From the IMG/VR virus record IMGVR_UViG_3300029119_000326: a stretch of 64,000 bases of DNA. The stretch is one strand, 5' to 3'. This document shows, in pieces, positions 1-64,000 of this stretch. Numbering within the stretch: position 1 is the first letter of the stretch; each line of letters opens with the position of its first letter. A program made the position numbers and the translations under genes. The notes under the pieces are model-generated. The model searched no databases. It had not been told where the DNA came from and was given only the letters and a program-made list of their open reading frames with translations. This DNA is from a virus.

Positions 1-234
1 ATGGCTGAATCGGTTAACCAATATTCATATTTAACTAATTTACTGAATCAAGCTGAAAATCAATGGAGATTTCTTCAATATGACAAGAAAAATCATGCAA
101 AAGAATTTTACGATGCACTTGACCGTAAAACTGTTATAAACAGAACATTGGATATGGTTAAGCTTAGGCAGAAAACATTAAGCAGGCTAATAACGATTAA
201 GCAGATTAACAACCAAGAAATTAGTATGTATTAA
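1..234 (+). CDS. hypothetical protein (77 aa, may be partial at the window edge)
   Basis: ORF from position 1; no recognisable motif. Confidence 0.3.
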   Translation: MAESVNQYSYLTNLLNQAENQWRFLQYDKKNHAKEFYDALDRKTVINRTLDMVKLRQKTLSRLITIKQINNQEISMY

Positions 235-243
235 GGAGTATTT

Positions 244-924
244 ATGTTATACGATTTAGAAAACAAAAATTTGCAAAACTGGGTTAATAATTTTGATGAA
301 AAAACAAAAATTGAATCAGCCAACGCCTTTAATACTTATTATAAGATGAAATTACAAAATGTTATATATCCAAACAGTGCTGATATTTATAATGCTTTTA
401 AGAAAACTTCTTATGATGATGTTAAAGTTGTAATTTTAGGTCAAGACCCATATCACGAAGAAGGACAGGCAAACGGTTTAGCTTTTTCAGTCAATAACGG
501 TGTTAAAATGCCACCTTCATTAAAGAATATTTTTAAAGAACTTCAAGATGATGTCGGTGGTAAATTTCGTACTAATACTGATTTGACCGATTGGGCTGAG
601 CAGGGTGTATTTCTTTTGAACTCGTCTTTAACTGTTATAGAAGGTAGACCTAACTCAATGGCTGATATTTGGAATACTTTTACCGACAGTATCATTAAAC
701 TACTGAACAATAAGGAAAAACCTATTGTATTTGTTCTTTGGGGCAAAAATGCAAGAGATAAGAAAAAGCTGATTGATACCAAAAAACATTTTATTGTTGA
801 ATCTGCACATCCAAGTCCATTATCAGCTTACAGAGGTTTCTTTGGTTCAAAGCCGTTTTTAAAAGTAAATGAATATCTTATTTCTACCGGTCAAGTACCG
901 ATTGATTGGTTTGGTGAAAAATAA
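244..924 (+). CDS. ung: uracil-DNA glycosylase (family 1 UNG)
   Basis: Motifs GQDPYH...GQANGLAFSV and HPSPLSAYRGFFG; RBS taaggagta upstream. Confidence 0.9.
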   Translation: MLYDLENKNLQNWVNNFDEKTKIESANAFNTYYKMKLQNVIYPNSADIYNAFKKTSYDDVKVVILGQDPYHEEGQANGLAFSVNNGVKMPPSLKNIFKELQDDVGGKFRTNTDLTDWAEQGVFLLNSSLTVIEGRPNSMADIWNTFTDSIIKLLNNKEKPIVFVLWGKNARDKKKLIDTKKHFIVESAHPSPLSAYRGFFGSKPFLKVNEYLISTGQVPIDWFGEK

Positions 925-990
925 AAGAGAATTATATCTTATTGTATTATCAATTTGTGAGAGTTGTATGACAGAAAGAGGGTAGATATA

Positions 991-1212
991 TTGACAATTG
1001 TTCACTATAAAGGCTATTCAGGAGAAATCCATTATTCTAAAGAAGATAATTTGTTTGTTGGTCAGATAATAAATATCGTTGATTCAATCAATTTTCACGG
1101 AAAGACAATTGAGGAATGCATTGATAACTTTCATTTTTCTGTTGATGGTTATAACAAACTAAAAGAAAACATTTCAAAAAAGGAGAAAAAATATGCCGGA
1201 CAAAATCGTTAA
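991..1212 (+). CDS. HicB-like antitoxin family protein (orphan, no hicA seen)
   Basis: YKGYSGEIHYSKEDNLFVGQI...FHGKTIEE pattern typical of HicB_lk antitoxins. Probable TTG start at 991 after agaaagaggg. The 3' end overlaps the TIR gene start. Confidence 0.55.
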   Translation: MTIVHYKGYSGEIHYSKEDNLFVGQIINIVDSINFHGKTIEECIDNFHFSVDGYNKLKENISKKEKKYAGQNR

Positions 1213-2254
1213 TGATATACGAAAATTTGTAAAAGAAAATTTAATTAGTGACAATAAAAAAGTACATACATTTTCATTTGATGAAATCGGACCTGATTCA
1301 AACAATGATTTTATGGTAAGAAGATATGCAGAATTCATATGCTCTATTGCTAATCGTTCTTATTATTATGACAATATTGAATTCCTTTGTGGAATATGTT
1401 ATAGTACAAGAAATGTATTTTTTATAAGGAATGATATTGAAATGAGTCACGAATTAGTCTTTTCTATACCATATTTCGAAAGAAGTAAATACTACGATTT
1501 AATTTTAAAAATCAACAATTTAATCGGTCGTTTCGATTTAATGGCTGCTTTTGTAAATAATGCTCCTATTGCTTTTGAAATTACTTTTGTAGTTCAAACT
1601 GACTCTTCGGATGTATATGAGCAATGTAAAAAACTTACTTCTGAATGTGATGTTATAAAGAACAAAACATTTTATAACTATTTTTCCGAATGTAGAAATT
1701 TTAAAAGATATAATTTTTATTCATTGCCATTTGAAATGGATTACGACTCTTTTGTTAATGTCATGAATTATATCTGCTTCTTTGCTGAAAGTGACAAATT
1801 AGAAGAACAAGGCTATGCTCCTGTTAAGAAAAAGAAAAATGTACCAAAACTTTTCATATCATATCCACACGGCAGTAAAGATATTGTATATAAGATAACT
1901 GATTATCTTGTTGAACATAATTTTGATGTTTGGATTGATAAAAATGAAATCTTACCGGGTGATTCTTTCTTCAAAGCAATTTCTGATGGCTTTTACGAAG
2001 CTGATTTCTTTTTGATGTTTATAAGCAAAACTTCAATAAATGCTAATTATGCAAAAGAAGAAATACAGCATATTATCGACAACAAAATAAAACAAAATAA
2101 ATCGTTTTTTGTAATCAAATTAGATGATGTGCATCCAAATGACATTATGCAAAACTTGGATAATTACATGTATTACGATTTCTCTAAAAATGACAATTTA
2201 GAAGATTTGGCAAAATCAATAAAAGTAAAATTGGATAGAGATTTAACAGATTGA
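1193..2254 (+). CDS. TIR-domain protein (unknown ~230 aa N-terminal domain + C-terminal TIR)
   Basis: C-terminal KLFISYPHGSKD...WIDKNEILPGDSF...ADFFLMFISKTSINANYAKEE matches the TIR fold pattern. Perfect RBS aaggag. Confidence 0.75.
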   Translation: MPDKIVNDIRKFVKENLISDNKKVHTFSFDEIGPDSNNDFMVRRYAEFICSIANRSYYYDNIEFLCGICYSTRNVFFIRNDIEMSHELVFSIPYFERSKYYDLILKINNLIGRFDLMAAFVNNAPIAFEITFVVQTDSSDVYEQCKKLTSECDVIKNKTFYNYFSECRNFKRYNFYSLPFEMDYDSFVNVMNYICFFAESDKLEEQGYAPVKKKKNVPKLFISYPHGSKDIVYKITDYLVEHNFDVWIDKNEILPGDSFFKAISDGFYEADFFLMFISKTSINANYAKEEIQHIIDNKIKQNKSFFVIKLDDVHPNDIMQNLDNYMYYDFSKNDNLEDLAKSIKVKLDRDLTD

Positions 2255-2262
2255 GGAAAACT

Positions 2263-2586
2263 ATGGAACAGAAAAACATCAAAGAAAAATTACATAATCA
2301 TATTAAGCCATTAGGAGTAGGTAATATGTATTTTCTATATTATGATATTTCTACTCTTAGCGAAACAACTGCAACGGCGTTTCTAAATGACTTATATAAT
2401 CATTTTGTGAAGAGTATTAAAGAATATAACTGTAAATGCAAAAAGTCCGAACTTATGAAACCTAAGAAATATCAAATAGGATATGTTGTTAGTGTAGAAG
2501 GAAATTTTGCTGATTTGTCTAAAGTTGCATTTTTTGTTTCTAATATAATCAATGATGATGTAATGGGAAGGGTGAACAATGTATAA
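2263..2586 (+). CDS. hypothetical protein, translationally coupled between the TIR gene and the nuclease gene
   Basis: ATG after gagg. Overlaps the downstream gene start by 8 nt. Confidence 0.4.
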   Translation: MEQKNIKEKLHNHIKPLGVGNMYFLYYDISTLSETTATAFLNDLYNHFVKSIKEYNCKCKKSELMKPKKYQIGYVVSVEGNFADLSKVAFFVSNIINDDVMGRVNNV

Positions 2587-3418
2587 AAAAATTTCATTAA
2601 GTGTTATTTCTGTTATTATATCGTTGATTTTTTTGTTTGGTTGTTCAGCTAATGTAGTTAATAATACAACACAGCAGAGTACATTTGTATCTAATACTGC
2701 ATCAACTACAAACAGTCAAAATAGTACCGAAAATGATTTTACAAGTAGTACGACAACAGAACAGACTTTTGATATTTCTTCGATACCTGAATACAACGGT
2801 TCGCCCTATGTTGAAATTAACGATAATGTACCACAATTCACAGAAAGTGAAATTACTACATCATCATTTGAGATATACGGTGATTTAGATAGTCTTGAAC
2901 GGTGCACAACGGCTTTTTCCTGCATAGGTAAAGACTTAATGCCAACAGAAAAAAGAGGAGAAATAGGCTCAGTAAAACCGACAGGCTGGCATCTTGCTAA
3001 ATATGATTTCATTGACGGCAAATATCTTTACAATAGGTGTCATTTGATAGGTTATCAACTTACAGGTGAGAATGCTAATGAAAAGAATCTGATTACAGGC
3101 ACGAGATACCTCAATGTTCAAGGTATGCTGCCTTTTGAGAACGAAGTAGCTGAATATATTAAAAATACAAACAACCATGTTATGTACCGTGTAACACCTA
3201 TATTTGAGGAAGATAATCTTCTTGCCGATGGTGTGCAAATGGAAGGATATTCAGTTGAAGATAAAGGTGAAAGTATTTCGTTCAATGTTTTCTGTTATAA
3301 TGTTCAACCCGGTGTGAACATTGATTATGTAACCGGTGATAATTCTGCATCAGGAGAATACACAACAGCGACTGATGAAGATATAACGGATGCATATATT
3401 GTAAATCTCAATACATAA
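2579..3418 (+). CDS. secreted lipoprotein, DNA/RNA non-specific endonuclease (EndA / DNA-entry nuclease-like)
   Basis: Signal peptide with lipobox LFGC. NRCHLIGYQLTGENANEKNLITGTRYLN resembles the Endonuclease_NS_2 active region. Confidence 0.7.
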   Translation: MYKKISLSVISVIISLIFLFGCSANVVNNTTQQSTFVSNTASTTNSQNSTENDFTSSTTTEQTFDISSIPEYNGSPYVEINDNVPQFTESEITTSSFEIYGDLDSLERCTTAFSCIGKDLMPTEKRGEIGSVKPTGWHLAKYDFIDGKYLYNRCHLIGYQLTGENANEKNLITGTRYLNVQGMLPFENEVAEYIKNTNNHVMYRVTPIFEEDNLLADGVQMEGYSVEDKGESISFNVFCYNVQPGVNIDYVTGDNSASGEYTTATDEDITDAYIVNLNT

Positions 3419-3547
3419 AAATTCCACAAACCAAGTTGTAGTTCAATATCTCGAATGAGTGAGAAAAATAAAAAACAATACAAAGGAAAAAGAAGCAGTT
3501 TGATTAACAATGGTTACGAGCCTTGTAAAAACTGCAATTCATAAGAT

Positions 3548-3784
3548 ATGACTAATTACACATCAGACAAGCCCAAAAGTACAGAATATACATATTTTGT
3601 TGCAACAGCAGTGAATAGTAAGGATAATTCTACAAGCAAACAGTTATTCAGAGAACACTTTGCTACTGTTGAGGTATATAATATACATAACGGTCATTTT
3701 GTAGAAAATACTAATTATGTTCCTATTAGAACACATTTTATTTCATCTTCATTTGACTTGGCTCTGTCATATCGCTTACGATAA
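3548..3784 (+). CDS. hypothetical small protein (78 aa)
   Basis: ORF only. Confidence 0.3.
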   Translation: MTNYTSDKPKSTEYTYFVATAVNSKDNSTSKQLFREHFATVEVYNIHNGHFVENTNYVPIRTHFISSSFDLALSYRLR

Positions 3785-3802
3785 TTCAAGGAGGAAAATT
3801 CA

Positions 3803-3961
3803 TTGAAAAAATATAAAGTGATTTGTAATGGTAAAGTCAGTTATCATACACAAAAAGAAACAAAAAAATTAATACAAGAATGGGGCAAAAAGAATAATGA
3901 TCCAATCTATTTACTCGATGAGACTTGGATGTTGAGAGATACAATATATTTGAACAAAATA
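3803..3961 (+). CDS. hypothetical small protein (52 aa, TTG start)
   Basis: Strong RBS aaggagg 7 nt upstream of TTG. Followed by a terminator. Confidence 0.35.
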
Positions 3962-3973
3962 TAATATTTTTTA

Positions 3974-4001
3974 GAGTAACCTTTATGGTTGCTCTTTTTT
4001 T
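3974..4001 (+). terminator. rho-independent terminator
   Basis: gagtaacc-tttat-ggttgctc hairpin followed by a T7 run. Confidence 0.5.
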
Positions 4002-4007
4002 ATCAAT

Positions 4008-4068
4008 TTGTTATAGTAACTATAACAAATTTTATTGACAATTTTGAATATGTACAGTATAATGTACA
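4008..4068 (+). promoter_or_regulatory. yefM-yoeB promoter and operators
   Basis: 21-nt perfect palindrome ttgttatagtAactataacaa (4008-4028). -35 TTGACA (4035-4040), 17-nt spacer, -10 TATAAT (4058-4063). Two TGTACA motifs (4051-4056, 4063-4068) like the known YefM operator core. Confidence 0.6.
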
Positions 4069-4092
4069 TATAATAAGATTGGAGATGATATT

Positions 4093-4341
4093 ATGACTAA
4101 CACAAATATAACTAATTTCAGAAAGAACTGCTTTGAATATATTAATCAGGCTGTAATGTACAATGATGTTGTTAGTGTTAATACTAAAAACGGAAATGCT
4201 GTTGTTATCAGTGAAGATGATTATAACGGCTTACTTGAAACTCTTTATCTTTCCAATGACCAAAAGGTTAAGAATGAAATTATTGCCGGAAAAAATGCTA
4301 CGCTTGAAGAATGTGTTGATGAAAGTGAGATTGACTGGTAA
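4093..4341 (+). CDS. yefM: Phd/YefM family antitoxin
   Basis: YefM-like N-terminus. Stop overlaps the yoeB start (taATG). Confidence 0.8.
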   Translation: MTNTNITNFRKNCFEYINQAVMYNDVVSVNTKNGNAVVISEDDYNGLLETLYLSNDQKVKNEIIAGKNATLEECVDESEIDW

Positions 4342-4604
4342 TGTATAAAATTGTATATACAAAGACTGCTGTTAAGCATATTAAAAATCTTAAATTATCA
4401 AATCTTGATAAAAGAGCAAAAGCTTTGATTGAGGTTATTAGAGAAGAACCGTTCAAGAATCCACCACCTTATGAAAAATTAGTGGGAAATATGGATGGTT
4501 TGTATTCTCGAAGAATTAATATTCAACACCGGCTTGTTTATCAAATTTATGAAAATGAAAAAACAATAAAGATAGTAAGTATGTGGACCAATTATGAGTT
4601 CTAA
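4341..4604 (+). CDS. yoeB: YoeB/Txe family toxin (ribosome-dependent mRNA interferase)
   Basis: ...SRRINIQHRLVYQI...Y C-terminal YoeB signature. Confidence 0.85.
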   Translation: MYKIVYTKTAVKHIKNLKLSNLDKRAKALIEVIREEPFKNPPPYEKLVGNMDGLYSRRINIQHRLVYQIYENEKTIKIVSMWTNYEF

Positions 4605-4622
4605 TTATTTATACAAGAAAAA

Positions 4623-4661
4623 AGGCTTAAATTCAAATTAATGAATTTAAGTCTTTTTTTA
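4623..4661 (+). terminator. rho-independent terminator after yoeB
   Basis: aggcttaaattc-aaattaat-gaatttaagtct stem followed by T7. Confidence 0.6.
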
Positions 4662-4925
4662 CATTTTATAGTACATTGGAATACAATCTTTAATTCATAA
4701 ATTACATAAATTAAATGTCAATATTAAGTTCATGCCTACTGTGTCTTATTTGTAGTGTTTATTTTCCAATATTTACCTGTTGTTTAAGCAAAAAAACGGT
4801 ATTAAAATTAAATTATAAACAAAAAACACATTGAAAAAATGTATTTTTAGTAAAAAATTACTATATACTGTCAGAACGAAAAATAAATATTTTTCACAAA
4901 CTAAAAAATATTGAGGCGATTATAT

Positions 4926-5021
4926 ATGTCAAAAAGATTACATTTGAAAGAAAGAAAACTCCCTAAGAGTATTGTAGATAAATTGGTTGATATTTTGACA
5001 GAATTAGGATACGAACAATAA
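4926..5021 (+). CDS. small ORF (31 aa), truncated paralog of the N-terminus of the next gene
   Basis: SIVDKLVDILTELGYE resembles KIVNDLVNTLNDLGYK in the 5039 gene. RBS gagg. Confidence 0.25.
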   Translation: MSKRLHLKERKLPKSIVDKLVDILTELGYEQ

Positions 5022-5038
5022 TTGAAAGGAAATAAGTA

Positions 5039-5419
5039 ATGAAGCCTGAGAAAATTCCTAAAAAAATAGTTAATGATTTAGTAAACACTTTAAATGACTT
5101 GGGATATAAAACGGAAGTATTGGAAAATACAAATGATTTATATGTTGTTTGGAAATCAAATGATGGATATTATTTTTGTGCATCTGATTACTTCCCAAAA
5201 CGCAGTGATATACCGGCAATAATTGGTAGTGGATATTTATATATGGATAGTATGCTGTTTTGTTGTCCTATTGATGTACCAATTAGCAAGGATAATGTTG
5301 CATACATCATTAATGAGTTAAAGAAAAATATAGCAAAATTATATGACGAAAAAAATATTGTAAAATTTCTTTTAAACAGTGACAAATATTTTGAAAAATG
5401 GAAGAAAAGTGAAAACTAA
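5039..5419 (+). CDS. hypothetical protein (126 aa)
   Basis: RBS gaaagga; no motif. Confidence 0.4.
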   Translation: MKPEKIPKKIVNDLVNTLNDLGYKTEVLENTNDLYVVWKSNDGYYFCASDYFPKRSDIPAIIGSGYLYMDSMLFCCPIDVPISKDNVAYIINELKKNIAKLYDEKNIVKFLLNSDKYFEKWKKSEN

Positions 5420-6180
5420 AACTTAAATATTATATTTTTCGTATTTGATATAATACTATATGTCTTACTTCCATGCTCATTTTCTTCTTGTGAAAACCAA
5501 TTACCAAAAATAACTATTTTAGTTTTTATATACTTTTTAAAATTAGTGAAATATTTATCTTCAATTTCCCAAAATAATTTTGTATCTAAAACACGCAATG
5601 TTAGTTTTAGAATTTTATTTGTATCTGTTGTTGATTGAATTTCTATCGTGAATTCATGCGTTTTTTTATTATAAATAACAATATTACCTTCAACTAATTT
5701 TAAACCTGATATACCATTATTAATAATATTATAATCAAGTGTATTTTTGTTGATGAAGAAATCCTTGATTTTTAATCCGTTAAGATATTCTGTGTTGTAG
5801 TCATTAGCACAACAATAAGCGTATAGTTGTCTTGTAGTATGTATGTTACAAGTTTTCACATCACCATCATGACTGCGATTATCAGTATTATTCTGTCTGT
5901 TATTGCCTTCTTCATTGGAATTGCCTCTCTCAAAAATATCTTCGAGTGAGTGTTTATCAATTATATTATCAGACTTTTCAGAATAGTCTGATATATATTT
6001 ACAATCACTGTTTTTATCATGCTCGTTTTTTGCTCTGAAATATGGAGGATATATTCCTTTAAATGATGCAACAATTACTTCTGTTTTACAATAAGGACAA
6101 TAATACTTATTTCCTTTATTATCAGAATTAATATCTCTGATGTTTATCAATTTACCATTTTGATCTAATGCTATTCTCAT
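5416..6180 (-). CDS. CoiA-like family protein (N-terminal zinc ribbon; competence CoiA-like nuclease superfamily)
   Basis: MRIALDQNGKLINI...YYCPYCKTEVI...YFRAKNEH resembles the CoiA N-terminus. Confidence 0.45.
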   Translation of the reverse strand: MRIALDQNGKLINIRDINSDNKGNKYYCPYCKTEVIVASFKGIYPPYFRAKNEHDKNSDCKYISDYSEKSDNIIDKHSLEDIFERGNSNEEGNNRQNNTDNRSHDGDVKTCNIHTTRQLYAYCCANDYNTEYLNGLKIKDFFINKNTLDYNIINNGISGLKLVEGNIVIYNKKTHEFTIEIQSTTDTNKILKLTLRVLDTKLFWEIEDKYFTNFKKYIKTKIVIFGNWFSQEENEHGSKTYSIISNTKNIIFKF

Positions 6181-6288
6181 TTTTACAATTCTCCAATCTT
6201 AATAATAATGTAATTATATAGCATTAACGGAGAAAATACAAATAAATCATATCAGATTAAATAGAAAAGTGAGGTTAAAAAAGCAATT

Positions 6289-6471
6289 ATGAAAACCTTT
6301 TACAAGAAAGCTTTGAAAAATCATTATGCTGTTACTTGCCCTTATTGTTGTTCGGCATATGTTTCCGAATTAAACCATCCTATTAGCAGTATCGACAATA
6401 ATATTACTGTTTACTGTTATCTTTGCCATGATTGTGGTGAAAAATGGATGGATAAAGAGTTTAAGTTATAA
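6289..6471 (+). CDS. small zinc-ribbon protein (60 aa, CxxC...CxxC)
   Basis: CPYCC...CYLCHDCG; RBS gtgagg. Convergent with the CoiA-like gene. Confidence 0.4.
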   Translation: MKTFYKKALKNHYAVTCPYCCSAYVSELNHPISSIDNNITVYCYLCHDCGEKWMDKEFKL

Positions 6472-6873
6472 GAAATTTGCAGTAAAAAAGCACCTTGATT
6501 CAACAAGGTGCTAAATTGTGTTACATTTTTTATCAACAACGAGGGAATCTTTTGTATTATTTTATTTTGTATTTTTACTAAAAATGCAAAATTCTGTTGT
6601 TTGTGGATTTTTCTATACTGATTTATACAAAAGAAATTATATGGATAAATACAACATTTTTTTATGTGTTTTTTGTTTTTGGTTACTATATATGATTAAA
6701 GAAGCTTATATAAGTTGTTTTAAAAATTCTTTACGAATAACCAATGTGTTAAGTGAACAAGTGTTATTCTACACTAATTGTTTTGATTTGTCTACAGTTA
6801 TATTTTTCCAATTTGTGAAAAATATATTAATTTTTCACAAATGATAAAATAAATTTTCGGATTTTTAAAAATA

Positions 6874-6883
6874 TTACTATATA
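6874..6883 (+). promoter_or_regulatory. TTACTATATA promoter-like motif (copy upstream of the tracr/mini-array RNA)
   Basis: Member of a motif that recurs at least 10 times, T-run + TTACTATATA. Confidence 0.4.
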
Positions 6884-6949
6884 TATCATGAAAAGGTTAA
6901 TAAGCCTTTTAGGTAGAATTAGCTACCAGAAGCTATCGCTAAACATTTA

Positions 6950-7054
6950 TGTTAGATAGTAATGAATTAACAAAGGTTAAATAGTTAGTCCGCTTGCAAC
7001 TATGCCAGAGCATGAGATAGAGCTATTTAACAATGTTTAACTTTGTGATTTGAG
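6950..7054 (+). ncRNA. tracrRNA-like module (anti-repeat + nexus-like TAGTCCG + hairpin)
   Basis: ttagatagt is complementary to repeat positions 9-17. ggttaaat is complementary to the repeat 5' GTTTTA. agtTAGTCCGcttgCAACTatg resembles the S. pyogenes tracrRNA nexus ggcTAGTCCGttatCAACTtg. Conserved at 61245-61347. Confidence 0.5.
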
Positions 7055-7153
7055 GTTTTAGAACTGAAATTACATGATACTAAAAGCGCAAAAGGATGTG
7101 GAACGAATGACCGGAATGGTTTTAGAACTGCATGAATTGCATGATACTAAAAG
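7055..7153 (+). CRISPR. mini-CRISPR array, type II-like: repeat (32 nt) - spacer (32 nt) - repeat (35 nt)
   Basis: gttttagaactgaaattacatgatactaaaag / spacer cgcaaaaggatgtggaacgaatgaccggaatg (50% GC vs ~30% locally) / gttttagaactgcatgaattgcatgatactaaaag. Confidence 0.55.
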
Positions 7154-7179
7154 CGAAAGACAAAATTAGTATCATAAAG

Positions 7180-7204
7180 TCCTAAAAGCTTTTAGGATTT
7201 TATG
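7180..7204 (+). terminator. terminator after the mini-array
   Basis: tcctaaaag/cttttagga perfect inverted repeat followed by ttttat. Confidence 0.5.
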
Positions 7205-7325
7205 ATGTTAATTTAAAACATCATTGAACCTTGAAAATTGAATATTGATAGTTTTTAAAAAAATATAGTTTCTCTGAAAAAATGAGATTTTTTAGAAGAA
7301 AAACCGAACATAAAAAAAGGCCGAA

Positions 7326-7347
7326 AAGCCTTGATTTTACTACGGTT
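7326..7347 (+). terminator. possible terminator
   Basis: aaggc-cgaaaa-gcctt followed by tgatttt. Confidence 0.3.
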
Positions 7348-7494
7348 TTAGTTGAAATTTGAGTACCTATATGGTATAATAGAAGTAGATAAAGGAAACT
7401 ATCGAATACGGTAGGCGGTTAGTCCTCTCAATTACAAAATTTGGGAGGATAATAAAATTCCTCCCTTAAATAAATATGAAGGGAGGATGATATT

Positions 7495-7560
7495 ATGGAA
7501 TATTCAGTGATAACAACATTAATACTTATTATTACTCTAATTCTCATAATAAAAAAATAA
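7495..7560 (+). CDS. candidate type I toxin-like small hydrophobic peptide (21 aa, MEYSVITTLILIITLILIIKK)
   Basis: Strong SD gggagga 7 nt upstream. An upstream gggagg/cctccc hairpin (7444-7465) could sequester the SD. 12/13-nt inverted repeats (aggcggttagtcc at 7414-7426; ggactaaccgtct at 7599-7611) flank the unit. Promoter-like ttgaaa-N17-tataat at ~7351-7380. Confidence 0.35.
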   Translation: MEYSVITTLILIITLILIIKK

Positions 7561-7713
7561 CCGCCCAGTCTGAATGAGCGATTATTTTTAAAAATAAAAC
7601 ACCTTTGGACTAACCGTCTATCCGACAAGTCCTTTATCTATAAGTATATTAACACAGGAAATAATATTTGTCAAGATTATGAATATAATCTGAATTTATA
7701 AGGAGGAAAATAA

Positions 7714-8943
7714 ATGAAAAACAAAACTAAAATGTTATCAATCGTTTTGGCGATTGTTATGATTCTAACAAGTGTCAGCATTGGTGTGCCGACATTCGCA
7801 GCAAGTAAGCCAAGCGCAACGCAAATTACTTCAATTAAGGCTGTTGATAATGGCTTTAAAGTTAAGTGGAAAAAGAAATCTTGCACAGGTTATCAGGTGC
7901 AGTACAGTACCTCAAAGAAGTTTACTTCAAAAACTTCTAAAACTTTGAAAGTAAACAAAGCAAAGACTACAAGCAAAACTGTAAAGAAACTCAAAGCAAA
8001 AAAGAAGTATTATGTAAGAGTAAGAACATACAAAACTGTTAAAAAGAAGAATTACTATTCAAAGTGGTCGGCTAATTACAGCGTGACTACTAAGGCAAAG
8101 AAAGGTTCTTCAAGCAGACCAAATAATTCTTCTGTTATTGCAATTCGGTCGGTATCGTATATAACCGGTAAAAACTATGGCTTTAAAGTTACTTGGAATA
8201 AAGTCAGTGGTGCGCAGGGATATAAAGTAGAGTGTTCACAAGATAAAAATTTTAAAGAATTTCTTTATTCTTGTGAAATCAACAACGGAAATATTACATC
8301 TAAAACATTTACTGAAAATAAAGATGGAATTGATACCGATGCTGCGGCAATTACTACTTGGTATTTTAGAGTAAAATATTATGATAAAAATTTCAACTCT
8401 AAACCTTGGTCAAAAGTTGTTGTTAAAGACTCATATGAAAAAAATGACTATACAAATCTAATGAATAATGCTTATAATGAAATGAATATTACATCTTCAA
8501 TGACTGATATTCAAAAAATAGGTGCTATTCAAAATTGGATTGGAAATCATTGGGAGTATGCACAAAACAAAAATTACGAAGATGCTTTTGATACTTACCA
8601 ATTAGCAAAATACGGATATGGCGCTTGTGGTCAGTTTGCAGAAAATTTTGTCTATTTCTGTAACAAAGCTAATTTAAAGTGCTATGTTATTAGTGGTTCA
8701 AGAAAGATAACAACAGGTGACCATACTTGGAACTTTATATGTGTTAATGGCGAATGGTATAATTACGATTGTGAATCAGGAGTTGGAAAAGCTGGCTTTT
8801 TTCCTGAAAGTAGAGCTACTGAATCATATAAACTTGATAGTTTAAGCGAATCAATTTTCATGTCGAATCAACCACATGGCAATAACCATAAAGCGTTAAA
8901 TGAAAAATTATATTATTTTTATCCATTGTGTAAAAATAATTGA
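7714..8943 (+). CDS. secreted protein with Fn3-like repeats and a C-terminal transglutaminase-like cysteine protease domain
   Basis: Signal peptide. Repeats ...GYQVQYSTSKKF...KKLKAKKKYYVRVRTYK. GACGQFA...GDHTWNFI...YNYDCE Cys/His/Asp core. Confidence 0.6.
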   Translation: MKNKTKMLSIVLAIVMILTSVSIGVPTFAASKPSATQITSIKAVDNGFKVKWKKKSCTGYQVQYSTSKKFTSKTSKTLKVNKAKTTSKTVKKLKAKKKYYVRVRTYKTVKKKNYYSKWSANYSVTTKAKKGSSSRPNNSSVIAIRSVSYITGKNYGFKVTWNKVSGAQGYKVECSQDKNFKEFLYSCEINNGNITSKTFTENKDGIDTDAAAITTWYFRVKYYDKNFNSKPWSKVVVKDSYEKNDYTNLMNNAYNEMNITSSMTDIQKIGAIQNWIGNHWEYAQNKNYEDAFDTYQLAKYGYGACGQFAENFVYFCNKANLKCYVISGSRKITTGDHTWNFICVNGEWYNYDCESGVGKAGFFPESRATESYKLDSLSESIFMSNQPHGNNHKALNEKLYYFYPLCKNN

Positions 8944-9087
8944 GCAAAAGTCAATTTTAAAAAAGTGTACTTTATATTAAATAATAATATATCATCTAAT
9001 TGTCATCATGTATAGGCAAAAGTATTGAAAAAGCAGTTTAAATGTTACTGAAAAACAATCATAGTTTGTTGCAATTAAAATAATTTT

Positions 9088-9126
9088 AAGAACTATCAAA
9101 TTTTATGTTTGATAGTTCTTTTTTTA
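9088..9126 (+). terminator. rho-independent terminator
   Basis: Perfect 13-bp stem aagaactatcaaa/tttgatagttctt followed by T5. Confidence 0.55.
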
Positions 9127-9280
9127 TGCATAAAACTAAATAATTGAAAGGTGGTGAATGGTAATGAAAAAATATTTTTCAGGATTTATTTAGAATGAAA
9201 TTGAAAGATTTTATTTTATTTTCCGGAAAGTAAATTAAAAAAATTAAAAACTAAAAGTCTCAAAGAAAGGAGAGGACTAT

Positions 9281-12200
9281 ATGAAAATTCGAAATAAAAC
9301 GATCGGGAAGCGCATATTAGCTGTGCTATTATCATTGCTTACAGTATTAAGCTGTATGACGATAGGATTCGCACCGGCATATGCACTTGATTCGACAGCT
9401 AAAGAATGGAACGGACATCACCGGTTTTCTGTTGATGGAAAAGATGCATATTGTATTAACTACGGTCAAGCTTCAAATGGCAAATTTGAAACAAATACTG
9501 CGGCAAGAAAATATTGGTCCAGTTTAGGTTCAACTAAACAAAACAATATTGAAAAAGTTCTTACATATGCAGGTGATAAAGGCTATTTGAATTCATCAAA
9601 AGATGAAACATATTTTGCCGTTCAAAGAGCAATTTGGAAACAAATAAACAACAAAGCTGAAAACGAACTGAAGAGCTGGTTTAAATCTCAAACCAAGAGT
9701 GTTTACGATGATATTATTGATAATTATAAAGGTAGTGCATATAAAACTACTAAACCAAAATTTAGTAACATAATACTTGAAGCACAATATGATAAAGACG
9801 GTAATGTTACATCATACAAAGGTTCAGGTACAGATAAAAATAGTGTATTGTCTAATTGGTCCATTACTGATAAAGCAGGACTTACTGTTAGCACTTCAGG
9901 CAGTAAACTCAATGTATCGTCAAGCAGTTATTTTGCTGGTAAGAAGACCATAAAACTTAAAAGTAAAAAGAAATTTTACACTATCGCTTCAGATCAAATA
10001 GGACATTTTGGTGACCAAGAAGTTATTGCTATTGGTACTTCAAAAGCTATTGAATCAAAGTTGTCAGCATCTATTGATAAAAATTATGGTTCAATTCAAA
10101 TTACAAAAATAGCTGAAACAGGCGAAGTAATGAGTGGTATTCAGTTTGATTTGTATGATTCGACAGGCAATACATATTATGCTTCTGATTGGACTGATGA
10201 AACAGGTGTGGCATCGTTTGATGATATTAATGCCGGTACATATGTAGTTAAGGAAGTATGTCCTGATGGTTATGTACCTTATGGTTCAATTTATCAGCAA
10301 ACGGTAACAGTAACAGCTAAGCAAACAACCAATGTAGCAAATCATCCAAGCGGTAAATGGGTAAATACCTTGCAGCGTGGTGATATTTATATCCATAAGA
10401 CGATTGAGGATACAAATACACCGTATCAAGCACAATTTACATTGTATGATTCAGACGGTAATTATGTATTGTCAGGAACAACAAATACTGCCGGTGATTT
10501 GTATTTTTGTAATGTACCGATTGGATATTATCAACTTAAAGAAACCAATACATTTAACGGTAATGTTATAGATTGGCAAAAGGTATATTATACTTACGAT
10601 TATAATTCCGGTCAGTATGTAGCAAATAAGGGTGATTCGATATATGTAGCATGGGATGGTCAAACAAGTTATCCATATGCAAATCAAGTATGTCATAACG
10701 GTTGGTTGAACGATAATGATGATGTAACAAAAGGTGGCGTAAATCTTTGCGATTGGTATAACCTTATTAACTATTCAGGTGAAAATACAATAGTTAATAG
10801 ATATAAGCGTGGCGATTTAAGATTGCATAAATTAGCAGAAGAGCCAGTAGAAGTATCGGAAAACGGTTATACATATAAGTACACATCAAACGATAATGTA
10901 GGAACATATAAATCATTATCCGGTGCAACATTTACTGCTACAAGCTACTCAAATCAAAATGTTTTGGGTAGAGATTTAACATTTACAACTACTACCGGTG
11001 CAGACGGATATGCATATTTCTGCGATATGCCAATTGGTGTATATACAGTACAAGAGGTTAATACAGACAGTAAGTATGTTCAACCGGCTTCACAAACATT
11101 TTATGTTGATTGGGATGGCAATACTTCCTATGATGTATCAGGTGCTAATTTTAGAAACACTGCAAACTACTTTACAGGTAATAATACAAACACATTAACC
11201 TTTATCAATTACTTGAAGTATTTTAGATTTGAGTTTTCAAAACTTGATGAAACTACAAACAGTTCAACTGCTCAAGGTGATGCTTCACTTGCAGGTGCTG
11301 TGTATGAATTGTATAAAGGTGATGAACTTGTAGGCACATATACGACAGATGCAAAAGGTAAATTTACCACAAAGTATCATGTATGCGGTTCAGATTATTA
11401 CCTTAAAGAAAAATCATCTTCATCCGGTTACTTTATCAACCCTGATAAAATAACCATTTCGGAAGATTGTACTAAATATACTGCACGATTAAATGATACA
11501 AAGTATTCACAAACCGAACTTGAAAAATACGGCAAAATCGAAATCATTAAGCATTACGATCCTGATGATGAAACACAAATTGAGCAACCTGAAGAAGGAG
11601 CTGAATTTCAAGTATATTTGAAATCTGCCGGCTCATATGATAATGCAAAAGATAATGAAAAGGATTATCTTGTAACGGATAAAGACGGTCATGCTGTATC
11701 TAAAAAATTGCCTTACGGTGATTATGTAATTCACCAAACAAAAAGCACTGAAGGCACGCTTTTTGTACCTGATAAAGTACAAGGTATACAAACAGGTTTA
11801 AACGGTGATAAATTTTATTCTGATGATTACCTTATTAAAAACAACGATGTATCAATTGAAGATACTGTAATTTCATATAAGTATTTGATGTTAGATACAC
11901 TCGATAAAGCGTATATCAAACTTGTAAAAGAAGACAGCGAAACAGGTAAAATAATTCCATATAACGAATTACAGGGTGCTGTGTTCCAAATTCTTGATAA
12001 GGATTTGAATGTTATTTCAATGACATATACATACCCAAAGAAAATAACTGTTAACTCTTTTACAATTAACGATGAAGGATATATTATCACTCCACAGAAG
12101 CTTAAATACGGCACATATTATCTTGTAGAAGTACAATCACCATACGGATATTATAATCCAAACGGTGAGCTTGTAAGCGTTGATAACGGTACATATAAAT

Positions 12201-15148
12201 ATGATGCAAATAAGGTCGTTAAAACTAAATTCAAAGTTGATACAGTTAATAATGATTACGAAGTTGATAAAAGTGATAAAGAGTTTATTACAATTAACAT
12301 TCCAATCAAAAATACAAATCAGTATCCAACACTTTCAATTGAAAAGAGAGGTGAAGTCTTCTCATCAGTAATTGAAAAAGATAATACATATTATCCGGTA
12401 TATCAAGTTGAAGGCTTAAAGAATGCAGTATATGCAGTCACAGCAAGTGAGGATATTGTAACACCTGACGGTACAGTTCGTTACAAGAAAGGTCAAATGG
12501 TTTGCAAAATGACAACAGGTGAAAATGGCATTGCTAATTCACAGTCAAGCAAAACTGAATGGCTTGGAGACTGGAAACATTTGTATCTCGGTAAATATGA
12601 AATTACTGAAATCAAAGCACCGTATGGATATATTCTTAATTCAAACACACAGTATGTTGAGTTTACATATCAAGGTCAAAATGTCGAAACATTTGATACT
12701 TCATTAACTTATAATAACGATAGACAAACTGTCGAAAGTAAAGGTAATAAACAACTTGAAGTAAACAAAACTTATGGAATAGGTGACAACGGTGAAATTC
12801 AATCAGTAGTGTTTGGTCTTTTTGCAAGTGAAGATATTGTAGCATCAGACGGTAAGAAGATTCCAAAAGACGGTTTAATTCAAGCTGTAAATGTATCAAG
12901 TGACGGTACATTTGGTTTTGATGCGGACCTTCCAATCGGTCACAAATATTATGTAAAGGAAATCTCAACTGATAATCATTACATTCTTGATGATACAAAA
13001 TATCCTGTTGACTTTGAGTATAAAGGACAGGATGTTGAAAAACAAACTATCAATATTAACGATAATAAAGTGATAAAGAATTCACTTAAATACGGTAAGT
13101 TAAGCGGTCTTAAAAAGGATGATTTGGGTAATAAACTTCAAGGTGTAACATTTGGTTTGTTTAAATCAACTGAAACGAAGTTTACAAAGGACACAGCAAT
13201 TGTAACAACTACTACCGATAAAAACGGTAAGTTTGAATTTACAAACATTCCGGTAGGTGATTACAAGCTTGTAGAACTTAAAGCACCAAAAGATTATGTA
13301 TTCTCCAAAGAACCTGTTGCAATTACAGTCAGTGAAGACGGACAAACAATTACCAAAGAGATAACAAATATCCTTGCAAGAGGACAGGTTAAAATATCAA
13401 AAGAGGGCGAAGTCTTTTATTCTGTAAAGGAAAATGAAGACGGTACTCAAACACCTATATATAAGTTACAAAAGCTTGCAGGTGTAGTATTTGACATTGT
13501 AGCTGCAAAAGATATTGTAACTCCTGACGGTGTAGTTCGTGCAAAGAAAGGCGATGTAGTTGATACAATTACAACTAATGATTCCGGTTATGCCGAAAGT
13601 AAAAAGCTTTTCCTCGGCGAATATACAGTCAAAGAAGTTAAAACTCCTGCCGGTTATTATCTTGATACAAATAACTATAAAGAAGGGGAAAATCTCTTTA
13701 ATGTAACGCTTGAATTTGAAAACAGTGATAAAGAAATTGTTGTTAAAAATCTTGATGTAATCAACCAAAGACAAAGAGCAGAAGTTTCACTTCTTAAATC
13801 AATGGAAAAGGATGAAACCTTTAATATTGACGGTAAGAATGAAATCAAAAATGTAGTATTTGGTCTTTTTGCAAAAGAAGATATGACAGCATTAGACGGT
13901 TCACAAATCACAAAAGACAGCGTAATTGCACTTGCCAAACCGGATGAAAACGGTAAAGTTTCCTTTAATGTAGATTTACCTTACGGTTATAAATACTATG
14001 TAAAAGAAATGGCAACCGATATTCATTATTCGCTTAATGAAGCTGAATATGAGTTTTCATTCGATACAAAAGATAACTCACTAAACACACAAAAGATAGC
14101 TTTAAATAATAGTAAAGAAGTTGTAAATGAACTTAAAAGAGGTACAATAATCGGTCATAAAACATCCGAAGACGGTACTGCACTTGCAGGTGCAACATTC
14201 GGTTTGTTCTATTCTGACTGTACTCAATTTACTGCAGATAACGCCATTATGACAGCTACATCTGATGCAACCGGCACATTCAAATTTGAATATGTTGACT
14301 ACGGTAAGTTTATTATAAGGGAAATTCAAGCCCCTGCAAAACATGCACTTGATACTACAAATTATGAAGTATCAATACAAGAACATAATCAAATAGTAAA
14401 CATAAATGTATCAAACAAACTTATCAGAGCAACCGTAATTGTTACAAAGATTGATAAGGAATATCCTGACAACAAGCTTTCAGGCGCAACCTTTGCAATC
14501 TTCAATGATGTAAATGAAAACGGTATCTATGATGAAAATATTGATACCCTGTACGGTAATCTTAATGAAACCGAACAAGGTATTTACAAATTATCAAACA
14601 TTCCTTACGGTCATTATTTAGTTAAAGAAACTGAAGCACCAAAAGGTTTTGAACTTGACAATACTTATTATCCGGTATTCATTTGTGAGGATCAAGCAGT
14701 GTACAACATTCAAAACAACGGCGAATGTTTCATAAATAATGCACTTACCGGAACGCTTAAAGTTATTAAAAAATCTTCTGACGGCACAGTAGAAGGCTTT
14801 GATTTCTTAATCAAAGGTGTATCTGATTCAGGTACTCCTGTTGAAATTACAGCTACTACAAATGCTGACGGTGAAATAGTTATTCCTTCACTTCGTACAG
14901 GTACTTATACAATTTCGGAAGTTCAAAACAAACTTTCCAAAAAGTATATTACTCCTAAATCTCAAACAGTTACCATTCTTGAAGGTAAAACTACTACCGT
15001 TAATTTCTTCAATAAGCTTAAAGATGTTGGTATTCCTAAAACCGGTACGAATATTGCAATTGTATATGGAACAATAATCGTACTTGCTGTTTCTCTTGGT
15101 GCTTCTTTAATAGTTTATTCAAAAAGGAAGAAAAATTCAACAAAATAA
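9281..15148 (+). CDS. sortase-anchored giant adhesin (1955 aa): N-terminal thioester domain (TED), many CnaB/SpaA-type isopeptide repeats, C-terminal IPKTG sorting signal
   Basis: Signal peptide. AYCINYGQ (YC-phi-N) and FAVQRAIW (Q-x-A-I-W) TED motifs. Repeated ...GAVYELY.../...GATFGLF...KFEF... Cna-B-like modules. GIPKTG + hydrophobic segment + KRKK. Confidence 0.8.
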   Translation: MKIRNKTIGKRILAVLLSLLTVLSCMTIGFAPAYALDSTAKEWNGHHRFSVDGKDAYCINYGQASNGKFETNTAARKYWSSLGSTKQNNIEKVLTYAGDKGYLNSSKDETYFAVQRAIWKQINNKAENELKSWFKSQTKSVYDDIIDNYKGSAYKTTKPKFSNIILEAQYDKDGNVTSYKGSGTDKNSVLSNWSITDKAGLTVSTSGSKLNVSSSSYFAGKKTIKLKSKKKFYTIASDQIGHFGDQEVIAIGTSKAIESKLSASIDKNYGSIQITKIAETGEVMSGIQFDLYDSTGNTYYASDWTDETGVASFDDINAGTYVVKEVCPDGYVPYGSIYQQTVTVTAKQTTNVANHPSGKWVNTLQRGDIYIHKTIEDTNTPYQAQFTLYDSDGNYVLSGTTNTAGDLYFCNVPIGYYQLKETNTFNGNVIDWQKVYYTYDYNSGQYVANKGDSIYVAWDGQTSYPYANQVCHNGWLNDNDDVTKGGVNLCDWYNLINYSGENTIVNRYKRGDLRLHKLAEEPVEVSENGYTYKYTSNDNVGTYKSLSGATFTATSYSNQNVLGRDLTFTTTTGADGYAYFCDMPIGVYTVQEVNTDSKYVQPASQTFYVDWDGNTSYDVSGANFRNTANYFTGNNTNTLTFINYLKYFRFEFSKLDETTNSSTAQGDASLAGAVYELYKGDELVGTYTTDAKGKFTTKYHVCGSDYYLKEKSSSSGYFINPDKITISEDCTKYTARLNDTKYSQTELEKYGKIEIIKHYDPDDETQIEQPEEGAEFQVYLKSAGSYDNAKDNEKDYLVTDKDGHAVSKKLPYGDYVIHQTKSTEGTLFVPDKVQGIQTGLNGDKFYSDDYLIKNNDVSIEDTVISYKYLMLDTLDKAYIKLVKEDSETGKIIPYNELQGAVFQILDKDLNVISMTYTYPKKITVNSFTINDEGYIITPQKLKYGTYYLVEVQSPYGYYNPNGELVSVDNGTYKYDANKVVKTKFKVDTVNNDYEVDKSDKEFITINIPIKNTNQYPTLSIEKRGEVFSSVIEKDNTYYPVYQVEGLKNAVYAVTASEDIVTPDGTVRYKKGQMVCKMTTGENGIANSQSSKTEWLGDWKHLYLGKYEITEIKAPYGYILNSNTQYVEFTYQGQNVETFDTSLTYNNDRQTVESKGNKQLEVNKTYGIGDNGEIQSVVFGLFASEDIVASDGKKIPKDGLIQAVNVSSDGTFGFDADLPIGHKYYVKEISTDNHYILDDTKYPVDFEYKGQDVEKQTININDNKVIKNSLKYGKLSGLKKDDLGNKLQGVTFGLFKSTETKFTKDTAIVTTTTDKNGKFEFTNIPVGDYKLVELKAPKDYVFSKEPVAITVSEDGQTITKEITNILARGQVKISKEGEVFYSVKENEDGTQTPIYKLQKLAGVVFDIVAAKDIVTPDGVVRAKKGDVVDTITTNDSGYAESKKLFLGEYTVKEVKTPAGYYLDTNNYKEGENLFNVTLEFENSDKEIVVKNLDVINQRQRAEVSLLKSMEKDETFNIDGKNEIKNVVFGLFAKEDMTALDGSQITKDSVIALAKPDENGKVSFNVDLPYGYKYYVKEMATDIHYSLNEAEYEFSFDTKDNSLNTQKIALNNSKEVVNELKRGTIIGHKTSEDGTALAGATFGLFYSDCTQFTADNAIMTATSDATGTFKFEYVDYGKFIIREIQAPAKHALDTTNYEVSIQEHNQIVNINVSNKLIRATVIVTKIDKEYPDNKLSGATFAIFNDVNENGIYDENIDTLYGNLNETEQGIYKLSNIPYGHYLVKETEAPKGFELDNTYYPVFICEDQAVYNIQNNGECFINNALTGTLKVIKKSSDGTVEGFDFLIKGVSDSGTPVEITATTNADGEIVIPSLRTGTYTISEVQNKLSKKYITPKSQTVTILEGKTTTVNFFNKLKDVGIPKTGTNIAIVYGTIIVLAVSLGASLIVYSKRKKNSTK

Positions 15149-15188
15149 GATTGATTGTAATTATTTTTTAACTTTAAGTATTTAATTT

Positions 15189-15237
15189 AAGGCACAGGGA
15201 ATGACAAATGATTTCTCTGTGCCTTTTAATTTTTTTA
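15189..15237 (+). terminator. rho-independent terminator after the adhesin gene
   Basis: aaggcacag...ctgtgcctt stem followed by ttaattttttt. Confidence 0.6.
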
Positions 15238-15264
15238 CACAAAGATAATGTAAAGGAGAATACT

Positions 15265-15885
15265 ATGATCAATATATATAAGCACAATGATGTGTTAGAT
15301 TTGATTAAATTGGTTAATTCAATGAAAGTTGTTTCTATGCCGCAGATAAAAAAATATTTTGCTAACAAAGGTATTGAAGGTGATAGATTATCTAACATTT
15401 TAACAATCACTGAAAAATCCGGAAGAATTTTTTTTACTGATACGAAAACATTTGCAGTAAATCAAAAACATATGTTAGAGGAAAATTATTTTAATTTGTA
15501 TATGAATATTTATAAAATTGCTTGGCTTTATTGCGAACTTTCTTCAATATATGATGAAATAAATACTGATTGTAAATTTCCATGTAAAGCTTTTTTGTAC
15601 AATTCTAAATCTGCAAAAACAATGCATATTTTTCAAATTTCTAATAACAGTTTTGAAAATGACTGTATAAATATTGAAACTAATTTTGATATTCCAATAA
15701 CTCAAAAGCATCCAATTGATTCGATAATAATACTTGATTCAATTGATAAATTAAATGAAATATGCCTTCCGGATTGTATTAAAGTTATTGCATATTCGGT
15801 GATCAATAAACTCGATAACGGTAATGCCGAAACACTTTTTTATAATTCGAAGGGGGAAAGGATGAAAATAAATACTAATGGGTAA
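15265..15885 (+). CDS. hypothetical protein
   Basis: ATG after aaaggagaatact. The six-frame start at 15208 overlaps the terminator. Confidence 0.45.
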   Translation: MINIYKHNDVLDLIKLVNSMKVVSMPQIKKYFANKGIEGDRLSNILTITEKSGRIFFTDTKTFAVNQKHMLEENYFNLYMNIYKIAWLYCELSSIYDEINTDCKFPCKAFLYNSKSAKTMHIFQISNNSFENDCINIETNFDIPITQKHPIDSIIILDSIDKLNEICLPDCIKVIAYSVINKLDNGNAETLFYNSKGERMKINTNG

Positions 15886-16600
15886 TATAAACAACGAAAA
15901 AATATCTCGTAAACTTATAACAATCAATAAAGGTCTTGATAGAGCAATGTATCAAACTTCGCAATCTAAAGACGGCATTATTGAAAACGATACTAATCTT
16001 TACGAAGATAAACTTATAGAAGCTTTGCTTAATACTGAAAAACAATATATTGAACTAAAAAAATTAGCTGCACTTACAATTAGCAATAAAGTAATTCTTA
16101 AGAACATTGAAAAAAATGAAAAAGAAGTTGCTAACATTGATATAAAATTATTAAAAAAAGGAATTATTTGTTTGTCAATTCCAATTATAACTCCTTTTTC
16201 TATTTATCACACATTGCAGTTATATCCCAAAAATATTGAACGCCCATATATTGTAAATGCAATTGACAAAACTTTTTCTCAATTATATTTGATTCAAAAA
16301 GAACTTGAAAACTTCTTCGATGATAATAATATTGAACAAGAAAAATACAAACATATGTCAGTTATTTTTATAAATCATTATGGCGAAAAGTATGATAACA
16401 TCCGTATTCCTGATTCTAATAATTATGCGTATAAAGCATTAACAGATGTAATTTGTTCTGTATTTAAGTGTGAAGAAATCGGTTCAGTAGTTGACACTAT
16501 CATTCAATCTCGTAGTGGTAGGGAAACATTTACAGAAATTTATATTCTTCCTTGCCAATATGATTTTAAAAAAACTGCTCTTGAACTTCAAAAAAGATAA
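15878..16600 (+). CDS. hypothetical protein, paralog of 16617-17366
   Basis: Shared ...DNYAYK...TFTEIYILP C-terminal block. Confidence 0.45.
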   Translation: MGNINNEKISRKLITINKGLDRAMYQTSQSKDGIIENDTNLYEDKLIEALLNTEKQYIELKKLAALTISNKVILKNIEKNEKEVANIDIKLLKKGIICLSIPIITPFSIYHTLQLYPKNIERPYIVNAIDKTFSQLYLIQKELENFFDDNNIEQEKYKHMSVIFINHYGEKYDNIRIPDSNNYAYKALTDVICSVFKCEEIGSVVDTIIQSRSGRETFTEIYILPCQYDFKKTALELQKR

Positions 16601-16616
16601 CAGGATGTAAAACAAA

Positions 16617-17366
16617 ATGATAAGCGAAAATTTTAAAAACAGGCTTAACGAATCATTGAAAAAAAATCGTGAAAGATTGAAAAAAATTGAATTTTATTTT
16701 GATGAATGTCAAAAAAATATCAATGAAAATGATAAAAAATCTTACGATGAAAATATGATTGAGGCACTATATAACAGTGATTTAATGGCACTGAATTTGC
16801 GTAATTTATCTTCCGTTACAATAGATCCTATTTGGACTATCAATCATCCTAAAGAACAAAATCAAGTATTAAAAAAAGTCGAAAATATGGAATTATCTTT
16901 ATATGATATATCAATTTCAACATTAAAAAACGGCGGTTTTAAAATCAAAATGCCAATTATAAAACCGTTTGCACGATATAAAAAAGTAAAACTTTTTGAC
17001 GAATCTCGAAAAAAAAATTATGCAATTAAATGTATCGAAGATGTTGAATATGATTCAAAAATTATTTCATTAGCAATAAAAAAATTCTTATCAGAAAACA
17101 AAATAAATAAAATCAATACCAACAAATTAACAATTGTTTATGTAAATAATTATGATGAAAAGTATATCAAATCAGATTTTCCTGACACGGATAACTATTC
17201 ATATAAGAGAATTTCTGATGAAATTTTGAAAAATTTTTCGATAGATATTGATGATTCTTGGGTCGATTTTTGCTACTTTTCTCGTAAAAATATTTCTACT
17301 TTTACTGAAATTTTTATTCTTCCGAATGAATCTTTTTTTGAATTTTTTTGCTCTGAAATTGATTAA
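16617..17366 (+). CDS. hypothetical protein, paralog of 15878-16600
   Basis: Shared ...DNYSYK...TFTEIFILP block. Confidence 0.45.
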   Translation: MISENFKNRLNESLKKNRERLKKIEFYFDECQKNINENDKKSYDENMIEALYNSDLMALNLRNLSSVTIDPIWTINHPKEQNQVLKKVENMELSLYDISISTLKNGGFKIKMPIIKPFARYKKVKLFDESRKKNYAIKCIEDVEYDSKIISLAIKKFLSENKINKINTNKLTIVYVNNYDEKYIKSDFPDTDNYSYKRISDEILKNFSIDIDDSWVDFCYFSRKNISTFTEIFILPNESFFEFFCSEID

Positions 17367-17404
17367 AAAATTAACGAATTTTTTTGAGTTTTTATTTCAA
17401 AAGT

Positions 17405-17466
17405 GGGTATTTTTAAGAAATTTTTACCATTCAGAATTAGAAAGGTAAAAATACCCAGTTTTTTCC
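17405..17466 (+). terminator. structured terminator-like element
   Basis: gggtattttta...taaaaataccc outer stem with an inner tttttacc/ggtaaaa stem, followed by T6. Confidence 0.4.
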
Positions 17467-17642
17467 TTTAAAATAGGGCAAAAACAGCACTTTTTGAACG
17501 AGGTAGCGATTAAGTCTTAAAAATCAACACAAAAGTATAAAACCAATAAAAACAAAAAGTAACCATCAAAAATATTTAAACTCACGCTACTAATCAAGAA
17601 AAAAGCGTGAGAAGGAATATTGAAAGAGTGAGGCTAAATGTT

Positions 17643-18851
17643 ATGAAACTGAATATGAAGATTACATCACAGTATCGCAAAAATTTATTATATGTGATTG
17701 GTCAATATCATTTCTTACCAAGTAATGTAACAATGATAGTAAGTGCATATCCATTTTTTGAAAATGAAGAAAAGCTTAATACTACATATAGGCATATGTC
17801 GGAAAAACATCTTGTTCAAAAAATAAAAACACTTAACACAACAAAATCAATTAAAAATCAAAAAGACACGATTGTTACAACAGAACTTGGAAATTTAGCA
17901 ATGGCAAATAATGATATAAAAACAAATCAATTAGTAGAAGGCAAAATAACAAGCACTAAACAAAGAACATTGTATTACGCTGCTGAATGTGAAATATTCT
18001 TTAGAGCGTTTTGTGAAAGCGCAAATGACAAATTCAAAAATTATTTGAATCGACAAATGATACAGTTTGCTTTAAAAAATTCAAAGATAATCAATAAAAA
18101 GATTTTGTTAGCAATTAAGGGTACGAGAGTTTATGGTTTATGGAAAACACCAAACAGGTACTTCCGTTTTTACAATGTTCAAGAATACAACATTCGACTT
18201 ATAACAGCACAAGAGGAAAATTTAGTTACTGCTTTGTGTACCACACAGAATATTACAGAAAATGAAATTGGAGATTCGATTTTGCTTGCCAAGAATGTTG
18301 AAACAATTAACAAGTATATTGATGTGCAAAATGAGCAGGAACTTGAAAAGAAGGTACTTGAAACAAAATACAGTCGAAATACGAATCGAATATTTGATGT
18401 ATCAGGTACTTACTACGATTTTGAACATTTGAAATATTTTGTGTACAACTCGCCAGAGCAAACATACATTTTAAATTTTCTACTTTATAGTAATGTGAGA
18501 AAATCAAATGAACATAGCAATTTGGAACATTTAATACAAAGATACATAATTGCATTGAATCCAAATAGGCACTTCATAGCGAGAAAGTATGGAAATACAG
18601 TTTATGAGAGTAACGAAGAAATTGCTTTTGAAATAGTAACACAGGAACTTAACAAATTAAAAGGTATTGTTGTGAATATAAAAGCAATGCGAAACGGATA
18701 TTTTAATGAAAAAAGAAAGATTGTAATTTACGGATGTGATTTTAACAAAAAACTGTATAACAGATTATTTTCTAAATATGAAAATATAGAATTTAGGTAC
18801 TTAAATAAAAATGAATTGCTTGAATATGTTAAAGCAAGAGCTAACGAATAG
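17643..18851 (+). CDS. hypothetical protein (about 400 aa), upstream of the coupling protein
   Basis: ORF. A ctcacgc...gcgtgag hairpin at 17580-17611 precedes it. No HUH motif seen. Confidence 0.4.
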   Translation: MKLNMKITSQYRKNLLYVIGQYHFLPSNVTMIVSAYPFFENEEKLNTTYRHMSEKHLVQKIKTLNTTKSIKNQKDTIVTTELGNLAMANNDIKTNQLVEGKITSTKQRTLYYAAECEIFFRAFCESANDKFKNYLNRQMIQFALKNSKIINKKILLAIKGTRVYGLWKTPNRYFRFYNVQEYNIRLITAQEENLVTALCTTQNITENEIGDSILLAKNVETINKYIDVQNEQELEKKVLETKYSRNTNRIFDVSGTYYDFEHLKYFVYNSPEQTYILNFLLYSNVRKSNEHSNLEHLIQRYIIALNPNRHFIARKYGNTVYESNEEIAFEIVTQELNKLKGIVVNIKAMRNGYFNEKRKIVIYGCDFNKKLYNRLFSKYENIEFRYLNKNELLEYVKARANE

Positions 18852-18953
18852 GTACTTAAAAATCTATTTAATGAAAGGGTGTGGATGGAAAACAAATAAA
18901 ACCTGTTAGGTCAGTAGGTACTCAAAAAATAAAAATAAAATGAAAGGAAACCG

Positions 18954-21443
18954 ATGAAAGATGAAGAAAAGAAGTTAGGAAATAAAATCAAGAAAAAAAT
19001 AAAACAAATAAAAGAGTTTGTAATGAAACATCCAGTAAAAACAGTATTAAGCATAATAGTTTTATTGTATGTTTCAGGAATAATGAGTGAAGCACTGTAT
19101 CAAGCAATTCACTTTGGGGAAATACGAAACGGTAATGGCATACCATGGTATATGTTGTCTTGGAGTCCGAAAGCAATGTTACAATGGTGTACAAGCGTAA
19201 GAGGTTTCATTTGCCTGTTATTGACAATAGTAGCAGCATATCTATTGTGGATATACGGTGTTAAACCTCGTGTTAAAGAAGAGACAGGTAAGGACAATAT
19301 AGATATACCTTTCAAGTATTCAGAAGAAAAGCCGTATGGTTCAGCAGAGAAAATGACGGAAGAAGATTTGGAAGATATATTGGAATTCAAACCGATAGAA
19401 GAAACACATGGAATTATATTAGGACAAACCTATGATGGAAAGGTAGTATCAATTCCTACATCGGAAGAATTTGAAGAAAAAGCAAAAAGAAAAAATTGGT
19501 CACGAGATGATATGACCAATAATACAAGAAACAGAAACATTCTTGCTATTGGCTCACCGGGTACTATGAAGACAAGAGCACTAATAATGAATCAAGTATT
19601 TCAAGCAATAGTACATGGGGATTCAATAATGATAACAGACCCAAAAGGAGAAATATATGAAAAGACATATAATCGCCTTAAAGAGAATGGTTATGATGTA
19701 AGAATGTTTAACCTTATCAAGCAGGACCACAGTGATAGTTGGAACCCAATAAACGAATTAAAGGTTGAGGACTATGATACATTCAATCCAATTGAGATAT
19801 TAAGAAACTCATCAGATAAGACACAAAGAAAAGTCATATCAAGTGTATACGCAAAAATATTTGCATCCACCATTGTTAATAATGCAGATGAAAACGGAGA
19901 AAAGTATTGGAGCGATAACGCAATGAATGTATTGAAATCATGTTTGATGTTAAAAGATATGGATAGTCTTGGTAAGATATATGATTTCATAAGCAGAAGT
20001 ACGATTGAACAGCTTGCATTAAAGTTTTCAGATGCAGATGATGAATCGGTAGCAAGAAGAGCATTTGATATATTTAATCAAAGTTCAGAAACAGTAAAAG
20101 GTCAAATAATAAACGGACTTGGCATTATGATAGATGTATTTCAGGATGAAAGAATCAGAAATATGACAGGTTCAAGTGAGATTGATATGACAAAACCTGC
20201 AAAGGAAAAGTGTGCATACTTTGTTATAACATCAGACCAACACAGAACATTTGACTATTTGGCAGTTTTGTTTTGGACTATGGCATTCATAAAGCTTATT
20301 GAATACATAGATGAAAACAGAGACGAAAAGGGCGATCCGACCACCTTACCAATACATATGTTGCTTGATGAATTTCCAAATATAGGTGAGATACCGGATT
20401 TCAACCGTAAGTTAAGTACAGTAAGAAGTAGATTGATATATACAACAATAATCATTCAAAACTTACCTCAATTGATGAACCGTTATCCTAACGGAATGCA
20501 TGAAGAAATATTCTCGGACTGTGACTTTACAGTATTCCTTGGTTGTAATGACTACACAACAGCAGAATACATAAGTAAATTAACAGGTATAGCGAGTATA
20601 GAAGTAACAACGCAAAACAGTACCTATGCAAGAAATGTAATGGTACTTAATCAAGACCCGAATTTTAAAGAAGTAAAATCAATAGGTCAAAGGACAGTAA
20701 TGAATGCTGATGAGGTAAAGTCAATTAAGAATACAGATTTGCTTATCTTTATCAGAGGCACAAAGTCTGTATATCAGTGTAAAAAATTTGACTATTCAAA
20801 GCATCCATTTGCAAAGGATTTAAAAATAGCAAAAATAAAAGACTATGTTCCTGAATGGAAACAACAACTAATTGATGATGCAAAGGAACAAATCAGAAGA
20901 AATGAAGAACGCTTAAAGAAAGAAGCAGAAGAAAAAGAAAGAGAAAGACTGATCCAAGAAAAAGCTATTGAAAGAGAAAATCGAAGAAAAGAAATGATGA
21001 AACAAGATGAAGATGATTTCTTTGAAGGATTTACGCAGCAGGCAATCAATTTTGATGATTACCTTCAAAACAAAAAAATAGCAAATAAAGAAGATTTTAT
21101 AAATACAGAAAATGAATCTGAAAACGAAATTAAGTTAATAACAGAGAAGCAAACTCTTGATGAAATAAATACAAATGAAAATGATATATTTTCTACATTA
21201 CTCGGTGATGAAGAAGATACAATTCCTAACCTAACAAACTCTAAAAACAAATCAACTAACAAAAAAGACACAAAGTCAAAAAATGAAAAAAAGATAATAT
21301 CAAGAAATACAATGCAGAATAAATTAAATGCAATAAGTAAATCGCTTGATAAAATCGAAGATGAAAATGTAGAACTGGATATAAAAAAAGAGGCAGAAGA
21401 CATTTTTGGAAATTTTGACTTTAGTAATAATAACGATAATTGA
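18954..21443 (+). CDS. type IV secretion coupling protein (VirD4/TraG/TraD family) with a charged low-complexity C-terminal tail
   Basis: N-terminal TM segments. Walker A GSPGTMKT. TDPKGE. DHSDSWNP. LLDEFPNIGEIP...RSRLIYTTIIIQNLPQL. Confidence 0.8.
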   Translation: MKDEEKKLGNKIKKKIKQIKEFVMKHPVKTVLSIIVLLYVSGIMSEALYQAIHFGEIRNGNGIPWYMLSWSPKAMLQWCTSVRGFICLLLTIVAAYLLWIYGVKPRVKEETGKDNIDIPFKYSEEKPYGSAEKMTEEDLEDILEFKPIEETHGIILGQTYDGKVVSIPTSEEFEEKAKRKNWSRDDMTNNTRNRNILAIGSPGTMKTRALIMNQVFQAIVHGDSIMITDPKGEIYEKTYNRLKENGYDVRMFNLIKQDHSDSWNPINELKVEDYDTFNPIEILRNSSDKTQRKVISSVYAKIFASTIVNNADENGEKYWSDNAMNVLKSCLMLKDMDSLGKIYDFISRSTIEQLALKFSDADDESVARRAFDIFNQSSETVKGQIINGLGIMIDVFQDERIRNMTGSSEIDMTKPAKEKCAYFVITSDQHRTFDYLAVLFWTMAFIKLIEYIDENRDEKGDPTTLPIHMLLDEFPNIGEIPDFNRKLSTVRSRLIYTTIIIQNLPQLMNRYPNGMHEEIFSDCDFTVFLGCNDYTTAEYISKLTGIASIEVTTQNSTYARNVMVLNQDPNFKEVKSIGQRTVMNADEVKSIKNTDLLIFIRGTKSVYQCKKFDYSKHPFAKDLKIAKIKDYVPEWKQQLIDDAKEQIRRNEERLKKEAEEKERERLIQEKAIERENRRKEMMKQDEDDFFEGFTQQAINFDDYLQNKKIANKEDFINTENESENEIKLITEKQTLDEINTNENDIFSTLLGDEEDTIPNLTNSKNKSTNKKDTKSKNEKKIISRNTMQNKLNAISKSLDKIEDENVELDIKKEAEDIFGNFDFSNNNDN

Positions 21444-21456
21444 AAGGATTAAGATT

Positions 21457-22431
21457 ATGAAAAAAATTGTTGAAGTACCGGAAGGTGCTAATACAGCTTT
21501 TGACGAAGAAAGAGAAAAAATAGCTGTATACCAAGTATTAAATGAATCTCTTGAAAGTGCAACAAAAAGCAAGAAAAAATTTATCACTTGCAAAGTTCTC
21601 GGTGCAAAGCATAATATGAACGGTTCAACGCCGGAATATAGAGTTTGTGCTATGTGCCAATATAAAGACTGGATTATACTTGTTAAAGCTGACCAAATGG
21701 GCTTTAATCCAAAAGAATTTGAAGGACTTAACAATCAACAAAAAGAAGCCAAATATGCTAAATTTATCAGCAATATGACTTTTTCAACTATAAATGTAGT
21801 TATTATCGGAATAGATGTCAAAACAAAAAGAGCAGCCGGAAATAGAAATATGGCAATGGAGTATATCAAAGACAGATATTATTTCAAAAGTGATTCAAAC
21901 GGTAAATCGGCAATGGAAAAAATCTTTGAAAGTAAAAAAGAAGTCTTTCCGCAAGCTCGTGTTGTTACCGTAAGCAAGAGCGTTGTTTGGCTTGAAGTGT
22001 TTGGCTTACTAACAGATGTATATGCAAGAGATGTTGAATGGCGATTTGTTGAAAATTTAAAATCTGTTATTTCTGTCGGCGATTTAGTACCGGTTAAAAT
22101 TATGGAATTAACGATAGACAAAGAAAACAAGAAAGTCAAGATGAGAGTGTCAATTAAAGAAGCAAAAGAAAATATGATGATACGAAATATGCAGTATTAT
22201 AACGAAGGTGACACTCTTGCAGGAACAGTTTCTAATATCCAAAATGGAGCATGTTATGTACAAATTGGAGATTTTAAAACAGGTATTGATGTTCTATGCA
22301 AGATAATAAATCTTGATGAGGTGCCAAATAAAAAAGACATTGTACTCGTAACAATAGGAAAAAAAGACAATGAAACCGGAAGAGTATTTGGTCGAATCGA
22401 AGAAATCAGAAAACGAGCAAGTAATTATTAA
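21457..22431 (+). CDS. S1 RNA-binding-domain protein (two S1-like domains)
   Basis: ARVVTVSKSVVWLEVFG...VGDLVPVKIMELTIDKENKKVKMRVSIKEAKE and GDTLAGTVSNIQNGACYVQIGDFKTGIDVL... Confidence 0.45.
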   Translation: MKKIVEVPEGANTAFDEEREKIAVYQVLNESLESATKSKKKFITCKVLGAKHNMNGSTPEYRVCAMCQYKDWIILVKADQMGFNPKEFEGLNNQQKEAKYAKFISNMTFSTINVVIIGIDVKTKRAAGNRNMAMEYIKDRYYFKSDSNGKSAMEKIFESKKEVFPQARVVTVSKSVVWLEVFGLLTDVYARDVEWRFVENLKSVISVGDLVPVKIMELTIDKENKKVKMRVSIKEAKENMMIRNMQYYNEGDTLAGTVSNIQNGACYVQIGDFKTGIDVLCKIINLDEVPNKKDIVLVTIGKKDNETGRVFGRIEEIRKRASNY

Positions 22432-22451
22432 AAAAGAGGTGACAAGTAAAA

Positions 22452-22835
22452 ATGAATGTATCAGAGCAATTACAACAATTCTATACGGAATTACAATATC
22501 TCGTTGCCGTTAAATATCGCACTACACTTCTTGATAGTATCAACGCTGAAAAAGAATACTATAATTCTATTATCAGTGATATTAACGAGTTAGGTGAAAG
22601 GCTGAGCACATATACTATTGAGGACAAAACGCTCAATGATAATGAAAACGAGGCATTCTTACAATGGTTAAAAATTCAGTTGATTGGTGAAATTGAAAAT
22701 TGTAGGAAAAATATTATGAAAAATTATTCAAAATTTTTAAAATCTACATATTCTTCTACTATACCTAATAAAAAGGGTAAAAAAGAAAAACAAGAAGATT
22801 TTACTGATAATGAGAATATGAAGCAAGAGCAGTAA
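22452..22835 (+). CDS. hypothetical coiled-coil protein
   Basis: RBS agaggtga. Confidence 0.4.
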   Translation: MNVSEQLQQFYTELQYLVAVKYRTTLLDSINAEKEYYNSIISDINELGERLSTYTIEDKTLNDNENEAFLQWLKIQLIGEIENCRKNIMKNYSKFLKSTYSSTIPNKKGKKEKQEDFTDNENMKQEQ

Positions 22836-22965
22836 CGGAAAAGCAAATCTGGCTATCTTGTGAGTTTGGCGTGAAGACAGACTAATGAGGCAAATAATTT
22901 CATCGTGAAAATTAAAAAAATAAATTTGTTGATTTAGTCTGTTTTTATGAAATGAAGGTAAAAAA

Positions 22966-23142
22966 ATGAGTAAAAATACAAAAAAATCAAATTATATAAA
23001 ACCGGGGTCGAAAGAAAATTATATTTATGACCTTGAAAAATTTTATAAAGAAAATGGTTATCCAAGCAACAAAACAGCAAGTAAATCAAAAAAAGAAAAA
23101 CAAATAGCAGACGAATATAACGAATTTAAACTTATATTGTAA
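22966..23142 (+). CDS. small lysine-rich ORF (58 aa)
   Basis: RBS gaagg; frame checked by hand. Confidence 0.3.
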   Translation: MSKNTKKSNYIKPGSKENYIYDLEKFYKENGYPSNKTASKSKKEKQIADEYNEFKLIL

Positions 23143-23169
23143 AAATATCTGTGTATTTTTTAAAATTGA

Positions 23170-23179
23170 TTACTATATA
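23170..23179 (+). promoter_or_regulatory. TTACTATATA promoter-like motif
   Basis: Motif copy upstream of the SpoVG-like gene. Confidence 0.4.
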
Positions 23180-23233
23180 CCATACGAGGTAGAGGAGATA
23201 CCTTGAAAAAATTAAGGGAAAGGAGAGAACGAT

Positions 23234-23614
23234 ATGAGTACATATTCATTACCTATCAAGGTAAATTCTGACAGTAATAATACGGATAATATTTTAAATG
23301 TCGAAATTGATTGTCGAATTTATCCTGTTAGAAGAGGAAGAGATGGTCTTCGCGCTACTGCTGTGTTAGATTATTTCGGTTTCACATTGGGTGATATACA
23401 AGTTTATGAAAGGCGTGGTCAAATTTCAATAGTATATCCAACAAGAGAAATTCGCCGTAAAGGTGAATTAAGAGAAGCATCAGTATATTTTCCAAACAAC
23501 AGAGAACTTGGTCAAAATATCAACCATATCATCAATCAAGAATATCTTAATGTTGTCAAACATAATGATGTTCCTACGCTTGAAGGTATGGGTATCAAGA
23601 ACGGTCAAGAATAA
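23234..23614 (+). CDS. SpoVG family protein
   Basis: IDCRIYPVRRGRDGLRATAVLDYFGFTLGDIQVYER...YPTREI...ELREASVYFPNNRELGQNINHIINQEY matches the SpoVG fold pattern. Confidence 0.6.
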   Translation: MSTYSLPIKVNSDSNNTDNILNVEIDCRIYPVRRGRDGLRATAVLDYFGFTLGDIQVYERRGQISIVYPTREIRRKGELREASVYFPNNRELGQNINHIINQEYLNVVKHNDVPTLEGMGIKNGQE

Positions 23615-23635
23615 ATAATTAAGAAAGGAAATAGT

Positions 23636-24706
23636 TTGAAAAAATTTGGTAAAACTTTATCAATAGGACTTGCTACAATTATGGCTGTTTCGTCATTAGG
23701 TATCGGTACAACGGCATTTGCATCACAGGTTAATTCTGTACAAACTGCGGAAAGTATCGGCTTAAATGAGACGAAATCGACAGTATTTAGATATGGGGAA
23801 ATCAATGATGATTTTCTTTCTGAAAATACAAAATACTTTAAATTTGTGGCACCTACTACCGGTTATTATGAATTCGATTTAACCGGGTATCAAAACAGAA
23901 TTGATGGTCAGAATACAACTGCATATATTGATGTTACAGACACAACAGGAAAAAGTGTTGATTCAGGAGGATATTATGACCAATATTATAATGATGTTAA
24001 GGCTGTTGCTGAATTAACACAAGGTCAAACATATTACATCGAATCATATTATTCACCGTTTAAAACTGCGGATTATGAAAATAATGGATACGCAGAATCA
24101 ACCATCAATATTTCAGTTACACCTCACACACACGAATTTTCAGCTGAAGCATATTCGACCACAACATATTATACATGTAACAGATGTCATTATTCGTATT
24201 CAGAGGAAAACAAAAAATCAATCTCAAATATTTATCTTGAAAAGATAAAATATGTTTATGACGGTAAATTGAAAACGCCAAATGTTATTGTTTATGATAC
24301 AGCCGGAAACCTTGTTAATTTAACAAATGTTTCATACGCATCAGGCAGAAAGAATGTAGGTACTTACAATGTATCAGTTACATATGGCAAACAATCATTT
24401 AATTTATCGTTTCAAATTGTACCAAAAAGAACAAATATTTCTTCTGTTAAAGCAGGAAAGAAAAAACTCACTATAAAATGGAAGAAACAACAAAAGCAAG
24501 CAACAGGCTATCAAATCCAATATTCTACTTCTAAAAAGTTTTCCAGAGCAAAAACAATAACTGTTAAAAGTAGGATTACTTCTAAAACAATTAAAGGTTT
24601 GAAAGCCAAGAAAAAATATTATGTAAGAATAAGAACTTATAAAGTTGTAAACGGTAAAAAGCTTGCTTCTTCTTGGTCAAAAACAAAATCAATAAAAACA
24701 AAATAA
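23636..24706 (+). CDS. secreted protein with a C-terminal Fn3-like module related to 7714-8943
   Basis: Signal peptide. GYQIQYSTSKKFSRAKTITVKS...KGLKAKKKYYVRIRTYK. Confidence 0.55.
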   Translation: MKKFGKTLSIGLATIMAVSSLGIGTTAFASQVNSVQTAESIGLNETKSTVFRYGEINDDFLSENTKYFKFVAPTTGYYEFDLTGYQNRIDGQNTTAYIDVTDTTGKSVDSGGYYDQYYNDVKAVAELTQGQTYYIESYYSPFKTADYENNGYAESTINISVTPHTHEFSAEAYSTTTYYTCNRCHYSYSEENKKSISNIYLEKIKYVYDGKLKTPNVIVYDTAGNLVNLTNVSYASGRKNVGTYNVSVTYGKQSFNLSFQIVPKRTNISSVKAGKKKLTIKWKKQQKQATGYQIQYSTSKKFSRAKTITVKSRITSKTIKGLKAKKKYYVRIRTYKVVNGKKLASSWSKTKSIKTK

Positions 24707-24773
24707 TAAGCTTAAGTAGCCCAGCATATATCATGCTGGGCTAAAAGTCAATATAAGAAAGGGGAGAAAAACC

Positions 24774-25205
24774 GTGAAAAATACGAGCATAAGAATTGCA
24801 TTGTTGTTAATGTGTATTATTGTTATTTCTTCTTCAAGTGCTTATGCAGCGACATATAAAGTCGAAGAAGGAAAAGAAGAAACAATTACAGTTAATGTTG
24901 ATTATAACAAGACAACTGCAGAAAGCACTACGAAAAGTGAAACTCAATATACAGAAAATAATACCACTAATGTTGTAACTACTGAAATCGTTAGTACAAC
25001 AGAACCAAATATTGTGCAAACAACAAGTGAAACTATTGCCACAGAAACCACACCGAAGCCAACAAAAACCAAGGCAACAAAAAAACATAAAAAAGAAAAA
25101 AGTGTAAAAACTGGTTTCAACACTTTACCGTTATATTTTACAATAATAGGACTGGCAATATTATTGATTATCATGAAAAGAAAGAGGGTGCGAATAAATG
25201 AGTAA
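24774..25205 (+). CDS. small T-rich surface protein with a sortase-type sorting signal (SVKTG + TM + KRKR)
   Basis: Signal peptide. C-terminal SVKTGFNTLPLYFTIIGLAILLIIMKRKRVR. Confidence 0.5.
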   Translation: MKNTSIRIALLLMCIIVISSSSAYAATYKVEEGKEETITVNVDYNKTTAESTTKSETQYTENNTTNVVTTEIVSTTEPNIVQTTSETIATETTPKPTKTKATKKHKKEKSVKTGFNTLPLYFTIIGLAILLIIMKRKRVRINE

Positions 25206-28200
25206 AAATAAAAAAATAATTTCTGTTTTTTTAGCTATTATTACAATGCTTACTTGCTTTCCGATTTCGGCATTTGCTAATAATATAGACTGGGAATATT
25301 CTGTTAATGAAGACAATACAATCGAAATAACAGGATACAACGGAGATTTATCATCAACTCTTGAATTACCAAAAACAATTGATGATAAAACCGTTATAGG
25401 TACTTCTTCCGAAATTTTTGAAAACAAAAGCGTAGATAATGTAAAAACAATTATAATTCCATATACATATCAATTTATTTGGAATCTTGATTTGTTTTCT
25501 AATTTGAAAAAAATTGAAGCCCATTCGTTAACTATACAAAATATGTATTTGTTAAATGGAGGACAGGAAAACAAATACATTGAATTAAACAGTGAAAATA
25601 TAGAAAAATTTGAAAAATCACTTGCTGTATTGTCAAAATTAAACGAATCGTTATGTGAAAACAATAAAGAAATAAATAAAGAAAAAACAACAGATTGTAA
25701 GAAAGATGGTATAAACTACATTTGTAAAGTGTGTGGATACGAATGGAAAAAAGCTTGTCAAGAGCACCAATATGAGTATGTTAAAGAAAAGAGTACAAAA
25801 GATAATTGCTATTCTGAATGCATTGCTTGTGGCGAGCAGATAAAAAGTAATCATAATTACAAATCTGAAATAACAAAAGCACCAACTTGTACCGAAGAAG
25901 GAACAAAAACATATACTTGTACAAATTGTGGATATTCATATACAGAGAATATACCAAAAACAACTCATAATTATGTTCGCAAGACCTTGGTTGAAGCAAC
26001 TTGTGCACAACCGGGTACTGACGAATTGACTTGTAGCAAATGTGGATATAAAGAGACGGAAAAAACATATAAATCACATGAATATGATGATGGAGTTGTT
26101 GTTGACGAAGGCAATTGCGTTAATGTAAAAATTAAATATACCTGCAAATTTTGTGGAAACACATATGAAGAAACTGAAGATGTTCTTCATGATTGTATAA
26201 TAGAAAATGGCTATTTTCAATGTAAAAGATGTAATAAAAAAGTCAAACTTACTTTTAATTCAATCAATACAAAAAATTATACATACGATTTTGATGATGT
26301 TAATGATTTGGACTGGGATGGTGCATTGAATACATATGTTATAAATTGCAATGAAGATTCTCGGTATACATTTGATTTTTCAAAATTAAATTTCAATTCA
26401 GATCATGGTAGTGTAAGTTTAGTTAAAATAGATCCGGACTTTACCGATGATGAAATTATTTTTTATTCCCTACTTAAACAAGCTTATCCGCGATACCAAT
26501 TAGATAAATATGATACAGATGGTAGATGCCATCCTGTTGAAAATGCACCTAAACTTTCTTATGATTTCTTATCAATGTTTAGTTTATATGATTGGACTGC
26601 ATATGGATGGGATCCAGAATGGTCTGCTAATCTAGAAGATAAATTTGAATGGATTGAAAATTCGGAGCTGCAATTCAAAAATAGTCAAGTCTTTTTTGAT
26701 CTACAAAAAGATAGAAGTAATGGCAAAGCATATAATTATCTTGAAAAATATGGAAGTGAGTGCTTTTTGGGTGGTACTACTAAAGAAACACTTTTATTAA
26801 ATAAAGGTAAATATTTATTAGTTGTAAAAAACGCTTATTCTGATTCTTGCAAAGAACCTATGTTTACAGGAAAATTTGATATAAAAAAAGAATGCAATCA
26901 TGTTTATAACGAAACTATAACAAAAGCACCAACTTGTAATGAAAAAGGAACAAAAACATATACTTGCACAAAATGTGGATATTCATATACAGAGGATATA
27001 CCAAAAATAACACACAATTACAAAGCCAAAATAACAAAAGAGCCAACATGTACCGAAGAAGGAATAAAAACATATACTTGTAAATTATGTGGTGATTCTT
27101 ATACAGAAATCATTCCGGCAACCAGACACGAGTACAAAAAAATCAATATAGACGATAAAACATATAAAATTGAATGCTCAAAATGTGGTTTAAATCGTTT
27201 TTATAAAGAATTAGATGATTGGACTATTACATTTAGCGGTAATGATAATACTTGTACGCTGTATAAATATAATGGTTCAGAAACAATTTTGTCACTTCCG
27301 GAAAAAGTTGGAAAATATAAAGTTTTAGGTTTGGAAAAAAGTGCTTTTGAAAATGTTAAAATAGCTGACGATATAACAGAAGTAACTATTCCTTATACAT
27401 ATAAAAAGGTTGAAGGAATAGAAAATTTGTCTAATTTGCGACAATTGAATTATCATGAAATTTTATGGGATTATTTTAGTAATGAACTAATAAGCTTTTT
27501 TGACCAAAATAATATATACTGTCGTTCTCTTTGCGAAGGACATTGGTATACGGATCAAGATTGTACAAAACAAGACATAGATGTTTATTGCAAAATATGT
27601 GGATATACGGAAAAAAGAGACTCTAATATGACCTATTTTGAGGATGGTCATCAATATGTGATAAGTAATGTTAACGGTGATATAATTACCTATACTTGTA
27701 CACAATGCCCGAATTCATATACAATGATTTGCAAACATAATAATGCCAAATACGACAGAAAAGTTGAAGCAAATTGCCAGCATGGCTCATACGATATATA
27801 TGTTTGTCTTGACTGTAACAACGAAATTAAGCGTCATGAACAATCAACTCTTGGTGAACACTCTTATGAAATAAAAAAAGGAAAAGCCATATGTAAAGTT
27901 TGTCAAAACGAAATCACTTACAAATCATATAATATAGATGAGTTAAATAAACAATACACTTTCTATCAAAAGGATTTCTATGATGATCACTTATCTTCTA
28001 CCGAAAAGAAAAATCGTTATAATTGTATAAAGCTGACAATTGATAAAAATAATACTCCGGTTTATTTCTATCAAACAAAAAGTCAAGGAAAATTTAATAT
28101 AAGGACATTCGAAGGGTTAAGTCAAGATGAAATTGATTATTATTTAATTTCATCTTCGCAGTATGGTTTAAATTATAATAACTTTGAAAAATACAGCGAA

Positions 28201-31113
28201 TTTGAAAATGATATTAACTCGTATTTGAATAATGAAAAAAAGCAAGAAATAATTCCGGAAGAACCAAGTATATTTAAAAATAATGAGCCGGTTTATTTAG
28301 ATAAAGGTATTTATTATCTGTTTTTAGATTTTGGTCCGGGAAGTTTGGCAATCTCTAATTCACCAATATACAAATGTGACACAAAATTGCATTTTCAAAA
28401 TCCGGAAGATTATAATATCATGTATAATCAAATTGCTGAAAATTTGCCGAACAGTTGCACAAATGAAGAATATAAAGAAGCCTTTAAAGATTTTTCAAGC
28501 TACAACAAAACACATAATTTCGTTTTTTATAAGAATGAAAAACTTGCACACGATATAACAACTTATCAGTTTAGCGGCAGCGATAACGAAAAAATCAAAA
28601 ATACTTATGAAGATGCAGAATGTATTTCAATGATTTGTGAAAATTGTGGTGAAATTGTTTATAGCTATGCTAAATTTGAGGTTGAAGCTGATCAAGATAA
28701 GGATCCTGATAATAAACATCCTGAAAAAATAGATGATAGTGACCACAATTTTGTTTACACTTATGATGAGCCAAATTGTATTGAAGCTGGATATAAAAAG
28801 TGGACTTGCAAGAACAGTGTGGTACAAGGATATGTTTTAACCGGAGACACAGAACATCATTCTTATATTGAAGATTACATACAAAATAAGAATGATATAC
28901 CTTCTGATTTTGTTAATGCAACATTTGACGAATTTAAGAATTATTATAATCAAAATTTCGAAAGAAAATTTGAGGAGAAATATCCAGATGTAAATTCATT
29001 TTTAGATTTATATAAAAATAAAAATTCTAATAACTTTTTTGAATATGAATCTAATTATGATGCATTGATGAATTTTATAAAAAGTCATAGTTTTTACGAA
29101 ACTGATTATTGTGATAAGGAAATAAAAGAAGTAGTACCTGCTCTTTCAACTAACCATCAACATAGTTTTAAGGCTACATACACTGCTAACTTTGATGGCA
29201 CACATAACAAAAAAGCCGTTTGCACTAATAAGGGTTGTTATAGTTATATGAAAGAAAAAGAACTTTACAACCTTACTGATTCTGAGGCTTCTGAGTTAAA
29301 TTTAAACTATTTTAGAGATAATAATGGAATATGGTATAAATTCGATGAAAACGGAAATTCGACAGTTGTAAACAGGAACAGTGAGAAAATTGTCCTTAAT
29401 ACTTATGGCAAAAAAGTAAAAACAACAACAAAAATAAATGAAACTGAAAATTGCATTTATGACGACAATTGCACCTGTATCTATTGTGGAGCTGTAAATC
29501 ATAAAAAAATAAACAGTGAAATATCAAATTATATTCCATCAACAGCAGATACAAACGGTTCATATATTAAAACAGATTATTGTGAAAAATGTAACGCGAT
29601 TGTTGATGTAAATAAAATAATTTTACCAAAAGGAGAAATCACTGTTAATGTAGATGACAATATTACTCTAAAAGTAAACAAAAAGGGAACATATTCAGCA
29701 TCATATAACATCAAATTTAACGGTATTGACGACTATTCTAATATAACATTCAAACCAAAAGATACACTTGTTCTTGTTAATGATAAAACAAATGAATCTA
29801 AAATAGCGAAAGTATCACAAAAACAAATTGAATTTTCTAAAGATAAAGGTCTTACAACAACAGGTACGGTTACTGTTGAAAGTTTAACAGAAGGTACTTG
29901 GACCGGATATATTACATTTGACTACTACTTTTGGAAAAATGTAGATGTAACAGATTATTTCATTTGGACTCAAGATACAGAAAATTTGTATGTTTTAAAT
30001 AATGATGGTAAAACAGAAGAATACTGGAATGACGAATTGATTAAAATGATACAGGATAATCAATCGAACAATGTATGGGTGGATGAAAACAAAAATATCA
30101 GAGAAAAGTTGCCTTCGGATTTATATTATAAATATTTGAATTCACGAGTATTTGATAGTTCTTCGTTTGAAGATGATAATTTACAACAAAAAAGTAAAAA
30201 TGCGTATAATCATCATTGTTCTAATAATTTAGCAATTAAAAAAGAAAATACATTAACCGGATATATTCCATATGAAAGAACGGCAATAAACGGATTGATG
30301 GATTTGGGTGCTGAATGGATTAAAGCTAACAATGGCAAGCTTGTTATACCATCGTGCGCAACTGCAATAGCAGATGCCAAAGTTATCAATTCGACTACTA
30401 CATCAGATGAATATAACACAACAGATCCGGTAAGAGATGTATATTCAATTGTAAAATATGGAAAAGGAGCATTTCAACCGTATTTAATTTCCTATGATAA
30501 AAGCGGTAAGAAATATTATGTTGAGGATGATAATGTAACTTTGATTGATCCTTATTCAAGTCGAGGTAGAGAAATTAAACATTATAATGATAATATTTAT
30601 AGTGTTACAGAAGTAATTATTCCAAATAGTTGTAAATCAATTGGTATAAAATCATTTTTCTACAATAGTAGTATTAAAAATATTACTCTCAAAGGATCCA
30701 CATTTGTTAAAAATTATGCATTTTCAGGAATTGATTCTGCATATGCTCTTGGAAATTCATATGAAAATCTTTATGAAGTAAATAATAAGAAAAACGATAA
30801 ACTTGATATATATATCCCTGACGATACAATCTTTAGTTCACTTGTATTTGGATGTGCAAATGCATTAGAATCACTTGAATTGTATGGCTCAATTGCAAAA
30901 GTGCTACTCGTAGATAACAAGTATCCTGATAAGTTAGTTGGATATGATTATCATGAAACTTCTGCGGATATAATTATTCATTATAATTCATTAGAAGAAT
31001 TAAATAGAATAAAAAACGCTTCGCCTATTTACAGATTTTTTGATAATTCTTATAGTGAGAATGAATATTACAAAACTAATAATATGAATTTTATAAAAAA
31101 TAGTGGTACATAA
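25198..31113 (+). CDS. giant secreted protein (1971 aa) with BspA-type leucine-rich repeats at both ends and about 10 four-Cys repeats
   Basis: Signal peptide. Repeats ITKAPTCTEEGTKTYTCTNCGYSYTENIPKTTHNY. LRR-like ...IIPNSCKSIGIKSFFYNSSIKNITLKG. Confidence 0.7.
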   Translation: MSKNKKIISVFLAIITMLTCFPISAFANNIDWEYSVNEDNTIEITGYNGDLSSTLELPKTIDDKTVIGTSSEIFENKSVDNVKTIIIPYTYQFIWNLDLFSNLKKIEAHSLTIQNMYLLNGGQENKYIELNSENIEKFEKSLAVLSKLNESLCENNKEINKEKTTDCKKDGINYICKVCGYEWKKACQEHQYEYVKEKSTKDNCYSECIACGEQIKSNHNYKSEITKAPTCTEEGTKTYTCTNCGYSYTENIPKTTHNYVRKTLVEATCAQPGTDELTCSKCGYKETEKTYKSHEYDDGVVVDEGNCVNVKIKYTCKFCGNTYEETEDVLHDCIIENGYFQCKRCNKKVKLTFNSINTKNYTYDFDDVNDLDWDGALNTYVINCNEDSRYTFDFSKLNFNSDHGSVSLVKIDPDFTDDEIIFYSLLKQAYPRYQLDKYDTDGRCHPVENAPKLSYDFLSMFSLYDWTAYGWDPEWSANLEDKFEWIENSELQFKNSQVFFDLQKDRSNGKAYNYLEKYGSECFLGGTTKETLLLNKGKYLLVVKNAYSDSCKEPMFTGKFDIKKECNHVYNETITKAPTCNEKGTKTYTCTKCGYSYTEDIPKITHNYKAKITKEPTCTEEGIKTYTCKLCGDSYTEIIPATRHEYKKINIDDKTYKIECSKCGLNRFYKELDDWTITFSGNDNTCTLYKYNGSETILSLPEKVGKYKVLGLEKSAFENVKIADDITEVTIPYTYKKVEGIENLSNLRQLNYHEILWDYFSNELISFFDQNNIYCRSLCEGHWYTDQDCTKQDIDVYCKICGYTEKRDSNMTYFEDGHQYVISNVNGDIITYTCTQCPNSYTMICKHNNAKYDRKVEANCQHGSYDIYVCLDCNNEIKRHEQSTLGEHSYEIKKGKAICKVCQNEITYKSYNIDELNKQYTFYQKDFYDDHLSSTEKKNRYNCIKLTIDKNNTPVYFYQTKSQGKFNIRTFEGLSQDEIDYYLISSSQYGLNYNNFEKYSEFENDINSYLNNEKKQEIIPEEPSIFKNNEPVYLDKGIYYLFLDFGPGSLAISNSPIYKCDTKLHFQNPEDYNIMYNQIAENLPNSCTNEEYKEAFKDFSSYNKTHNFVFYKNEKLAHDITTYQFSGSDNEKIKNTYEDAECISMICENCGEIVYSYAKFEVEADQDKDPDNKHPEKIDDSDHNFVYTYDEPNCIEAGYKKWTCKNSVVQGYVLTGDTEHHSYIEDYIQNKNDIPSDFVNATFDEFKNYYNQNFERKFEEKYPDVNSFLDLYKNKNSNNFFEYESNYDALMNFIKSHSFYETDYCDKEIKEVVPALSTNHQHSFKATYTANFDGTHNKKAVCTNKGCYSYMKEKELYNLTDSEASELNLNYFRDNNGIWYKFDENGNSTVVNRNSEKIVLNTYGKKVKTTTKINETENCIYDDNCTCIYCGAVNHKKINSEISNYIPSTADTNGSYIKTDYCEKCNAIVDVNKIILPKGEITVNVDDNITLKVNKKGTYSASYNIKFNGIDDYSNITFKPKDTLVLVNDKTNESKIAKVSQKQIEFSKDKGLTTTGTVTVESLTEGTWTGYITFDYYFWKNVDVTDYFIWTQDTENLYVLNNDGKTEEYWNDELIKMIQDNQSNNVWVDENKNIREKLPSDLYYKYLNSRVFDSSSFEDDNLQQKSKNAYNHHCSNNLAIKKENTLTGYIPYERTAINGLMDLGAEWIKANNGKLVIPSCATAIADAKVINSTTTSDEYNTTDPVRDVYSIVKYGKGAFQPYLISYDKSGKKYYVEDDNVTLIDPYSSRGREIKHYNDNIYSVTEVIIPNSCKSIGIKSFFYNSSIKNITLKGSTFVKNYAFSGIDSAYALGNSYENLYEVNNKKNDKLDIYIPDDTIFSSLVFGCANALESLELYGSIAKVLLVDNKYPDKLVGYDYHETSADIIIHYNSLEELNRIKNASPIYRFFDNSYSENEYYKTNNMNFIKNSGT

Positions 31114-31147
31114 TACCACTATTTTTTTATGTATTTTTTAATTTTTA

Positions 31148-31157
31148 TTACTATATA
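31148..31157 (+). promoter_or_regulatory. TTACTATATA promoter-like motif
   Basis: Upstream of the flotillin operon. Confidence 0.4.
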
Positions 31158-31300
31158 TATGCAGAATGTAAATTATTCGGCGTTGAAATAGGAAGTATTC
31201 TTGACGGTAGTTTATAAAAAGGAGGTAAAATATGAATTAGCAACTATTCTAAAATCGAAAATAATCAAAAAAATCAATCAAAAATTAAAGGAGAAAAAAT

Positions 31301-32716
31301 ATGTTAAAAATCATTATTCCAATCGTTGTAGTTATTGTATTACTTATAGCTTTTTTTAAGGCGTTTTATGTTATTGCCTCACCAAATCAGGCACTTGTAA
31401 TCTCAGGATTTAAAAAAGAGCCACGATTTATTGTAGGTAAAGCAGGACTCAAATTACCTGTTTTAGAAAAGCTTAATAAACTTTCGCTTGCAAATATGCA
31501 GGTGGATATAAAAACCGAAGAAAGTGTTCCAACTGAAGAATTTATCAATATATACATAGATGCTGTTGCTACATTTAAGATTTCGTCTGATCCAAAATAC
31601 CTTTCAATTGCGGCAGAAGCACTTTTAGGTAAAAGTGAAGAAGAAATTAAAGAAATGGTATCACAAACCCTTTTAGGCTCAACGAGGGAAGTTGTCGGTC
31701 TTATCGGTGTGGTTGATTTAAACAATAAGCAAATGATTTCGCAAAAGGTCATGGAAAATGTAACTGATGAACTTTTGAAAATTGGTATTGAAGTAACAAA
31801 CTTCAATATTCAAAATTTCCGTGATGAAAACGGTATTCTTGAAAATCTCGGTATTGATAATACAGAAAAAATTCGTAAAAATGCAGCTATTGCAAAGGCA
31901 GAAGCAGAAAAAGAAACTGCTATTGCAAGAGCGTTAGCTGAAAAAGAAACATTGATTGCTAAAAGTAAAGCAGCACAGGAAGCTAATGAAATAAGAATTA
32001 AAGCTGAAACAGAAATTGCTGAAAGCAATAACAGACTTGCAATCAGAAAAGCAGAACTTAAAGCTATCGAAGAACAGCAACAGGCAAAAACTGATGCAGC
32101 TAAGCAAATTGAAGATGAAGCACAGCGCCGTGAAATTGAAATTAAAAAGCAAGATGCCAATATTGCAAGGCAAGAAAAAGAGGCTGTACTTGCTGAAAAA
32201 ACTGTTGCAGTTCAAGAAAAGAAATATGCTGCTGAAATTAACAAAAAGGCTGATGCTGACAGATATGCTGCAGAACAACAAGCACAAGCTGATTTAGCTG
32301 TTAAAAGAGCTAATGCAGATGCTAAAATTTACGAGGCTCAAAAAGAAGCGGAAGCTATCAAAATTAAAGGTTTAGCTGAAGCTGAAGCTATCGAAAAGAA
32401 AGCAGATGCAATGCAGAAATACGGTGAAGCTGCTATTCTTCAAATGGTACTTGAAAAAATGCCTGAAATCGTTGAAAATGCATCTAAACCTCTTCAAAAT
32501 GTTGATTCAATTACTATGTACGGTGATGGTAACGGTTCAAAACTTGTCGGCGATGTTATGAAAACTGTTAATCAGGTAATGGCAGGCTTGAAATCAAATG
32601 GGATTGATGTTAATGATATAATAAATAAGTCACTTGAAAAGAAAAGCTTGAAATCGGCTGTGGTTGACAATGTAATTGATTCAGATATTACTGAAAATTT
32701 ATCAGAAATTGAGTAA
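31301..32716 (+). CDS. flotillin-like SPFH/band-7 protein (FloT/YuaG-like)
   Basis: N-terminal TM. SPFH core. Long Ala/Glu/Lys coiled coil AEAEAIKIKGLAEAEAIEKKADAMQKYGEAAI. Confidence 0.75.
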   Translation: MLKIIIPIVVVIVLLIAFFKAFYVIASPNQALVISGFKKEPRFIVGKAGLKLPVLEKLNKLSLANMQVDIKTEESVPTEEFINIYIDAVATFKISSDPKYLSIAAEALLGKSEEEIKEMVSQTLLGSTREVVGLIGVVDLNNKQMISQKVMENVTDELLKIGIEVTNFNIQNFRDENGILENLGIDNTEKIRKNAAIAKAEAEKETAIARALAEKETLIAKSKAAQEANEIRIKAETEIAESNNRLAIRKAELKAIEEQQQAKTDAAKQIEDEAQRREIEIKKQDANIARQEKEAVLAEKTVAVQEKKYAAEINKKADADRYAAEQQAQADLAVKRANADAKIYEAQKEAEAIKIKGLAEAEAIEKKADAMQKYGEAAILQMVLEKMPEIVENASKPLQNVDSITMYGDGNGSKLVGDVMKTVNQVMAGLKSNGIDVNDIINKSLEKKSLKSAVVDNVIDSDITENLSEIE

Positions 32717-32739
32717 TAAAGATATAAGGAGTTTTTCCT

Positions 32740-33138
32740 ATGTTTGATGTTAATGTTATTTTATCAGATTTGCCGGCATTTATTATAGTCGGGGCTATTG
32801 TTATCGCTGCAATTACAGCTAAGCATGTTCGTGAAAAGATGGATTCTGATATTGACATGGAAGAAGAAAATGAAAATCAACAAAAAGTTAAAATCAAAGT
32901 AAAAAAATATAATCCTGATGGCACTGAAATGAAAAATGATGATACTAATCATCATAAACCAACTAAAACAAAAGAGCCACTTGTTTCAAATGATTTTACT
33001 GTAAATGATCAATCTGTTGAATCTAAAATTGATATTGAAAATACTAATTTTGATTTTGATGATAATAACTTACTCGGCGGTATTTCAGATGCATCTCAAA
33101 GTTTATTTGATGAAGTCTTTAAACAAAATAACGATTAA
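32740..33138 (+). CDS. small membrane protein with an acidic tail
   Basis: TM helix followed by a D/E-rich tail. Confidence 0.4.
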   Translation: MFDVNVILSDLPAFIIVGAIVIAAITAKHVREKMDSDIDMEEENENQQKVKIKVKKYNPDGTEMKNDDTNHHKPTKTKEPLVSNDFTVNDQSVESKIDIENTNFDFDDNNLLGGISDASQSLFDEVFKQNND

Positions 33139-33230
33139 AGTTAAGAACGCTTGAACTTATTTGTTCAGGCGTTCTTTTTTAAAAATTTTTATGAATATTA
33201 AAGATATTTTTACTAATTTTTTCGAAAATA

Positions 33231-33240
33231 TTACTATATA
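33231..33240 (+). promoter_or_regulatory. TTACTATATA promoter-like motif
   Basis: Motif copy. Confidence 0.4.
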
Positions 33241-33268
33241 CTCTTAGAAAATATTAGGGAGTGTAGTT

Positions 33269-33637
33269 ATGATTATTTTGAAAAAGCATCAATTAGCTGA
33301 TAATTCGGAATATCTTAATGCAACAGATTTGATTGATGAAAAGAACTTGGATAGTACAGAAAAATTTTATCCGATTGGAAAAGCTTGTGCGGATGTTTTG
33401 AACTACTATCAAGAAAATACACCTGATGCATACGGTAATGCTCCATACGCAAGATTAGACGGCTTTTTACAAGGATATTTAGCTGCATCTAAATTAGAAC
33501 TTGTTAAGAACGAGCAATATTGGGATGTTGTAAAAAATAAGCATGTTTTATTAAGAATTGAAGTACCCAAAAAGCCTTCTTCTCATTATGAAACAATTTC
33601 TGATATGAATAATGCATTAGAAAAGGAAAACAGGTGA
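33269..33637 (+). CDS. hypothetical protein
   Basis: RBS ttagggagtg. Confidence 0.4.
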   Translation: MIILKKHQLADNSEYLNATDLIDEKNLDSTEKFYPIGKACADVLNYYQENTPDAYGNAPYARLDGFLQGYLAASKLELVKNEQYWDVVKNKHVLLRIEVPKKPSSHYETISDMNNALEKENR

Positions 33638-33643
33638 TTATAT

Positions 33644-33856
33644 ATGAAGATACCTAAATATATTGAGGAAACCCTCAGAAAACGAAGCAAAGCTTCGGTG
33701 AAGTTAACTGAATTTGATTTGATTGTTACAAAATTCATAGAAGAACATAATATTGATGTTGATGAATATGACTACAATGGTGGTTGTGAAATGATTGTCA
33801 ATCCGTATGAAAGCGAAGAACGAATCAGAACGGCAATTCTAAATCATAAGGAGTGA
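33644..33856 (+). CDS. hypothetical protein (70 aa)
   Basis: RBS aggtga. Confidence 0.35.
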   Translation: MKIPKYIEETLRKRSKASVKLTEFDLIVTKFIEEHNIDVDEYDYNGGCEMIVNPYESEERIRTAILNHKE

Positions 33857-34118
33857 ATACATATGTGACAGAGTAAAAAGGAGAAAATGAAGTTGAAAGA
33901 AAAAAGGCATATATGTTAAGTTTGATTATTTGTATGATTATTGACCAAATCGGAGCAATCACATGTTTGCTCCTTGGATTTACTGAATGTGATGAAAGTG
34001 ATAATTGGGTAATTTTTTGGCTATTTATGTGTGCTTTTTTTGCATCATATGTGGCACACAATATGAAGTTTGACAAAATTTCGCAAACAAATGATTTTTT
34101 AGAATAGGAGAATACAAT

Positions 34119-34436
34119 TTGAAAAATAAAAAAGATACGATATGTTTCTTTTACTATAATGATGAAATTGTTTTTATCGGTAAAACAAAGCGTACTTGTG
34201 AAACATATGTAGAAAGTAAAGTGAAAAATGATAATTCACTTGATGCTCGTAAAATAACCAAAATAAAGTATCATTCGTTTGATAGCAGTGCAGATGCGTT
34301 ACTTTATTATAATTATTTTGTCAACAATTATAAGCCAAGATTTAATAATTATATAAGCCAAGGCAACATAACAGCTATGTTACCACCATTAGATTTTTCC
34401 GTTGTCGGTAAAGAACAACTCGTTTTGTTGAAATAA
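34119..34436 (+). CDS. GIY-YIG-like small protein (105 aa)
   Basis: CFFYYNDEIVFIGKTKR... N-terminus resembles the GIY-YIG block of 34573 and 41134. Confidence 0.4.
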   Translation: MKNKKDTICFFYYNDEIVFIGKTKRTCETYVESKVKNDNSLDARKITKIKYHSFDSSADALLYYNYFVNNYKPRFNNYISQGNITAMLPPLDFSVVGKEQLVLLK

Positions 34437-34572
34437 ACTGTATAAAAATATATTTAGTACAAAAGTTAGTTTCATTTTGAAATTTATGCGAATTTATATT
34501 GTTTACACAAATGAGTTTAATATTTTGAATGTAAAAAATTCAGTTCATAAAAAATAAAAAGGAGTTAATCTA

Positions 34573-35346
34573 TTGAAAAATTATATTGTGTACAAAATTT
34601 ATTACGGCAATACTGTTGCTTATGTTGGAAAAACTGACAGAACAATACAAGAAAGAACAAGAGAGCATCTTTTTGAAAAGCCGTTAAATCGAATTTTTGA
34701 TATAAACTTTGTTACAAAAGTTGAATATCATAATTTTGACTCAGAAGCAGATATGAACTTTTATGAATTATATTATATAAATCTATTAAAACCGCCGCTT
34801 AATTCTTTTGCTAAACTTAAAGATAAGATTACTTTTACTTTGCCGGAAATAACATGGATAAGCGCAGAATTCAAAGATTGGGATAAATGGAAATATGAAC
34901 TGTTGCATATGAATAACAGTTATCTCTCTTTTGACAAGAACTTAAAAATTCTTAATGATAAGAAAAAAGTATTATTAAGTATACAAAATAAAATTGATAC
35001 TGAAACTTTTTGGAAAGCATATGCATCATTACTCCAAAAAGAAAAATCTATTTTACGAAAATATACGATAGTCATTGATAATAAGACATTTGCACCATTA
35101 CCGTTTCCTTTGATGTTCATGAAAGACGATTATGTTTGCTATCGTATTGGTAAAAACTTGTTTTCTATTGGAAAGGTTGTAAATGGTTGTCTGACATTAT
35201 CAAATAATCATGTATTATTTCAGAAACTTTACACTTATAATTCTAAGACTAAAAAATTCGTAAAGGTAAATGACAGATATAATTATGATGCACAAAGGTG
35301 TTCTGCACTTTTAAAATTGGATTATTTGTATTACCAAAAACAATAA
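34573..35346 (+). CDS. GIY-YIG nuclease domain protein
   Basis: YIVYKIYYGNTVAYVGKTDRTIQERTREH... (GIY-YIG + Arg + His/Glu). Confidence 0.6.
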   Translation: MKNYIVYKIYYGNTVAYVGKTDRTIQERTREHLFEKPLNRIFDINFVTKVEYHNFDSEADMNFYELYYINLLKPPLNSFAKLKDKITFTLPEITWISAEFKDWDKWKYELLHMNNSYLSFDKNLKILNDKKKVLLSIQNKIDTETFWKAYASLLQKEKSILRKYTIVIDNKTFAPLPFPLMFMKDDYVCYRIGKNLFSIGKVVNGCLTLSNNHVLFQKLYTYNSKTKKFVKVNDRYNYDAQRCSALLKLDYLYYQKQ

Positions 35347-35396
35347 ACTTTATTAAAAGGAAAAGATGAAAAAACCTAACGAAAGGAAGTATTATT

Positions 35397-35972
35397 ATGA
35401 AAATTATAATTGCTTGTGGAGCTGTTGTGTTGGTTATTATATGTCTTGTGATAAACCACCAAAAAAATATGAAAAATAAGAAAAAGAAAGATGAAATTGT
35501 GAAATTTATTCAAAATTTATCTTTAGATGATTTCGATTTTATCTTATCAAAAAAAGAAAATGCAATTGAAATATCAAAATATAATATAAGCAAAATTCTT
35601 TATTCTGATAAAAAAATTCGCTTAAAAATTAGCAATATTATATCACCATGTCGCTCTTTTATGGAGATATTTAATGATATTAAAGAACTAACTATTGATG
35701 CAAATGAAAAAGAAATTAAAGACTTTTATCTTTTTTTAAACGATGCTGATTCTATGAAATTAGATATATGTTATTTAAAAGCGAATGTCAAAAATCAAAA
35801 AATAAAAGAAGTAATTAATATGATTAGGATTCCTAAATATTTTGCATTTTACAATATTGATTTAAGTCCTTATTTTGAAAGTCAAAAATTTTCATTCACA
35901 GATAAAAACAAAGAAGCGTTATTGGAAGAAATCAAAAACTTTTTCTTGGAACGAATTGATTCGTTATCATAA
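35397..35972 (+). CDS. hypothetical membrane-anchored protein, tandem paralog 1
   Basis: N-terminal TM. C-terminus DLSPYFESQKFSFTDKNKEALLEEIKNFF aligns with the next gene. Confidence 0.4.
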   Translation: MKIIIACGAVVLVIICLVINHQKNMKNKKKKDEIVKFIQNLSLDDFDFILSKKENAIEISKYNISKILYSDKKIRLKISNIISPCRSFMEIFNDIKELTIDANEKEIKDFYLFLNDADSMKLDICYLKANVKNQKIKEVINMIRIPKYFAFYNIDLSPYFESQKFSFTDKNKEALLEEIKNFFLERIDSLS

Positions 35973-35984
35973 TGAGGTGAAAAA

Positions 35985-36551
35985 ATGTTTGAATTTATCG
36001 GAATTGTATTTATTACAGTAATTGTGGCAATTGCAACTTATGAAATTACTGATTCTAAAAGGTTTGATAAAAAATGTAAAGCCAGTGAACTCATATACAG
36101 TTTGACTTTAGATGATTTTGAATTTTCAAAAGAAATAAGCAATTTGCTAATTTCTAAAAAGAATGTAAAAAGAATTTTCTGCGTAAATAGTGATAAAGAA
36201 AAAGCATGTATATTGAGAATATCTGCCGGAAATCACATATTTTCAATTAAAGCGACTAAAAAAGAAACGGATGCTTTTTTGAAATTATTTGATGATACAG
36301 ATTTTATTCAAGTTGATTTACATACTTTCATTATGTATATAAGCACTAAAAGTGAAAAAGCTGAAGAAATAAGAAGAATTAAGCGTTCTTTGTCAAGAGA
36401 TTGTAATATACCATCAATTTTTAAAAAATATAAAGTTGATTTGAGTTCATACTTTGAAGACGAAAGTGCGAAAGCGGAATTTACAGATAAAGATACTAAA
36501 GAATTATTATTTAAAATAAAAGATACTATCAATGCAAATATACCATTGTAG
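35985..36551 (+). CDS. hypothetical membrane-anchored protein, tandem paralog 2
   Basis: DLSSYFEDESAKAEFTDKDTKELLFKIKDTI. Confidence 0.4.
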   Translation: MFEFIGIVFITVIVAIATYEITDSKRFDKKCKASELIYSLTLDDFEFSKEISNLLISKKNVKRIFCVNSDKEKACILRISAGNHIFSIKATKKETDAFLKLFDDTDFIQVDLHTFIMYISTKSEKAEEIRRIKRSLSRDCNIPSIFKKYKVDLSSYFEDESAKAEFTDKDTKELLFKIKDTINANIPL

Positions 36552-36571
36552 TAATTATAAGGAGTAAGAAA

Positions 36572-37060
36572 ATGGTAAAGATAAAAGATATTTTTGGAAG
36601 CATAATTATTTTTCTTATATTCGCAATGCCAATGATTTTAATTAGTGATATGTGCGTTGTTAATATTAAAAATTATGATTATATTAATATTAATGAAACG
36701 GTGAATGCTACATATTCAAATGATGATATTTCAAATCTAACAAAAAGTAGAAATACTTATTACCGACATAAATATTATTTTTATGATGAAAATGGTAATA
36801 CAGTATCAATTGAATTATATGGACCAAAACAGAGATATTACGGCAGAGCTCAACATGAATATAAGTATGTAATTGATGATACTCTCGGAGATACTGTTAC
36901 TGTCAAAGATGTAACGATAATAGAAAAGAAAAATCTTAATAAATTGAATAAATTAAATAGAAAATTAATTTTCAAAAAAAGTAGAAGTAAAAATTATTAC
37001 ATTGTGACCGGCAGTAAAGAAAATATCGAAAGAATTTTGCTTTCGATTGAAGGCAATTAA
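36572..37060 (+). CDS. hypothetical membrane-anchored protein, tandem paralog A
   Basis: ...YYIVTGSKENIERILLSIEG. Confidence 0.4.
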   Translation: MVKIKDIFGSIIIFLIFAMPMILISDMCVVNIKNYDYININETVNATYSNDDISNLTKSRNTYYRHKYYFYDENGNTVSIELYGPKQRYYGRAQHEYKYVIDDTLGDTVTVKDVTIIEKKNLNKLNKLNRKLIFKKSRSKNYYIVTGSKENIERILLSIEGN

Positions 37061-37092
37061 CTAAATAAAAAATTTTCGGGGGGCAATGATAA

Positions 37093-37584
37093 GTGAAACA
37101 AAAGGCGAAAAATTTCATAAATACTAAAATAAAAAACAATATCAAACCAGTATTTTACATTATTTTAATGGCAGTGATGATTGTATTAGTGTTTGATATT
37201 TTGAATGTTAATTTGGAAGATTATGATATTATCAATCCAAAAGAAACGATAAATAACATTTTTTCTGTTCAGGATATTACAACTCAATTTACTAATAATG
37301 ATAATATTTACTATTTTGATGATGAAAACGGATATGTGAAATCGTTTTGTTTTCATCTACCAGATGGTATTGATGATAGTAATGAATATCAAGTATACAA
37401 ATATAAGGTCGATAATTCACTTGGAAATAAAATAGTTATTAAAGATGTAACTGTAACAGGAAAGAAAGACACAAGCACGCTTAATCAATTTAACAAAATG
37501 ATTCTTTTAAAGAAAAATAAAAAGGAAAGACGATATATTATAACTGGAAGTAGAAAAAACATCGAAAGGATTTTAAAACAGTGA
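37093..37584 (+). CDS. hypothetical membrane-anchored protein, tandem paralog B
   Basis: ...RYIITGSRKNIERILKQ; GTG start. Confidence 0.4.
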   Translation: MKQKAKNFINTKIKNNIKPVFYIILMAVMIVLVFDILNVNLEDYDIINPKETINNIFSVQDITTQFTNNDNIYYFDDENGYVKSFCFHLPDGIDDSNEYQVYKYKVDNSLGNKIVIKDVTVTGKKDTSTLNQFNKMILLKKNKKERRYIITGSRKNIERILKQ

Positions 37585-37750
37585 AAAAACAAAAAAATAT
37601 AGTTTTCAATTGGATAAAGAGACAAATGATTGTAAACAGAAATTACTGTAAATAGCCCAAAAGTAGCGAAAAAGGACCACTTTAATTGGTGGTCCTTTTT
37701 TGTTAATAATTTGTAAATTCGTATGAGCATATAAAATTTTTGTTTAAAAA

Positions 37751-37760
37751 TTACTATATA
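37751..37760 (+). promoter_or_regulatory. TTACTATATA promoter-like motif
   Basis: Upstream of the first YopX gene. Confidence 0.4.
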
Positions 37761-37812
37761 CCTGTGAAATGAAAAATGAAAGAATATTAAGCCATTAGAA
37801 AGGATAAATAAC

Positions 37813-38331
37813 ATGAGAGAAATTGTGTTTAGGGGAAAACCTGTTAATAAAGCAATTTATACAGATTTTGAAAAGAAATTCAAAAATGCCAGCTTTTTTA
37901 GTAATGGTTTTGTTTTCGGCTCGTTGGTCATATATGAAAATAAATATTATATTTGTCTAAATATAATATTAAATATGTCAGGAATCATATTTAACAGCAA
38001 CGAAAGTAATATGACAGCGACAATGATTGAGGTTATTCCTGAAACTGTAAGTCAGTTTACCGGCAAATATATTAATAACGCTCGACTCTTTGATGGAGAT
38101 GTTTTAGAGTGGTGTGACGACTACGATGATAGTTGGGGATTCCCAAATACTGCTGTAACGAGAAGTGTTGTATCTTGGGATGAAAATGACAGTTGTTGGG
38201 TTTTAAAACATGATGGTAAGGATGAATGCATTTGCACATTCACTGAATATGATAAATCTGAGTGGGAAAATATGAATTTAATCGGAAATATTTATGATAA
38301 CCCGGAATTGCTATTGGATTATAACAAATAG
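37813..38331 (+). CDS. YopX family phage protein
   Basis: MREIVFRGKP... and C-terminal IGNIYDNPELL typical of YopX. Confidence 0.65.
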   Translation: MREIVFRGKPVNKAIYTDFEKKFKNASFFSNGFVFGSLVIYENKYYICLNIILNMSGIIFNSNESNMTATMIEVIPETVSQFTGKYINNARLFDGDVLEWCDDYDDSWGFPNTAVTRSVVSWDENDSCWVLKHDGKDECICTFTEYDKSEWENMNLIGNIYDNPELLLDYNK

Positions 38332-38357
38332 GTTACTACCGTTTAAGGAGGCAATAA

Positions 38358-38534
38358 TTTGGAAAAATGGTATTACGAAATTATAGATTCATCTAATAAT
38401 GAAACAGTATTTTATGTATCTATTGATTTACCTATCAAGGAAGAAAAGGTGTGTAGTATTCTTGGTTTAGACGGTTTTTCAGCAAAAATGATTACCAAAG
38501 ACGAATATGAAAAAAATACTGACGATGAAACTTA
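38358..38534 (+). CDS. small acidic ORF (58 aa, TTG start)
   Basis: Strong RBS aaggagg; frame checked by hand. Confidence 0.35.
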
Positions 38535-38572
38535 AAAAAATGTTGATGATTTAAAAATTAAGGAGGAAAGAT

Positions 38573-39055
38573 ATGAGAGTACATTTATATAGAGGTAAAC
38601 CTCTTCGTAAAGAAGACTATATACTCAATGAAAATATGCAATATAGTGTTGGATACTTTAAAGACGGATTTGTCTATGGTTCTTTGACTGTAATACATGA
38701 TAAATACTTTATCTGTGTAGGTGTTGCAGGAGTTTTTTTAAACAGTTTAGTAAACAATGCAACGGCAACTCTGATTGAAGTAATACCTGAAACAGTCGGC
38801 GAATATACAAATTTGACCGATAAGAACGACAAAAAGATATTTGAGGGCGATATTATCAAACAAATAAATTCATATGACAAATTGGAAATGACAGGTTTTG
38901 TTCGCTTTTCTAAGTCATCACAATTTGTTATTTCTCACACTTATACCGAAAAAGAAAATTGTTATAAGAGAGGTATGAAAAAAGCATTTGCTATAAAAAC
39001 AAATTGTGAGATTATCGGTAACATATACGATAATCACGAATTGTTGGAGGTGTAA
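38573..39055 (+). CDS. YopX family phage protein (paralog)
   Basis: MRVHLYRGKP...ATLIEVIPETVGEYT...IGNIYDNHELLEV. Confidence 0.65.
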   Translation: MRVHLYRGKPLRKEDYILNENMQYSVGYFKDGFVYGSLTVIHDKYFICVGVAGVFLNSLVNNATATLIEVIPETVGEYTNLTDKNDKKIFEGDIIKQINSYDKLEMTGFVRFSKSSQFVISHTYTEKENCYKRGMKKAFAIKTNCEIIGNIYDNHELLEV

Positions 39056-39057
39056 GA

Positions 39058-39405
39058 ATGAAAGCTTGGGAAGTGAAAAACAAATACGAAGGCTTTAATG
39101 CTGAAATTGTTTTTGCGACAACAGCAGGTAAAGCTAAAACAATTGCTTTAAGTATAAGTGAAGATAATTTAGATGATAGTAACTTCTGTGACCTTGAAGC
39201 TCACAGAGCACCGGCACTTGACAAATATTATAAGTCGGGCAAAACACACATGGATTGGTGTGAACCAAATGACAGGCTTGTGCTTGTTAAGGAATATGAT
39301 TACTACTGTAGTGATGAGTGTTTTAGTGTAAAAGAGTGCTACAAGTGTATAGCAAACCAATACTGTCAAAGATACAAAGATTATGTAGAAAGGAATAAGG
39401 AATAA
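39058..39405 (+). CDS. hypothetical Cys-rich protein
   Basis: ORF; C..C pairs. Confidence 0.4.
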   Translation: MKAWEVKNKYEGFNAEIVFATTAGKAKTIALSISEDNLDDSNFCDLEAHRAPALDKYYKSGKTHMDWCEPNDRLVLVKEYDYYCSDECFSVKECYKCIANQYCQRYKDYVERNKE

Positions 39406-39406
39406 T

Positions 39407-40240
39407 ATGGATATAAAAAGAGCTGAAAAATGTTTTGCAAATCATAAGGCAACATTAACTGATTATGGAAATATTAAGATTTTAGATTTTAAAAATCCAA
39501 AATCTTCTGAATACAGAATAAGATTTCTTTTTGAGGAAGATTATTGCAGACTACATATATCAGGTGATTTAGGTGAACTGACTGCTACTAATTATTACAA
39601 TATGACTTATGAAAAATTTAGTGATATGGTAAGAGATGTAGGCTACTTTGAAGGAAAAATAAATTGCCACAGCAGACCTCTTTACATTTATGATGAAGAT
39701 GCTGTAAAAGAAGATGTTCTTGAACTTATAAAGGAAATGTATGGGCTTGAAGAATTAATAGAAGATTATAGAAATTATGATTTTTATTCTAATGAGGAAG
39801 TTTTGGAAGAATTTTACGATGATATTCTTTCTGATTTTTCTGATTCAACCGGTATAAGTTCTGAAGCTCGTAAAATCTTAGCGAAGTACATTGGTGAGTA
39901 TGATGCCTATTCAGACGATATAGGTAAAAGAAAAACAGATATACTTGATTGGTATATGTTTGCTTTTCAGTTGGCACAAAAACAATTAAATGATGACAAT
40001 GCAGAAATCAAAACACATCCGGCAGTTGAGACAGAAAAATACGCACATTGGATTAAACACAAACCCAATGAAGAACAAATGAAAGCATATCATGAACTTG
40101 GTTTTGGTAAAGCAATGGATGTAAAAAGCACATATTGGTCATGCTCGAACTGTAATTGTTGGGGAACACCGGTATATAAGTATTGTTCAAATTGTGGCCG
40201 CAAAATGAAAAAAGTAAAGGAGAATAACAAGATTGAGTAA
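39407..40240 (+). CDS. hypothetical protein with a C-terminal zinc ribbon
   Basis: ...CSNCNCWGTPVYKYCSNCGRKM. Confidence 0.4.
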   Translation: MDIKRAEKCFANHKATLTDYGNIKILDFKNPKSSEYRIRFLFEEDYCRLHISGDLGELTATNYYNMTYEKFSDMVRDVGYFEGKINCHSRPLYIYDEDAVKEDVLELIKEMYGLEELIEDYRNYDFYSNEEVLEEFYDDILSDFSDSTGISSEARKILAKYIGEYDAYSDDIGKRKTDILDWYMFAFQLAQKQLNDDNAEIKTHPAVETEKYAHWIKHKPNEEQMKAYHELGFGKAMDVKSTYWSCSNCNCWGTPVYKYCSNCGRKMKKVKENNKIE

Positions 40241-41000
40241 AGATTATTATATTTATAAAGCATTAGAAAGGCATAGAAGATTTGCAACTGAAATTTTTGA
40301 TAATTCTCAAAATATTATTGGCTGTTTTCTTATCGGTAGCCAAAATTATCATTTAAGTGATGAAGAGTCAGATGTCGATACGGTTGTTTTAGTTGCACCA
40401 ACACTCAAAGAAATTGCTACTAACAAAAAGCCGATAAGCAAGACATATATTCAACCTAATGGTGAACATACCACAATTAAGGATATTCGCCTTTTTGTTG
40501 AAGGCATTAAAAAAGGCAGATTGGAATGCCTTGAAATTTTACATACTGTTTACTTTATAATCAATGGTAATTGGCATAATTCTGTTGTCTTTAATTATTA
40601 TTTATTATATTTTATTAAACAAAACAAAGAAAAAATTGCTCGTCTTAATGAGAGGGCAGTAATTCAAGCTGCAACCGGAATGATTAAAAGTTGTAATCGT
40701 AAAAATGCAAAACCTAAAGATCTTTATCATTCTATAAGATTAAAAAGTTTCTTACAAAAATATATAAATAAAGAACCTTATGAGGTATGCCTTATTGGTG
40801 AACCCGATATGATTGCTTGTAAAAGAAAGTCAAATTTAACAAATAATGATTTAGTAATTCTTGAAAACAATGCAAAAATGGCTCAGGAAATATTAAACAA
40901 TTTAGACGATTATAAATATTCCTTAACAGATGAAGAAAAAAGTGAAATTGAAAAAGAAGTTGATGCTTTTACAATGAAATTTGTTAAATACGGTCTATAA
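40233..41000 (+). CDS. Pol-beta-superfamily nucleotidyltransferase (ANT/Lnu-like or MNT-like)
   Basis: IGCFLIGSQNYHLSDEESDVDTVVLV = hG[GS]x(9-13)DxD NTase motif. About 255 aa like ANT(4')/Lnu proteins. Confidence 0.5.
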   Translation: MSKDYYIYKALERHRRFATEIFDNSQNIIGCFLIGSQNYHLSDEESDVDTVVLVAPTLKEIATNKKPISKTYIQPNGEHTTIKDIRLFVEGIKKGRLECLEILHTVYFIINGNWHNSVVFNYYLLYFIKQNKEKIARLNERAVIQAATGMIKSCNRKNAKPKDLYHSIRLKSFLQKYINKEPYEVCLIGEPDMIACKRKSNLTNNDLVILENNAKMAQEILNNLDDYKYSLTDEEKSEIEKEVDAFTMKFVKYGL

Positions 41001-41133
41001 GATTATTACTGCTCTATTTGTAGACACTATTTGGGAAATGAAATGGAACTGAAATATGCTTGCTTACAGCCTAAATTCTGTCCTAACTGCGGACAATATT
41101 TAGATTGGAATGATTGAGAGGTGAAAAATCAAT

Positions 41134-41670
41134 TTGAGTAACAGTAAAATACATACTTTATACCGGATATATTATGATAACATTATTGTTTATGTTGGAA
41201 GAACAAATCAACCTCTACAAACTCGTATTAGAGGACATTTATTCAAAAAGCCAATGCATCGGACTTTGGATATTAACCAAATTTCAAAAATTGAATATAC
41301 CGAGTTCGAGTCCGAAGCAGATATGAACTTATACGAAATATATTATATTAATTTGCTTAAACCTGCTTTAAATTGTGATGATAAGGTCAAAGACGAGCTG
41401 ACTGTTAAATTACCGGAAGTAGAGTGGAAAGAAGCTTACTTCAAATTATGGAATAAGTGGAAAAAAGAAATATCAGAAAAAGATAACGAAATTGAAAATT
41501 GTTATCAAAGAATCAAAGATATTGAGGAAGAAAAAACAATATTAAGAGGACTTAAAAGAATAGGTCAAATTTCAGAAAATGAATTTTGGAATAAAATGGA
41601 TTTATATAATCAGGAACAAGACAAAATAAGAAATCAATGTAGGAAAAAAAGAGGAGAAACTTATTTTTGA
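41134..41670 (+). CDS. GIY-YIG nuclease domain protein (paralog of 34573)
   Basis: TLYRIYYDNIIVYVGRTNQPLQTRIRGH...; TTG start after gagaggtga. Confidence 0.6.
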   Translation: MSNSKIHTLYRIYYDNIIVYVGRTNQPLQTRIRGHLFKKPMHRTLDINQISKIEYTEFESEADMNLYEIYYINLLKPALNCDDKVKDELTVKLPEVEWKEAYFKLWNKWKKEISEKDNEIENCYQRIKDIEEEKTILRGLKRIGQISENEFWNKMDLYNQEQDKIRNQCRKKRGETYF

Positions 41671-41697
41671 GTAAATAGGTATTATGTGAGGTAAAAA

Positions 41698-41991
41698 ATG
41701 ACAGACAAGAAAATTAAATTAAAAATAGGCCGACAAATTTATAACATAGGTGCCAAGGATATTATTATGGATAATGGTGCTATTGTTCAACTCATAACAC
41801 AAAAGGGACCATTCCGTGATTATTCTTATACGGTACCCACATTAAGTAAAAAGCTTTTTAAAGACCTTAAAACTTGCTGCTTTATATTCGAGGATCAAGA
41901 ACTTGCTAAAAAATATAGCAATCTAAAGCTTGTATATTATAGGTTCAACATTGAACGAATGATAGAGATGGGCTATGAGGTTGCTGATTAA
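41698..41991 (+). CDS. hypothetical protein
   Basis: ORF. Confidence 0.35.
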   Translation: MTDKKIKLKIGRQIYNIGAKDIIMDNGAIVQLITQKGPFRDYSYTVPTLSKKLFKDLKTCCFIFEDQELAKKYSNLKLVYYRFNIERMIEMGYEVAD

Positions 41992-42016
41992 AACAAGGAA
42001 AGGATAAAATCGTATT

Positions 42017-42265
42017 ATGACACGAAAAGAGAGAAACGACTTTGTCAAATGGACCAAAGGCTTGTCAGACGCCGAGCTCAAAGATACATATTATGATACA
42101 GTTTACTGTGATAGCCTTGGTTCCCAAACTGAAGCAATGTATGAACTGGGTTATGATATGCAGGATATAAAAGAACAAGAAGCGTTTGAAAAATTTTTGC
42201 ATGAAAAAAGTGATATTTTGGAAAACGAATGCTTAAAACGCAACATCAAACTGTGGGAGAAGTAG
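42017..42265 (+). CDS. hypothetical protein
   Basis: ORF. Confidence 0.35.
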   Translation: MTRKERNDFVKWTKGLSDAELKDTYYDTVYCDSLGSQTEAMYELGYDMQDIKEQEAFEKFLHEKSDILENECLKRNIKLWEK

Positions 42266-42601
42266 AAAGGAGATAATTTTATGTTTTATGATGAGTATCA
42301 AGTGGCACTTTTAAGAAGATTGTTAGGACTTTTATTTAACACAGGGGATAATACAAATCTCTATTCTTCCTTGGTAGATTCTTTGTTAAACTCTGAGGAA
42401 GGCAAGTGAAATATAATGCTTGGTGTTTTTTTACTGATGTTTTTATCAATATTTTTGGTTGTTATTTTACTAATAAGTTTAGTGAACTTTGTTTTTTATA
42501 ATAACGATTCTATGAAATTTGAAAACGAAGTTGAAAACTCAAATATAAAAAACATTGATTTTAAGTACAGAAATGTTTTTAAAAAATAAGAGGTGATAAT
42601 A

Positions 42602-43108
42602 TTGCAATCCATATTAGTTAATGTGAAACCCTTGGAAGCTAATTCTATTTGTGAAAAGAAAAATAATTTTATTGAAAGAAAAAGTCAACCAAAATTAGAG
42701 CCGCCGTTCACTTGTTATTTGTACTGTGGCAAAGCAAAAACAAAAAAAGATATAGTGAGCTTTTGTTACTATACCAAAGATGATTTTATTCTTTTTGATA
42801 ATATTATTAATGGTAGAGTTTTTGGCAAATTTACCTGCGATTACATCCAAAAAGAAAAAGATTGTCAGAGAAATGATAAATCAGTATATTTTTGGCATAT
42901 TAGCAACTTGATAATTTACAGACAATCTATTGAATTAAATGCATTTCTGTTTCCTAAATGGAATGAAAAAAGACCTTGTGATTATGGTTATTGTGAATTT
43001 GAAAATAAATGTTTGAAGAAGGGTATTTATTATGACAATTGCCCGAAAACAAAATTAAATAAAGCACCGGTATCATGGTGCTATGTAAATAAGGAGGGTT
43101 TATTTTGA
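42602..43108 (+). CDS. hypothetical Cys-rich protein
   Basis: TTG at 42602 after aagaggtga. The six-frame GTG at 42593 overlaps the RBS. Confidence 0.35.
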   Translation: MQSILVNVKPLEANSICEKKNNFIERKSQPKLEPPFTCYLYCGKAKTKKDIVSFCYYTKDDFILFDNIINGRVFGKFTCDYIQKEKDCQRNDKSVYFWHISNLIIYRQSIELNAFLFPKWNEKRPCDYGYCEFENKCLKKGIYYDNCPKTKLNKAPVSWCYVNKEGLF

Positions 43109-43488
43109 TTTTTATAGAAAAAGGTGATTTTTACTTAGGTCACAGAATAAAGGATGGTAATGGAAATATAATTCAACAAAACGGACCGGAATTTGAACCG
43201 GATGATAATGGCAGTTCTGTTATAGTGGGAAAACTTGATTCAGAAACAAGGAAACAAGTAGGTGAAGCAGATATTTTTGGCGATTTTAATGCAGCAGGTT
43301 ACTTGAAAAAGGTTCTTGAATTGTTGACACCCGGAAGAACAATTAATATTCCGAATTTTAAAGAATTGTTTGTTTCTGCATCTAAGGATAATGTAGATAT
43401 GTGTGATTATTGTGAAGGGTTACATTGTGATAATTGTATAGTGTCCGAATGGAAAGAGAGTTTAGAGGTGATGAAAAATGACTTGTAA
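43105..43488 (+). CDS. hypothetical protein
   Basis: RBS aaggagggt; overlapping starts. Confidence 0.35.
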   Translation: MIFIEKGDFYLGHRIKDGNGNIIQQNGPEFEPDDNGSSVIVGKLDSETRKQVGEADIFGDFNAAGYLKKVLELLTPGRTINIPNFKELFVSASKDNVDMCDYCEGLHCDNCIVSEWKESLEVMKNDL

Positions 43489-43635
43489 AGATTGTATTCA
43501 CTATAATGTGAGTCAAGACTACGACAATAGAGTTGCACTTGAATATGATTTTCAGGTTTTCAGATTTTGGAAAAAAGGTATTTCTTACTCGTGAAGAAGC
43601 GAAAAAAATATAAAATCGCATAAATAAATTAAGGT

Positions 43636-45072
43636 TTGAAAAGTGAAGTGAAATACATGAAATATATAACTGAAATGTTTTTATATATAAATTATTTTAA
43701 GAAAAAATTTAATATCAAAACACAAACCTTTAATCCGTATTATACGGCAATAGAAGGAGTAAAAAAATATTGTGAATACAATGATGTAAATTTAGACAAA
43801 AGAAACAAAATTGAAGATTACATTATTTCTTTGAATGTTCCAAACATTAAAATCAATATATTCAATCTTTTGTATCCAAATGTTAAATGTAATGTTACTG
43901 ATGAAAGAGTTCAAAAATGTGATTTATCTATGCTGTCGGATTCACTTTTATTGAAATATCTTTTTATTATTTTTTCTACAATAAATTTTGTTTATAAAGA
44001 TAATCTAATAGGTCTTAAATACAATGCTGTTATATGGAAGACAGGATTTCATAATCTTGCAAAACTCTGCAGAGGAAAAGTAATAGATAGTAAAACAATG
44101 ACAATAGTTTCATATCCTTTTGATAAATTTTTTAATGTAAACGAAGTATCGGAAACAAAAGAGGATATTATTAAAGAACTTGTGGGTGAAAGCACTTATG
44201 TATATACAACCGACAAAAAAGATGGTTCTACTATTATAGTTTCACTTTATAAGAACAAACCTCTCATCACTACAAATGGTTCTTTTGAAAATGACCAGAT
44301 TGTATTGGCAGAACAACTTCTAAAAAAGAAATATCCAAAATTTTTAAAGGAAATAAAGGAAGGATATACTTATATCTTTGAACTTATACATCCTGAAAAC
44401 AGAATAGCAATAAATTACGGTGATGAAAAATCACTTTATTTACTTGCCGTAAGAGACTTAAGAACAGAAAAACTTCTTTCACTTGATGAAACTCATATCA
44501 TTGCAAATGATTTTGGCTTTCCTGTTCCTCAAACATTTTCTTTTAAAAATCTTTCTGATATTCTTTATCTTGCTCATACAGAAAGAAATACTAACCGTGA
44601 AGGATGGGTACTTCGTATAGGAAAAAAAGATGGTGGAGAATTTATGCTCAAAATAAAATTAGATGAATACTTTGAACTTCACTCAGTTTTCAGTAAAATT
44701 ACTCTTACATTTGTATATCGGCATTTGCTTGCAAATGACCTTGATGATATTATCATCATTGTTTCCGAAAATCAACAAAAAGAAATAAAGGAATATATTA
44801 AAGAAATTGAAATTATCAGAGAAAAAATAAAAGAAAATTCTGAAGATTTAACCGAAGATATTTGCAAAAGATTTGCCACTTCTTCGATAGCTGCAAAAAC
44901 CGACAGAGAACTTACTGTCAAAATTATAAGTGAAATTATAAAAGAAAAAAGTATGTACGGAGATTTTGCTATTGAATATTTGAAATACGGAGACAGCGTT
45001 GAGGATAAAATACGAAAAATTCCTGCAAAAAAATTTAATAAATTTGTTGAGATTTTGAACGAAAAGATTTGA
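43636..45072 (+). CDS. ATP-dependent RNA ligase (T4 Rnl1-like nucleotidyltransferase)
   Basis: Motif I TDKKDGSTIIV (KxDG). EGWVLR (motif IV). MLKIKLDEY (motif V, K-x-K). Confidence 0.6.
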   Translation: MKSEVKYMKYITEMFLYINYFKKKFNIKTQTFNPYYTAIEGVKKYCEYNDVNLDKRNKIEDYIISLNVPNIKINIFNLLYPNVKCNVTDERVQKCDLSMLSDSLLLKYLFIIFSTINFVYKDNLIGLKYNAVIWKTGFHNLAKLCRGKVIDSKTMTIVSYPFDKFFNVNEVSETKEDIIKELVGESTYVYTTDKKDGSTIIVSLYKNKPLITTNGSFENDQIVLAEQLLKKKYPKFLKEIKEGYTYIFELIHPENRIAINYGDEKSLYLLAVRDLRTEKLLSLDETHIIANDFGFPVPQTFSFKNLSDILYLAHTERNTNREGWVLRIGKKDGGEFMLKIKLDEYFELHSVFSKITLTFVYRHLLANDLDDIIIIVSENQQKEIKEYIKEIEIIREKIKENSEDLTEDICKRFATSSIAAKTDRELTVKIISEIIKEKSMYGDFAIEYLKYGDSVEDKIRKIPAKKFNKFVEILNEKI

Positions 45073-45098
45073 ACAATATCATTAATAAAAGACAAATC

Positions 45099-45184
45099 AG
45101 CAAGTTACCGGCAAGTAAAATAACAAACTATAAAGCCAAATAAGTGAAAATATACGCTTTTTAGCAAGTTACCAGCAAGTTAAA
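45099..45184 (+). promoter_or_regulatory. pair of 22-nt direct repeats (each contains 2x GCAAGT) upstream of the LemA operon
   Basis: agcaagttaccggcaagtaaaa (45099-45120) and agcaagttaccagcaagttaaa (45163-45184). Confidence 0.3.
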
Positions 45185-45203
45185 CTGAAAGGAATTAAAA
45201 ATT

Positions 45204-45767
45204 ATGGATAATAAAAATACAGTACAAATTAATTGGAAAACAATGTTTATTATTTTAGGTATTATAGTAGCTATTGTAGTAGCATTCTTCTTAACAAAAC
45301 TTTCAATTAATACGACAGCAATAAACAAGGAAGAACAAATCTTTGAATCAGCATCGTCAATTAATGTTCAAATGGATACTCGAAACAGAAAAATCAAACA
45401 GGTTGCTCAGGTTGTTGAAAAATATTCTGATTATGAAAAAGGCATTATGACAGATTTCGCAGAAGCAAGGAAAGAAATCTCCTCCGGCACTGATAAAGCA
45501 TCTACGGTTCTTAATGCTATTTCTGAGCAATATCCTGCGCTTAAAGCTGACAAGCAATATGAAAAGCTGAGTAATGAAATTATTTCCTGTGAAAACAAAA
45601 TATCTGATTACAGAGAAGATTATAACCAACAAGTGAAAAGTTATCGAAAATATTGTAGAAATCCGGTAAATAAGTTTTTCCTTGGAAATTATAAAATGAT
45701 TAATGATTCGGAATATTTGCAGTTTGATGAAAGTGTATCGGAAGTAGGGGATGTTTTTGAAAACTAA
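45204..45767 (+). CDS. LemA family protein
   Basis: N-terminal TM. ...ESASSINVQMDTRNRKIKQVAQVVEKY... LemA-like. Confidence 0.6.
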   Translation: MDNKNTVQINWKTMFIILGIIVAIVVAFFLTKLSINTTAINKEEQIFESASSINVQMDTRNRKIKQVAQVVEKYSDYEKGIMTDFAEARKEISSGTDKASTVLNAISEQYPALKADKQYEKLSNEIISCENKISDYREDYNQQVKSYRKYCRNPVNKFFLGNYKMINDSEYLQFDESVSEVGDVFEN

Positions 45768-46623
45768 AAACGATAATGTACTGATTGATTGTGATACCTT
45801 TGCGGTAACAAAGCGTGAAGCTCTTGTTTCGATAATAATTGTTGTTTTACTAATTGGAATAGGCATATATACAACTTCTTCTATTATCAACAAAGTAGAC
45901 GAACATAATTCAAAAGTAAATCGTATTCAGTGCTGCGATACTCAAGATATGTTTGACCATTTGGTCGATACTAATGCAGGAAAAGTAATTGCAAAGGCAA
46001 ATGTAGTATGTACTAAACCCGTAGCTATGAACGATATAATATCAGGCGAATACTCTTATATTTATTATCAAAGAGAAAAATATGAAATGAAAACAAGAGT
46101 GGTTACAGATACATATACCGATGCTGACGGCAATACTCATACAAGTTCACATACAGAAACATATTACGAATGGGATACGAAGGATTGGAAATCAAAGTCA
46201 AGTAATGAAATTACAATTAATAATCATAAGTACAAACCGGAAAATGTATCGAAATATTTACCATATAAGTATTTAAGTGCTAAAGACTATAAAGGTAAAT
46301 ATTCTTATGAAAGTGGGAATTATATTTACTTGTCATCACACGAAAGAATATCATTTAAGGTCTATGAATTGACTTCTGCCGGTGTAGTGTATTGTAAACT
46401 TGACAATAACAAAATTGATTATGTTCGTAAATATTACCTTAACAAGGCAAGTCCAAAAGAAGTCAAAAAATCAATGTTGAAAAACGCTAATTCTGTTTTA
46501 GCTGTATTTTGGATAATAGATGCTTTACTTATATTTGGTGTTGTCTTTGTATTTGTCTATTTTGACAATAATTGGCTTTATGGTAAAAAGAAGGAGAGAA
46601 GTTTTGATGAGTACGATTGGTAA
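45751..46623 (+). CDS. hypothetical membrane protein (LemA-associated)
   Basis: Two TM segments; operon with LemA. Confidence 0.4.
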   Translation: MFLKTKNDNVLIDCDTFAVTKREALVSIIIVVLLIGIGIYTTSSIINKVDEHNSKVNRIQCCDTQDMFDHLVDTNAGKVIAKANVVCTKPVAMNDIISGEYSYIYYQREKYEMKTRVVTDTYTDADGNTHTSSHTETYYEWDTKDWKSKSSNEITINNHKYKPENVSKYLPYKYLSAKDYKGKYSYESGNYIYLSSHERISFKVYELTSAGVVYCKLDNNKIDYVRKYYLNKASPKEVKKSMLKNANSVLAVFWIIDALLIFGVVFVFVYFDNNWLYGKKKERSFDEYDW

Positions 46624-47005
46624 AATATTATTTGTGGCAATTATAGTTTTGTTAATTGTAATTGGTATAATTGTTTTTAAATGTGTAAAAAAATCAAACG
46701 ATTATTTTAAAAAAAACGGACAAACTGGAACCGCCGTGATTGTTGGATACGATAGTGAATCTACAAACACAAATGTAAGACTTTCTGTTAAGGTTCTTAA
46801 CTCTGATGATGAACATTCATACAATTTAAAAGGCATATATAATGTAAAGAAAATTGACGGCTCGTTAGATGAAAAATATCCGCATTTTTCTATTGGTGAT
46901 GAAATTAAAGTTATTTATGCAAAAAAGAAAACTTTAGGCATCAAAATGCTTGATGTCAGAATTGATCAAAGTCAATATGATTATCCTAAAAAACAGGAGG
47001 AATAA
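46607..47005 (+). CDS. hypothetical membrane protein
   Basis: ATG after aaggagagaag; N-terminal TM. Confidence 0.4.
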   Translation: MSTIGKILFVAIIVLLIVIGIIVFKCVKKSNDYFKKNGQTGTAVIVGYDSESTNTNVRLSVKVLNSDDEHSYNLKGIYNVKKIDGSLDEKYPHFSIGDEIKVIYAKKKTLGIKMLDVRIDQSQYDYPKKQEE

Positions 47006-47008
47006 TTA

Positions 47009-47137
47009 ATGGGTAAAGAATATAAAAAGTTACTATCTGAACGATTAAAAGATAAAGATTTCAAAAAAGAATATGATAAATTAATACCGGAATGTGAAAA
47101 AATCAAGCAGGATTTAAGGAAAGAAAAAAACAAGTGA
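47009..47137 (+). CDS. small basic ORF (42 aa)
   Basis: Strong RBS aggagg. Stop overlaps the next start (GTGA). Confidence 0.35.
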   Translation: MGKEYKKLLSERLKDKDFKKEYDKLIPECEKIKQDLRKEKNK

Positions 47138-47280
47138 AAATTGGACTCATTGATGTTGACGGTCATAATTTTCCAAATCTTGCTTTGATGAAAATTTCGG
47201 CATATCATAAATTAAAAGGTGACAGTGTAGAATGGTGCGTTCCTTTGCTTCATTATGATATTGTGTATCAGAGCAAATAA
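47134..47280 (+). CDS. 48-aa ORF MKIGLIDVDGHNFPNLALMKISAYHK..., possibly a truncated N-terminal remnant of a longer protein
   Basis: GTG start overlapping the upstream stop. Reads like an N-terminus that should continue. Confidence 0.25.
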   Translation: MKIGLIDVDGHNFPNLALMKISAYHKLKGDSVEWCVPLLHYDIVYQSK

Positions 47281-47508
47281 AATTATATTCAGAAGTTGTG
47301 ATGATTTTAGTGATTATAATAAACTTTGTTGACTTATGCTAATGGTTCGCATATAATGAAGATTATAAATAATTATACAAAAATTGTTTTAAAACTGAAT
47401 ATCGGATACGACTCTCCGCACCTCTATTTTGTATGTGTCACAGTGAGAGATAATTTAACAGCTACAGAATAATTTCTGTGGCTGTTTTTTTGTAATTTTG
47501 TAATTTTT

Positions 47509-47518
47509 TTACTATATA
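47509..47518 (+). promoter_or_regulatory. TTACTATATA promoter-like motif
   Basis: Motif copy. Preceded by a hairpin-T-run (gctacagaataatttctgtggc tttttt) at 47461-47490. Confidence 0.4.
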
Positions 47519-47548
47519 AGTATGTAATAGAAAAAATATAATCTATTT

Positions 47549-47953
47549 ATGGAAAGGATGATTAAAATTAAAACTATTTTATTTAATGAAAAGAAAAATC
47601 AAAAAATTGAAATATATCAGACAGATAATCTGATCGTAATTTTTAAAAGTGCAATCACAGATAAGAAATCAAATCACCATTTTGATTTTAGCGATATTAA
47701 ACCAAAAATTACTGGTCAAAATATGTTGTGTATTTCACAAAATGGCTTCAGTATTTTATTAAATAAATTTTCAAATGAAAATAAGGCAAACGCATATGCT
47801 AAATCATATGCAAAATACCATTTAACTAATGAAGGGTATTGCGTTGCAAATTGTAAAGCGCAAGAACAAAAAAATCAAAAAATTGTACAATGCATGAAAA
47901 ATGTTGCAAAACAATATCCTGATTTCTTTTGCGATTTAAGTGAGGATGTGTAA
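47549..47953 (+). CDS. hypothetical protein
   Basis: ORF. Confidence 0.4.
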   Translation: MERMIKIKTILFNEKKNQKIEIYQTDNLIVIFKSAITDKKSNHHFDFSDIKPKITGQNMLCISQNGFSILLNKFSNENKANAYAKSYAKYHLTNEGYCVANCKAQEQKNQKIVQCMKNVAKQYPDFFCDLSEDV

Positions 47954-47955
47954 CA

Positions 47956-48147
47956 TTGAAAAGTATTCCGAAAAGCCAAAAGCTAATTCTTACATATATT
48001 GCCGAGGGAAAGCCAAAATATTATATTACAAAGAGTAAAACTGAAAAGAAATTCTATCTATATGAGCAAACGAATGAAGAAATTGTGTTTTTAAAGAAAA
48101 ATTCAGTTTCGCCAACAAAATTCACTGAATGTTATTCTAAAAGCTGA
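47956..48147 (+). CDS. hypothetical protein (63 aa)
   Basis: TTG start. Confidence 0.3.
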   Translation: MKSIPKSQKLILTYIAEGKPKYYITKSKTEKKFYLYEQTNEEIVFLKKNSVSPTKFTECYSKS

Positions 48148-48152
48148 GGTGT

Positions 48153-49274
48153 TTGATATTGAAAATAGAAGTTTTAAAAAGTGAATATTATAATTATTTA
48201 AACCTTAATGGCTATTACGAACCTGATATTGCTATTCATTGCGATACGCAAGAAAAAGCCGAAATACTTATGGCAATGTATTATGTCTTAGGGAAAAAAT
48301 GGGGCGTAAATCCGATATTCCTTGAAAAAGAAAATAGATTTGTTACTCGTTGGAAAAAGAATAGAACCGACACCTGTTATCGAATTAGTGCAGAAGATGA
48401 TAGTTGTCTTGTAAACGGTTCAAAAGCATATTATGAAAATAAAAACAATGTAGTTGTTGTTAATTTTAATGAAATATTTAAGTCTGTTGTTAATGAATTA
48501 ACGGAAAATCCTGAAGATTATTATGAGACAAACACAAAGAAAAAAAGTCTATTTGGCAACAAAAAGAAAGAAATCATTCCGTCAAAATCTAATTCATCTG
48601 TTGAAGAAAAGATAATTAACGAGGTGTTACCGGACAATAACTCATCTGTTGAAACTGATAATTCAAATATTGAGTTTGCAGAAACAAGTTCCACCGGAGA
48701 AATTATTTCGGATTCAGATGTTCCTGTTCGGAAAGACACCTCTGAATCAGTTGATTTAGATAATGTTAATACAAATGCTTTTGATTTTGACAACAACGAA
48801 GATGGACCGGAGAAGGATACTAATGTAAGCACAAGTGATAAAGCAGAAAATACTAACGAGAACGGTATTTTTGCATTAGGTGATAAACAAATAAAAAACG
48901 AAGATGAAAATGATGATATATCAAATAATAAGAAGAATAACGATTTTATGAATAAATTCAACAAACTTGTTGAACAGTACGAAGAAAAAGATAAATCGGA
49001 TAGTGAAGTTTCTAATAAACATAATGTTTTAAATTCTGATGTTTCAAGCGGTTTTCATGAATTGGATTATATTCCTATTATGAAACCTTTCATTGTTAAA
49101 AATGACATTTTTGAAGGAAGAATATTCCGATTTAACGAGAATTATTTGCGTGAAGAATTTAAAGCAAAAAACTTTTGGATTCAATGTAATTGTGAATGGG
49201 AATTGTCGCTGATTTTGAAATGTGCTTTTGATAATCAGATTGAACTTCTTTTTGAGGGTAATGATAATGATTAG
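48153..49274 (+). CDS. hypothetical acidic protein
   Basis: D/E/S-rich central region. Confidence 0.4.
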   Translation: MILKIEVLKSEYYNYLNLNGYYEPDIAIHCDTQEKAEILMAMYYVLGKKWGVNPIFLEKENRFVTRWKKNRTDTCYRISAEDDSCLVNGSKAYYENKNNVVVVNFNEIFKSVVNELTENPEDYYETNTKKKSLFGNKKKEIIPSKSNSSVEEKIINEVLPDNNSSVETDNSNIEFAETSSTGEIISDSDVPVRKDTSESVDLDNVNTNAFDFDNNEDGPEKDTNVSTSDKAENTNENGIFALGDKQIKNEDENDDISNNKKNNDFMNKFNKLVEQYEEKDKSDSEVSNKHNVLNSDVSSGFHELDYIPIMKPFIVKNDIFEGRIFRFNENYLREEFKAKNFWIQCNCEWELSLILKCAFDNQIELLFEGNDND

Positions 49275-50469
49275 AAAAAATAAAATTTTATGCGTTCTTT
49301 TATCATTTATTATTGTATTATCTTCTTTACCAATAATAAGCTATGCCGGAACTCCTAATATTCCAAAAAGTTTTTCTGTTGGTTTAGGAGGAACATTGAC
49401 TATACCAGTTGATTTGTCAAATTGTTCAGGAAAGCAAAAAAAATGGAAGATCAATGGTGATGGTTCTGTTGCAACAATATCTTCAAATGGGGATGTTACA
49501 GGAAACAATTTAGGAACTGTGTCAGCCTATTGTTCAACGAGTGCCGGAGAAATCGCAATCTGCAAAGTTACAGTTGTTCCAAGTGCAAATATTTCTATTG
49601 ATAAAGCTAATGTATCACTAAAGATAAGTGATACTGTTAAGTTAAATAGCACTGTTTTTCCGGAAAACGCAGTTCAAAATGTTATTTGGAATTCGCAAAA
49701 TAATTCTGTTGCAACTGTTACTAACGATGGAATTGTTACTGCAGTAGGAAAGGGTTTTACAAAAATTACCTGTATTTCAACTGATGGAACAAATAATAAT
49801 GCAACATGTAACATTACTGTTATAGAACAAACAACTAAACCATTAAAGAAACAACGAAAAAACAAATCAACTACTAAAAAGCGGAAAACAGAAGTGAAAA
49901 CCACAACCACAAAAAAAGAAACTGTTTTGCAAACAGATAAAACAACAAAGAAAAAAATAAAATCTACTTCTGACAATTCTGTGAAAAGAAATGAAGATAA
50001 TATAACTGAAGCTAAGACAACTGCTGCTTCTACAACAAAAAAAATAACTTCAAAAATAAATTTAATTGAAAGTACAACTTCATCACAAAATGAGAGCGAA
50101 AATGAATTTGATATAAATAATGGAGATGAAAGTGTAGCAGACAGCGAATATTCTTTATTTGCAATCAGTAAAAGTAAAAAACCAATTCAAATTACTTGGA
50201 ATAAATTAGAATCGGTATCAGGTTATGAATTATATCAATCAGATAAAGCAAATTTATCAAAACTCAGCTTAATATATGACGGACCACAAAATTATTACAA
50301 TAAGCATTTATATCTAAATGGAAAAAACTATTTTTTTGTAGTTCGTGGATATAGTTTCAACGATAAAGGTGAAAAAATATATATGAATTATTCCAAAGCA
50401 ATTTACATAAAAGCAGTAAACAAATCAATAATAAGAAAAATATTTGATAAATTACAAAAAGATGTGTAA
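49267..50469 (+). CDS. secreted protein with Big_2 (bacterial Ig-like) domains and a T/K-rich linker
   Basis: Signal peptide. VKLNSTVFPENAVQNVIWNSQNNSVATVTNDGIVTAVGKGFTKITCIS Big_2 pattern. Confidence 0.55.
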   Translation: MIRKNKILCVLLSFIIVLSSLPIISYAGTPNIPKSFSVGLGGTLTIPVDLSNCSGKQKKWKINGDGSVATISSNGDVTGNNLGTVSAYCSTSAGEIAICKVTVVPSANISIDKANVSLKISDTVKLNSTVFPENAVQNVIWNSQNNSVATVTNDGIVTAVGKGFTKITCISTDGTNNNATCNITVIEQTTKPLKKQRKNKSTTKKRKTEVKTTTTKKETVLQTDKTTKKKIKSTSDNSVKRNEDNITEAKTTAASTTKKITSKINLIESTTSSQNESENEFDINNGDESVADSEYSLFAISKSKKPIQITWNKLESVSGYELYQSDKANLSKLSLIYDGPQNYYNKHLYLNGKNYFFVVRGYSFNDKGEKIYMNYSKAIYIKAVNKSIIRKIFDKLQKDV

Positions 50470-50482
50470 AAACTATTTTATT

Positions 50483-50492
50483 TTACTATATA
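50483..50492 (+). promoter_or_regulatory. TTACTATATA promoter-like motif
   Basis: Upstream of the HPF gene. A variant AACTATATAA lies at ~50568. Confidence 0.4.
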
Positions 50493-50601
50493 ACATCAGA
50501 AAAGAAAAACAGCATATTTTTTGCTTTGAAAATATTTTATAAAAAATATGTAAAAAAGCAAAATAATAACTATATAACATTGTAACAAAAGAGGAAATGA
50601 A

Positions 50602-51162
50602 ATGTTAAATAAGAATTTTGTAGTAAAGGGTTTTGAGCTTATAGATGAAGAAAAAGAAATAATTTCATCAAAAGTAGACAAGCTTGATAAAAAAATAAAA
50701 ATCAATACAGATGTAACGATTAAAATCAGAACAGCGGCGAGTGGAGACTACAAGTCAACTGTTTCGTTTACATTACTTGGAAAATTTATTAAGGGTGAAG
50801 GTAAAAATAAAAAATCACCTATACCGGCAGTAAATGAAGCCATTGATGATGCAATTCGCAAATATAGAAAGCTTAAGGATAATCGTTTTGAAAAGCAAGG
50901 AAATAAAATTTCTAAACTTCTTGAACCTAAAGCTGTTCTAAAAAATGTCAATATGAAAGAATATGACAACTTTGGCTCAATGTCTGAAAAAATAACAAAG
51001 AAAAAATATATTGAATTAAGACCTCAAACTATTGACGAAGCCATTGACGAAATGCTGTTTCTCGGAGAAAAATTTTATATGTTTAAAAACCTTGATGGTG
51101 AAACTTGTACAATTTTCAAAAGAAACAATAATCAAGGATTCGGATTGTTAGTGTCGAAGTAA
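50602..51162 (+). CDS. hpf: ribosome hibernation promoting factor, long form (HPF/YvyD-like)
   Basis: N-terminal NFVVKGFELIDEEKEII... and C-terminal LRPQTIDEAIDEMLFLGEKFYMFKNLDGETCTIFKRNNNQGFGLLVSK match long-HPF domains. Confidence 0.75.
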   Translation: MLNKNFVVKGFELIDEEKEIISSKVDKLDKKIKINTDVTIKIRTAASGDYKSTVSFTLLGKFIKGEGKNKKSPIPAVNEAIDDAIRKYRKLKDNRFEKQGNKISKLLEPKAVLKNVNMKEYDNFGSMSEKITKKKYIELRPQTIDEAIDEMLFLGEKFYMFKNLDGETCTIFKRNNNQGFGLLVSK

Positions 51163-51174
51163 GGAGTACATATT

Positions 51175-51663
51175 ATGTTTAAATTAGAAATAAGAAGTGA
51201 TAATTATAATATTTATTCTTCTGATTTTGATGAATTTAAGAGAAATGAAAATGATAAATATTCATTAAAAACAACTTATTATTTCCAAAATCGCAGTGAT
51301 GCGATTAAATTCATTGAAAAATTTCTCGTCGATTTTTGTAAATATACAAAAATTCAAAAGGTTAATAACTGTCAAAGCATTTATCCTAATTCAAAAATAA
51401 CTGATAATCAAAGAAAAACATTTCTACGCACAGTACGAAGGTTTGTTCCTGATTTCGGAAAAATATCACAATCTTATAAATGTTTTGATATATTGTTTTT
51501 TATATCTGGCGGAAGCGCAAGTAGAGTAACACCTTTAAGCTTCAATTTAAAGGAAATTAACTATGATTCTACTTTAAGCAATGCAATTAAAATTACAGAA
51601 AAGTATTCTAAAAATTTTGCATTGTTTATATTAAGTTCGCCTGAAGATGTAAAAAACATTTAG
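51175..51663 (+). CDS. hypothetical protein
   Basis: ORF. Confidence 0.4.
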   Translation: MFKLEIRSDNYNIYSSDFDEFKRNENDKYSLKTTYYFQNRSDAIKFIEKFLVDFCKYTKIQKVNNCQSIYPNSKITDNQRKTFLRTVRRFVPDFGKISQSYKCFDILFFISGGSASRVTPLSFNLKEINYDSTLSNAIKITEKYSKNFALFILSSPEDVKNI

Positions 51664-51788
51664 TATGATTTATTTGCGTATATAGCCAAATGCTTTAACT
51701 AAAAAGATTTCTTCGAGCAAATAAGTGGTCAGAAGGTTATTGCATTTGGATTATATAAATATAAAAACATGAAAGGAGGAGGATACCA

Positions 51789-52496
51789 ATGATGAAGAAA
51801 ATTCAGAAAGCACTCGCGATTTGTATGTCAGTAGCTTGTATTGCCGGTTATTCTACACCAGCTCTTGCTGCATCTACAAATGTAAACTCTGTCGGTTCTG
51901 TTGTTGCAGATGCAGCTGCAGACGATCAAAGCGAAAATAACTATGGTTCACAAGGAATTGTAGGTAAGGATGCTACACAGCAGAAAGAATCAGAATACTC
52001 TAAATATGCTAACACTGATAAAACAGTTGAAAACGGTAATGCTGCATCAACAGATGTTTATGCAACACAATCATCAACTTTCTCAGTCGTTGCACCGGTT
52101 GTACTCGTAATGGATGGTTCTGCCGAAAATGAAACTCATAAGGCTGTCGGACAAATTCAGGTTGCAGGAAACCTTGCAGGTAACGAATATGTTGAAGTGA
52201 CACCGCAAGATGCTGATACACAAAAAGACGGTATTAACTTTGCATTGAAACAAACAGGCAAGAGCGATGTAGTTGCTACAATTGTTCAGGATAAAACAAA
52301 GTTCTGTACAGCAACAAGTGGTACTGTTGCAGACATGGATAATATGACTAAAGGTCTTACAACAAGTCTTGCAGATACTACAGCAACAATTACTGTTACT
52401 GCTGATGATTCAACTAAAAGCGGCGATGCCGGTATTTCAGCAGGTTCATGGCATGGTCAATATAATACTAATATTGCACTTAATGTAGCTGAATAA
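51789..52496 (+). CDS. secreted protein, paralog family core module (shared N-terminal domain only)
   Basis: Signal peptide ...ALAASTNVNSVGSV. Block STDVYATQSSTFSVVAPVV...AGSWHGQYNTNIALNV is shared with 54589 and 56293. Confidence 0.55.
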   Translation: MMKKIQKALAICMSVACIAGYSTPALAASTNVNSVGSVVADAAADDQSENNYGSQGIVGKDATQQKESEYSKYANTDKTVENGNAASTDVYATQSSTFSVVAPVVLVMDGSAENETHKAVGQIQVAGNLAGNEYVEVTPQDADTQKDGINFALKQTGKSDVVATIVQDKTKFCTATSGTVADMDNMTKGLTTSLADTTATITVTADDSTKSGDAGISAGSWHGQYNTNIALNVAE

Positions 52497-52626
52497 CTTG
52501 GCAAAAAGTATTTTCTCAACCAAAACAAAAGTTAGTTCATCTTTCTTTTTGTACGGTTGAGAAAATTTGTATTATAAATATTATATGTGTATTTAATATT
52601 TATATTTTTTAAGGAGGAAAATATAT

Positions 52627-53679
52627 TTGAAAGAAAAAAAGCTTAAAGAAGTGTTTGTTACAGATGTAAATAAATATCCATATTTGCATGAAATTCTTGA
52701 TGATGAAGATGTTGAAAACTTAAAGATATTTAAGAAGGATAAAAAAATAATTCCATTCGATTATCTCACAAAAAAGCAATTTAAAGAAATTCTTGACGAT
52801 GAAGATTGTCAGGCTAAAGTTATCGGTAATGTAAGACTTCGTGATAAGTATCATAGAGAAGTTAAAAATAAAAACCAAAAAACTAAAACAAAAAAGAAAT
52901 CAAATGTAATAGGTTGTTTTCACACATATTTCAACGATGAATATATCGAAAAGCATCCTAATGAAGAGTTTAACGAAACTCATACATATGAATTAAATCT
53001 TTATAAGCCTAAAGATACATCTTGCATTGGCTATGCTTATATTGGTAACAATAAGTTTGTACGAATTGAAAATGAACATTATTTCTTTGTTTTCCTTCTT
53101 ATCATGATTATGATTGCCGCTGTTGTTTTAGGTGTGTATCTTATTCCGAAAATTGATATTAACAAATCAAAAGACTTTGAAAACGGTGATTATACTTCAC
53201 CAAATAGTTTCAATTTGTCATACGAAAATAACATTCAATTTGATTTTGTTAACCATTATACTATTGATAAGGAACATACTTATTTGCCAATCGGCAATCC
53301 TGAAAAAAATCAATTTTCTTATAAAGTAAAAGTATATCTTGTTAAACCAGATGATATAAGCAAAAAAAATTACCTTACTACCATAAAAGATAGCGATGGT
53401 AATGATATTCTCTGTTTTGATATGAATAAAAATGGAATAGTTGACAAAAACGAATCGGTTGTTGATGAATTAGTCTGGGAAACGAAACTAATTGAACCGG
53501 GTGGAAATCCGGCTAAAGTTGAGCTGTATGATATTCTCCCAAAAGGAACTTATTATTTGGCGTTTAAATATAGTTTAAGTCAGAAAGACGGTACTGATAT
53601 TACAACACCGGATAATCAAAAATATTCGGTTCAAAACGGTTTTACGGCTGTTACAACTACAATTGATGTAGTTAAATAA
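52627..53679 (+). CDS. hypothetical membrane protein
   Basis: TTG start after aggagg; internal TM. Confidence 0.45.
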   Translation: MKEKKLKEVFVTDVNKYPYLHEILDDEDVENLKIFKKDKKIIPFDYLTKKQFKEILDDEDCQAKVIGNVRLRDKYHREVKNKNQKTKTKKKSNVIGCFHTYFNDEYIEKHPNEEFNETHTYELNLYKPKDTSCIGYAYIGNNKFVRIENEHYFFVFLLIMIMIAAVVLGVYLIPKIDINKSKDFENGDYTSPNSFNLSYENNIQFDFVNHYTIDKEHTYLPIGNPEKNQFSYKVKVYLVKPDDISKKNYLTTIKDSDGNDILCFDMNKNGIVDKNESVVDELVWETKLIEPGGNPAKVELYDILPKGTYYLAFKYSLSQKDGTDITTPDNQKYSVQNGFTAVTTTIDVVK

Positions 53680-53684
53680 CATTA

Positions 53685-54239
53685 TTGTTTATGCTGAAAG
53701 ATAATGAAAAGGTTCTCAAACTAAAAATAAAAAAAATATCATCTTTTTTTCTTACATTTGGACTTGTTCTTTTCTTCTTATTGGCTATCAGACATTATGT
53801 CTGTACCCCAATATATATTCCCTCTGAATCAATGAGCGAAACATTACAAGTTAATGATTTGCTGTTGATGTCAAAAATTTCCTATAATGTTTCAAAACCC
53901 GAAAGAAAAGATATTGTTGTTTTTTCCTCTGATCAAGTTGATGAAAAGGAAACAATACTAATTAAAAGAATTATCGGTCTTCCGGGCGATAAAATTGAAA
54001 TAAAAAAGGGAAATGTTTATGTGAATAATAAACTTCTTAGTGAGTCTTATGCTAAAAAAGACAATTTTTCCGGCACATTTGTTGTTCCAAAAAACAAATA
54101 CTTTGTCCTTGGAGACAACAGAGAGGACTCTTTAGATTCACGATACTGGGATAATCCTTATGTAGATAAAGATGATATAATTGGCAAAGCGATTTTTAAA
54201 TACTATCCAAAATTTGAAAATATTTATAAGAAAAAATGA
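53685..54239 (+). CDS. signal peptidase I (S26, P-type)
   Basis: ESMSETL (Ser box). IKRIIGLPGDKIEIKKGNVYVNN (Lys box). GDNREDSLDSRYW. Confidence 0.8.
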   Translation: MFMLKDNEKVLKLKIKKISSFFLTFGLVLFFLLAIRHYVCTPIYIPSESMSETLQVNDLLLMSKISYNVSKPERKDIVVFSSDQVDEKETILIKRIIGLPGDKIEIKKGNVYVNNKLLSESYAKKDNFSGTFVVPKNKYFVLGDNREDSLDSRYWDNPYVDKDDIIGKAIFKYYPKFENIYKKK

Positions 54240-54339
54240 AACAACCGTAGACATATGGGGATTGCTCAAATAATAGAGAAGCTATGTTTATATAGCGGAT
54301 GTTATAAATTTATAAAAGACTGAAAGAACTGATTGTATT

Positions 54340-54528
54340 ATGAGAAAATTATTGGCAATTTTGGTCGTGTTAGCCATAGTTGGAGCATTAATAGTCGGAA
54401 TATCAGGAAAAGATATTGTTGATTATTGTATCAATTTTATGAAAAATCTATGTGTCTTTATTCTGAATTGGCTTAAACAGATAGCTGATTTTATTCAGGA
54501 CTATATAATATCTCATGTGGCTTCGTAA
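54340..54528 (+). CDS. small membrane protein (62 aa)
   Basis: Hydrophobic N-terminus. Confidence 0.3.
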   Translation: MRKLLAILVVLAIVGALIVGISGKDIVDYCINFMKNLCVFILNWLKQIADFIQDYIISHVAS

Positions 54529-54588
54529 TATAAGGACACTCATTTGAGTGTCCTTGCTTTATTATAAATTAGAATAGAGAGGTAAAAT

Positions 54589-56265
54589 ATGATAAAAAAT
54601 AAACTTATAAATAAAATTATAGCTGTTTCTTTGACGGCGCTGACATTATCAAGTTCCGCAGTACCGGCTATGGCAGCTACACAAAATGTTAATTCAATAG
54701 CTTCAGTCGCAGAAGATATTTCGAATTCACAAAAAGTAGGTCAAGATAAAAATCAAAGTAAGCAAACTAAATATAGTGAATATCAAGATGATACAAATGC
54801 ATCAACTGATGTATATATCACACAAACATCAACTTTTTCGGTAACGGCACCGGTAATTGCAATACTCAATGGTCAACCTGATGACAGCGGTAATTATACA
54901 GGCGATGTAAAATACAGTGTTAAAGGTAATATTGCATCAAACGAAATTGTTAAGGTAGTTCCGGACAATTCGTTATCCTTATCTCAACCCGGCAAAGATG
55001 ATATTGAATGTTCAATTGTTGGAAAAAATAATGAAGTTGCAAAAACAGAATTCACTTATGCTGATGGTCTTCGTGCTAAAAAAGAGTTAAGTCAAGAATA
55101 CACTTTGACTACACAAGATATTACGGCAGGTTCATGGCATGGTAATTTTAACACAAATATTTCACTTGAAAACAATCTTAAATGGTATGATATTACAGAT
55201 AAGATTGATTTAGCAAACGGTGAAAATGCTCGTTGGAATATGTTCGGTATACTGACGAAAGGCAATTCAAAAAATGAGTACAGAACGGTAAATATTCCTG
55301 TTCAACAAGGAGAAAAATATAGAGTAACTGGTGTCGTTTATGGTAGCGATAGATTGTTAACAGCAAGATCTGAACTTGGATATGGTTCTCAGTATACAAT
55401 TGATAATCAAATGATTCCGGCAAACAATATCAATGGAACAGGAACTATTAAAGAACAAGTATTGACTATACCAGAAGGCGCAAAATGGTTATGTATATCA
55501 TCATCAAAGTTTGCTTTGTCACAGTTCAAGCTTGAAAAACTTAGTGATGATTCTGTAAACATTACTTCTTATTCAAGTGAAAATTTCAAATGGGAATTTG
55601 ATAAGCCATATTTGACATTTACTGTTGATGATACAAATGACAATATTGACGAAATTGCAAAAGTTTTTGCAAAACACAATATGCCTTGTAATTACGCAAC
55701 ACAGTATTCAAGAATTAACGGCACTGCAAATAACGGCGAAACAAAAAAAGATATATTATTGAAAGCCCAAGAATCAGGTAGCGAAATTTTGGCTCATCAT
55801 TATCTTGTTCTTGATGATAAATCAACAGAAAATGATTATACCGAAATATACGAAAATATAAAAACACAACTTGAAAAAGCCGGCTTTATTGTAAATGGTA
55901 TTATTGTTTCGGGCGGTTCAACATATTCGAAGCAAGATTTTTCTAAGTCAACAAAACATGCTTACGCTGCTGGTTACTTATATTCGGATTTAACAGCGAC
56001 AAATAATGTATATAATCATAGATATTATAATAGCAGAATTTTTAATGACTCCGCAGATATTAGTTATTGGAAAACTCAAATTGATAATTTGGTGAATGAC
56101 GGTTCTGGTTGGTTAAATATTGGTTCACATGTTGATGCGCAATGGTCAAGTGGTCACACAATGAATCCTGAAATGATTGATAAAATACTTACTTATTGTG
56201 AAGAAAAAGGTGTTGAGGTAACAACTTGGAATTCGCTTTATAATAATTGTGGCGTAAACAAATAA
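54589..56265 (+). CDS. secreted paralog with shared N-terminal module + C-terminal NodB-like (polysaccharide deacetylase-like) domain
   Basis: Signal peptide AMAATQNVNS. Shared block. C-terminal FTVDDTNDNIDEIAKVFAKHNMP. Confidence 0.5.
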   Translation: MIKNKLINKIIAVSLTALTLSSSAVPAMAATQNVNSIASVAEDISNSQKVGQDKNQSKQTKYSEYQDDTNASTDVYITQTSTFSVTAPVIAILNGQPDDSGNYTGDVKYSVKGNIASNEIVKVVPDNSLSLSQPGKDDIECSIVGKNNEVAKTEFTYADGLRAKKELSQEYTLTTQDITAGSWHGNFNTNISLENNLKWYDITDKIDLANGENARWNMFGILTKGNSKNEYRTVNIPVQQGEKYRVTGVVYGSDRLLTARSELGYGSQYTIDNQMIPANNINGTGTIKEQVLTIPEGAKWLCISSSKFALSQFKLEKLSDDSVNITSYSSENFKWEFDKPYLTFTVDDTNDNIDEIAKVFAKHNMPCNYATQYSRINGTANNGETKKDILLKAQESGSEILAHHYLVLDDKSTENDYTEIYENIKTQLEKAGFIVNGIIVSGGSTYSKQDFSKSTKHAYAAGYLYSDLTATNNVYNHRYYNSRIFNDSADISYWKTQIDNLVNDGSGWLNIGSHVDAQWSSGHTMNPEMIDKILTYCEEKGVEVTTWNSLYNNCGVNK

Positions 56266-56292
56266 TTTCTACATAAGTTCAGGAGGTTTTAT

Positions 56293-58914
56293 ATGAAAAT
56301 AAAAAAAATAATTTCTATTATTTTAGCCAATATAATTATTTTCTCTTATGCAACAACAACTTATGCAGCAACAGAATACAAAAATTCATCCGGTTCTGTT
56401 GCGGAGGATATAACGAACACCGATATAGTAGGTGTAGATGAAAATCAAAATGCTCAAACAAAGTATAATGAATTTAATGTTGATAACAGTGCTATAACAA
56501 GCGTATATGTTTCGCAAGCTTCTACTTTTTCTGTTATAGCACCTGTAATTGCCACAATGAATGGAGAAGCAGACAAAAATGGAAATTATACAGGTACAAT
56601 TAAATACAGTGTTACCGGAAATATCGCCGGCAATGAAGTAGTTACAGTAGAACCGGATTCATCCTTTGAATTAAAACAACCTGAAAAAGAAAATATTTTA
56701 TGTAATATTGTATCAAAAGATGGAAACACTGCAAAAACTAAATTTACTTACGGTGAAGGATTAAAAATAGGTAATACAGTATCACAAGAATACACTTTAA
56801 CTACAAAAGATGTAACGGCAGGTTCTTGGGTTGGATATTTTTCAACAAATATTTCTATTTCTGATTCGGAAAAATTTTATTCTTCAGTTAAAAAAGCTGT
56901 TGATGATGCTAATAATTTAACAACCGAGAATGCTGACATTTCTGTAAGTAATGTGAATAACGCAGTAGCAAGTCTTTTTGTGTCGAATAACAATGCTTAT
57001 ATAACTTTATTAAATGATGCAAGTGATGTTGAAGCACTAACATTAAACAACAATACAGTTTTGGATTTACAAAATAATTCATTATCTTTTAAAACAGGCA
57101 AAAATCTTGTTTTTAATAAAGACTTTACAATTCTAAACGGAAATGTTATTTCGACTGATACAAATAAAACAATTCAAGGCTCAACAAGCAATACGAGTGG
57201 TGAATTTTATTTGAATGACATTAAACTTACACAAAATGTTACTTCATCAATCAGTTTTACTGCAATAGGCGTTGACATAAGCACTCTAAATTCAACATTT
57301 AGAAATTTTAGTATAATTCAACAAGGAAACGGCAATAACTCACACAATACATTAGGAATTGCAACACGAAATAAAAGTACGGATTCAAACACACTAATTG
57401 ATAATTTTAACTTTGACTCAACAATAACTGGCGGAGATTATCAGACTGCTGTTCAGCCATTTGGAAATACTGTAATAAGTAATTTTAACATTACTATAAA
57501 TACCGTTAATGCAGGTACAAGGGCATTTAATGCTTCACAATCAGCTGTTAATTTCACTGCTAAAAGTGGAAATATTGATTTGAAAACAAATCGTGAAATA
57601 AACGATAATAAAACATTTGCAGTAAATATATGTGCTTCTGTGGCAAGTAATATAAAAGATGTAAATATAAATTTAAAAGGAAACACATCTGAAATAAGAG
57701 GTATACAGATTCCATCTAATTCTTACAATAATAAGTTAGAAAATGTAACAATAAATCTCGAATCAAATTCAAATAATATATTTGGAATTGCAACTTTTGG
57801 TAATGATTTAACAATGATTGATTCAGATATTCAAGTAAACTCGAAAAACGCTCAAAATGGTAACGCAATTTGCGGAATTACCGGAAATAATAAATATACA
57901 AACGAATATTTAAAAGTAATCAATTCAAAAATTTCTGTTAATTCTGAAGGAAATAATCAACCTGTTGTTAGCGGAATGGAACTTTGGAAATATGATTTAG
58001 ATGTCAATGGAAGTGAAATCACAACGAATTCTGTCAACTCAAATCAGGATTACGGAATTCAAACTACTAATGAAAATATAAATATTGTAAATACTAATGT
58101 TACTTGCAATACGAAGAATGTAACCACCGGTGCTGCAGTTAAAGTTGAAAATGATTCAAATGTTACAAATAAAAAAACCTATATAACAAAATCTGATATA
58201 TACGGAACACATAATGGTGTTATTACATCGGAAAAAAATAAAACTGAAATTAAAAATTCAAATATTACTTCTGCAACTGAACCAATCACAATTAAAGAAA
58301 ATACTGATGTTTATGATTCAAAAATTAAAACTATCAATAGAGATAAGTATAGTGCCAAAGAAATAGGTCCTTCATTTTTTTCAGTAAAAATCATAAGAAG
58401 TGATAATAATGATTCGGCTCGTAATACAATAAATTTCTATAATTGTGAAATAGGAAATCCTATGGATGATGTTTCAAATTATTCATATTACACTTTTCTT
58501 ACCTATAATGATAGTTGTACATCATGTCCTTTCGATGTTAACATTTATGATTCAATAACATATAAAGGTAAAACAAATTATATTTATTTAGGTACACCTA
58601 TTTCATCTTTTGTGAAAAAGGGAATAAAAAAATCGACAACATATAATCTATATGGTTCAACAAAAATAATGAAAGATAATCAAACTGAAATATCGAAAGA
58701 ACAGATTGCATCGGATATTGAATACTTTAATGATCAAAATAACTGGACTTATCCAATAAGAGGTAATGCAAGTGATTCTACACCAGATGATGAAAAGTAT
58801 TATGCATCATTATGGACTCCTAATAGAATTATTGAAGCGCATTATTATTGTGCAGACGGTACACCAAAGTCATATGCATACGAAGATACATGTGGATTGC
58901 ATGATAAACGATGA
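56293..58914 (+). CDS. secreted paralog with shared N-terminal module + long parallel beta-helix-like (pectate-lyase fold-like) C-terminal region
   Basis: Signal peptide. Shared block. Many N-x-T/N-x-N/I-x-I repeats. Confidence 0.5.
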   Translation: MKIKKIISIILANIIIFSYATTTYAATEYKNSSGSVAEDITNTDIVGVDENQNAQTKYNEFNVDNSAITSVYVSQASTFSVIAPVIATMNGEADKNGNYTGTIKYSVTGNIAGNEVVTVEPDSSFELKQPEKENILCNIVSKDGNTAKTKFTYGEGLKIGNTVSQEYTLTTKDVTAGSWVGYFSTNISISDSEKFYSSVKKAVDDANNLTTENADISVSNVNNAVASLFVSNNNAYITLLNDASDVEALTLNNNTVLDLQNNSLSFKTGKNLVFNKDFTILNGNVISTDTNKTIQGSTSNTSGEFYLNDIKLTQNVTSSISFTAIGVDISTLNSTFRNFSIIQQGNGNNSHNTLGIATRNKSTDSNTLIDNFNFDSTITGGDYQTAVQPFGNTVISNFNITINTVNAGTRAFNASQSAVNFTAKSGNIDLKTNREINDNKTFAVNICASVASNIKDVNINLKGNTSEIRGIQIPSNSYNNKLENVTINLESNSNNIFGIATFGNDLTMIDSDIQVNSKNAQNGNAICGITGNNKYTNEYLKVINSKISVNSEGNNQPVVSGMELWKYDLDVNGSEITTNSVNSNQDYGIQTTNENINIVNTNVTCNTKNVTTGAAVKVENDSNVTNKKTYITKSDIYGTHNGVITSEKNKTEIKNSNITSATEPITIKENTDVYDSKIKTINRDKYSAKEIGPSFFSVKIIRSDNNDSARNTINFYNCEIGNPMDDVSNYSYYTFLTYNDSCTSCPFDVNIYDSITYKGKTNYIYLGTPISSFVKKGIKKSTTYNLYGSTKIMKDNQTEISKEQIASDIEYFNDQNNWTYPIRGNASDSTPDDEKYYASLWTPNRIIEAHYYCADGTPKSYAYEDTCGLHDKR

Positions 58915-58924
58915 AGATGAAACA

Positions 58925-58960
58925 AAAGAGAGAAATCGTTATTGATTTCTCTCTTTTGTT
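58925..58960 (+). terminator. rho-independent terminator
   Basis: Perfect 13-bp stem aaagagagaaatc/gatttctctcttt followed by ttttgtt. Confidence 0.6.
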
Positions 58961-58979
58961 ATGTACTTTTTTGTTTTTT

Positions 58980-58989
58980 TTACTATATA
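58980..58989 (+). promoter_or_regulatory. TTACTATATA promoter-like motif
   Basis: Upstream of the sortase gene. Confidence 0.4.
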
Positions 58990-59015
58990 AACATGAATAG
59001 CAAAGGAGGATTCTT

Positions 59016-59885
59016 ATGAGTACAAAATCAATAAAAATAGTGACAATTTTAATTTCGATAGCACTAATTACCTGTGTAGCGTTTTTGTTAATATTTAAAA
59101 TAAATGTTAATAATTCGTATAAACAAACTAATCAAGTTATGCAGAGTGTATTGGTGAAAAATTCAAAAGATGAAAATGATGTCGATTGGGAAAAATTGAA
59201 AGCGAAAAATAAAGATGTTATTGGCTGGCTGTCGATAAACGACACAACAATAAATACGCCTATTGTTCAATCAACAGATAATTCATATTACTTAAAGAAA
59301 AATTTTAACAAAAAATATTCTTTTAACGGTAATCCATTTATTGATTACCGTAATGATATGAATATAGGTGATACTAATACTATTATATACGGTCATAATA
59401 TGAGAGATAGTCAATTATTTGGAGAATTACTTGACATATATAAAAACTCACAAACGGCAAGTAATTACAAAATAATAAAATTGAAAACACCTAAAAGTGT
59501 ACACAAATATGCAATAATTGGAGCTTTTTATACTAATTCAGAACCTAAAGATGATAATGGATATGTTTTTGAATACAATTCACCTAATTTAGACGAAGGC
59601 GATTATGCTGACTTTTTAGCACAACTTGAACAGAGATACATATTTACATCCGGTGTTGATGTGAATATGTCTGATAAACTTCTAACTCTTTCTACATGTG
59701 CTTATCAATTTAAAAATGAGAGATTTGTAGTTGTCGCAAGAGAACTTCGTAATGGTGAATCAGAAAATTCAATAAAATTCAATTTTGAAGATGTAAATAA
59801 TCCGAGGTATCCCGACAAATGGTATAAAGTAAACCACAAAAATAACATTTACAAAAATTTGCCTAAATGGTCATTAAGCGAGTAA
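59016..59885 (+). CDS. srtB: class B sortase
   Basis: N-terminal TM. DVIGWLSINDTTINTPIVQSTDNSYYL...TIIYGHN...LLTLSTCAYQF...RFVVVAREL (His-Cys-Arg triad). Confidence 0.8.
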   Translation: MSTKSIKIVTILISIALITCVAFLLIFKINVNNSYKQTNQVMQSVLVKNSKDENDVDWEKLKAKNKDVIGWLSINDTTINTPIVQSTDNSYYLKKNFNKKYSFNGNPFIDYRNDMNIGDTNTIIYGHNMRDSQLFGELLDIYKNSQTASNYKIIKLKTPKSVHKYAIIGAFYTNSEPKDDNGYVFEYNSPNLDEGDYADFLAQLEQRYIFTSGVDVNMSDKLLTLSTCAYQFKNERFVVVARELRNGESENSIKFNFEDVNNPRYPDKWYKVNHKNNIYKNLPKWSLSE

Positions 59886-59922
59886 TACATATTTTGAAAA
59901 AATATAGGAGGTGAAAAATACG

Positions 59923-60120
59923 ATGTTTAAAAAATTGATTAACGAAATCAAAAAACTTGAATCTTTAAAACAAGCTAAACTTGAACAAAAAGCTAAACTT
60001 GATGCAGAAATCAAAATTATTGAAGCTAAATTAAAGCCAAAATATGCAGCAAGAACCAAATATGAAGAAGCTGAAAAAATGGCTCAAGAAGCTTTAGATT
60101 TTGATACGAAGGAAGAATAA
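59923..60120 (+). CDS. small coiled-coil protein
   Basis: ATG after ataggaggtg. Confidence 0.35.
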   Translation: MFKKLINEIKKLESLKQAKLEQKAKLDAEIKIIEAKLKPKYAARTKYEEAEKMAQEALDFDTKEE

Positions 60121-60230
60121 TTTGGAATAATCGTTTGCAATATTCTCGTGAGTTTGGTTATGAGAGTACTTACTAATTACAGACAATTCTAAAAAATAAT
60201 TATGTAAAAACGCATTTTTTTTACTATATA

Positions 60231-60240
60231 ACCATGTAGC
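60231..60240 (+). promoter_or_regulatory. TTACTATATA promoter-like motif heading the ncRNA/tRNA region
   Basis: Motif copy. About 420 nt of structured non-coding sequence follows. Confidence 0.4.
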
Positions 60241-60352
60241 AATAAAAAGAAGTTGTTTGCTATATCATTTTATCTCTGCGGAGGTACAGTGATTTAAGTG
60301 ATCGTGTTAAGTTACTTGTGAGGTGCTTAACTTGGCATAAGATATTTTTTCG

Positions 60353-60385
60353 GTTTTAGCCTTGTGCATGAATGCACTAAATCAT
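60353..60385 (+). repeat. degenerate CRISPR-like repeat unit
   Basis: gttttagccttgtgcatgaatgcactaaatcat vs gttttagaactgcatgaattgcatgatactaaaag (7119). Confidence 0.3.
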
Positions 60386-60644
60386 AACCATACAAGTAAT
60401 AACAAAAAAGTTAGGACTTTTTGTATTGGAAGGGTTGCTGACCTTTCCGTAGTTTTTCTAATGATTTAAAGGAAGTTTAGCAAAAGTGTACATATTACTT
60501 TACTGAATTTAATCACCGTCATTAACACGCTGATAGACAGTATTTCTCCCACAATTCGGGAAGTAAAGAGATCTATTGGTTGAAAGTAAATGGATACGGC
60601 AGAACAGTGCACATCTGCCGTATCACGATTATTAAATGTGCAGA

Positions 60645-60650
60645 TATAAT
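60645..60650 (+). promoter_or_regulatory. -10 TATAAT just upstream of the solitary repeat unit
   Basis: Perfect TATAAT. Weak -35 (atcacg). Predicted TSS falls at the repeat's first nucleotides. Confidence 0.3.
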
Positions 60651-60657
60651 GTAAGAG

Positions 60658-60693
60658 GTTTTAGAGCAGTATAAAATTGCATGGTACTAAAAA
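60658..60693 (+). CRISPR. solitary type II-like CRISPR repeat unit (36 nt) abutting tRNA-Gln
   Basis: gttttagagcagtataaaattgcatggtactaaaaa, 31/36 identical to the 61348 repeat. Ends 2 nt before the tRNA 5' end. Confidence 0.5.
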
Positions 60694-60695
60694 AT

Positions 60696-60770
60696 AGGAA
60701 TATAGCCAAACGGTAAGGCAACGGACTTTGACTCCGTTATTTGTAGGTTCGATCCCTGCTATTCCTGCCA
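60696..60770 (+). tRNA. tRNA-Gln (UUG)
   Basis: Acceptor AGGAATA/TATTCCT + G + CCA. D-arm GCC-AAACGGTAA-GGC like E. coli tRNA-Gln. Anticodon stem ACGGA/TCCGT, loop CTTTGAC. Confidence 0.8.
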
Positions 60771-60883
60771 TCAAAAAATCAACACAGACAATTCTCCTCA
60801 TTCAGTATAATATAAAAAAACGGAATTCTACATAACAAGGCAAAAGTTTTGTTGATTTCTTTTGCTTTGTTGTAAAAAATAAT

Positions 60884-60958
60884 GCAGATATGATGTAATC
60901 GGTAGCATCTTACTCTTCCAAAGTAAGTGAGCGAGTTCAAACCTCGTTATCTGCTCCA
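60884..60958 (+). tRNA. tRNA-Gly (UCC), divergent
   Basis: Acceptor GCAGATA/TATCTGC + T + CCA. Anticodon stem TTACT/AGTAA, loop CTTCCAA. T-arm GCGAG-TTCAAAC-CTCGT. Confidence 0.6.
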
Positions 60959-60964
60959 AAATAT

Positions 60965-61040
60965 TCTCCATTAGTTCAGAAGGTAGAACGGTAGACTGTT
61001 AATCTATATGTCATTGGTTCGAATCCAATATGGAGAGCCA
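60965..61040 (+). tRNA. tRNA-Asn (GUU)
   Basis: Acceptor TCTCCAT/ATGGAGA + G + CCA. D-stem GTTC/GAAC. Anticodon loop CTGTTAA. Confidence 0.75.
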
Positions 61041-61043
61041 AAC

Positions 61044-61119
61044 GGACCGTTAGCTTAGCAGGTAAAGCAACCGGCTCATAACCGGTAAACCATGGGTTCA
61101 AATCCTATACGGTCCACCA
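61044..61119 (+). tRNA. tRNA-Met (CAU) elongator, or tRNA-Ile2 if lysidinylated
   Basis: Acceptor GGACCGT/ACGGTCC + A + CCA. Anticodon stem ACCGG/CCGGT, loop CTCATAA. Confidence 0.75.
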
Positions 61120-61122
61120 TAT

Positions 61123-61198
61123 GTGTCATTAGCTCAGTAGGTAGAGCAACAGACTTTTAATCTGTGGGTCAAGGGTTCAATTCCCTTATGGCACACCA
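61123..61198 (+). tRNA. tRNA-Lys (UUU)
   Basis: Acceptor GTGTCAT/ATGGCAC + A + CCA. Anticodon stem CAGAC/GTCTG-like, loop CTTTTAA. T-loop GGTTCAATTCC. Confidence 0.75.
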
Positions 61199-61244
61199 CT
61201 TAATAGGGCTGAATTAGCAGCCTGATACTATCGTTAGACATTTT

Positions 61245-61347
61245 TGTTTGATAGTGATGAATAAGCAAAGGTTGAATAGTTAGTTCGTTTGCGGCTATGT
61301 CAGGATGTAATAGAGCTATTTAACAATGCTTAACTTTGTAATTTGAG
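61245..61347 (+). ncRNA. tracrRNA-like module, second copy (about 85% identical to 6950-7054)
   Basis: tttgatagtgatgaataagcaaaggttgaatagttagttcgtttgcggctat... Paired substitutions keep the atagtt...ggctat stem. Confidence 0.45.
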
Positions 61348-61440
61348 GTTTTAGAGCTATCTAAAATTACATGGTACTAAAAGAGAAATATATCTTTTTG
61401 TTTTAGAACTGTATGAAATATGCGTGAACTACCATACACC
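61348..61440 (+). CRISPR. type II-like CRISPR repeat (36 nt) + 16-nt gap + degenerate repeat
   Basis: gttttagagctatctaaaattacatggtactaaaag is 25/36 identical to the S. pyogenes type II-A repeat (first 13 nt identical). Second unit gttttagaactgtatgaaatat... Confidence 0.5.
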
Positions 61441-61458
61441 ATAAAGGTATGTGTTTTT
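61433..61458 (+). terminator. terminator-like hairpin + T-run
   Basis: catac...gtatg stem followed by tgttttt. Confidence 0.4.
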
Positions 61459-61536
61459 ATTGAAAATATTTTATAAAAAAAACGAGGGTTGTCTGTTACC
61501 GGATAGCCCTTTTAAACTAATTGAAAGGAGATAATT

Positions 61537-63822
61537 ATGTCAAAAATACTTGTAATTACTGAAAAATTTAGTCAAGCTAAAGCTTTAAGGGCTGGGTTAA
61601 GACAAAACATAGAAGCAAAAACATACAGTAATTCGTATAACAAGTCTAAAAATCCAAATTTGTATTACGAAGGTGATTCGACAATTATTGTTCCTGCACA
61701 TGGTCATTTATTTGAACTATATGATATTCCTGATTATCTTGAAGGAACAATTCAAAAAAATGAAAATGGAAAAACTAATTGGAGAGAATTTAGTGATAAA
61801 ATACCTTATATACCGGAAACATTTAAGTACAAACTTAAAAGCGGTTGGGAAAAAGGTCAATTTGAGTTAATTAAAAAATTGATTAACAGAGATGATGTCG
61901 AAAAAATATATAATTTTGGTGATCCAGATGCGGAAGGTGAACTTCTCATAAGAGAAATTTTAATACACGCTAACAATACTAAACCTGTCGAAAGAATTGA
62001 AACCAAATCACTTGTGCCATCTGAAATAGCAAACGAATATTATCATCCATATAATTCAAATAATTATACATATTTATATTTTGAAGCATTAGCACGACAA
62101 CAGACAGATTGGCTTACAGGCATTAACTTTACTGTTATGTTAACTTTGAAATCGGGTGTATTCTTTCCGGTGGGTCGTGTGCTTGTACCTATTGTTAGAT
62201 ATGTGTATAACAAAGTGAACGAGCATGAAAATTTTGTTCCTGAAATATCATATGGTATCAATGTGAATTTAAAAAGGGATAAAAAGAAATATATAATAAG
62301 TTCATCACAACCTGAAATATCATTTGCAAAAGATGAAAAAATCTTATGCGATAAACTCAAAAATGAACTTCAAAATGGTATTACAGTTGTTACAAAAGTT
62401 GAAAAGAAAAAGAAAAATTTTTCTCCTAAAAAATTATATTCAACTTCAAAAATTCTTGGCGATATGAGTTCAAAATACGGTTTGTCGATGGATATGACAA
62501 CTAAAGCACTTCAAATCTTATATGAAGATGCAAGAATAATGTATCCACGAACAGACTGTGAATATTTGCAGACTTGTGAAATTGACAACACAAGAAAAAC
62601 AATAGAGGGGCTTATAAGCGCAGGATACCCTTTAAAATTTCATACTAAGAAAAGTGTTTTTGACGATAAAAAGTGCGGAGAAAAAGGCGAGGGAGGACAC
62701 ACAGCGATCATTATCACTAATAAGTTCTTTAGTGACAGCGAATTTGAAGCTTTACAACCATATGTACAAGCGGTATATCTTGCGATATTTAATCGTACTA
62801 TATCTAATTTCTGTGATCCACCTGATGTTGATGAAACAACAGTAACGCTAAAAAATGGTGATTATACTTTTAAAATTAAAGGCAATGTTGTTAATTCACA
62901 AGGCTTTTTTGAATTTGAGCCAAGAGCATTATCAGATGAATTACCATATTTTGCCGAGGGCGAAGTAATTAAGGGTGCTGAATTTGAAACAGTTCAAAGA
63001 AAGACCAAAGCACCGCCTATGCCTACAAATAAAAATCTTACCAAATATCTTGAAAATCCTAATGACAATTATAATGCTGATTTATCACCGATTTCTGATA
63101 CTGAAGAATTAAATGGAATTGATGAAGAACATTATTATGAAAAAATAAAAAACGGTGCAACAATAGGTACTCCTTCAACTATCGGACCTACTGTAACAAA
63201 GGCGATAAGATATGGATATATTACTGAAACAAAAGGCACTTTGAATATTACCAAAAAAGGTAAGGCTTTGATTGAAACATTAGACAGACTCGATTTACAT
63301 AATCTCGATGCTAATCGTACAGTTGAATTAAATAAAACAATTAAGCAAATCGGCAAAAAGGTTTATACGCTTGAACAAAATAAACAAGCAATAAAAAATG
63401 AACTTTGGGAAGCATCAAAAGTAATGCGTGCAAAAAACATTGTTGTTTCTGTTGATGATTTAAGAGAACCTACTGAAACAGTTGGCAAATGTCCTTACTG
63501 CGGTTCTCCTGTATATGTCGGTAAAAATTCATATTATTGTGGAAACAAGGAATGTAAATTTTATTTATATAAGGAAGATAGCTTTTTTAAAAATGTGTTA
63601 GGCAATAAAACAATTACAAAAACCCAAGCAAAAGGATTTCTTTCATCTAATAGACAAGCTAAAGTTACATCCATAAAAAGCAAAAAGAAATTTGATGAAA
63701 ATGGAAAGCCAAAAGTATATGATGCAATAATCACTGTCGATTTTGAAGGCGGCAAAACAAAATTTTCATTTGGCGAATTTGCTGAAAAGAAAAAAATCAA
63801 AAAAGGAGGCAGTAAAAAATGA
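61537..63822 (+). CDS. topB: type IA DNA topoisomerase (TopB/topoisomerase III-like) with a C-terminal zinc ribbon
   Basis: TOPRIM ILVITEKFSQAKAL...FGDPDAEGELLIREIL. Later ...CPYCGSPVYVGKNSYYCGNKEC. Confidence 0.75.
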   Translation: MSKILVITEKFSQAKALRAGLRQNIEAKTYSNSYNKSKNPNLYYEGDSTIIVPAHGHLFELYDIPDYLEGTIQKNENGKTNWREFSDKIPYIPETFKYKLKSGWEKGQFELIKKLINRDDVEKIYNFGDPDAEGELLIREILIHANNTKPVERIETKSLVPSEIANEYYHPYNSNNYTYLYFEALARQQTDWLTGINFTVMLTLKSGVFFPVGRVLVPIVRYVYNKVNEHENFVPEISYGINVNLKRDKKKYIISSSQPEISFAKDEKILCDKLKNELQNGITVVTKVEKKKKNFSPKKLYSTSKILGDMSSKYGLSMDMTTKALQILYEDARIMYPRTDCEYLQTCEIDNTRKTIEGLISAGYPLKFHTKKSVFDDKKCGEKGEGGHTAIIITNKFFSDSEFEALQPYVQAVYLAIFNRTISNFCDPPDVDETTVTLKNGDYTFKIKGNVVNSQGFFEFEPRALSDELPYFAEGEVIKGAEFETVQRKTKAPPMPTNKNLTKYLENPNDNYNADLSPISDTEELNGIDEEHYYEKIKNGATIGTPSTIGPTVTKAIRYGYITETKGTLNITKKGKALIETLDRLDLHNLDANRTVELNKTIKQIGKKVYTLEQNKQAIKNELWEASKVMRAKNIVVSVDDLREPTETVGKCPYCGSPVYVGKNSYYCGNKECKFYLYKEDSFFKNVLGNKTITKTQAKGFLSSNRQAKVTSIKSKKKFDENGKPKVYDAIITVDFEGGKTKFSFGEFAEKKKIKKGGSKK

Positions 63823-63998
63823 CAACACTTACTTTAATTTTAGTATTGCTTAGTATTAGTATTGTCGAATCTATTATATTCACTTTAGCAGTTAAAACTT
63901 ACAAAGTATTTTTTAAAATCATAGGGTTTGTTGCCTTTATCGCAATCATTGTTATAGCGGCATTTTTCTTTTATAAATACGGATATATTATGATTTAA
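63819..63998 (+). CDS. small membrane protein (59 aa)
   Basis: RBS aaaggagg; two TM segments. Confidence 0.35.
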   Translation: MTTLTLILVLLSISIVESIIFTLAVKTYKVFFKIIGFVAFIAIIVIAAFFFYKYGYIMI

Positions 63999-64000
63999 TG

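Follow-up and report, generated by a model that had tools for sequence, protein, structure and literature searches.

Next to a tRNA gene cluster in the 64,000-nt stretch of DNA analysed here (the window), a conserved module runs directly into a 36-nt repeat of the kind found in type II-A CRISPR arrays. The initial annotation described this pair as a tracrRNA-like sequence with a repeat, and the question that the locus raises is whether the element carries its own tracrRNA or whether the module serves the repeat in another way. With moderate confidence we read 61200–61458 (+ strand) as a cas-less (orphan) type II-A mini-array, one of two or three paralogues, which would use Cas9 and tracrRNA supplied in trans.

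Layout of the locus and its surroundings

The window has a G+C content of 29.5% and its genes lie nearly all on the + strand. Since they encode a type IV secretion coupling protein, a 1955-aa SpaA/thioester adhesin, a sortase and a type IA topoisomerase, in addition to toxin-antitoxin pairs, the window is a portion of a conjugative element. No close relative was obtained among deposited plasmids and phages, a near-identity search of 56–64 kb returning tRNA matches only. The locus itself (locus B) is placed inside a 1.65-kb non-coding gap and follows directly 3' of the tRNA cluster, as had been noticed initially, and the 16-nt AT-rich gap, the degenerate repeat and the hairpin plus T-run are likewise arranged as first described. 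The features are as follows:

60696–61198, + strand: tRNA cluster Gln, Gly, Asn, Met, Lys (ARAGORN, Rfam), with repeat loci on both sides
61200–61347, + strand: structured leader (module B) of ~148 nt, starting 2 nt past the end of tRNA-Lys at 61198
61207–61222, + strand: leader hairpin H1 (GGCUG AAUUAG CAGCC), with two covarying base pairs among the copies
61264–61330, + strand: long-range leader domain with an AGCA/UGCU closing helix, an 11-bp helix (GGUUGAAUAGUU / GAGCUAUUUAAC) and an inner hairpin
61337–61371, + strand: predicted leader-first-repeat stem, UGUAAUUU (61337–61344) with AAAUUACA (61364–61371)
61341–61347, + strand: ATTTGAG leader-end (leader-anchoring) motif, adjoining the first repeat
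61348–61383, + strand: R1, full 36-nt type II-A-like repeat
61384–61399, + strand: truncated 'spacer', 16 nt and AT-rich, AGAAATATATCTTTTT
61400–61436, + strand: R2, degenerate terminal repeat, first 20 nt intact, the remainder diverged, 1-nt insertion
61433–61458, + strand: hairpin (61433–61453) and T-run (61454–61458), an intrinsic terminator

The terminator was read from the letters and is also part of the RNAfold result; its high AT content kept the consensus scan from flagging it. Upstream of locus B no promoter was recognised. A coding reading of the module was discarded, as its paralogues are offset by a 2-nt indel and only ORFs of at most 22 aa are present.

A tblastn search with Cas9, Cas1, Cas2 and Csn2 ORFs from nine loci revealed no Cas homologue, adjacent to the array or elsewhere, in the 64-kb window, which is the part covered by this search of an element that extends to at least 112 kb in relatives. 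Because the window has no cas9, cas1, cas2 or csn2, the array at locus B is classed as an orphan. Among the small neighbouring ORFs, no Acr or Aca was found with Pfam and PHROGs, the only matches being toxin-antitoxin genes and a uracil DNA glycosylase.

Array signatures, leader fold and the tracrRNA reading

The initial count of 25/36 identical positions between R1 and the S. pyogenes repeat, including the first 13 nt, was reproduced. Closer counterparts were obtained from II-A-type arrays, whose repeats share 28–30/36 positions with R1 (L021, L033, L030 and L015; genome-wide pattern scan), and from L067, whose repeat shares 33/36. The arrays of L010, L021 and L033 adjoin, on the downstream side, cas9-cas1-cas2-csn2 loci; Pfam confirmed Csn2, Cas2, Cas1 and Cas9 in L033 and Csn2, Cas1 and Cas9 in L010, and cas2 was listed in L088. 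A leader ending in ATTTGAG, or in a sequence that differs from it at one base, directly before the first repeat is shared by nine arrays of related repeat type, L010, L021 and L033 among them being confirmed II-A loci. The same junction is present at locus B (taATTTGAG followed by GTTTTAGAG at 61347/61348) and at the paralogous 7-kb locus A (tgATTTGAG followed by GTTTTAGAA). ATTTGAG is the leader end of Group 1 II-A arrays and, together with the first repeat, is reportedly essential and sufficient for spacer integration (PMC5382924). Because the last 7 nt of the module are this motif, its 3' end is that of an array leader.

Locus B consequently resembles a II-A array in its 36-nt repeat of the GTTTTAGA... 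family, akin to those of cas9-cas1-cas2-csn2 loci, in the ATTTGAG leader end before the first repeat, and in its array-typical degenerate terminal repeat and terminator. It departs from such an array in its spacer, which measures 16 nt (14 nt in L045 and L083) instead of ~30 nt; spacers of the expected length are found at the sister loci A (32 nt, 30 nt in L079) and C (30 nt). One repeat-pattern scan of genomes and one of metagenomes did not yield a cognate cas locus or host array: they returned II-A arrays at only 25–30/36, a plasmid-borne cas9-cas1-cas2 system from the gut at 28/36 and, adjoining a TnpB, a single mini-array at 33/36. The repeat copies of the element are heterogeneous, with 28–33/36 identical positions among themselves and variation at positions 9–16, unlike those of a working host array; conservation is seen at the leader end, in the terminators and, within the repeat, over its first 8 and last ~20 nt.

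For the fold of the leader, nine distinct module copies from close relatives were aligned (alignment A2), representing three paralogue lineages (A, B and C). Homologues beyond these were sought via TopA synteny, and the analysis stayed confined to close relatives because the TopA relatives at 53–64% identity have neither module nor repeat. Module B is 82–96% identical to the other copies. The RNAalifold consensus comprises 52 pairs, with 99.1% of cells paired, and across the nine copies 6 pairs carry compensatory changes on both sides as compared with 0–1 in partner-slid controls, a covariation which derives from only three paralogue lineages and a fold tested on its own source alignment. In H1 the AAUUAG loop is invariant, and the arms enclosing it read GGTAG/CTACC in lineage A, GGCTG/CAGCC in B and GGCAG/CTGCC in C. 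In the long-range domain, where GGUURAAUAGUU is predicted to pair with the repeat-like GAGCUAUUUAAC, compensatory changes occur at alignment columns 66–132, 86–112 and 89–106, and the closing AGCA/UGCU becomes AACA/UGUU in lineage A. Many of the predicted pairs are G.U, and the fold is therefore specific to one strand (+); for 61199–61462, leader plus array, the minimum free energy is -63.4 kcal/mol (z -2.5) on the + strand and -35.1 kcal/mol (z -0.65) on the - strand.

The initial annotation had also argued for selection on RNA structure, on the basis of paired substitutions in an atagtt/aactat versus atagtt/ggctat hairpin. Selection on the structure is supported by the 6 compensatory pairs, in a different fold from the one then proposed. 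In the hairpin itself no pair is changed on both sides: the 3' arm alone changes (AA to GG, giving G.U pairs), and in three related copies it reads AACCAT, which leaves an A.C mismatch. The aligned copies accordingly gave compensatory pairs in the RNAalifold consensus and none in this hairpin; in the better-supported fold ATAGTT pairs with a downstream GAGCTAT and not with the AACTAT arm.

The leader is further predicted to pair with the first repeat, the last 8 nt before GAG facing repeat nt 17–24 in a stem of 8 bp that is 97% paired across the nine copies and shows G.U-compatible changes. In II-A systems a hairpin between leader and extra repeat suppresses the spacer-less first crRNA, as Liao et al. 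2022 are cited in PMC12080349, and the predicted stem matches this hairpin. Taken together with the compensatory changes, the modelling upholds the module as a structured leader RNA whose fold is under selection.

The tracrRNA-like character first ascribed to the module was not borne out, since the module exhibits no anti-repeat, no significant similarity to tracrRNAs, no Rfam match and no terminator of its own, and ends as a leader. Duplexes of its + strand with the full-length repeats reached -14 to -17.5 kcal/mol (window background -12±3.3), and -8 to -18 kcal/mol when both strands and all repeat variants were considered, as compared with -39.5, -36.1 and -34.4 kcal/mol for the control tracrRNA:repeat pairs of S. 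pyogenes, L087 and L088. An anti-repeat scan of the entire 64 kb gave none better than -25 kcal/mol, and Rfam returned no tracrRNA or CRISPR match for the module even at E<=10. Local alignments of the module with the tracrRNAs of S. pyogenes, L087 and L088 stayed within the shuffle distribution in 4/6 comparisons (those with the two native tracrRNAs, L087 and L088, being not significant in 3/4). Module A was marginal, 21/500 shuffles scoring as well against the S. pyogenes tracrRNA and 14/300 against that of L087; for module B, 389/500 shuffles scored as well against S. pyogenes. The only terminator lies 3' of the array, none being present ahead of the repeat (61200–61347). The native tracrRNAs, recovered in two related II-A loci (L087, L088), are encoded upstream of cas9 on the opposite strand; with the repeats of the element these tracrRNAs, which come from the nearest II-A loci, form weak duplexes (-7 to -16 kcal/mol). 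A tracrRNA on the minus strand was rejected as well, because the fold belongs to the + strand only and neither a nexus nor a terminator is present.

Sister loci and spacers

Locus B had been recognised from the beginning as a paralogue of the locus at ~7 kb, with about 85% identity between 61245–61347 and 6950–7054. The alignment yields 89/105 identical columns (84.8%), and the homology in fact spans about 6905–7090 versus 61200–61383. The sister loci of the window comprise:

6905–7054, + strand: module A, paralogous leader, preceded by the promoter-like motif TTACTATATA at 6874–6883
7055–7154, + strand: locus A mini-array with R1 (7055–7086, 4-nt deletion), a 32-nt spacer (7087–7118) and R2 (7119–7154)
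7180–7201, + strand: hairpin and T-run after locus A, read from the sequence
60658–60693, + strand: solitary repeat, remnant of locus C, 2 nt upstream of tRNA-Gln and 31/36 identical to R1

The motif TTACTATATA occurs 11 times on the + strand and not at all on the - strand, almost always upstream of ORFs, and is plausibly a promoter of the element. The R1 of locus A is intact in L001 and L002. Its 32-nt spacer is shared by the window, L001, L002 and L057; L079 carries an unrelated 30-nt spacer between near-identical flanks, and the start of its terminal repeat at locus A is identical to the first 20 nt of R2 at locus B. At locus B, L003 has the same 16-mer with one substitution; in L045, L046 and L083 its place is taken by the unrelated 14-mer TATAAGTTTGAAAT, the flanks being conserved. 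Spacers are hence replaced as units between relatives, the flanks being near-identical at locus A and about 88% identical at locus B.

The initial annotation did not list the solitary repeat at 60658–60693. In L045, L046, L058 and L083 the same position is occupied by the last repeat of a unit consisting of module C, a repeat, a 30-nt spacer and a repeat. TopA of L045 and L046 is 99% identical to that of the window. As judged from this comparison, the window has lost module C and keeps the solitary repeat. No promoter was found before it: GCAGATATAATGTAAGAG was considered and rejected, as it resembles the 5' end of tRNA-Gly, and the 19 nt preceding the repeat resemble a tRNA-Gly 5' fragment. 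L003 represents a recombinant of modules C and B that is devoid of the tRNA cluster. Every relative seen keeps two or three copies. The earlier description of two copies 54 kb apart that bracket the cargo holds as geometry (the A-B spacing is 54,293 nt) and only as geometry, as relatives carry a third copy 0.7 kb upstream of locus B.

For the three full-length spacers no protospacers were found in the window, the other loci compared here, viral contigs, plasmids or phages, and seed matches of the 14–16-nt spacers were at chance level; the sole 13-nt match in the window (55745, - strand) lies inside an ORF, with a chance expectation of ~0.06. A spacer of 16 nt cannot come from normal II-A adaptation and is too short for directing DNA cutting. 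On Cas9, guides of at most 16 nt permit binding without cleavage. Such a truncated guide placed right 5' of a repeat-like element, including its first nucleotide, is the arrangement of scaRNAs and viral scaRNAs, and it is present at locus B, where the 16-nt (or 14-nt) sequence is followed by GTTTTAGAACTGTATGAAAT... (GTTTTACGAC... in L045). The length of the spacer at locus B points to a scaRNA-like function in binding only, to a decoy or to decay. The initial proposal of a decayed array or pure decoy is thus compatible with the truncated spacer and the lack of a normal one at locus B; it is not the sole reading, as the sister loci, in the window and in relatives, have real spacers of 30–32 nt and both the locus A spacer and the short one of locus B vary from relative to relative.

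Candidate functions and known systems

The explanation that we prefer starts from the observed architecture, the II-A signatures of leader and repeat, the selection acting on the leader structure, a 64-kb window in which neither cas genes nor an anti-repeat were found and the spacer differences between relatives. The arrays most likely borrow Cas9 and tracrRNA of the host. Because they are cas-less, Cas9, tracrRNA and RNase III would have to be supplied in trans. Locus B would probably be transcribed by read-through from the tRNA cluster, and locus A from its own promoter motif. The leader would fold and its 3' end would sequester the first repeat, as in known II-A leaders, so that the product would be the unit of spacer plus terminal repeat, processed by tracrRNA, RNase III and Cas9 from the host or from an unseen part of the element. 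The 30–32-nt spacers of loci A and C would then direct Cas9 against competing DNA, and the 14–16-nt spacer of locus B would lead to Cas9 binding without cutting or to titration of Cas9 and tracrRNA. Several observations speak against this explanation: a cognate Cas9/tracrRNA system was not found and the nearest native tracrRNAs pair poorly, no protospacers of the full-length spacers were found, the 16-nt spacer does not fit normal II-A adaptation, the repeats are heterogeneous, R1 of locus A has a 4-nt deletion and no promoter of locus B was identified. The heterogeneity and the 4-nt deletion are also compatible with partial decay.

Decay could go further, and the locus could be a relic without present function, i.e. 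a captured fragment of a II-A locus, comprising leader and array, which was duplicated and is eroding. To this would fit, besides the heterogeneous repeats and the deletion in R1 of locus A, the truncated spacer, the reduction of locus C to one repeat in the window, the lack of cas genes and tracrRNA in the window and the absence of the module from the TopA relatives at 53–64% identity. We consider it unlikely, as erosion does not account for a leader fold kept by compensatory changes in all copies, for the conservation of the leader end, of the first 8 and last roughly 20 nt of the repeat and of the terminators, for the two or three copies kept in every relative seen, or for the exchange of the locus A spacer and of the short locus B spacer, each as a unit, within conserved flanks.

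Repeat RNAs might also act as decoys in the manner of Racr RNA anti-CRISPRs, the solitary repeat at 60658 and locus B soaking up tracrRNA and Cas9 of the host and thereby shielding the incoming element. Mobile elements are known to carry solitary repeat units that act as inhibitors (PMC10651486), and a repeat-only unit on a mobile element is found here chiefly at 60658–60693; as this repeat ends 2 nt before tRNA-Gln, RNase P cleavage would be expected to free an RNA ending at the repeat. Several repeat copies without identifiable targets would equally suit a decoy. Racrs were, however, demonstrated where Cas proteins bind the repeat directly, and the paper on them mentions 'type II' once and tracrRNA and II-A never (PMC10651486). 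Type II requires pairing with a tracrRNA. Moreover, locus B is made up of two repeats and a short spacer behind a leader, R1 would be inaccessible to tracrRNA in the predicted leader stem, and a decoy has no need of the real 30–32-nt spacers of loci A and C. No promoter was found before the 60658 repeat, and we regard this role as quite unlikely.

A very unlikely alternative is that the modules matter mainly as DNA, as recombination substrates which reshuffle or delete cargo or recombine with host CRISPR arrays: L003 has indeed lost the tRNA cluster as a module C/B recombinant, and recombination between plasmid and host CRISPR loci has been proposed (PMC9071438), but any direct repeats can be expected to recombine as a by-product, and recombination leaves the strand-specific, G.U-rich fold, the compensatory changes, the leader-end motif and the terminators unexplained. 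Least probable is that the module is a tracrRNA-like gene by which the element brings its own tracrRNA beside a decoy repeat, for although the module adjoins type II repeats, module A weakly resembles the S. pyogenes tracrRNA around AAGGTTAAATAGTTAGTCCG (by eye its nexus; 21/500 shuffles as good) and repeat nt 10–17 have a short complement in TTAGATAG, the duplex energies are near the window background and far weaker than those of real pairs, there is no Rfam match at E<=10, the similarity of module B falls within shuffles, and the module is contiguous with and on the same strand as the array, with no cas9 near, no anti-repeat, no terminator before the repeat and a leader end as its 3' end, unlike native tracrRNAs upstream of cas9 on the opposite strand.

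Within the preferred reading of an orphan II-A mini-array, the short spacers of locus B can be given a more specific role. ScaRNAs and the viral scaRNAs of phages consist of a truncated guide and a repeat-like sequence that pairs with tracrRNA, and Cas9 thus guided is reported to repress the cas9 promoter (bioRxiv 10.64898/2026.06.01.729453). Locus B is alike in its 14–16-nt guide-length sequence right 5' of a repeat-like start, in the terminator that follows and in its location on a mobile element. It differs in that its guide is embedded in an array of leader, repeat, spacer and repeat instead of standing alone, in the carrier, which is a conjugative element and not a phage (conjugative elements are not mentioned in bioRxiv 10.64898/2026.06.01.729453), and in having no identified target, cas9 promoter match or neighbouring Acr or Aca gene. 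Only tentatively do we therefore entertain, as a rather improbable extension, that the 14–16-nt spacers are functional: a scaRNA-like unit in a II-A scaffold, co-transcribed with the tRNAs, would turn the Cas9 and tracrRNA of the recipient into a non-cutting repressor, e.g. of the cas9 promoter, the sister loci with 30–32-nt spacers would cut competitors via the same Cas9, and the short guide would be swapped to suit different hosts.

The leader invites comparison with Group 1 II-A leaders (PMC5382924; Liao et al. 2022 as reported in PMC12080349), with which it shares the ATTTGAG/GTTTTAGA junction, the predicted leader-repeat stem and the degenerate last repeat. Unlike them, the module is about twice as long as the ~70-nt leaders of related cas-linked arrays, has an extra multi-helix domain and no csn2 upstream, and is missing the split anti-repeat-like halves present in those cas-linked leaders.

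Mobile elements are already known to carry mini-arrays, and plasmids orphan arrays (PMC9071438, PMC11656645); the loci described here resemble these in having one or two spacers, no cas genes, a mobile carrier and a presumed supply of host Cas in trans. In contrast to these, the element has two or three paralogues that share a covarying leader of ~148 nt, two copies flank the tRNA cluster, and the spacer of locus B measures 14–16 nt. Most known viral mini-array spacers match related viruses, whereas for the spacers here no target was found. Known cas-less mini-arrays are mostly phage-borne and of types I, III and IV, and particular to the present case are the multiple copies with a longer-than-usual covarying leader, the linkage to a tRNA cluster and a short spacer that is replaced as a unit. 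If the arrays are expressed and loaded on host Cas9, the tactics of phages (repeat decoys, viral scaRNAs) would extend to conjugation, and the element would provide a natural case of the same host nuclease both cutting rivals and regulating. If they are inert, the arrays would still record the capture, duplication and recombination of II-A leader-array modules on plasmids. For annotation it follows that an RNA encoded upstream of type II repeats is not necessarily a tracrRNA, even if it is conserved and structured. The conjugative plasmid pHTbeta and the satellite phage Javan415 likewise carry cas-less II-A-like arrays, which are unannotated.

Leader and repeat complementarity in II-A-type arrays

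The 70 nt before the first repeat were considered as leaders in eight II-A-type arrays (L005, L010, L015, L020, L030, L031, L033 and L037), cas linkage being confirmed for L010 and L033. These ~70-nt leaders hold both halves of an anti-repeat-like sequence, which are ~20-25 nt apart and whose gap usually contains a TATAAT-like box, and the leader:repeat duplex was found in the range of -18 to -26 kcal/mol. A mini-array in which a leader and a repeat are followed by a spacer of 30 nt and a degenerate repeat was identified on the reverse strand of OGFF01015872.1 (L067, ~430-590); its repeat is identical in 33/36 positions to that of locus B, the cas-less mini-array at 61200-61458 (+) of the window. 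Within this leader TAGTTCTAAAAC is complementary to the start of the repeat, and a TnpB gene (Cas12f-like TNB, OrfB_IS605) follows directly downstream of the mini-array.

Complementarity was also observed at the 3' end of locus A, the sister mini-array at ~6.9-7.2 kb. There, TTAGTATCAT, located in 7155-7201 and thus 3' of the last repeat, is complementary to ATGATACTAA within that repeat, and the 3' end of the array is therefore predicted to be able to fold back on its terminal repeat. The predicted fold-back precedes the terminator hairpin at 7180-7197. Shortly upstream of locus A the following genes are encountered.

Genes shortly upstream of locus A
244-924: uracil DNA glycosylase
964-1212: HicB-like antitoxin
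1193-2254: TIR-domain protein
2579-3418: non-specific endonuclease
4093-4604: Phd/YoeB toxin-antitoxin pair

Thirteen nucleotides at 55745-55757 (- strand), within the ORF 54589-56265, are identical to the repeat-proximal part of the 16-nt locus B spacer (AATATATCTTTTT). With respect to the chance expectation of ~0.06 this match is probably a coincidence.

II-A-like arrays on other mobile elements

Cas-less II-A-like arrays were found on other mobile elements as well. The E. faecium conjugative plasmid pHTbeta carries an unannotated one (L086 ~1230-1680; NC_007594.1 ~43.7-44.2 kb) with II-A-like repeats (GTTTTAGAACCATGTAAAACCACATAGTTCTCAAAT), spacers of 30 nt and a leader ending in ...TTGAG, and such an array is present on Enterococcus plasmids, 29 of which were hit. 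In the Streptococcus satellite phage Javan415 (MK448483.1; L085 1160-1410) a II-A-like array of four repeats adjoins the integrase. Here, ...TTTGAG stands before repeat 1 and again before repeat 3, which looks like a duplication of the leader end.

Arrays with the repeat GTTTTAGAGGTACTAAAAATGTCATGATACTAAAAC occur at 6450-9700 of the human gut metagenome contig OWPF01000953 (L052) and in ten similar loci, where they are convergent with cas2-cas1-cas9, csn2 being absent, while the opposite flank encodes a MobA/MobL relaxase and a RepB primase. Loci of this type are a Cas9 system carried by a mobilisable plasmid.

Module recombination and the tRNA cluster

In a relative of the element (L003, IMGVR_UViG_3300045988_183523) the locus B module at 735-1069 is a hybrid, its 5' part corresponding to module C, the leader module of a third mini-array, and its 3' part to module B; the tRNA cluster between both modules is absent. 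Consequently, homologous recombination of direct module copies deletes cargo. In the window this cluster is retained, and an RNA ligase gene is encoded elsewhere on the element.

tRNA and RNA ligase genes
60696-61198: five tRNA genes (Gln, Gly, Asn, Met, Lys-UUU)
43636-45072: T4 Rnl1-like RNA ligase gene

The co-occurrence of tRNA genes and RNA ligase on one conjugative element suggests that tRNAs are replaced or repaired to counter anticodon nucleases; the immediate neighbourhood of the ligase gene yielded no polynucleotide kinase. The 19 nt directly 5' of the solitary repeat at 60658-60693 (60639-60657, TGCAGATATAATGTAAGAG) are similar to GCAGATATGATGTAATCGG, the 5'-terminal stretch of tRNA-Gly (60884). 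Judged from the sequence, this stretch looks like a rearrangement scar, and the likeness to tRNA-Gly disfavours its reading as a promoter.

A recurrent + strand motif and a large ORF

Eleven copies of the motif TTACTATATA lie on the + strand of the window and none on the - strand, the expectation being 0.56 per strand.

Copies of TTACTATATA
4858, 6683, 6874, 23170, 31148, 33231, 37751, 47509, 50483, 58980, 60221 (all + strand)

All copies except one (10/11) are intergenic, ORF starts mostly follow 36-180 nt downstream, and a T-rich tract mostly lies before the motif. The motif is probably a promoter motif belonging to the element, possibly used by a sigma factor which the element itself encodes.

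The large ORF 25198-31113 (1971 aa) gave zero Pfam matches; direct repeats of 104 nt lie within it (25870, 26917 and 27031).
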